Source: Oceanispirochaeta sp.
Lineage (GTDB): Bacteria; Spirochaetota; Spirochaetia; DSM-2461
Direction of reading: 5' to 3'
Assembly: GCA_963556075.3 (NCBI GenBank)
Contig: CAUVYB020000002.1
Coordinates: 3,374,767-3,398,766 of the forward strand
Length of the DNA: 24,000 nt
A model generated the notes under the pieces. The model saw only the letters and a program-made list of their open reading frames with translations. It was not told the DNA's origin and did no database searches. Positions 1 to 24,000 of the stretch are shown piece by piece. A program made the translations under genes and the position numbers. Position 1 is the first letter of the stretch; each line of letters opens with the position of its first letter.

Positions 1-307
1 GGAAGAGAGTCTGATTCTCCTTCATCCGCAGATGGACGGTGTTCACTATCTCGTCGGCTGAGGCCAGATAAAGCTGGGAAAGCTCCTCCACCTCATCCAC
101 TCCGAACACATCCGCCATCAGTCTGGCTGTCGTGAGGGCCCTGAGTGCGGGACTCGTCACGATGCGGTCGGGAGTAAAACCACGTTTTTTAAGCTCTTCA
201 GCCATACGGGGGGCATCCCGGAGACCTCTTTTATTCAAGGGACGGTTGAAATCATCGGCATGGGTATTCCAGTCTGATTTCCCATGGCGTATAAGAACAA
301 GGATCAT
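1..307 (-). CDS. Histidine phosphatase superfamily protein, SixA-like (phosphohistidine phosphatase family); the 3' end runs off the window
   Basis: My own translation of the minus strand from ATG (complement of 305-307) gives MILVLIRHGKSDWNTHADDFNRPLNKRGLRDAPRMAEELKKRGFTPDRIVTSPALRALTTARLMADVF... It carries the RHG catalytic motif at the N-terminus and the SPxxRAxxTA pattern typical of short SixA/PGAM-type phosphatases. A GGGAGG RBS lies about 8 nt upstream on the minus strand. It is absent from the ORF track, which I assume is because the frame is open-ended. The + strand ORF 132..356 is its antisense shadow. Confidence 0.75.
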   Translation of the reverse strand, partial: MILVLIRHGKSDWNTHADDFNRPLNKRGLRDAPRMAEELKKRGFTPDRIVTSPALRALTTARLMADVFGVDEVEELSQLYLASADEIVNTVHLRMKENQTLF

Positions 308-400
308 TGATAAAGGCCTCCCTTGTGGCTCGTTTTTATCAGTTTATACTATTTGATCATAAAAGGGGAATCTTTAGTTATTTCCTTTGCCTGCCACTTA

Positions 401-429
401 TTGACTCAATTTCACGAACAATATATTAT
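401..429 (+). promoter_or_regulatory. Sigma70-type promoter for rpsD: TTGACT (401-406), 17-nt spacer, TATTAT (424-429)
   Basis: The hexamers and the 17-nt spacer were counted directly in the sequence. The promoter lies about 50 nt upstream of the rpsD ATG, and an AGGAGA RBS sits at 465-470. Confidence 0.6.
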
Positions 430-480
430 AGCTGAGCGCTTCGTAGAAGTGCCGAATACATATCAGGAGATATAAAAGTA

Positions 481-1098
481 ATGGCAAGAAATTCCAAAGC
501 AAAGGGAAAAATTGTCCGCCGTCTCGGTGTCAACATTTACGGTAACAGTAAATACGATAGATTACTTAAGAAGAAACCTCACGGACCCGGTATCGAAAAG
601 GGTAAGCGGATCCGCAAGAAAGAGAGTGACTTCGGTAGACAGCTGACAGAAAAACAGAAGATCAGATTTGCATACGGGCTGAGTGAGAAACAGTTCTACA
701 ACCTGTTCGTAAAAGCTAAGAAGCTGAGCGGTCTGACCGGTGACAATATGATGATTCTTCTTGAAAGAAGACTGGACAATGTTATCTACAGACTGGGCAT
801 GGCCAACACCAGAGTCCAGGCTCGTCAGATGGTAAGCCACGGACATGTATGTGTTAACGGCCGCCGCTGTAACATCCCTTCCAGAACTCTGAGAGAAGGT
901 GATGAAATCACCATCAAGGACAGCGAAAAGAGCAAAAAGCTCGTTCGCGAGTGCCTGGCCAAGAACGGTCAGCCCGTTCCCGTATGGCTGACCCTGTCTG
1001 AAGACAACCTGAACGGTAGAATCGAAAGAAGTCCCTACCGGACTGACATCGCTTCCGTTGCCAATGAGCAGATGGTTGTTGAGTTCTACTCCAGATAA
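481..1098 (+). CDS. rpsD: 30S ribosomal protein S4
   Basis: The 205-aa ORF has the typical S4 N-terminus (MARNSKAKGKIVRRLGVNIYG...), the S4 RNA-binding region (LERRLDNVIYRLGMANTRVQARQMVSHGHVCVNGRRCNIPS) and a good RBS. A terminator follows. Confidence 0.97.
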   Translation: MARNSKAKGKIVRRLGVNIYGNSKYDRLLKKKPHGPGIEKGKRIRKKESDFGRQLTEKQKIRFAYGLSEKQFYNLFVKAKKLSGLTGDNMMILLERRLDNVIYRLGMANTRVQARQMVSHGHVCVNGRRCNIPSRTLREGDEITIKDSEKSKKLVRECLAKNGQPVPVWLTLSEDNLNGRIERSPYRTDIASVANEQMVVEFYSR

Positions 1099-1117
1099 TT
1101 CTGGAACTTTCCTGAAA

Positions 1118-1142
1118 AACCCGGTGAAAGCCGGGTTTTTTT
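1118..1142 (+). terminator. Rho-independent terminator of rpsD
   Basis: Perfect 7-bp stem AACCCGG (1118-1124) / CCGGGTT (1131-1137) with a 6-nt loop (TGAAAG). It runs into a T-tract through 1142, 20 nt after the rpsD stop. Confidence 0.85.
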
Positions 1143-1332
1143 ATTTCCCGCCCCCTCTAATAAAAGAAAACGGATGATATTTCAATAAAGCTCGGTGAAT
1201 CTGTCTCTTCCCATAATATATTCACTTTAGAAGGCTCGCTGACGATAAGATGACGCTGTTGTCTCTTTCGATTAAAAAAAACATATATTATTTTTAAAAA
1301 TGTGTAATAATGGTCTTTGTGTTTATATTTGA

Positions 1333-4300
1333 GTGGGGGGACGCTCTGGTTTGATAAAAAAACTGTTTTTTATTATTTTGTGGCAGACAGTGCTTGTCCT
1401 CTCCCTGTTCTCTCTCCAGACAGCGTCCGAGGGAACTATGCACTTTCTCTATTTTCAGTTTCGGGAAAATTTTACAGGAAGCAGAACCGCCGCCTATGCC
1501 GAAGCCGCTGCCGATGACCTGAAGCTAAGTATCGAGCTGATCAAACCCGGAGATGATCCTCAGGATATGATGCGCCGAATCTCCGCCCGGGGAGTCTCCG
1601 GTATTATCCTCGATCAGATGGATGACAACACAGAAGCTCTGCTGCAAATGGCAGACAGGTATGAGACGCCCGTTTTCTGTATAAACCCCAAAAGTAAAGA
1701 GTTCCCCTTCCTGCCCGGGCAGCGATACCGGAACTGGATAGGAGAAATCAGACCCGCCAAAGACTTTCAAATGGAAGAGGGCGGCCTGGACAGCCGCCTC
1801 CTTCTAGGGGCCAAAGCCGTAATATACCTTTTTGATTTTCTCAAGGGATATGATTCAACGGGAAACGGGATTCTCATTGAGTCTCCGGATGATTATAAAA
1901 GCGGATTTTCTGAGTCTTTTCTTCTTTTGTCTCCCGAGTTGATCGATTTTTCACGTTCTTCCCTGTTTTTCAGAAATACCATATACAGGAACGAGAACTC
2001 CCTTTCGGACAGGCGGGGAGATTTTCACGAAAGAACGACGGAGGACGACTTCCAGAATTTTTTCTCAGATTTGAGGGTTCTCAGAGTGGGGCTGAGAGAG
2101 GAACGGGCTCCCTTTTCAAATATGGTTAACAATAAAGCCTCCGGTCTCTCCGTGGACTATATAAACCGTCTGGCGGATATGGCGGGGTACCAGATTCGCT
2201 ATACCGGCAGTAAGAGCAGAACGGAGCTGTTTGCTTGGCTCCAGGAAGGCCGGCTGGATATTCTACTGGACTGTTCTCCCATTATCGGGGGAGCGGAAGA
2301 GCTTCTTTTTACGGCTCCCTATTTTCAGACTCCATTGGTCCTTGTCACTGACCGTGACAGTTTTCCTGATTCCCTGGAGGATCTGAATGGAAAAATCGTT
2401 GCCCTTGAGTCGGATTCTCCTTTCAGGAATCTCTGGAGAAAAGAGCATCCGGAGATTGGCCAGTATCCTGTAGCAACGCTGGCTGACGGTCTCAAAGCGG
2501 TCAATTACGGGCGGGCCGATGCTCTTTTCGGTGAAAAAAAAATTATTGAAGCTCTTATGGATGAGGCAAGATACAAAGATCTAGTCATTCATCCTGAAGT
2601 CATTGTCAACGACGCCTTTCATATGGCTGTCCGGGCCGATCATCCGGATCTGGCGGTGCTGCTCAAGGTTATGATGGAGAAAGACCTTCTCCTCACCGGG
2701 GATGAAAATAACGAAACAGCGACAGCTCTACAACATCTCAGCAGAGAGAATCATGGTCCTGATCTTGTTTCCAATCCCCTCTATATCTGGGGCGCTTTTC
2801 TGTTTATAGCTCTGGTTTATCTGACTATGATTGTGATACAGAGAATGCATCTGAGACAATTGGAACAGGGAACATTTTACGATCACAGGAAACTGCTCCT
2901 GGGGGGGCTGAGCGTTCTTGTCTGTTCACTCATCATCATTCTTCTGTTTATCTCTGTCGGACTGTCGAGCATGAAGCGTTCCAAGATAGAGGAGACGATG
3001 GATTCTCTGGAGCTGGCATCCCGTTCCACCGCCATTATTCTGAACCAGTATCTCAAACAGAACCTCAATATTGCGATTGAAGAGGCCAATAATGAGGAGT
3101 TTGTTGAAAAAGCCGCAGAACTACTGAAAGCGTATCATGCCGGGGAAGCTGTTCCGGGCGGCGGAAAACTGGAAGACCTGAGAGGCTATCTGGATACACA
3201 TTCTCCCATAATCAGTTCGCGAGGGTATTTACTTATCTCTCCCGATCACAGGATTATCGCTTCACACGATGACAAATACCTGGGAATGCACAACTTTATC
3301 CTTTCATTCCGCCCGGAACTGATGGAAAAGGCCATGAGGGGAACTCCACTGTTTATTCCGCCGATCAGGGAGCCCGGATCATCGGAAACTGACAATCCTG
3401 AAAGCTTGTCTCTCTACTATACGGCCCCTCTTCGAGACAGAAAGGGCCAGGTCATTGCCGTCCTGGCTCTGAGAGAAAATTCTGAAAGGAATTTTACCTC
3501 CTTCTGTCAGATGGGACGAGTCGGGAAAACCGGAGAAACCTATGCCTTTGACAATCAGGCCAGAATGCTTTCCAGCAGTTTCTTTGAAGCCCATCTGAGA
3601 GATATCGGATTACTGAAGCAATATCAGAGTAGTGCCCTGAATATCATGATTCTTGATCCCGAAACCAAACTGGATGGAGAACGGTCCGCATCAATACGCC
3701 CTGATGAGATGCAGTACACCACGATGGTAAAGGAGGCCGTATTCTACGGGAACGGCCAGTCGGCGGAGGCCTACCGGGACTACAGGGGAGAGGACGTCCT
3801 GGGAGCCTGGCAGTGGATTGAATCCTTGAATATCGGAATCGCTTCGGAGCTACGCTTAGAGGATGCCCTCGCCTCATTCTATGCAGCAAGACGGTTCAGT
3901 CTGATGATGTTTCTGATCATCACCGTTCTTTCCACTAAATCGACGATTTTCGGTCTGAGATCGGGACGGCGTGTCAATGACATGCTTATAAAGGCCAATG
4001 AAGAGTTGGAAGCGAGGGTGGAACGGCGGACGAAAGATCTTTCGGAAGTAAACGAGAATCTGACGAAAACCATAAAGGAACTTGACAGGGCAAAGACAGC
4101 CGCGGAATCGGCGGATAGGGCCAAATCGGATTTTATTGCCAATATGAGCCATGAAATCCGGACGCCCATAAACGGCATCAGCGGTTTTGCCGTCCTCCTG
4201 GGACGGAGTTCCCTTTCCGAAGAACAGCGGGATTATCTTGATAAGATCTCAAATTCTACAGAAAGGCTGCAGACCATTGTCGATGATCTTCTCGACTTCT

Positions 4301-5916
4301 CCGAAACCGAGAACGGAACGGTCGAAATTGAATCTCACCCCTTTAAACCGATCGATATTTTCAGGAAGCTGCAGCTCCGTATGGAGGAGACGGCCCGCAA
4401 GAAGGGACTGGAACTTCGCTTTTCTGTCAATGATGTTATTCCGGAGACTCTGACAGGAGATGTCCGCAGGCTGAGGCAGATCCTGCATCATCTTATCGAC
4501 AACGCCCTCAAGTTCACCGAAACCGGATGCATCGATGTCCTGGCGGAGTGCGTGGACAGAACCGAAGAGAAGGTGACTTTGAAATTTCTGGTTCGTGATA
4601 CGGGAATCGGTCTTCGGGAAGAGCAGAAGTCCGAACTCTTCCAGGCTTTCACTCAGGCCGACAGCTCTTTTACCAGAAAATACGGTGGGATGGGACTGGG
4701 TTTGTCCCTCTGTCAGAGATATGTCGGTCTTATGGGCGGGGGTATTGCCGTGGAAAGCACTCCGGGAAAGGGATCCCTGTTCCACTTCACACTTGAATTT
4801 GATCTTCCGGGAGGGGAGGACGAAATATCGGAGCCGATGCACAAACTGTCTCTGGACAGGGTCCGAGGTGCAAGAATCCTGGTTGTGGAAGACAATGAGA
4901 TCAATCAGAGAGTTGTAAGGGAGCTTCTGGAGGATGAGGGCTTCTATGTGGATCTGGCAGAGAATGGAGCTATCGGCGTTCAAATGGTGAGCGAACGGGA
5001 CTCGTATGATGCGGTTCTGATGGATCTGCAGATGCCGGTGATGGGAGGCTATGACGCGACTCTGGAAATCAGGAAGAGTTTCGGTCCCGGGGATCTGCCT
5101 ATAATCGCCCTGACTGCCGATGCCCTGGTGGGAGCGCGTAAAAGGGTCCTCCAGTCGGGGATGCAGGATTATCTGCCCAAACCCATCGATGTGAATAAGC
5201 TTCGGGAAACCCTGAGCCGGTGGATCCCGCCCGGCGATCGGGAACTTCCGGAAGCATACAGAAGATCCCTGGAAAGGGGAGTGGAAAACAGGGAAACCGG
5301 GGAACAGGAGAGAAGGTTCCCTGCCATACCGGGACTGGACATTCAGGAGGGGCTTAAGCGCATCGGGGACAATCGCGAACTTTATCTGAATATGCTGAAG
5401 CAGTTCTGCACCGACTTCTCCGGAGCGGCCGACACTATCCGAACGGCTCTGACAGAGGGCCGTCGTGGGGATGGGATCCGCTGTGCCCATACCGTGAAGG
5501 GGCTGTCGGGCAGCCTGGGGGCCGGAGAGCTTTTCCTCTCGGCCCGGGAACTGGAAGCGACGTTAAAGGCCGGAGAGGCCGGGGATGACAAGCTTGACGC
5601 CCTGGGTGTGGGCATCACGCTTTTGATCGGCCATATTGAGGAATCGGGGATTCTGGTGGAAGAGAAGACGACCGGAGATCTTTTGTCCGTATCTCCTGAG
5701 AAGATAATGGAAGATCTGGCCAGGTCTATTGAATCTCTGAGGTCCAGAAAACCGAAGCCCGCTGCGGAAATCCTGAAATCCATGGAACGTTATGCTCTCA
5801 GGGAGGATGCCCGTGACTTTTTCATTGAAGCCGGAGAATCTTTGAAAAGGTACAAGATGAACGATGCCGCGGGTGCACTGGAGAATATCTTGAAAATATA
5901 CGAAAGAGAGGTGTGA
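1333..5916 (+). CDS. Membrane hybrid sensor histidine kinase (PBP-like domains, TM hairpin, Cache-like domain, TM, HisKA, HATPase_c, REC, HPt)
   Basis: 1527-aa ORF. Segments read from the translation:
- Signal/TM: [18 protein letters not shown].
- Degenerate LacI-type periplasmic-binding-like stretch: [12 protein letters not shown]...TPVFCIN.
- SBP_bac_3/PBPb-like domain: [12 protein letters not shown]...GRLDILLD...LVLVTDRD...IVALESDSP.
- Two TM helices: [20 protein letters not shown] and [24 protein letters not shown].
- Cache/PDC-like domain of about 290 aa: [16 protein letters not shown]...[13 protein letters not shown].
- TM: [12 protein letters not shown], then a coiled coil.
- HisKA: [10 protein letters not shown].
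- HATPase_c: DNALKFT, DTGIGL, GGMGLGL.
- REC: [10 protein letters not shown]...[11 protein letters not shown]...ALTADA...KPID.
- HPt: [12 protein letters not shown].
The start is uncertain. It is either GTG 1333 or TTG 1351; the latter has GGGGGGA about 9 nt upstream and gives a signal-like MIKKLFF... N-terminus. Confidence 0.93.
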
Positions 5917-5918
5917 AC

Positions 5919-6284
5919 ATGATTCTGCTTGTGGATGATACTTCATCGAATATTGACATTCTGATCGGTATTCTGGGGGACGATTACGAAATTGCTGTGG
6001 CCCTGAGCGGAGAGGACGCTATTGAGATCATGGATGAGGAGATCCCCGAACTGGTGTTTCTGGATGTTCTTATGCCGAGTATGAACGGCTATGAAGTTCT
6101 TGAATATATGAAGCAGAAGGAGTCTCTGAAACATGTTCCCGTCGTATTCCTTTCGGGAAATACGGAAGCTCAGGAGAAGGAAAAAGGTCTGGCTCTGGGA
6201 GCGTCCGCATACCTATGCAAACCCATTGATGCCGAAGCCGTACGGCTTCAGGCGGGACATTTTTGCTCCCGGGAGGAGATATAA
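5919..6284 (+). CDS. Single-domain response regulator receiver (CheY-like), RpfG-type REC without an output domain
   Basis: MILLVDDTSSNIDIL...LVFLDVLMPSMNGYEV...VVFLSGN...LCKPID contains every REC signature (DD, phospho-Asp, S/T, K). ATG 5919 has GAGAGG about 7 nt upstream. The track start, GTG 5913, overlaps the kinase stop and is the alternative. The protein ends abruptly after the start of helix alpha-5 (KPIDAEAVRLQAGHFCSREEI*). Confidence 0.85.
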   Translation: MILLVDDTSSNIDILIGILGDDYEIAVALSGEDAIEIMDEEIPELVFLDVLMPSMNGYEVLEYMKQKESLKHVPVVFLSGNTEAQEKEKGLALGASAYLCKPIDAEAVRLQAGHFCSREEI

Positions 6285-6490
6285 ACCGGCAGGAGATCAA
6301 AACATGGAATCCTCAGCTCCGGGGCATAATGCAGACTTCCGTCAGCGACAAGAAGATGGCCATCACTCTGATCAGGGAAGGCGCCGACGATTATATCGTC
6401 AAACCCCTGGACCGTCCCGTGGTTATGGCCAAGTTGAGAAAGCTGGTCAGAGACATGGATGGCGGAGGAAAAGAGCAGAATCCTGATTAA
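6263..6490 (+). pseudogene. Probable 3' remnant of a second receiver (REC) gene, covering only alpha3-beta4-alpha4-beta5-alpha5
   Basis: The frame-2 translation ...RQEIKTWNPQLRGIMQTSVSDKKMAITLIREGADDYIVKPLDRPVVMAKLRKLV... matches the C-terminal half of a REC domain (xIMxTS, GAxDYIxKP). The frame only opens at 6230, after a TGA, so there is no room for beta1-beta3 or the phospho-accepting Asp. The only starts are TTG 6263 or ATG 6323, and neither has a convincing RBS. Confidence 0.45.
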
Positions 6491-6507
6491 GAATCGGATA
6501 TTGATGT

Positions 6508-6536
6508 TTGAAAAAGTAACAATTGTTCTTTATAAT
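6508..6536 (+). promoter_or_regulatory. Near-consensus sigma70-type promoter of the stressosome-phosphorelay operon: TTGAAA (6508-6513), 17-nt spacer, TATAAT (6531-6536)
   Basis: The hexamers and spacer were counted directly. The predicted TSS is near 6543, which removes the TTG 6542 start given in the ORF track and favours ATG 6602 for the first gene. Confidence 0.6.
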
Positions 6537-6601
6537 TAGGTTTGTGTTTTGAATACGAAAAAAATGAAACATCGTTTTGTGGAAAAAGAGGATCTGTTTG
6601 T

Positions 6602-7468
6602 ATGGGTTGGGATCAGGATATGCTGGATTTGTCTCCTTTTGTACACTTTGTGAAGGATCAAAACGGTCATTATATTCAGGTAAACAGCACATACGAGAAA
6701 ACCCTGGGTCTGGACCGAAACGAGATCATCGGTAAGAAGGATGAACAGATATTCCCTCCTGAAATGTACAATCTCTGGAAGGAGAGGGAACGACGGATCT
6801 TCAGAGAGAATAAACATGATCAGTTTGAGATCACCCTGAATCATGAGGGTGTGGACAGGACATTCCTGGTCTATTACGGTCCCCATAATTTTACAGGGCG
6901 GGGCGATCAGAATTACATGGCCTGGATTCTTGAATTGACGGAAAGAAAGAACTCTGAAAATAACCTGATGAGAATTATTGATGCCCTGGGTTCCGGCTAC
7001 CTGTTGATCGATCCCGATACCAGAACCATTCGGGGGACCAACCGCAAGGCCCGTGAGCTGATCGGGTTTTCTGAAAATCAGATCATCGGAGAGGATTGTC
7101 AGCAGTTCATCTGCAAGATGAGAAACGGCGAATGCCCCATTGTCAATCACGGGATGAAGGTGGAGAACATGGACGGCCTGCTCAGAAAATGCAACGGCGC
7201 TACGATTCCCATTGTAAAGACGATCATTCCGGTCATGCAGGGAAGCAAGCGCTATCTGCTGGAGAGCTTTACTGATATCTCAGGTCAGAAAGAGAGAGAA
7301 GAGCACTTGAACAAGGCCATCGGGGAGTTGGAAAAGTTCACCAAGTTCGTCATTGATCGTGAAGAACGGATGATTGAACTTAAAGAAGAGATCAATCAAT
7401 TGTGTGAAGAACTGGGACGGAAAAAGAGATATAAAATCGATCAGATTGAGGAGCGTTCAGATGAATAA
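6602..7468 (+). CDS. Soluble tandem PAS-PAS sensor protein with a C-terminal coiled coil and no recognisable output domain
   Basis: This is the ORF-track 6542..7468 frame. ATG 6602 is preferred because AAGAGGA lies about 9 nt upstream and it is downstream of the predicted promoter.
- PAS1: FVHFVKDQNGHYIQVNSTYEKTLGLDRNEIIGKKDEQIF...
- PAS2: GYLLIDPDTRTIRGTNRKARELIGFSENQIIGEDCQQFICKMRNGECP...IPIVKTIIPV...LLESFTDIS
- The tail then has a heptad-like pattern: LNKAIGELEKFTKFVIDREERMIELKEEINQLCEELG. Confidence 0.85.
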   Translation: MGWDQDMLDLSPFVHFVKDQNGHYIQVNSTYEKTLGLDRNEIIGKKDEQIFPPEMYNLWKERERRIFRENKHDQFEITLNHEGVDRTFLVYYGPHNFTGRGDQNYMAWILELTERKNSENNLMRIIDALGSGYLLIDPDTRTIRGTNRKARELIGFSENQIIGEDCQQFICKMRNGECPIVNHGMKVENMDGLLRKCNGATIPIVKTIIPVMQGSKRYLLESFTDISGQKEREEHLNKAIGELEKFTKFVIDREERMIELKEEINQLCEELGRKKRYKIDQIEERSDE

Positions 7469-8234
7469 TGAGATGTCCACCAAGATTTTAGAGCAGCTGC
7501 CTACTCCGGTCATAGCTGTGAATAAGAATATGGATCTTATCTTTGTCAACGATGCAGGCTGTGATTTTATCGGCCGGTCCTGGAAAGAGATCAAAGGCTG
7601 TAAATGCTATGACGTTTTTAATTCAGAGCACTGCAACACGGAGCACTGCAGGATGAAGCATGTCATGGCGGGGGGAGAGCCCGTAACCATCCGGAATTCT
7701 ATGGTCATCAACGGCAGGACCATCCCCATCGAGTATACCGCCGACAAACTAGAGGATGAGAAAGGGAATGTTCAGGGCGGACTGGAGTACATTATCGATA
7801 TCTCCGAAACGGTGAGCAAAGAACAGAAACTCAGGGAGCAGAGCCGGACAATCATGGAAATCTCTACACCGGTTATCAAACTCTGGGACAGGATTCTCAT
7901 CCTTCCCATTGTGGGAATCGTCGACTCCTTCAGGGCTCAGCAGATGATGGATATGATGCTCAACAAGCTTAAGGAAACGGCATCGAAAATCATCATTCTT
8001 GATATTCAGGGCGTTGCCGCCGTAGATACGGCTGTGGCAAACCATCTGATCAAGATTGCCAAGGCTACACGCCTTATGGGCTGCAGCTGTATTATCTCCG
8101 GGATATCTCCAGCGGTGGCCCAGACTCTGGTGCAGCTGGGAATCGACCTGGGCTCCATCAAATCCAATTCGACTTTGCAGGAGGCTCTGGCTTCCAGTTT
8201 TGAAATGCTGAATCTGAAGGTGACTCAGGGTTGA
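7461..8234 (+). CDS. rsbR: RsbR-like stressosome sensor protein: N-terminal Cys/His-rich PAS plus C-terminal STAS
   Basis: ATG 7461 has GAGGAG upstream and overlaps the upstream stop by 8 nt. The C-terminal region STPVIKLWDRILILPIVGIVDSFRAQQMMDMMLNKL...IIILDIQGVAAVDTAVANHLIKIAKATRLMGCSCIISGISPAVAQTLVQLGIDL is the classical RsbR STAS pattern. It retains Thr at both positions equivalent to the B. subtilis RsbRA phosphosites (the VDT and AQT contexts). The N-terminal approximately 150 aa are PAS-like. Confidence 0.9.
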   Translation: MNNEMSTKILEQLPTPVIAVNKNMDLIFVNDAGCDFIGRSWKEIKGCKCYDVFNSEHCNTEHCRMKHVMAGGEPVTIRNSMVINGRTIPIEYTADKLEDEKGNVQGGLEYIIDISETVSKEQKLREQSRTIMEISTPVIKLWDRILILPIVGIVDSFRAQQMMDMMLNKLKETASKIIILDIQGVAAVDTAVANHLIKIAKATRLMGCSCIISGISPAVAQTLVQLGIDLGSIKSNSTLQEALASSFEMLNLKVTQG

Positions 8235-8237
8235 GCT

Positions 8238-8630
8238 ATGTTCACGAATGAAGAACGGTTTTCGCAGCTTTATGAACTTGAGGGATGTCTGATAGTCCCT
8301 TTTCACGAGGATATGAATGCGGGGAATATCCCTCCTTTGAGGGACAGCGTCCTGAATATGATGGCAAAGACAGGATCTTTTCGTGTGATACTGGATATGA
8401 CTTCCGTTGCCGTGATCAACAGCAGAACATTCCAGATGATTCTTGAAATGGCGGATATGGTCAGGATGATGGGAGGAGAGGCGGTCTTTACGGGCATACA
8501 GCCGGGGGTCGCCTCGGTTCTGGTAGATCTTGCGGTGAATACGGAAAGGCTGAAGACGGCTTCTTCCATAAATGAGGGGATCTCTCAGTTTCGTGAATCC
8601 TCCCGGATTTTCGGACTGAAGGATGCCTAG
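8238..8630 (+). CDS. rsbS: RsbS-like single STAS-domain stressosome scaffold protein
   Basis: 130 aa: ...CLIVPFHEDMNAGNIPPLRDSVLNMMAKTGSFRVILDMTSVAVINSRTFQMILEMADMVRMMGGEAVFTGIQPGVASVLVDL. This is a STAS fold pattern with a Ser (INS) at the position of the RsbS phosphoserine. The gene starts 3 nt after the rsbR-like stop. Confidence 0.88.
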   Translation: MFTNEERFSQLYELEGCLIVPFHEDMNAGNIPPLRDSVLNMMAKTGSFRVILDMTSVAVINSRTFQMILEMADMVRMMGGEAVFTGIQPGVASVLVDLAVNTERLKTASSINEGISQFRESSRIFGLKDA

Positions 8631-8639
8631 GAGCCGGAA

Positions 8640-9035
8640 ATGATTTGCTATGAAGTGGAAGACTCGGCGGACAGGGCCCATGTTCTTCTGTCTGTCAAAG
8701 AATTCTGCGTTCAGGCGGGATTCAACGAGATTCAGAGCGTCCTTGTCACCACCGCCGTTTCCGAGCTTATTACCAATATGATCAAGTATGCCGGCAGGGG
8801 CCGCATCGGCATGGATCAGGTCAGTAACGGGACAAACCGGGGCGTTCGTATTCTGGCGGAAGATGACGGGCCGGGAATATCGGATATCGAGATGGCGTTG
8901 AGGGAGAGTTACTCCTCGGGGGAGAGCCTCGGTCTGGGGCTTCCCAGTGTGAAAAGGATCATGGACAGCTTCGAGATCACATCGGCTCCGGGGAAGGGAA
9001 CCACGGTTCTGACTGTGAAATGGAGAGAACTGTAA
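8640..9035 (+). CDS. rsbT: RsbT-like GHKL serine protein kinase (anti-sigma-kinase family, HATPase_c_2 type)
   Basis: 131 aa with an N-box (AVSELITNMIKYA), a G1 motif (AEDDGPGI) and a G2 motif (GLGLPSVKRI). It has the size and position (after R and S) typical of RsbT. An AGGAG RBS lies 6 nt upstream of ATG 8640. Confidence 0.88.
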   Translation: MICYEVEDSADRAHVLLSVKEFCVQAGFNEIQSVLVTTAVSELITNMIKYAGRGRIGMDQVSNGTNRGVRILAEDDGPGISDIEMALRESYSSGESLGLGLPSVKRIMDSFEITSAPGKGTTVLTVKWREL

Positions 9036-9628
9036 TGTATGAATACGATACTGCCATGATCAGGGATGCACTGACCGGGAACAGCGACGAGTGCGGAGAC
9101 GACGGGATCATTATTGAAGAGGAGAGGACGCTCTTTGTGGCTCTTATGGACGCCCTGGGTCATGGAAGGGAGGCGCATAAAGTGGTCTCTCAGGCCGGTG
9201 ACTATATCAGGCAACACTTTCGGGAGGAGTTGACCGTCATACTCTCCGGACTGAACGATCATATGCAGGGAACCCGCGGCCTGGTGGCCGGATTGTGCCG
9301 GATAAGCAGAGACGACGGAAGCATTCAGTTTTCGGGAATCGGAAACATTTCCACCAGAATCCACGGGAAAGAAAACTACGCTTTCCGTCCCCGGGAGGGA
9401 ATCGTCGGATACCTGATGCCTCATCCCCGGAGGCTGCAGTATGACCTGGCTCCCGGAGATATACTGATTCTGAGCTCCGACGGTATTAAAGAGCGTTTGC
9501 CGCTGATCGATAAACCGGACCTGCTTCAGGGATCATCCAAAGAAATCGCATACCGGCTGATCAGGGAGTTGAGAAACCGCGACGATGCATCCTGTCTTGT
9601 GGTGAGGTGCCGAAAATGCAGATTATAG
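9035..9628 (+). CDS. rsbX: RsbX-like PP2C/SpoIIE-family serine phosphatase (feedback phosphatase of the module)
   Basis: [32 protein letters not shown]...GTRGLVAGL...ILSSDGIKE...DDASCLVV shows PP2C-type metal-binding Asp motifs and is RsbX-sized. ATG 9035 shares one nt with the rsbT-like TAA (TAATG). An in-frame ATG at 9020 is the alternative start. Confidence 0.8.
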
Positions 9629-12600
9629 GATCATTTAAAAAAGAGGAAATGTCCACTCTGACCCATGCCCGGAAAAAGCTGCTTTACCTTTCCCGTGATC
9701 TCGGTTTCTCTCATATCGGTTCGGCGCGGATCGCTTCGGCCTTTTCAGACCTTGTTCTGACGGATGAGAAAGATCTTATCCTTTCTGATACCCGGATCCT
9801 TCTCGGCAGGAAAGAGAATGCAGACTGCCTGATCCTTACAATCAGTCCCTGTAATCCGGAAATGACAGCCGAAGTGGCGGCTAAGCTCTTTTCCGGGTAT
9901 GAAAAGAAATCCGGAACAGCGGCATCGTCCGCTCTTTCGGGCTGGTTTACCCTGCCGCACCGGGAAAAACAGATCCCTGCAGATCTGCTTGAACAGTGGC
10001 AGCAGAGTTTTGCCGAACCATCCCGGGAGTCTCTGCTTCTGCGGCTCCGTAAAAATAACAGAGACCTTGAAGAGCATGCGGATGACCTGAAAATCGCCAA
10101 AGACGAGGCGGTACGAAAATCCGATGAATTGAAGTCTCGTCTGGAGGACCTCTCCCATGCCCGGCGGGCCATGCTCAATATCATGGAGGATCTTGAAATC
10201 AGCAAAGCCGGTATGGCGGCTCTGATCGGAGCCTTTCCGGATCTTATCAATATCATTTCAGAAGAAGGGACGTTTAAAAAATCTTTTCTGGGTCAGAACC
10301 GCAAGGAGCCTCACAGCTTTTTCAGAAACTTTAAAAACGGCACCGACCTGGAGGGGATGAGCCTTCGGGCGGTCCTTCCGAAGAAAGTCGCAGAGAAGAT
10401 TCAGAGGGGGATCGATAGATGCCTGAAACTGAACAATGTCGTTTCCGTAGAGTACTCCCTGCCGCTGAACGGTAGAAAACACTGGTTCGACTCCCATTTT
10501 TCTCCCATGAAGGCTTCCGAGGGGAATCAGGATCAGCGTCTCGTGGTCGCGGTGACCAGGGATATTACGGCTATGAAAGCCATGACGGAAGAGCTGGCTG
10601 TCGCCAAGGAGGACGCCGAGGCGGCCACCCGGGCCAAAGGGGACTTCCTGGCCAATATGAGTCATGAAATAAGGACTCCCATGAATGCCATTATCGGCCT
10701 GAGCAGCCTTGTGTCCCGTACGGAGCTGGATCTCAAGCAGAAGGACTATATTGAAAAAATCGAACGGTCCGCCAAGAATCTTCTGGTCATCATCAACGAT
10801 ATTCTGGACTTCTCCAAGATCGAAGCGGGTAAGATGGACATCGAAGAGACCGACTTCCTGCTGAACGATGTGCTTGACAACCTCTCCAACCTGATCGGTG
10901 AGAAGGTGAGGGCCCGGGGACTGGAACTGATTTTCCGTCAGGATCTGGAGATTCCCACCAGTTTGAAAGGGGATCCCCTCCGCCTGGGTCAGATCCTGCT
11001 GAACCTCTGCAACAATGCGGTCAAATTTACAGAAGCAGGACAGATCGAGGTCAATATCAAGCTGGAAAAACAGACTGATGAGGAGGCGCTGATCCGATTT
11101 GAAGTCTCCGATACGGGTATTGGCTTGACAGAAGACCAGCAGAAGAGGCTATTCCAGTCCTTTTCTCAGGCCGATACATCAACGACCCGCAAGTACGGCG
11201 GGACCGGCCTGGGTCTTGCCATCAGCAAAAAACTGTCCGAGCTTATGGGTGGGGGAATCGGCGTTGTCAGTGAGTATGGAAAAGGCAGTACCTTTTTCTT
11301 TACCGTTAAACTCAAGATCGGATGCGCCAGGGTCAACCGGATGGCTCCGGAGGATCTGAAGGGCGTCAGGGTTCTGGTTGTGGATGACAATGAATCGGCA
11401 AGAGATGTGCTGAACTCCTATCTGGAGGATTTCTCTTTTCTCTCCAAGGGTGTCGCAAGCGGAGAGCTGGCCCTGAGGGAATTGAACCAGGTCAAGGCTT
11501 CAGAGAACTTTGAGTACGATCTTGTGCTGATGGATTACCAGATGCCCGGTATGAACGGTTTTGAAGCCGTACAGAGAATCCGAAGGGATCTGGAGAATGT
11601 TAAACAGCCTAAAATCATTATGGTAACCGGCTTCGGCCGGGAAGAAATTATGCATAAGGCCGAGGACGGTCTGCTGGACGGTTTCCTGATTAAGCCGGTC
11701 AGTCCGTCCATGCTTTTTGACTGCATAATGCAGGTTTTCGGCAAGACGACGGTCTCCGCCATAAAAAAGAGACGGAATGAAAAGTACAAACCCGAGGGAT
11801 TTGAAAATATTCGGGGGGCCCGTATCCTTCTGGCAGAGGACAACGAAATCAATCAGCAGGTAGCAAAAGAAACTCTGGAACAGGAAGGCTTTTATATTGA
11901 TGTGGTCAATAACGGCAGAGAGGCGGCGGAAGCGGTCGGTCCGGAGTACGACTGCATCCTTATGGATCTGCAGATGCCGGTCATGGATGGTTATGAAGCG
12001 ACCGGAGCGATCCGTTCCCGGAAAGAGTATGAGGGACTGCCGGTTATCGCCATGACAGCCGATGCCATGGTGGGTGTGAAGGAAAGAGTGCTGAAGGCCG
12101 GAATGAACGACTATGTGACAAAACCCTTCAACCCCGAAGAGCTTTGGGAGACTCTGGTCCGCTGGATCAAACCGGGACAGCGGACTCTGCCTGACTCTTT
12201 TACACGGACCGGGGATGATAAAGCCGGGGCTCAAAAAGAGTTCGTCATCCCCGAGATCGAGAGGATCGATGTCAGCGACGGTCTGCGGAGACTCGGAGGA
12301 AACAGAGCCCTCTATCTGAATCTGCTGAGGAAGTTCTGCGAAGAATTTGAGCAGTCTGCTGAGGATATAAAAAGCAGCCTGGAGAGGAATCAGCGGGAAA
12401 GGGCCGAACGGGTGGCCCATACGGTGAAAGGCGCAGCGGGCAACCTGGGGGCCCGGGAACTACAGAATGCGGCAGCCAGACTGAACGCTATAATCAAAGA
12501 GAAACAGATCGATCGCTATGATGAGCTACTGGACGATTTCAACAGGGAGCTCACATTTCTCCTCAAGGCTATAGAGAACGCGGGCATCCGGGAAAGGGGA

Positions 12601-12873
12601 TCGGAAAAGGAGAGCCCTCAGAAGGAGCTCAGTGATTGTCAGTGGATTTCCCGTCTGAGAGAAATGACGCCGCTGGTAAAAAAACGACAGCCCAGGAAGG
12701 TTCTGGAGATTCTGAAAGAGTTGCAGGACTGCCGGACTCCGGAAGGAACCGAAGAACTCTTCAGGAGGCTGCAGAATCAGTTGAAGTCCTATCATTTCAA
12801 GGATGCGTCCCTCTCTATCGAGGCTCTGATAGAGACACTGGATGCCGGTCCGAAAGGATTGAACCGTGAATGA
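9616..12873 (+). CDS. Soluble hybrid sensor histidine kinase: unassigned N-terminal domain, coiled coil, PAS-like domain, HisKA, HATPase_c, REC, REC, HPt
   Basis: ATG 9616 has GAGGTG 6 nt upstream and overlaps the rsbX-like stop by 13 nt. No TM segments are seen. Motifs read:
- HisKA: [16 protein letters not shown].
- HATPase_c: NNAVKFT, DTGIGL, GGTGLGL.
- REC1: [10 protein letters not shown]...[11 protein letters not shown]...IMVTG...IKPV.
- REC2: [10 protein letters not shown]...[11 protein letters not shown]...AMTADA...TKPF.
- HPt: [12 protein letters not shown]. Confidence 0.93.
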
Positions 12874-13483
12874 AGCGCTGGACAGATTAAGCTGTTTTGA
12901 TACGGAGGACGGCCTGAAGAGGCTCGGCGGTTCACGAGAGTTTATGGTTGAACTTCTATATCATTTCATCCTTGAGTTTTCAGCTGCGGCGGATGAGTAT
13001 GAACGCCTTATGGAAGAGGGAAAACGGGATCCCGCCATACGCCTCATCCATTCGGTCAAGGGAGCCGCGGGGAATCTGGGGGCTAAACAGCTGCAGGCGT
13101 CGGCGTCGGCTCTTGAGGAGGATCTGAAAAGGAAGGATCTGGCGGGGGCGGAGAGGCTCTTTGTCCTCTTTGCCGGAGATCTGAAAGAGGCCCTGGAGGA
13201 CATACGCCGTTCCGGCATAGAGGATCTTTGGGGAGGACGCGGAAAGAGTCCGGGAGATGAGGCTTTGCTTATGGGGCTTTTATCTCAATTCAAGGCCTAT
13301 GCCGAAGCTGGGCAGATGAAAAGCGCCCGGAAAATAGTCCGGGATCTTGAGCTCTACCACTGGCCCGATGAGGCCGGCAGGACGGTGGATGCCATCCGCT
13401 CCCTTATGAAATGCTATAAAATAAAGGATGCTGCTCAGGCAGCAGATCAGCTCCTGGAGGAGCTGGTCGGTGATGTTATATGA
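12866..13483 (+). CDS. Stand-alone histidine phosphotransfer (HPt) protein with a C-terminal helical extension
   Basis: 205 aa with the HPt signature [16 protein letters not shown] and the upstream [16 protein letters not shown] pattern. Both are also present in the HPt domains of the two hybrid kinases. The GTG start overlaps the kinase stop by 8 nt, and its stop overlaps the next ATG (ATGA). Confidence 0.85.
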
Positions 13484-14619
13484 AACAGAAGAACCAGTCC
13501 CTGATTGAACATGCCACCCTTCTGATTGTGGATGACACCCCTCAGAACATCGATATCCTGGTGGAGACACTGGCAGAAAAATACGAGCTCCTGGTGGCTA
13601 CCGACGGCCGGGAGGCGCTGGAATCTGTGGAGGAGCAGCAGCCGGATCTTGTTCTTCTGGATATTGAGATGCCGGAGATGAACGGCTTTGAGACCTGTCA
13701 GCGTCTCAAGGGCGATGAACGGACCAGGGATATTCCTGTCATTTTTCTGACGGCCAACTCGGAGATTGATCAAAAGACAAAGGGATTCCGTCTCGGGGCG
13801 GTGGACTATATCACCAAGCCTTTTGATATACAGGAAATTCAGGCTCGGGTTGAGACTCAGCTTTCCGTTAAGATGGCCCGGGACGTTCTTAAAAACCAGA
13901 AAAATCTACTGGAAAACATGGTGCGCAAGAGAACAAGAGAGGTGATTCAAACCCAGGAGATAACGATCCGTATGGCCGCCTCCCTGGCCGAAACCAGGGA
14001 CAATGAAACGGGGAACCATATTCTGAGGACCCAGCGTTACGTCCGGATTCTGGCCGAAGAGCTGAGCCGGCTGCCCCGGTTTGCCGGGGAGCTGACCCCC
14101 TCTAAGATCGATCTTCTTGTAAAGTCCGCCCCTCTGCACGACGTCGGCAAGATCGGCGTTCCCGATGCGGTCCTGCTGAAAACAGGAAAGCTGACCGACC
14201 GGGAGTTCGATGAGATGAAAAAACATACCCTCTACGGGAGGGAGGCCCTGGCAAAGGCCGAGGAGAGAGAGGGCCGGGATCAGCCCGGCAAATCCTTTCT
14301 CCGCTTCGCCCGTGAAATCGCCTACGGACATCATGAGAAGTGGAATGGAAGGGGGTATCCTGCAGGCCTTGAGGGCGAGGCCATTCCCCTGTCCTGCCGC
14401 ATCATGGCCATCGCCGACGTCTATGACGCTCTTATCTCTCCACGGGTTTACAAAAAGGCCTTCTCTCATGCCAGGGCCTGTTCCATTATCGAAGAGGAGA
14501 AGGGGAGCCATTTCGATCCCGCGGTGGCCCGCTGTTTTCTGGAGAATATGGGGCGTTTCCGTGACGTCGCCCTGGGATTCATCAATAATAGCGAGGAGAA
14601 AGCCGTATTTCTCGGCTGA
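13480..14619 (+). CDS. Response regulator with HD-GYP domain (RpfG-family c-di-GMP phosphodiesterase)
   Basis: REC: LLIVDDTPQNIDIL...LVLLDIEMPEMNGFE...VIFLTAN...ITKPFD. HD-GYP: LHDVGKIGVPD ... YGHHEKWNGRGYPAGL ... IADVYDALISPRVYK. Confidence 0.93.
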   Translation: MKQKNQSLIEHATLLIVDDTPQNIDILVETLAEKYELLVATDGREALESVEEQQPDLVLLDIEMPEMNGFETCQRLKGDERTRDIPVIFLTANSEIDQKTKGFRLGAVDYITKPFDIQEIQARVETQLSVKMARDVLKNQKNLLENMVRKRTREVIQTQEITIRMAASLAETRDNETGNHILRTQRYVRILAEELSRLPRFAGELTPSKIDLLVKSAPLHDVGKIGVPDAVLLKTGKLTDREFDEMKKHTLYGREALAKAEEREGRDQPGKSFLRFAREIAYGHHEKWNGRGYPAGLEGEAIPLSCRIMAIADVYDALISPRVYKKAFSHARACSIIEEEKGSHFDPAVARCFLENMGRFRDVALGFINNSEEKAVFLG

Positions 14620-14634
14620 CTCCCGGATCTACTC

Positions 14635-17600
14635 CTACTCGGTGATCAGAGTGATTCCCGTTTCGGGCAGAGGCTCTTTCTTCTGAAAATCCCTGTCCCT
14701 GCCTTCTGACTGCTCCAGCAGCTGTGCGTCAGTCCCGGAGCTCATCAGGGAGAGTACCACCGGCAGAACCGCCAGGGTCAGGAAAGTGCCGAAGATCAGC
14801 CCCCAGGCGATAGAGATGCCGATAGGTACCAGCATCTGGCCGCCCACGCTTTTCTGAAAGATCAGGGGCGTCAGACCGATGGAGGTGGTCAGGGTGGTCA
14901 TGATGATGGGGCGGAATCTCTGCACGGCGGCTTCCCGGATTGCCAGGGGCCGGGGAATACCGGCCCTGAGCTTCTTGTTGAAGCAGTCTATCAGCACCAC
15001 CGAATCGTTGACGATGATTCCCCCCAGGGCCACGGAGCCCAGGAAGGAGATAAAGGAAACCGGCTTTCCCATAATCATATGACCGTAGACGGCACCCAGA
15101 AAGCCCAGAGGAATAAGGCTCAGCACAAGAAGAGCCTGGCCCCAGGACTTCATCTGGAAGAGCAGGAGAGTGAACATCAACAGCAGGGCCAGGGCCATGC
15201 TGAAGAGCATGGAGCGGATCATCCTGTTCACCTGTTCCGCCTGCCCCCCCTGGCTCAGGCTGACCCCTTCGGTCCGGTTGAGTATTTCCGGGAGGATACG
15301 GCTGTTGATCTCGTTCATCACCACGTTGAGTTCCGCCTCTTCGCTGTCGATGCCCGCCATAACCCGGAGGGAGCGGTAGCCGTTCTCCCGCCGGATGCGC
15401 TGACGGCTCCTCTGAAGCCTGTAGTCGGCGATCTCCCTGAAAGGGATAAGGGCGCCCGAAGGGGTCTTTATCAATAGCTCCTCCACCCGGCTCAGAGAGT
15501 CCCGTTCGGCAAGAGGATAGCGGACAAGGACGGGAAGCTCGTTGCGGCCCTCCTGAATGCTCATGATTTCACTGCCGTAGAAGCCGCTGCGCAGCTGACC
15601 GCTCACGCCTGCCGTGGTCAGTCCTAGGGCTCTTCCCCTGTCGTTCAGGCTTATAACGAACTCCTTTTCTCCCAGAGGTGTATCGTCCCTGATGTCCTTG
15701 ACTCCGTCTATGCGGGTCAGCTCGTCCTTGAAGAGTTCGGCCGCCCGGCGGAGCTCTCTGTCCGACCGTCCCAGGAAGCGGATGGATATGGGGCTGCCTC
15801 CGAAGAGGGAGTCGTTGCCGATAAACATGGACTCCAGCACGGGATCATCGGGTATCTGTCTGGCCAGGGCGAGGGAAAACTCGTTGACCGTGAATTCCCT
15901 CTCCTTGTTGTCGATCAGGATCAGATAGATCCAGAGTTTGGTGCCGTTTCCCCAGGAGAGGTAGTCCACCACCGCGTTATCATGCTTCCTGTCATTCTCG
16001 GTCCATGACCTTCCGAAGTCCAGCATTAACGCCTCTGTCCTCTCCCTGAACTCATCCACCGTGGCGGCGGTGGTTCCCGCTGGAAAGCTGAACTCGGCGT
16101 AGACATAGGGCGATTCGATCTCCGGAAAAAAGGCCGCCTTGATATGCTGTCCCGCAAAGGCTCCGGCGGAGATCATCACCGCCGCTCCCAGAAGAGAGAG
16201 GATAAAGGGCCTGTGTCCCAGAGCAAAGTCCAGGAAGGGGGCGTAGATCCGGTTTACCAGAGTGTCCTGGGCCGCCAGAAGACGGGCGCGCAGAGCGCCG
16301 GGCCGTCTTGCCTTTTCGCTCAGGGCGGCGGAGTGGGAGAGGTGCGCGGGCAGCAGAATCACTGCTTCCACCAGAGAGAAGAGGAGGCTGATGATGACCA
16401 CCAGTCCTATCTGGCTGACGTATTTTCCCATCTCTCCGTAGATAAAGAAGTAGGGGGCAAAGGCAACGATGGTGGTGGCGATGGAAACAAGCACGGGGGA
16501 GAGAACCTCCATGGTGCCGTCAACGGCAGCCTGTTTCCGGCTCTTGCCCAGACGCTTCCAGTGGTCGTAGATGCTCTCACCGATGACGATCCCGTCATCC
16601 ACCAGGATGCCGATGATCATGATCATGCCGAAGAGGGACATCTCGTTGATGGTGATACCCATAACCCATTCCAGAAAGACCAGCCCCATAAAGGAGATGG
16701 GAATGCCCATGGCCACCCAGAAGGAAATGCGGGTATTCAGGAAGAGTCCCAGAATCAGCATGACCAGCAGCAGCCCTCCCAGGCCGCTGGCGGTCAGGGT
16801 TCCCAGACGCTCGTGCAGCTCATCCACATCCCGTATATAGGTCTGAAAAGTCACCTGATCCTGATAACGTTCCTGGAACTCAGGCAGTTTCTCATCCACG
16901 ATCTTAGAGATGGCCACCACATCCTCATCGTAGCCGTACATGATCTGCAGGCCTACGGCATTCCGTCCGTTGGCACGGGTGTAGACGGCGTTTTCGGCCC
17001 GTCCCCGGCGTATGGTGCAGATGTCCTTCAGTCTGAGGATGCGTCCGGAGTCAAGCACCTTTACAGGGAGCTCTTCAAACTCGGGGATCTCCCTCTTCTT
17101 TTCATAGGTCCGGATGCGGATCTGTTCGCTGTCTGTAAGGATGGAACCGGCCGATAGGTCGAGGCTTCCCGTCCGGACGGCGTATTCAATATCTTCCAGG
17201 CTCAGGCCGTAGCGTGTGAGTCTCTCCGGGCGTGGTTCCAGAATGATCTTTTCCCGAGGGAATCCCCAGGTTTCGATCTGCGTCAGCTCACCCGTGCGGA
17301 GCAGCTCCTCCCTGAACTCTTCGGCCACATCCTCCAGGAGTTTCGGATCATCGGGGCCGTAGATAAAAAGGAGCATGACCCGATTCCATTCGGTCTCCTG
17401 ATAGATGACCGGTTTGTCCGCATCTTCGGGCAGGCCGGCGGAATCCACCTCCTGGCGTACCTTGTCCATGATGCGGCCTATGTCGCTGCGGGACGAGGTT
17501 TCCAGGCCGAAATTCGCCCATCCGTCGGAGGCGGTGGAGCTGACCTTTTCAACCCCCTCTATGCCTCTGAGCCTCTCCTCCAGGGGCAGAACCAGTGCTT

Positions 17601-17784
17601 CCTCCACCTCCAGGGCAGACGCACCGGGCCAGCTGAGCTCTATGGTGATCCAGTCGAACTCGATCATAGGCCAGATTCTCTTCTTGAGGTTCAGGAGCCC
17701 GAAGGTGCCTGCGGCGAAGATCAGAATCATCAGCCAGTTGGTCAGCAGGCGGTTGCCTACGAAGTAACTGATCAGCTTTTTCAT
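14635..17784 (-). CDS. RND efflux transporter permease (AcrB/AcrD/AcrF family)
   Basis: 1049 aa with the typical N-terminus (FVGNRLLTNWLMILIFAAGTFGL), a 12-TM two-fold repeat organisation and two large periplasmic loops. It has the conserved TM4 stretch (IGILVDDGIVIGESI) and its TM10 counterpart (GGIIVNDSVVLID). The start overlaps the adaptor stop (ATGA), and GGAGGAGGAG lies upstream. Confidence 0.95.
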   Translation of the reverse strand: MKKLISYFVGNRLLTNWLMILIFAAGTFGLLNLKKRIWPMIEFDWITIELSWPGASALEVEEALVLPLEERLRGIEGVEKVSSTASDGWANFGLETSSRSDIGRIMDKVRQEVDSAGLPEDADKPVIYQETEWNRVMLLFIYGPDDPKLLEDVAEEFREELLRTGELTQIETWGFPREKIILEPRPERLTRYGLSLEDIEYAVRTGSLDLSAGSILTDSEQIRIRTYEKKREIPEFEELPVKVLDSGRILRLKDICTIRRGRAENAVYTRANGRNAVGLQIMYGYDEDVVAISKIVDEKLPEFQERYQDQVTFQTYIRDVDELHERLGTLTASGLGGLLLVMLILGLFLNTRISFWVAMGIPISFMGLVFLEWVMGITINEMSLFGMIMIIGILVDDGIVIGESIYDHWKRLGKSRKQAAVDGTMEVLSPVLVSIATTIVAFAPYFFIYGEMGKYVSQIGLVVIISLLFSLVEAVILLPAHLSHSAALSEKARRPGALRARLLAAQDTLVNRIYAPFLDFALGHRPFILSLLGAAVMISAGAFAGQHIKAAFFPEIESPYVYAEFSFPAGTTAATVDEFRERTEALMLDFGRSWTENDRKHDNAVVDYLSWGNGTKLWIYLILIDNKEREFTVNEFSLALARQIPDDPVLESMFIGNDSLFGGSPISIRFLGRSDRELRRAAELFKDELTRIDGVKDIRDDTPLGEKEFVISLNDRGRALGLTTAGVSGQLRSGFYGSEIMSIQEGRNELPVLVRYPLAERDSLSRVEELLIKTPSGALIPFREIADYRLQRSRQRIRRENGYRSLRVMAGIDSEEAELNVVMNEINSRILPEILNRTEGVSLSQGGQAEQVNRMIRSMLFSMALALLLMFTLLLFQMKSWGQALLVLSLIPLGFLGAVYGHMIMGKPVSFISFLGSVALGGIIVNDSVVLIDCFNKKLRAGIPRPLAIREAAVQRFRPIIMTTLTTSIGLTPLIFQKSVGGQMLVPIGISIAWGLIFGTFLTLAVLPVVLSLMSSGTDAQLLEQSEGRDRDFQKKEPLPETGITLITE

Positions 17785-18986
17785 TTTTCGGCTCCTCCTC
17801 CGCTGCCGGCGGAGGCCGTACCGTCTTCTTCTGCCGCCATAAAGTCTTTCTCCGTCCTGAGGGCCATTCCTTCAAAGGGCTTCTGGATGCGGGTGGTGAT
17901 CAGTTCCAATCCTTCGGAGAGGGTCGGGGCGAGAACTGCGATGTCACCGTCATAAAGAAGGATCTCCACCGGGTATTTCTTCAGTACTCCCGATTCCAGC
18001 ACATTGACCGTACCGTCCCCGTTGATCAGGGCGCGGGGAATTCTGAAGGCCTTATCCAGCGTCCGTCCCGGAAGCTCCAACTCGGCGTAGTTGCCGGGAA
18101 AAAACAGAGGATTCAGTTCGGGATTTTCAAAGATCACATGGACGTCTACGGTCTGGGAGCTTCGGTCCATAACGGCGTCCTTCCGTTTTATCTCTCCTGT
18201 AAGGGATACATCCTTCCGTCCCTCGGGTCTGATGATCACAGTGCTGTTTAGGGTATCCAGCTGAAGAAGCTCATCCCTGGTCAGGGGAACTGATATTTCC
18301 AGCACACGTGTATCCGTCAGGGTCAGAAGGGCCTCTCCCGGAGAGACGATGCTGTAGAGCTGAGCTCCGTCGCCATCGATATGACCGGCGAAGGGAGCAT
18401 ACAGCCTGTAGTCTTCCAGGCTGTCCTCTAGTTCTCTCACCTCATAGTAGGCCTCGAGAACGCCGTAGGTGCCGCTCATCAGATTCTCTCTTTCCGACTC
18501 CAGGACGGGGAGGGCGGGGGTGACTCCCGTATTCAGCCGCTTCAGATAGGCGTTCCACTTATCATAGAGCGTCCCTCCTTCGGACTTGAGGGCGGAGCAG
18601 AGCTGGGCGGTACTCCGTATAAGAACCACACGGCTCAGAGAGAGGCTGTTCTGGATCACTTCGTCATCAAGACGGACAAGTAGCTCTCCCTTTTTCACGG
18701 CACTGCCGCTTTTCAGGTTGTTCCGGCTCTCCACGATTCGTCCGCCCGCCCGTCCGGCGATGACCAGAGAGCGGGAGGGGGATATAAATCCCTGACCTGT
18801 GATGATGATTCTGTAGGGACTGTAACTCAGAGGGACCGTCTCGACAAAACGGGCGTTATTCTTCTCTTCCGGGGCTTCCGGCCGGGCCGTAAAGGCGACC
18901 AGATAGGCTGTTATTCCTCCGGAGAGGATTAGAACGGCGGCTACAAGGATTATGTTGCGCCTGTGTTTCCTGAAAAAAGTTCTCAT
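17781..18986 (-). CDS. RND efflux periplasmic adaptor (membrane fusion protein, HlyD family)
   Basis: This is the ORF-track frame 17781..19028. The internal ATG at 18986 is preferred because GGGAGA lies 8 nt upstream and it gives MRTFFRKHRRNIILVAAVLIL, a membrane anchor. The lipoyl/barrel-sandwich pattern (VKKGELLVRLDD ... GHIDGDG ... GEALLTLTD) is typical of MFPs. Confidence 0.9.
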   Translation of the reverse strand: MRTFFRKHRRNIILVAAVLILSGGITAYLVAFTARPEAPEEKNNARFVETVPLSYSPYRIIITGQGFISPSRSLVIAGRAGGRIVESRNNLKSGSAVKKGELLVRLDDEVIQNSLSLSRVVLIRSTAQLCSALKSEGGTLYDKWNAYLKRLNTGVTPALPVLESERENLMSGTYGVLEAYYEVRELEDSLEDYRLYAPFAGHIDGDGAQLYSIVSPGEALLTLTDTRVLEISVPLTRDELLQLDTLNSTVIIRPEGRKDVSLTGEIKRKDAVMDRSSQTVDVHVIFENPELNPLFFPGNYAELELPGRTLDKAFRIPRALINGDGTVNVLESGVLKKYPVEILLYDGDIAVLAPTLSEGLELITTRIQKPFEGMALRTEKDFMAAEEDGTASAGSGGGAEK

Positions 18987-19249
18987 CTTTTGTATCTCCC
19001 GAAAACTGTAAAGCAAGTCATATGCCAATGTTGTTTTATTGAAGAAAAAGGGAGATTCAGCTATTTTGAGCCGGAGAAACTCTGGTGTTTTTTACCATAG
19101 CCGGGTCAAATTCCCTTTTCCCATTGCCGTCACAGTTTTAACACAATAAACGTTTGTTTTCGTTACTGCTGTTTTCGTTTATACGGAAAAAAATAGAAAA
19201 TGAGTAGGGTTTTGAGAATCAAAAGACGTAATTTGTATCGGTTTTTAGG

Positions 19250-19282
19250 GGACCGGCCGTTTCAGAATCATCCAGCCGGTCC
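19250..19282 (-). terminator. GC-rich hairpin 22 nt downstream of trpA; possible terminator or 3' stabiliser lacking a U-tract
   Basis: 8-bp perfect stem GGACCGGC (19250-19257) / GCCGGTCC (19275-19282) with a 17-nt loop. On the minus-strand RNA it is followed by CCUAAAAACC, so there is no U-run. Confidence is therefore low. Confidence 0.3.
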
Positions 19283-19303
19283 ACAAGGACGGGTACGGCG
19301 CTG

Positions 19304-20047
19304 TCAGTTCAGCAGCATTTTTACGGTGTCCCTCGCCGCCTGCCGGACGGACTTTCCCGACTCGCGGGCTTTTGTCACGGCACGGACGATGGCTGAACCG
19401 ACCACCACGGCATCGCAGTGGGGCATAAGGGTTTTCACCTGTTCGGGACTCTTGATTCCGAATCCGGCCATCACCTTTGTCTTTGTGGGCGCCAGTTTAT
19501 CCAGCAGGGAGAGATTGGTCTCATCCAGTCGGGTTTCAGAGCCGGTGATGCCGCTTCGCAGGGCCGTATAGATCCACTCCGGTTTCAAATCAAGAAGCTC
19601 ATTCAACCTCCCGGGAGTGACCGAAGGGGTGATCACCGGCAGAACAGACAGCTCTTCTTGTCTTCCCATTTCGTAGAGTCCCTCGTCCCGGCCGTAGACC
19701 AGGTCGGGGATGATCAGGCCGGCGGCTCCCGCATCCCGGGCGCTCTGTACCATAGATTCAATACCCCGGGCAAAGAGGATATTGCCATAGCTCATCAGAA
19801 AGACGGGGATTTCAAGTTCCCGGCTTAAGGTTCCCAGCATCTCCAGGGCCTGATCCACCCTGTAGCCCTGTTCCAGGGCCAGGCGGCAGGCGTTTTCGAT
19901 CACAGGACCGTCGGCGCTGGGATCGGAAAAGGGAATCTGCATCTCCAGGTAGGCGGCGCCTCCCTCAGCCAGTCCCCTGGCCACCTCAAGGCTGCCCTCC
20001 GCATCGGGGTAACCGGCTATAAAATGTGTTACAAGTTCAGCCTTCAT
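19304..20047 (-). CDS. trpA: Tryptophan synthase alpha chain
   Basis: MKAELVTHFIAGYPDAEGSLEVARGLAEGGAAYLEMQIPFSDPSADGPVIE... is the canonical TrpA N-terminus. ATG 20047 has AGGAGG 7 nt upstream and overlaps the trpB stop by 11 nt. The track's longer start at 20095 lies inside trpB and was rejected. Confidence 0.93.
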   Translation of the reverse strand: MKAELVTHFIAGYPDAEGSLEVARGLAEGGAAYLEMQIPFSDPSADGPVIENACRLALEQGYRVDQALEMLGTLSRELEIPVFLMSYGNILFARGIESMVQSARDAGAAGLIIPDLVYGRDEGLYEMGRQEELSVLPVITPSVTPGRLNELLDLKPEWIYTALRSGITGSETRLDETNLSLLDKLAPTKTKVMAGFGIKSPEQVKTLMPHCDAVVVGSAIVRAVTKARESGKSVRQAARDTVKMLLN

Positions 20048-21260
20048 CGCTGGTCCTCCTGCTTTCGCTTCTAAGGAAATCTCTCCAGTTCTCACCGTCC
20101 AGGGCGGCGGCGGAGATAAAAATATCCTTGTCCCCCCGGCCGGACATGTTGATAATCAGATTCTGATCTTTCTTCATCTGACGGGCCAGTTTCATGGCCG
20201 CCGCTCCGGCATGGGCCGACTCCATGGCAAAGATTAGCCCTTCTGTCCGGGCGAAAAACTTGAGAGCCTCCAGTGCCTCGCTGTCTTTCGCATCGGTGAA
20301 CTCTATACGGCCCGTTTCCCCCAGCATGGCCAGCTGGGGCCCGATCCCGGGATAATCAAGCCCTGCAGAAATGGAGTGGGTCTCCTGGACCTGTCCGTCT
20401 CCGTCGTGAAGAAAGAGACTCTTATAGCCCTGAATGATGCCGGGTTTGCCGGTGTCGCTCATTCTGACGGCATTGTTGCCCTCTCCCGCGCCCCGTCCTC
20501 CGGCTTCCACACCGATCATGCGGACAGACTCATCCTCCAGAAAGGGACTCAAGAATCCGATGGCATTGGAACCGCCCCCCACGCAGGCCACCATGGCGTC
20601 GATGGTGAAGTCCGCCTGTTCCTTTATCTCTTTGCCGATGACCGACTGGAACTCCCTGACCATATCGGGATAGGGGGAGGGGCCCAGGGCGGACCCAAGA
20701 AGATAGTGGGTCGTGTCGCTGTTGGCCGTCCAGTCGCGGAAGGCCTCATTGACGGCGTCTTTCAGGGTCCGTGAACCGGATGTCACCGGCCTCACTTCGG
20801 CACCGTACATCTCCATCCAGTAGACATTGGGATGCTGGCGGCGGATATCCTCCTCACCCATATAGATGACACAGGGCAGGTTCAGACGGGCACAGGCTGC
20901 CGCCGTGGCCACGCCGTGCTGACCGGCGCCGGTTTCGGCTATGATGCGGGTTTTACCCATGCGTCTGGCCAGGAGAGCCTGGCCGGCGGCGTTATTGATT
21001 TTGTGGGCCCCTGTGTTGGCCAGGCCTTCCAGTTTGATATAGATACTGGCCCCTCCCAGTTGTTTGCTGGCATTCCGGGCCGGAAGAAGGGGAGTGGGTC
21101 TGCCGATATAATCCCGACAGAACTCCTGGTATTCCTTTATGAACTCAGGGTCATCAATGGCCTCGCGGAAGGCCGCTTCCAGCTCCGCCAGGGGGGGCTG
21201 CAGTACTTCGGGTACATAACGTCCGCCGAAGGGTCCGAAAAAATCATTGTATTTGGGCAT
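20037..21260 (-). CDS. trpB: Tryptophan synthase beta chain
   Basis: 407 aa: FGPFGGRYVPEVL..., with the PLP-lysine context LKLEGLANTGAHKINN and the GGGSNAIG loop. An AAGGAGA RBS lies upstream. Confidence 0.97.
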   Translation of the reverse strand: MPKYNDFFGPFGGRYVPEVLQPPLAELEAAFREAIDDPEFIKEYQEFCRDYIGRPTPLLPARNASKQLGGASIYIKLEGLANTGAHKINNAAGQALLARRMGKTRIIAETGAGQHGVATAAACARLNLPCVIYMGEEDIRRQHPNVYWMEMYGAEVRPVTSGSRTLKDAVNEAFRDWTANSDTTHYLLGSALGPSPYPDMVREFQSVIGKEIKEQADFTIDAMVACVGGGSNAIGFLSPFLEDESVRMIGVEAGGRGAGEGNNAVRMSDTGKPGIIQGYKSLFLHDGDGQVQETHSISAGLDYPGIGPQLAMLGETGRIEFTDAKDSEALEALKFFARTEGLIFAMESAHAGAAAMKLARQMKKDQNLIINMSGRGDKDIFISAAALDGENWRDFLRSESRRTSDEG

Positions 21261-22707
21261 GGGATGCTATCTCCTTGAAAAATGCTTTCACTTTAGCCGG
21301 ATCCTTGCGGCCGGGTTCGGCCTCCAGTCCGCTGGAGGCGTCTATCAGTTCGGGGTGATAAATCCTGATAAGCTCACCCACATTATCGGGATTCAGCCCT
21401 CCCGCCAGCCAGAGTTCTCCCAGACCCCGGGCTCTGGCCACCACAGCGGCATCAATCTGTTTCCCCGTGCCCCCGGCCTGTCCTTTGACAAAGGCATCCA
21501 GCAGACAGGGTCGGGGATAGTACTCGGCGATCTTTTCCAGATCGGCTTCGGATTTGATGCGAAGGGCTTTGTAACCCCGGCCGCCTGCCACTGTCGCAGC
21601 CGACTCCCTGCCATGGTACTGAATCAGATCCAGATGCCCGTCCATCAGAAGTTGACGGATAAAAGAGGGAAGCTCTTCCTCCTCTTCCATAACCACCACA
21701 GCTACCTTGAGGGCGGAACAGGGGGGCAGGGAACGAATAAAGGCGGCATCGGTCTGCCGGGGGGAGGGGGCCAGAATAAAACCGCAGAGGTCGGCTCCCT
21801 CCGAAACGGCCAGATCAAAGTCCTCCCTGTTGGTCAGACCGCAGATCTTGACCAGGGGACGCCCCGGATTCCAGCGCTCTCCCAGGCGTTTCCAGGGGCC
21901 GGTCTTCTGATTTTCTCCGGTCCTGTCTATCTGTCTGTCCAGCAGCTCCCCAATCAGGTCGGGATTCCGCACCACTCCTTCGCCTACCAGAAGGCCGTTG
22001 AAGCCGCCGGAAAGAGCCAGATCCGCATCGGAGGCCTTCAGGATGCCGGATTCGTAGATCACACGGCACTCCCAGCCTATGAGACCGCGGATCTTCAGAG
22101 GAAGGAGAGGGTATATCCTGAAATCCTTCAGATTCCGGCAGTTGATGCCCGTCAGTTCGGGACGGAACGTTTCTGCCTTGGCGATATCATCGGAACTGTG
22201 GAGCTCGACAAGAGCGTCCATCCCCCATTCTCTGCATCTTCTATACATGGCCTGAAGCCTGTCCGCCTCCAGAAGAGAAGCGATCAGAAGACAGCAGTCG
22301 GCTCCGGCTCTGTAGGAGACATCGATATCCTCCACCGTAAGGAGGAAATCCTTGCGGAGAACCGCAAGGTCGGGACAGGCGGCCTTCACATCCATCAGAT
22401 CCTGCAGGGAGCCGGAGAAGTAATCGGGCTCTGTGAGGACGCTCACATTTCCCGCTCCCCGGCTCTGATACAGACGCGCCTGGTCTTCCGCTCTGGGCAG
22501 TTCGGCGATGTTCCCCCGGGAGGGACTGCTCCGCTTGACTTCGCAGATCAGCATGTTCTCCCGGTTGAAGGGGACCAGAGGGACATTGCGCTCAAGGGGG
22601 ATCTCAAATCCCTCGCCGGCCCCCAGCCGCTTTACACGTTCAGCCCTCTTGTCGGCGATCTCCCGGCGGATGTCCCGGTCGGAAGCTCCGCTTTCTGAAA
22701 GGCTCAT
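21244..22707 (-). CDS. trpCF: Bifunctional indole-3-glycerol-phosphate synthase / phosphoribosylanthranilate isomerase (TrpC-TrpF fusion)
   Basis: 487 aa. The N-terminal half carries IGPS motifs (EVKRSSPSRG, SVLTEPDYFSGS, LRKDF, INCRNL). The C-terminal half carries the PRAI pattern (LVKICGLTNREDFDLAVSEGADLCGFILAPSPRQ ... LAGGLNPDNV). Confidence 0.93.
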   Translation of the reverse strand: MSLSESGASDRDIRREIADKRAERVKRLGAGEGFEIPLERNVPLVPFNRENMLICEVKRSSPSRGNIAELPRAEDQARLYQSRGAGNVSVLTEPDYFSGSLQDLMDVKAACPDLAVLRKDFLLTVEDIDVSYRAGADCCLLIASLLEADRLQAMYRRCREWGMDALVELHSSDDIAKAETFRPELTGINCRNLKDFRIYPLLPLKIRGLIGWECRVIYESGILKASDADLALSGGFNGLLVGEGVVRNPDLIGELLDRQIDRTGENQKTGPWKRLGERWNPGRPLVKICGLTNREDFDLAVSEGADLCGFILAPSPRQTDAAFIRSLPPCSALKVAVVVMEEEEELPSFIRQLLMDGHLDLIQYHGRESAATVAGGRGYKALRIKSEADLEKIAEYYPRPCLLDAFVKGQAGGTGKQIDAAVVARARGLGELWLAGGLNPDNVGELIRIYHPELIDASSGLEAEPGRKDPAKVKAFFKEIASHAQIQ

Positions 22708-24000
22708 GCCTGTCTCTCCTTCTGAACTTTTCTCAGCCTGCGGACAAGATCCAGAACTCTGCCGTCCTCCAGGGCTTTTTTCGCCAGGGTATAGCCGTCG
22801 GCGATGCTGTCGGACTTGCCATAGACGAAGGAGGCGGCTCCCGCATTGAGGCAGCAGGCTTCTATACAGGCCTGATTCCCTTTGCCCTTCAGGATGGCGG
22901 CGGCCATACGGGCATTCTCATCCGCCGTGCCGCCGTTAAGATCATCTGTAACAAAGCCGCTCACTCCGGCCTCTCCGGGATTGAACTTGAAATCCTTCTC
23001 GATCCCGTTCTCATCAATAAAAAAGCAGCGGGTCGGGGCGGCGGGGGAGATCTCATCCAGGCCGTCATCGCTGTGGACGGTCATGACGCGGCGGACGCCC
23101 AGCAGCCGGGCCGCCCGGGCCATGACGGGACAGAGTGCGGGATCATACACGCCGATCAGCTGACATTCCGCCTCTGCGGGATTGGAGAGGGGGCCGACCA
23201 GGTTCATAATGGTCTTGATTCCCAGTTCCCGTCTTACCGGAGCGGCGTGGCGCATGGCTCCATGAAAGAGGGGGGCGAAGAGGAAGGAGAAGTTCATCTC
23301 GCCTATCATTGCCGCGGCCTGGGCGCTGTCGCTCTCCACCGGGATACTCAAGGCGCGGTAGAAGTCGGCGCTGCCGCTTTTGGAGCTGACCGAACGGTTG
23401 CCGTGCTTGGCCACGGGGATACCCATGGCCGCGGTGATCAGGGCGGAGAAGGAGGAGATGTTGAAGGTCCCCCGGCCGTCGCCGCCGGTCCCGCAGGTGT
23501 CTATGGTTTTCCCCGGTACAGCCACGGCCTGCTTCTTCTTTTTCAGGACACGGGCGCAGCCCGCTACTTCATGAGCTTTGATCCCCTTGGCGTTCAGAGT
23601 GACCAGGATGGATGCGATAAAGGCATCCGAGAGATTGCCCTCGGTCAGCTCGTCCATAAACTCTTCGGCTTCCTTCTCATCCAGATCCTGTCCGGCAATC
23701 AGTTTGTTCAATAGACCCTTCCTGTCCAGGGGTTCCCTCTTGTAGTGGAGGAAGTTCTTTAAGAGGGTATGGCCGTCCTCGCTGCCTATGGATTCGGGGT
23801 GAAACTGCACGCCTTCGATGATCTGAGACTTGTGGCGGACGCCCATGATCTCGCCGTCCGCCGAGCGGCTGGTGACTTCCAGGCATTCGGGAAGGCTTTC
23901 CGCCTCTGCCGCCAGGGAGTGGTAGCGGGTAAATCTGGCTTCTGCCTGCATATTGCGGAACAGGCCGTGTCCGTCATGCTTCATCACCTCCACCTTGCCG
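22704..24000 (-). CDS. trpGD: Anthranilate synthase glutamine amidotransferase / anthranilate phosphoribosyltransferase fusion (TrpG-TrpD); the 5' end lies beyond the window
   Basis: The frame is open to the window edge. The GATase C-terminus reads RYHSL...GVQFHPESIGSEDGHTLLKNFL. A full TrpD follows (DTCGTGGDGRGTFNIS, VAKHGNRSVSSKSGSADF). Its stop overlaps the trpCF start (ATGA). Confidence 0.9.
   Translation of the reverse strand, partial: GKVEVMKHDGHGLFRNMQAEARFTRYHSLAAEAESLPECLEVTSRSADGEIMGVRHKSQIIEGVQFHPESIGSEDGHTLLKNFLHYKREPLDRKGLLNKLIAGQDLDEKEAEEFMDELTEGNLSDAFIASILVTLNAKGIKAHEVAGCARVLKKKKQAVAVPGKTIDTCGTGGDGRGTFNISSFSALITAAMGIPVAKHGNRSVSSKSGSADFYRALSIPVESDSAQAAAMIGEMNFSFLFAPLFHGAMRHAAPVRRELGIKTIMNLVGPLSNPAEAECQLIGVYDPALCPVMARAARLLGVRRVMTVHSDDGLDEISPAAPTRCFFIDENGIEKDFKFNPGEAGVSGFVTDDLNGGTADENARMAAAILKGKGNQACIEACCLNAGAASFVYGKSDSIADGYTLAKKALEDGRVLDLVRRLRKVQKERQA

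Follow-up and report, generated by a model that had tools for sequence, protein, structure and literature searches.

The 24-kb stretch of DNA from an uncultured spirochaete analysed here (the window) carries an RsbRSTX stressosome module followed by a hybrid histidine kinase, whose N-terminal domain (Ndom) is homologous to RsbT by sequence comparison. We suggest that Ndom is the likeliest physical link between kinase and stressosome, and we think it probable that the module acts through the kinase, an HPt protein and a REC-HD-GYP regulator to alter c-di-GMP hydrolysis. The cluster consists of eight co-oriented plus-strand ORFs (6602-14619), listed here with the neighbouring features:

1333..5916, + strand: membrane hybrid kinase (SBP_bac_3, dCache, HisKA, HATPase, REC, HPt; Pfam), syntenic in L001
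5913..6284, + strand: single-domain receiver protein (Pfam Response_reg), 71% identical to the L001 orthologue
6260..6489, + strand: remnant of a second single-domain receiver gene, C-terminal half only (tblastn)
6508..6536, + strand: sigma-70-like promoter candidate, TTGAAA-17-TATAAT (11/12 consensus match)
6602..7468, + strand: G1, PAS-PAS protein (Pfam PAS_4 and PAS_9)
7461..8234, + strand: G2, RsbR-type co-antagonist (Pfam PAS_4 and STAS)
8238..8630, + strand: G3, RsbS-type antagonist (Pfam STAS)
8640..9035, + strand: G4, RsbT-type GHKL Ser/Thr switch kinase (Pfam HATPase_c / HATPase_c_2)
9035..9628, + strand: G5, RsbX-type PP2C feedback phosphatase (Pfam SpoIIE)
9616..12873, + strand: G6, soluble hybrid histidine kinase (Pfam PAS_4, HisKA, HATPase_c, two Response_reg, Hpt)
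9616..10110, + strand: Ndom, N-terminal ~160 aa of G6 (RsbT homology; blank in Pfam and NCBIfam)
12866..13483, + strand: G7, free HPt protein (Pfam Hpt)
13480..14619, + strand: G8, REC-HD-GYP response regulator (Pfam Response_reg and HD_5/HD)

The initial annotation had described eight plus-strand genes behind a near-consensus promoter. Gene content and all seven junctions from G1 to G8 (-8, +3, +9, -1, -13, -8 and -4 nt, each an overlap or a short gap) were reproduced exactly, and Pfam gave every domain class claimed. The starts used (6602, 7461, 8238, 8640, 9035, 9616, 12866, which is GTG, and 13480) all have a plausible Shine-Dalgarno sequence and yield protein lengths equal to those of the L001 orthologues. 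The putative promoter ranks first among 11 sites in 10 kb (5500-15500), shuffled sequence containing a mean of 6.7 promoter-like sites at 9/12 or better; TTGCAT-17-TAGAAT is found in the equivalent intergenic region of L001. It is a candidate by consensus match only, with no transcription start implied. The full chain was found again in L001 and L088 (Spirochaetales) and in L010 and L013 (Desulfobacterota), and the core of RSTX plus Ndom-kinase in L004, L007, L011, L037, L062, L080, L089 and L091. The overlap of rsbX with the kinase gene (-13 nt in the window) and their adjacency are kept in Spirochaetota, Desulfobacterota, Clostridia, Victivallales and Gammaproteobacteria. Since the gene chain is kept in other genomes, the arrangement is more than chance.

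All catalytic and phospho-acceptor residues are intact. RsbR contains an N-terminal PAS domain, a linker helix and a C-terminal STAS domain, with T190 and T222 equivalent to T171/T205 of Bacillus subtilis RsbRA. Its PAS domain has the motif C49-x7-H57-C58-x-T60-x2-C63, and this Cys/His pattern (C-x7-HC-x-T-x2-C), not described in the literature searched, is kept in 20 of the 20 PAS-type RsbR examined. RsbS is a single STAS domain with Ser62 aligned to B. subtilis S59, and its best PDB matches are RsbS proteins. RsbT, with 428 homologues, many of them named RsbT by JGI, preserves its N, G1 and G2 boxes (N-box SELITN, DDGPG, GLGLP). The metal-binding Asp motifs of RsbX (GDDG, DALGHG, SDG, DDAS) are present, and the protein matches B. 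subtilis-type RsbX (7e-12), with no match to the RsbU PP2C. The earlier RsbR/S/T/X reading, phosphosites included, is supported by Pfam domains, aligned Thr/Thr/Ser sites and intact catalytic motifs.

Simple partner switching is common among STAS/GHKL pairs, and assembly is read here from sequence. Nevertheless, it is very improbable that these PAS-STAS and STAS proteins form no large stressosome and only titrate an RsbW-like kinase, since the RsbR linker and STAS are 54% identical (E 1.6e-46) to the 306-aa RsbR of cryo-EM entry 7o0i, which forms a 48:12 RsbR:RsbS particle, and the R-S-T-X order, both RsbR Thr sites and the RsbS Ser are all conserved. Identity of the same region to Bacillus-type RsbR is 33%.

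The sigma branch had been reported as absent from the 24 kb. In agreement, Pfam revealed no sigma factor, RsbU, RsbV or RsbW in the other large ORFs of the window, and phmmer with B. subtilis-type RsbU/V/W/SigB from locus L061 found none in window ORFs of at least 70 aa. The module thus differs from RsbRST-RsbU-RsbV-RsbW-SigB-RsbX of B. subtilis in lacking RsbU, RsbV, RsbW and SigB and in having RsbX directly after RsbT, while RsbR, RsbS, RsbT and RsbX are homologous and their phosphosites conserved.

Downstream, the order of G6 is Ndom, coiled coil, PAS, HisKA, HATPase_c, REC, REC, HPt and a C-terminal extension. Its phospho-residues are H350 (SHEIRTP), D640 and D784 in the two receivers and H935 in the HPt; the N, G1 and G2 boxes are present, and the NCBIfam BarA/TorS-like matches are below cut-off. 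Through its own PAS domain the kinase could be an independent sensor. The free HPt (phospho-acceptor H62; orthologues in L001, L088 and L019) shares 32-33% identity with the C-terminus of each hybrid kinase across about 190 aa, and a common C-terminal extension is found in this protein and in the HPt ends of both. G8 has D61 and the motifs ETGNH, HDVGK, HHE, GRGYP and DVYDA; it reaches 158 bits, against a cut-off of 400, with the NosR-family response-regulator c-di-GMP phosphodiesterase of NCBIfam, and is a predicted c-di-GMP phosphodiesterase. Pfam domains and intact motifs bear out the annotation of these three genes, and conserved synteny together with the motifs favours the predicted His-Asp-His-Asp relay ending in HD-GYP.

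The first ~160 residues of G6, overlooked in the initial annotation, have no Pfam or NCBIfam match. Compared by hhalign with an RsbT alignment, Ndom gives 96% probability and E 3e-9. A profile built from it matches true RsbTs and no RsbW of Bacillus loci at E<=10, so that Ndom is nearer RsbT than RsbW by sequence. The top Foldseek matches of its AF2 model (pLDDT 86.9) are UsfX, RsbW and SpoIIAB, with probability of 0.9-0.99 but weak E-values (0.01-0.5) and TM of about 0.45-0.5. These closest solved folds (PDB 1TH8, 6M37, 8JZT) share the alpha1-alpha2 helices and sheet order, whereas Ndom has no ATP lid, G1/G2 boxes or N-box Asn, is fused to a histidine kinase and is followed by a long linker helix. 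Without these elements it cannot be a kinase, and its homology identifies it as a degenerate RsbT-derived pseudokinase domain. An RsbT-like domain on stressosome-linked kinases is not described in the literature searched.

Ndom is rare and always N-terminal: exhaustive phmmer among 1.84 billion proteins found only 9 representatives, all directly after R-S-T-X (9/9), and in about 20 Ndom loci its position is always directly after RsbX, on kinases or PP2C. In L006 it is fused to a PAS-PP2C, in the place held in RsbU by RsbU_N, which has a helical fold. L083 has an intermediate form, in which a PP2C and a kinase each carry an intact HATPase_c_2 at this N-terminal position. The globin-type Legionellaceae locus L023 also carries Ndom.

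The first interpretation is supported in annotation, phosphosites, sigma absence and predicted relay, but its view of the wiring as uncharacterised is overstated, because a Vibrio vulnificus locus already published has RSTX followed by a hybrid kinase and then a c-di-GMP-hydrolysing regulator, and the chain also occurs in other Spirochaetales and in Desulfobacterota. In V. vulnificus, rsbR-S-T-X is followed by VvD1 and VvD2; the genes are co-transcribed and were deleted in vivo, and the stressosome was imaged by cryo-EM (PMC9237108, PMC10014275, PMC10436020, which also cite Pane-Farre 2005 as having catalogued the locus). The same papers present VvD1 as a PAS-containing sensor kinase, with a knockout deleting nt 12-3185 that implies about 1,060 aa, and VvD2 as part of a two-component system 'most likely involved in c-di-GMP hydrolysis'. 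Both loci have RsbX directly after RsbT ('RSTX module'), no sigma B, RsbU, RsbV or RsbW, overlapping genes, an RsbR STAS of the same subtype (54% identity), and a PAS sensor kinase right after rsbX followed by a putative c-di-GMP-hydrolysis regulator. They differ in the RsbR sensor, a haem globin in V. vulnificus and a Cys3-His PAS in the window, which also adds an upstream PAS-PAS partner with a conserved tail, a separate HPt and a spirochaete host. In Moorella thermoacetica (MtR/MtS/MtT/MtX-MtG), RsbT makes direct contact with the output, a single RsbU_N-GAF-GGDEF cyclase (Quin 2012, as cited in PMC4976288 and PMC12143880), whereas the output of the window is a predicted four-step phosphorelay with an HD-GYP hydrolase as its last member, and its adaptor is an RsbT-like pseudokinase domain instead of RsbU_N. 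B. subtilis follows the same logic, an N-terminal adaptor and coiled-coil linker controlling a dimeric effector (PMC12143880), with RsbU_N in place of the GHKL-like alpha/beta domain of the window.

Heinz et al. 2022 detected no RsbT-VvD1 interaction and proposed phosphorylation instead (PMC9237108). The window RsbT keeps all kinase motifs, and once released it could likewise phosphorylate the hybrid kinase on Ser/Thr in a transient, catalytic coupling, Ndom being a dimerisation or regulatory domain that does not bind the stressosome. We regard this as unlikely: it leaves unexplained an RsbT-derived domain found only after RsbX, on two unrelated effectors (kinase and PP2C), and Ndom shows no evident conserved phospho-acceptor loop of the STAS kind.

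The eight genes may not form a closed unit, since in L001 the upstream genes (1333-6284) keep their synteny with the cluster. In the receiver remnant, the intact 150-aa L001 gene aligns at residues 76-143 only (57% identity, tblastn), the half bearing the phospho-Asp being deleted. SBP sensors homologous to the upstream kinase adjoin PAS-type RSTX modules in L005, L006, L009 and L010. This membrane kinase is a possible second input to the same HPt and regulator, in which case the stressosome would be only one among several. G1 is a soluble protein with a Cys triad in PAS2 (C166-x4-C171-x6-C178) and a conserved C-terminal helical tail (...REERMIELKEEIN...) with no Pfam assignment. The tail motif closes the gene directly upstream of rsbR in the window, L001, L005, L009, L019, L043, L088 and L091; the sensors of this family are SBP_bac_3, dCache_2, PAS and GAF, and no enzymatic domain was found in its members. 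G1 is thus the minimal member of an output-less sensor family encoded directly upstream of PAS-type rsbR, which is not described in the literature searched.

The upstream hybrid kinase, whose HPt is of the type found in G6, the PAS domain of G6 and an analysis that covered 24 kb of a 5 Mb genome would all suit two co-expressed, functionally independent halves, RsbRSTX acting on an unlinked target and the relay obeying its own PAS or the upstream SBP/dCache kinase. This is improbable, even more so than catalytic coupling, given the rsbX/kinase overlap and adjacency kept across five groups, from Spirochaetota to Gammaproteobacteria, and an Ndom never found away from RSTX among its 9 representatives. 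In V. vulnificus, moreover, D1 and RSTX deletions have common phenotypes (PMC10014275), both mutants losing motility and fleQ expression (PMC10436020, PMC10014275).

In the stressosome-to-kinase scheme that we prefer, we infer complex assembly, ligand, coupling mode, direction and sign of regulation, and enzyme activity. The STAS domains of RsbR and RsbS would build a scaffold holding RsbT, with the RsbR PAS as sensor, its invariant Cys3-His motif probably binding a metal or Fe-S cluster, and G1 probably providing further input through its tail. RsbT would phosphorylate RsbS S62 and RsbR T190/T222, and RsbX would reset them. The signal would enter the hybrid kinase through Ndom and the coiled-coil linker behind it, either by docking of Ndom on the STAS scaffold, where it would compete with RsbT, or by pairing of Ndom with released RsbT. 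We prefer docking because Ndom keeps the alpha1-alpha2 partner face of RsbT, including R19. It counts against the scheme that SpoIIAB/RsbW-type kinases bind STAS partners partly through the ATP-lid half of the surface, which Ndom lacks. Phosphate would then pass from H350 to D640 or D784, to H935 in the kinase HPt or H62 in the free one, and to D61 of G8, changing c-di-GMP hydrolysis. Ndom, the proposed coupling module, may be the means by which such stressosomes connect to their kinases, and it makes this coupling testable.

The eight plus-strand genes between 6602 and 14619 all gave Pfam matches, and the functional residues looked for in their products are all there, in agreement with the initial annotation. 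A purine-rich ribosome-binding site precedes each of the starts chosen, and with these starts the junctions proposed earlier (-8, +3, +9, -1, -13, -8 and -4 nt) are exact.

Genes of the cluster: start, strand, start codon, product and Pfam matches
6602 (+), ATG: G1, PAS-PAS protein (PAS_4, PAS_9)
7461 (+), ATG: RsbR (PAS_4, STAS)
8238 (+), ATG: RsbS (STAS)
8640 (+), ATG: RsbT (HATPase_c / HATPase_c_2)
9035 (+), ATG: RsbX (SpoIIE, PP2C)
9616 (+), ATG: soluble hybrid histidine kinase (PAS_4, HisKA, HATPase_c, two Response_reg, Hpt)
12866 (+), GTG: free HPt protein (Hpt)
13480 (+), ATG: REC-HD-GYP regulator (Response_reg, HD_5/HD)

The promoter suggested at 6508-6536 was recovered as the best sigma-70-type site within the 10 kb around it (TTGAAA-17-TATAAT, 11 of 12 positions), being a consensus match only. 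Rfam found no RNA families anywhere in the window, so the 5' leader contains no riboswitch. Elsewhere the window (GC content 53%) encodes ribosomal protein S4, a large SBP/dCache hybrid kinase, a receiver, an RND efflux pair and trp genes, and a repeat search revealed only receiver-domain paralogy. The S4 protein falls in one cluster with those of Spirochaetales MAGs (identity of 90% or more), which makes the source an uncultured spirochaete. Only 15 nt separate the end of the HD-GYP gene from that of a convergent gene for an AcrB-type RND transporter (14635-17784, minus strand), and a simple scan found no terminator-like hairpin between them (14619-14635). On the other side of the cluster, 6260-6489 (+) holds what remains of a second single-domain receiver gene. 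Its C-terminal ~70 residues are left (…IMQTSVSDKKMAITLIREGADDYIVKPLDRPVVMAKLRKLV…), the half with the phospho-accepting Asp having been lost in a deletion that abuts the receiver gene before it at its end; the intact counterpart is a 150-aa gene at 7330-7782 of L001, a locus from a Spirochaetales MAG.

RsbR has an N-terminal PAS sensor and a C-terminal STAS domain with two Thr phosphosites, T190 and T222, equivalent to T171 and T205 of B. subtilis; in alignments with Bacillus-type RsbR they fall on its AVDT and AQT motifs. RsbS is a STAS domain alone, whose S62 is the equivalent of S59 and coincides in alignment with the ...IDS Ser of B. subtilis RsbS (6jhk_A). RsbT, encoded after rsbS, has HATPase_c_2 with SELITN, DDGPG and GLGLP (N, G1 and G2 boxes), and its homologues carry the JGI name RsbT. 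RsbX is a single SpoIIE/PP2C domain of 197 aa without an N-terminal domain, contains the PP2C Asp motifs and matches B. subtilis-type RsbX, not the PP2C of RsbU. When RsbU, RsbV, RsbW and SigB from a Bacillus locus were used as queries, no matches were obtained among the window ORFs of at least 70 aa, so the absence of a sigma branch noted before holds.

The linker and STAS domain of RsbR match (E 1.6e-46, 54% identity) the 306-aa RsbR of a PDB entry listed as 7o0i, in which 48 RsbR are combined with 12 RsbS chains of 115 aa each; Bacillus and Listeria RsbR match only at about 1e-25 (33% identity). The V. vulnificus stressosome model is cited as 7O01 in the literature (within PMC9237108, PMC10014275 and PMC10436020) and its composition matches 7o0i; presumably both codes are one entry. 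Given this 54% identity of the linker and STAS domain to the RsbR of a solved RsbR:RsbS particle, RsbR and RsbS may form a large pseudo-icosahedral particle sequestering RsbT.

The initial annotation did not recognise this wiring as characterised, which does not hold, since RSTX modules with a two-component and c-di-GMP output are already described in V. vulnificus. There, rsbR-S-T-X are followed by VvD1 and VvD2, the six genes being co-transcribed; VvD1 is a PAS-containing sensor kinase (the knockout removes nt 12-3185, thus ~1,060 aa), VvD2 is part of a system 'most likely involved in c-di-GMP hydrolysis', and deletion mutants of RSTX and of D1 both lose motility and fleQ expression (PMC10014275, PMC10436020, PMC9237108). 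Similarly, in our locus rsbX directly follows rsbT, RsbU/V/W and sigma B are absent, rsbX and the kinase gene share 13 nt, and REC-HD-GYP comes two genes on (for Vibrio: PMC10014275, PMC10436020). The real differences are the extra first gene G1, the free HPt and the sensor, which is a haem-binding globin-coupled domain in Vibrio RsbR while ours is PAS_4 and not a (proto)globin. For this last reason the locus is a sensor variant rather than orthologous to the O2-sensing type. It is a variant of the known Vibrio-type stressosome with two-component, c-di-GMP output, and its basic wiring is not new.

On the output side, the hybrid kinase has SHEIRTP (H350), NNAVKFT, DTGIG and GTGLGL, two receivers (D640/T671/K693 and D784/T814/K836) and an HPt with H935 in HTVKG; in the free HPt, H62 lies in HSVKG. 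The last protein combines a receiver (D61) with ETGNH, HDVGK, HHEKWNGRGYP and DVYDA (Pfam HD_5, 1e-29) and is a predicted c-di-GMP phosphodiesterase. With these motifs intact, phosphate is predicted to pass from H350 to D640 or D784, then to H935 or H62, and finally to D61, altering c-di-GMP hydrolysis. The free HPt is paralogous to the HPt-plus-extension ends of both window hybrid kinases (32-33% identity over ~190 residues), and because of this paralogy it may be a convergence point for the kinase under stressosome control and the membrane SBP/dCache kinase. An ~80-residue helical extension follows all three window HPt modules (12560-12873, 13240-13483 and 5680-5916, plus strand), ending in …K.Y.(F/I/M)(K/N)DA…(L/I). 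It is also found in homologous kinases and has no Pfam match.

No Pfam or NCBIfam matches were found in kinase residues 1-240. An exhaustive phmmer search with residues 1-161 against 1.84 billion cluster representatives returned only nine relatives, all matched at their extreme N-terminus. We call this N-terminal region of ~160 aa Ndom. Most relatives are hybrid kinases of 917-1078 aa, besides P0128, a fusion to PAS-PP2C, and P0127, a fusion to PAS-PAS, and all nine are encoded directly after a PAS-STAS / STAS / RsbT / PP2C block. An Ndom profile also found the domain on the kinase after rsbX in six of the compared loci (L010, L011, L013, L037, L062 and L080) and in the Legionellaceae locus L023, whose RsbR carries a protoglobin sensor. 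Relatives were found by exhaustive HMMER alone: word-indexed homology searches with residues 1-240 or the Ndom alignment gave zero matches, the Ndom sequence found nothing meaningful in PDB, and tblastn of the kinase N-terminus against plasmids gave generic PAS matches only.

Below its own family, the Ndom profile hits dozens of genuine RsbT (E 1e-8 to 1e-3) and leaves the RsbW of Bacillus loci unmatched at E<=10. In a profile-profile alignment (hhalign), Ndom and RsbT align over 106 columns with 96% probability and E 3e-9, with a clean gap in Ndom at the G1/G2 ATP lid of RsbT. Helices alpha1 and alpha2 are well conserved, including R19, L29-G30-F31, R38, S44 and L46 (numbered as in B. subtilis-type RsbT). 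The Bergerat-fold ATP site is not preserved, since the lid with G1/G2 is deleted and the N-box Asn is replaced, position 49 being Thr in the window. The AlphaFold2 model built from the ten-sequence alignment is confident (pLDDT 86.9, pTM 0.78) and has the order strand-helix-helix-strand-strand-helix-strand-strand, then a short helix and a long one beginning at residue 137. Its nearest PDB folds in Foldseek are UsfX, RsbW and SpoIIAB, with probability 0.9-0.99, target-normalised TM 0.44-0.52 and weak E values (0.01-0.5). From the alignments and the model, we conclude that the kinase begins with an RsbT-derived pseudokinase domain and not with a member enzyme of the RsbT / GHKL family. An intermediate form is found in the Blastocatellia locus L083, where the PP2C and the kinase after RsbT each start with a Pfam HATPase_c_2 domain; the kinase N-domain keeps an ATP-lid insertion missing from Ndom, and the linker between it and HisKA can be aligned to the linker helix of Ndom.

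PP2Cs beside stressosome modules can likewise begin with an RsbT-like domain, as an intact HATPase_c_2-PP2C of 360 aa in L083 (within 767-3200) and as a degenerate Ndom-PAS-PP2C of 548 aa in the compared locus L006 (3715-5361), where SiaC, DUF6272 and guanylate-cyclase genes follow.

RsbU_N was considered and rejected as another identity for the kinase N-terminus. RsbU, GGDEF cyclases and some kinases are under the control of RsbU_N and the linker behind it (PMC12143880). In such outputs (RsbU, MtG, some proteobacterial kinases) the effector begins with RsbU_N, whereas our kinase has neither a Pfam RsbU_N match nor a phmmer match with Bacillus RsbU_N; its fold is alpha/beta, and GHKL anti-sigma kinases are on top in Foldseek. 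The V. vulnificus downstream kinase also has no RsbU_N domain, and no interaction with RsbT was found for it (PMC9237108).

The gene arrangement is conserved in other genomes. L001, with the closest RsbT relative (64% identity), has the identical chain, and its SBP hybrid kinase and two receiver genes upstream bring the syntenic genes to eleven. In L088, from a second Spirochaetales MAG, a dCache-PAS protein is followed by R, S, T, X, the kinase, the free HPt and REC-HD-GYP. Conservation was further surveyed in the 80 best RsbT-encoding loci of species-representative genomes, with neighbours classified by phmmer using the window domains and Bacillus references. R-S-T-X with a HisKA-HATPase-REC-REC-HPt kinase is found in L010 (Desulfobacter; REC-HD-GYP next, by Pfam), L013 (Desulfobacteraceae; then REC and HD-GYP ORFs), L011 (Spirochaetales MAG) and L062 (Victivallales). 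The Clostridium MAG locus L037 has the arrangement with a single-REC kinase, the truncated gammaproteobacterial locus L080 has R-S-T-X-kinase as far as the contig reaches, and in L019 HPt and REC-HD-GYP lie upstream of R-S-T-X. The remaining loci have outputs known from the literature: RsbU-V-W-SigB-X (Bacillaceae), RsbU_N-GGDEF (a Moorella-like firmicute), single receivers and GGDEF proteins. The PAS-type subtype ranges over Spirochaetota, Desulfobacterota, Clostridia and Victivallales.

R-S-T-X with an Ndom-kinase is also present in L004 (8804-14111; 4.49 Mb genome, ERZ22147072), a relative whose S4 protein shares at least 90% identity with that of the window. It differs in RsbT (only 52% identity) and in genomic context, and lacks G1, the free HPt and HD-GYP, which suggests that the core module has paralogous or mobile copies within this lineage.

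Regarding the input, C-x7-HC-x-T-x2-C is present in 20 of 20 PAS-type RsbR examined, after a conserved ...elkG... segment (C49, H57, C58, T60 and C63 in the window); Cys47, H62 and H67 are extra and not conserved. Since this Cys3-His set is invariant, the domain may bind a metal or an Fe-S cluster and thereby sense redox state or metals. A single-sequence AlphaFold2 model of RsbR, which could tell if the Cys and His residues cluster, reached a pLDDT of 42.7, too low to use. A LOV/YtvA photoreceptor identity was rejected for RsbR, whose NCBIfam YtvA_fam score of 96 bits falls short of the cut-off (250) and which lacks the flavin-Cys motif NCRFLQ. In PAS2 of G1, residues 166-183 (7095-7150) contain a Cys triad, C-x4-C-x6-C-P, conserved in L001 and in the compared locus L005; it lies in the same PAS region as the RsbR motif, with different spacing.

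G1 ends in a tail of ~50 residues (...LE(K/S)FN(R/K)LTINREERMIELKEEIN.L..ElG...KYKI), and in eight distinct loci the gene that immediately precedes rsbR has this ending. G1 is therefore not peculiar to the window genome.

G1-type tails, all upstream of PAS-type rsbR
7290-7468: window
8718-8807: L001
6477-6566: L005
3919-4008: L009
2176-2265: L019
8561-8650: L043
2655-2840: L088
1844-1933: L091

The N-terminal parts differ, with PAS-PAS in the window, dCache_2 and PAS in L088 and L091, and, in the 2,141-aa protein of L005, four SBP_bac_3 matches with PAS/GAF arrays. An enzymatic output domain is absent from all tail-bearing proteins examined, and the tail has no match to a known Pfam domain. 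We infer from these architectures that they may be dedicated input proteins contacting the stressosome via the tail.

Just upstream of the cluster, 1333-6284 (+) encodes a large membrane hybrid kinase (SBP_bac_3 and dCache, HisKA, HATPase, REC, HPt) and a receiver, syntenic in L001. SBP_bac_3 sensors homologous to the periplasmic part of this kinase adjoin PAS-type RSTX in four loci beyond L001, fused to a kinase, a PP2C or a G1-type tail, and suggest a recurring link of periplasmic solute sensing with the PAS-type subtype.

Loci with SBP_bac_3 sensors
1333-6284 (+): window
2361-7782: L001
141-6566: L005
5426-7981: L006
975-2951: L009
15008-19771: L010

In the mechanism we propose as the simplest, RsbR and RsbS would be the scaffold, RsbT would phosphorylate both and RsbX would reset them. 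The kinase would read the scaffold state through the RsbT-like Ndom and a coiled-coil linker, in parallel with RsbU_N and its linker. Ndom could pair with released RsbT, in the way SpoIIAB and RsbW, which are homodimers, pair with themselves. We lean to docking, where Ndom would compete with RsbT for the STAS scaffold; since it descends from RsbT, it may bind there as RsbT does. Docking would also fit the failure to detect an RsbT-VvD1 interaction (PMC9237108). R19 of RsbT, kept in Ndom, is one RsbT residue implicated in RsbT-RsbU binding (Hardwick 2007, as cited in PMC12143880).

Tentatively, and with slightly less than even confidence, we suggest that Ndom is the missing adaptor of non-sigma-B stressosomes. 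It would plug an effector (a histidine kinase, or the PP2C in L006) into the RsbR/RsbS scaffold or pair it with RsbT, the phosphorylation state setting kinase activity through the coiled-coil linker. Together with the Cys3-His PAS-RsbR and the tail-bearing, output-less membrane or soluble sensors always just upstream of rsbR, it would define a distinct subtype, with membrane and cytoplasmic redox/metal signals in and c-di-GMP out. The literature searched, whose coverage is incomplete, gave no description of the adaptor, the Cys3-His PAS-RsbR or the upstream tail family, and the value of the locus lies in these three conserved features. Signal output of stressosomes without sigma B is an acknowledged gap, and an RsbT-derived domain found only after rsbX, on two effector types, offers a concrete and cheaply testable hypothesis for this step. 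The Cys3-His PAS motif and the upstream tail-bearing sensors, in turn, suggest what this widespread subtype may sense and how outside signals may reach the scaffold.
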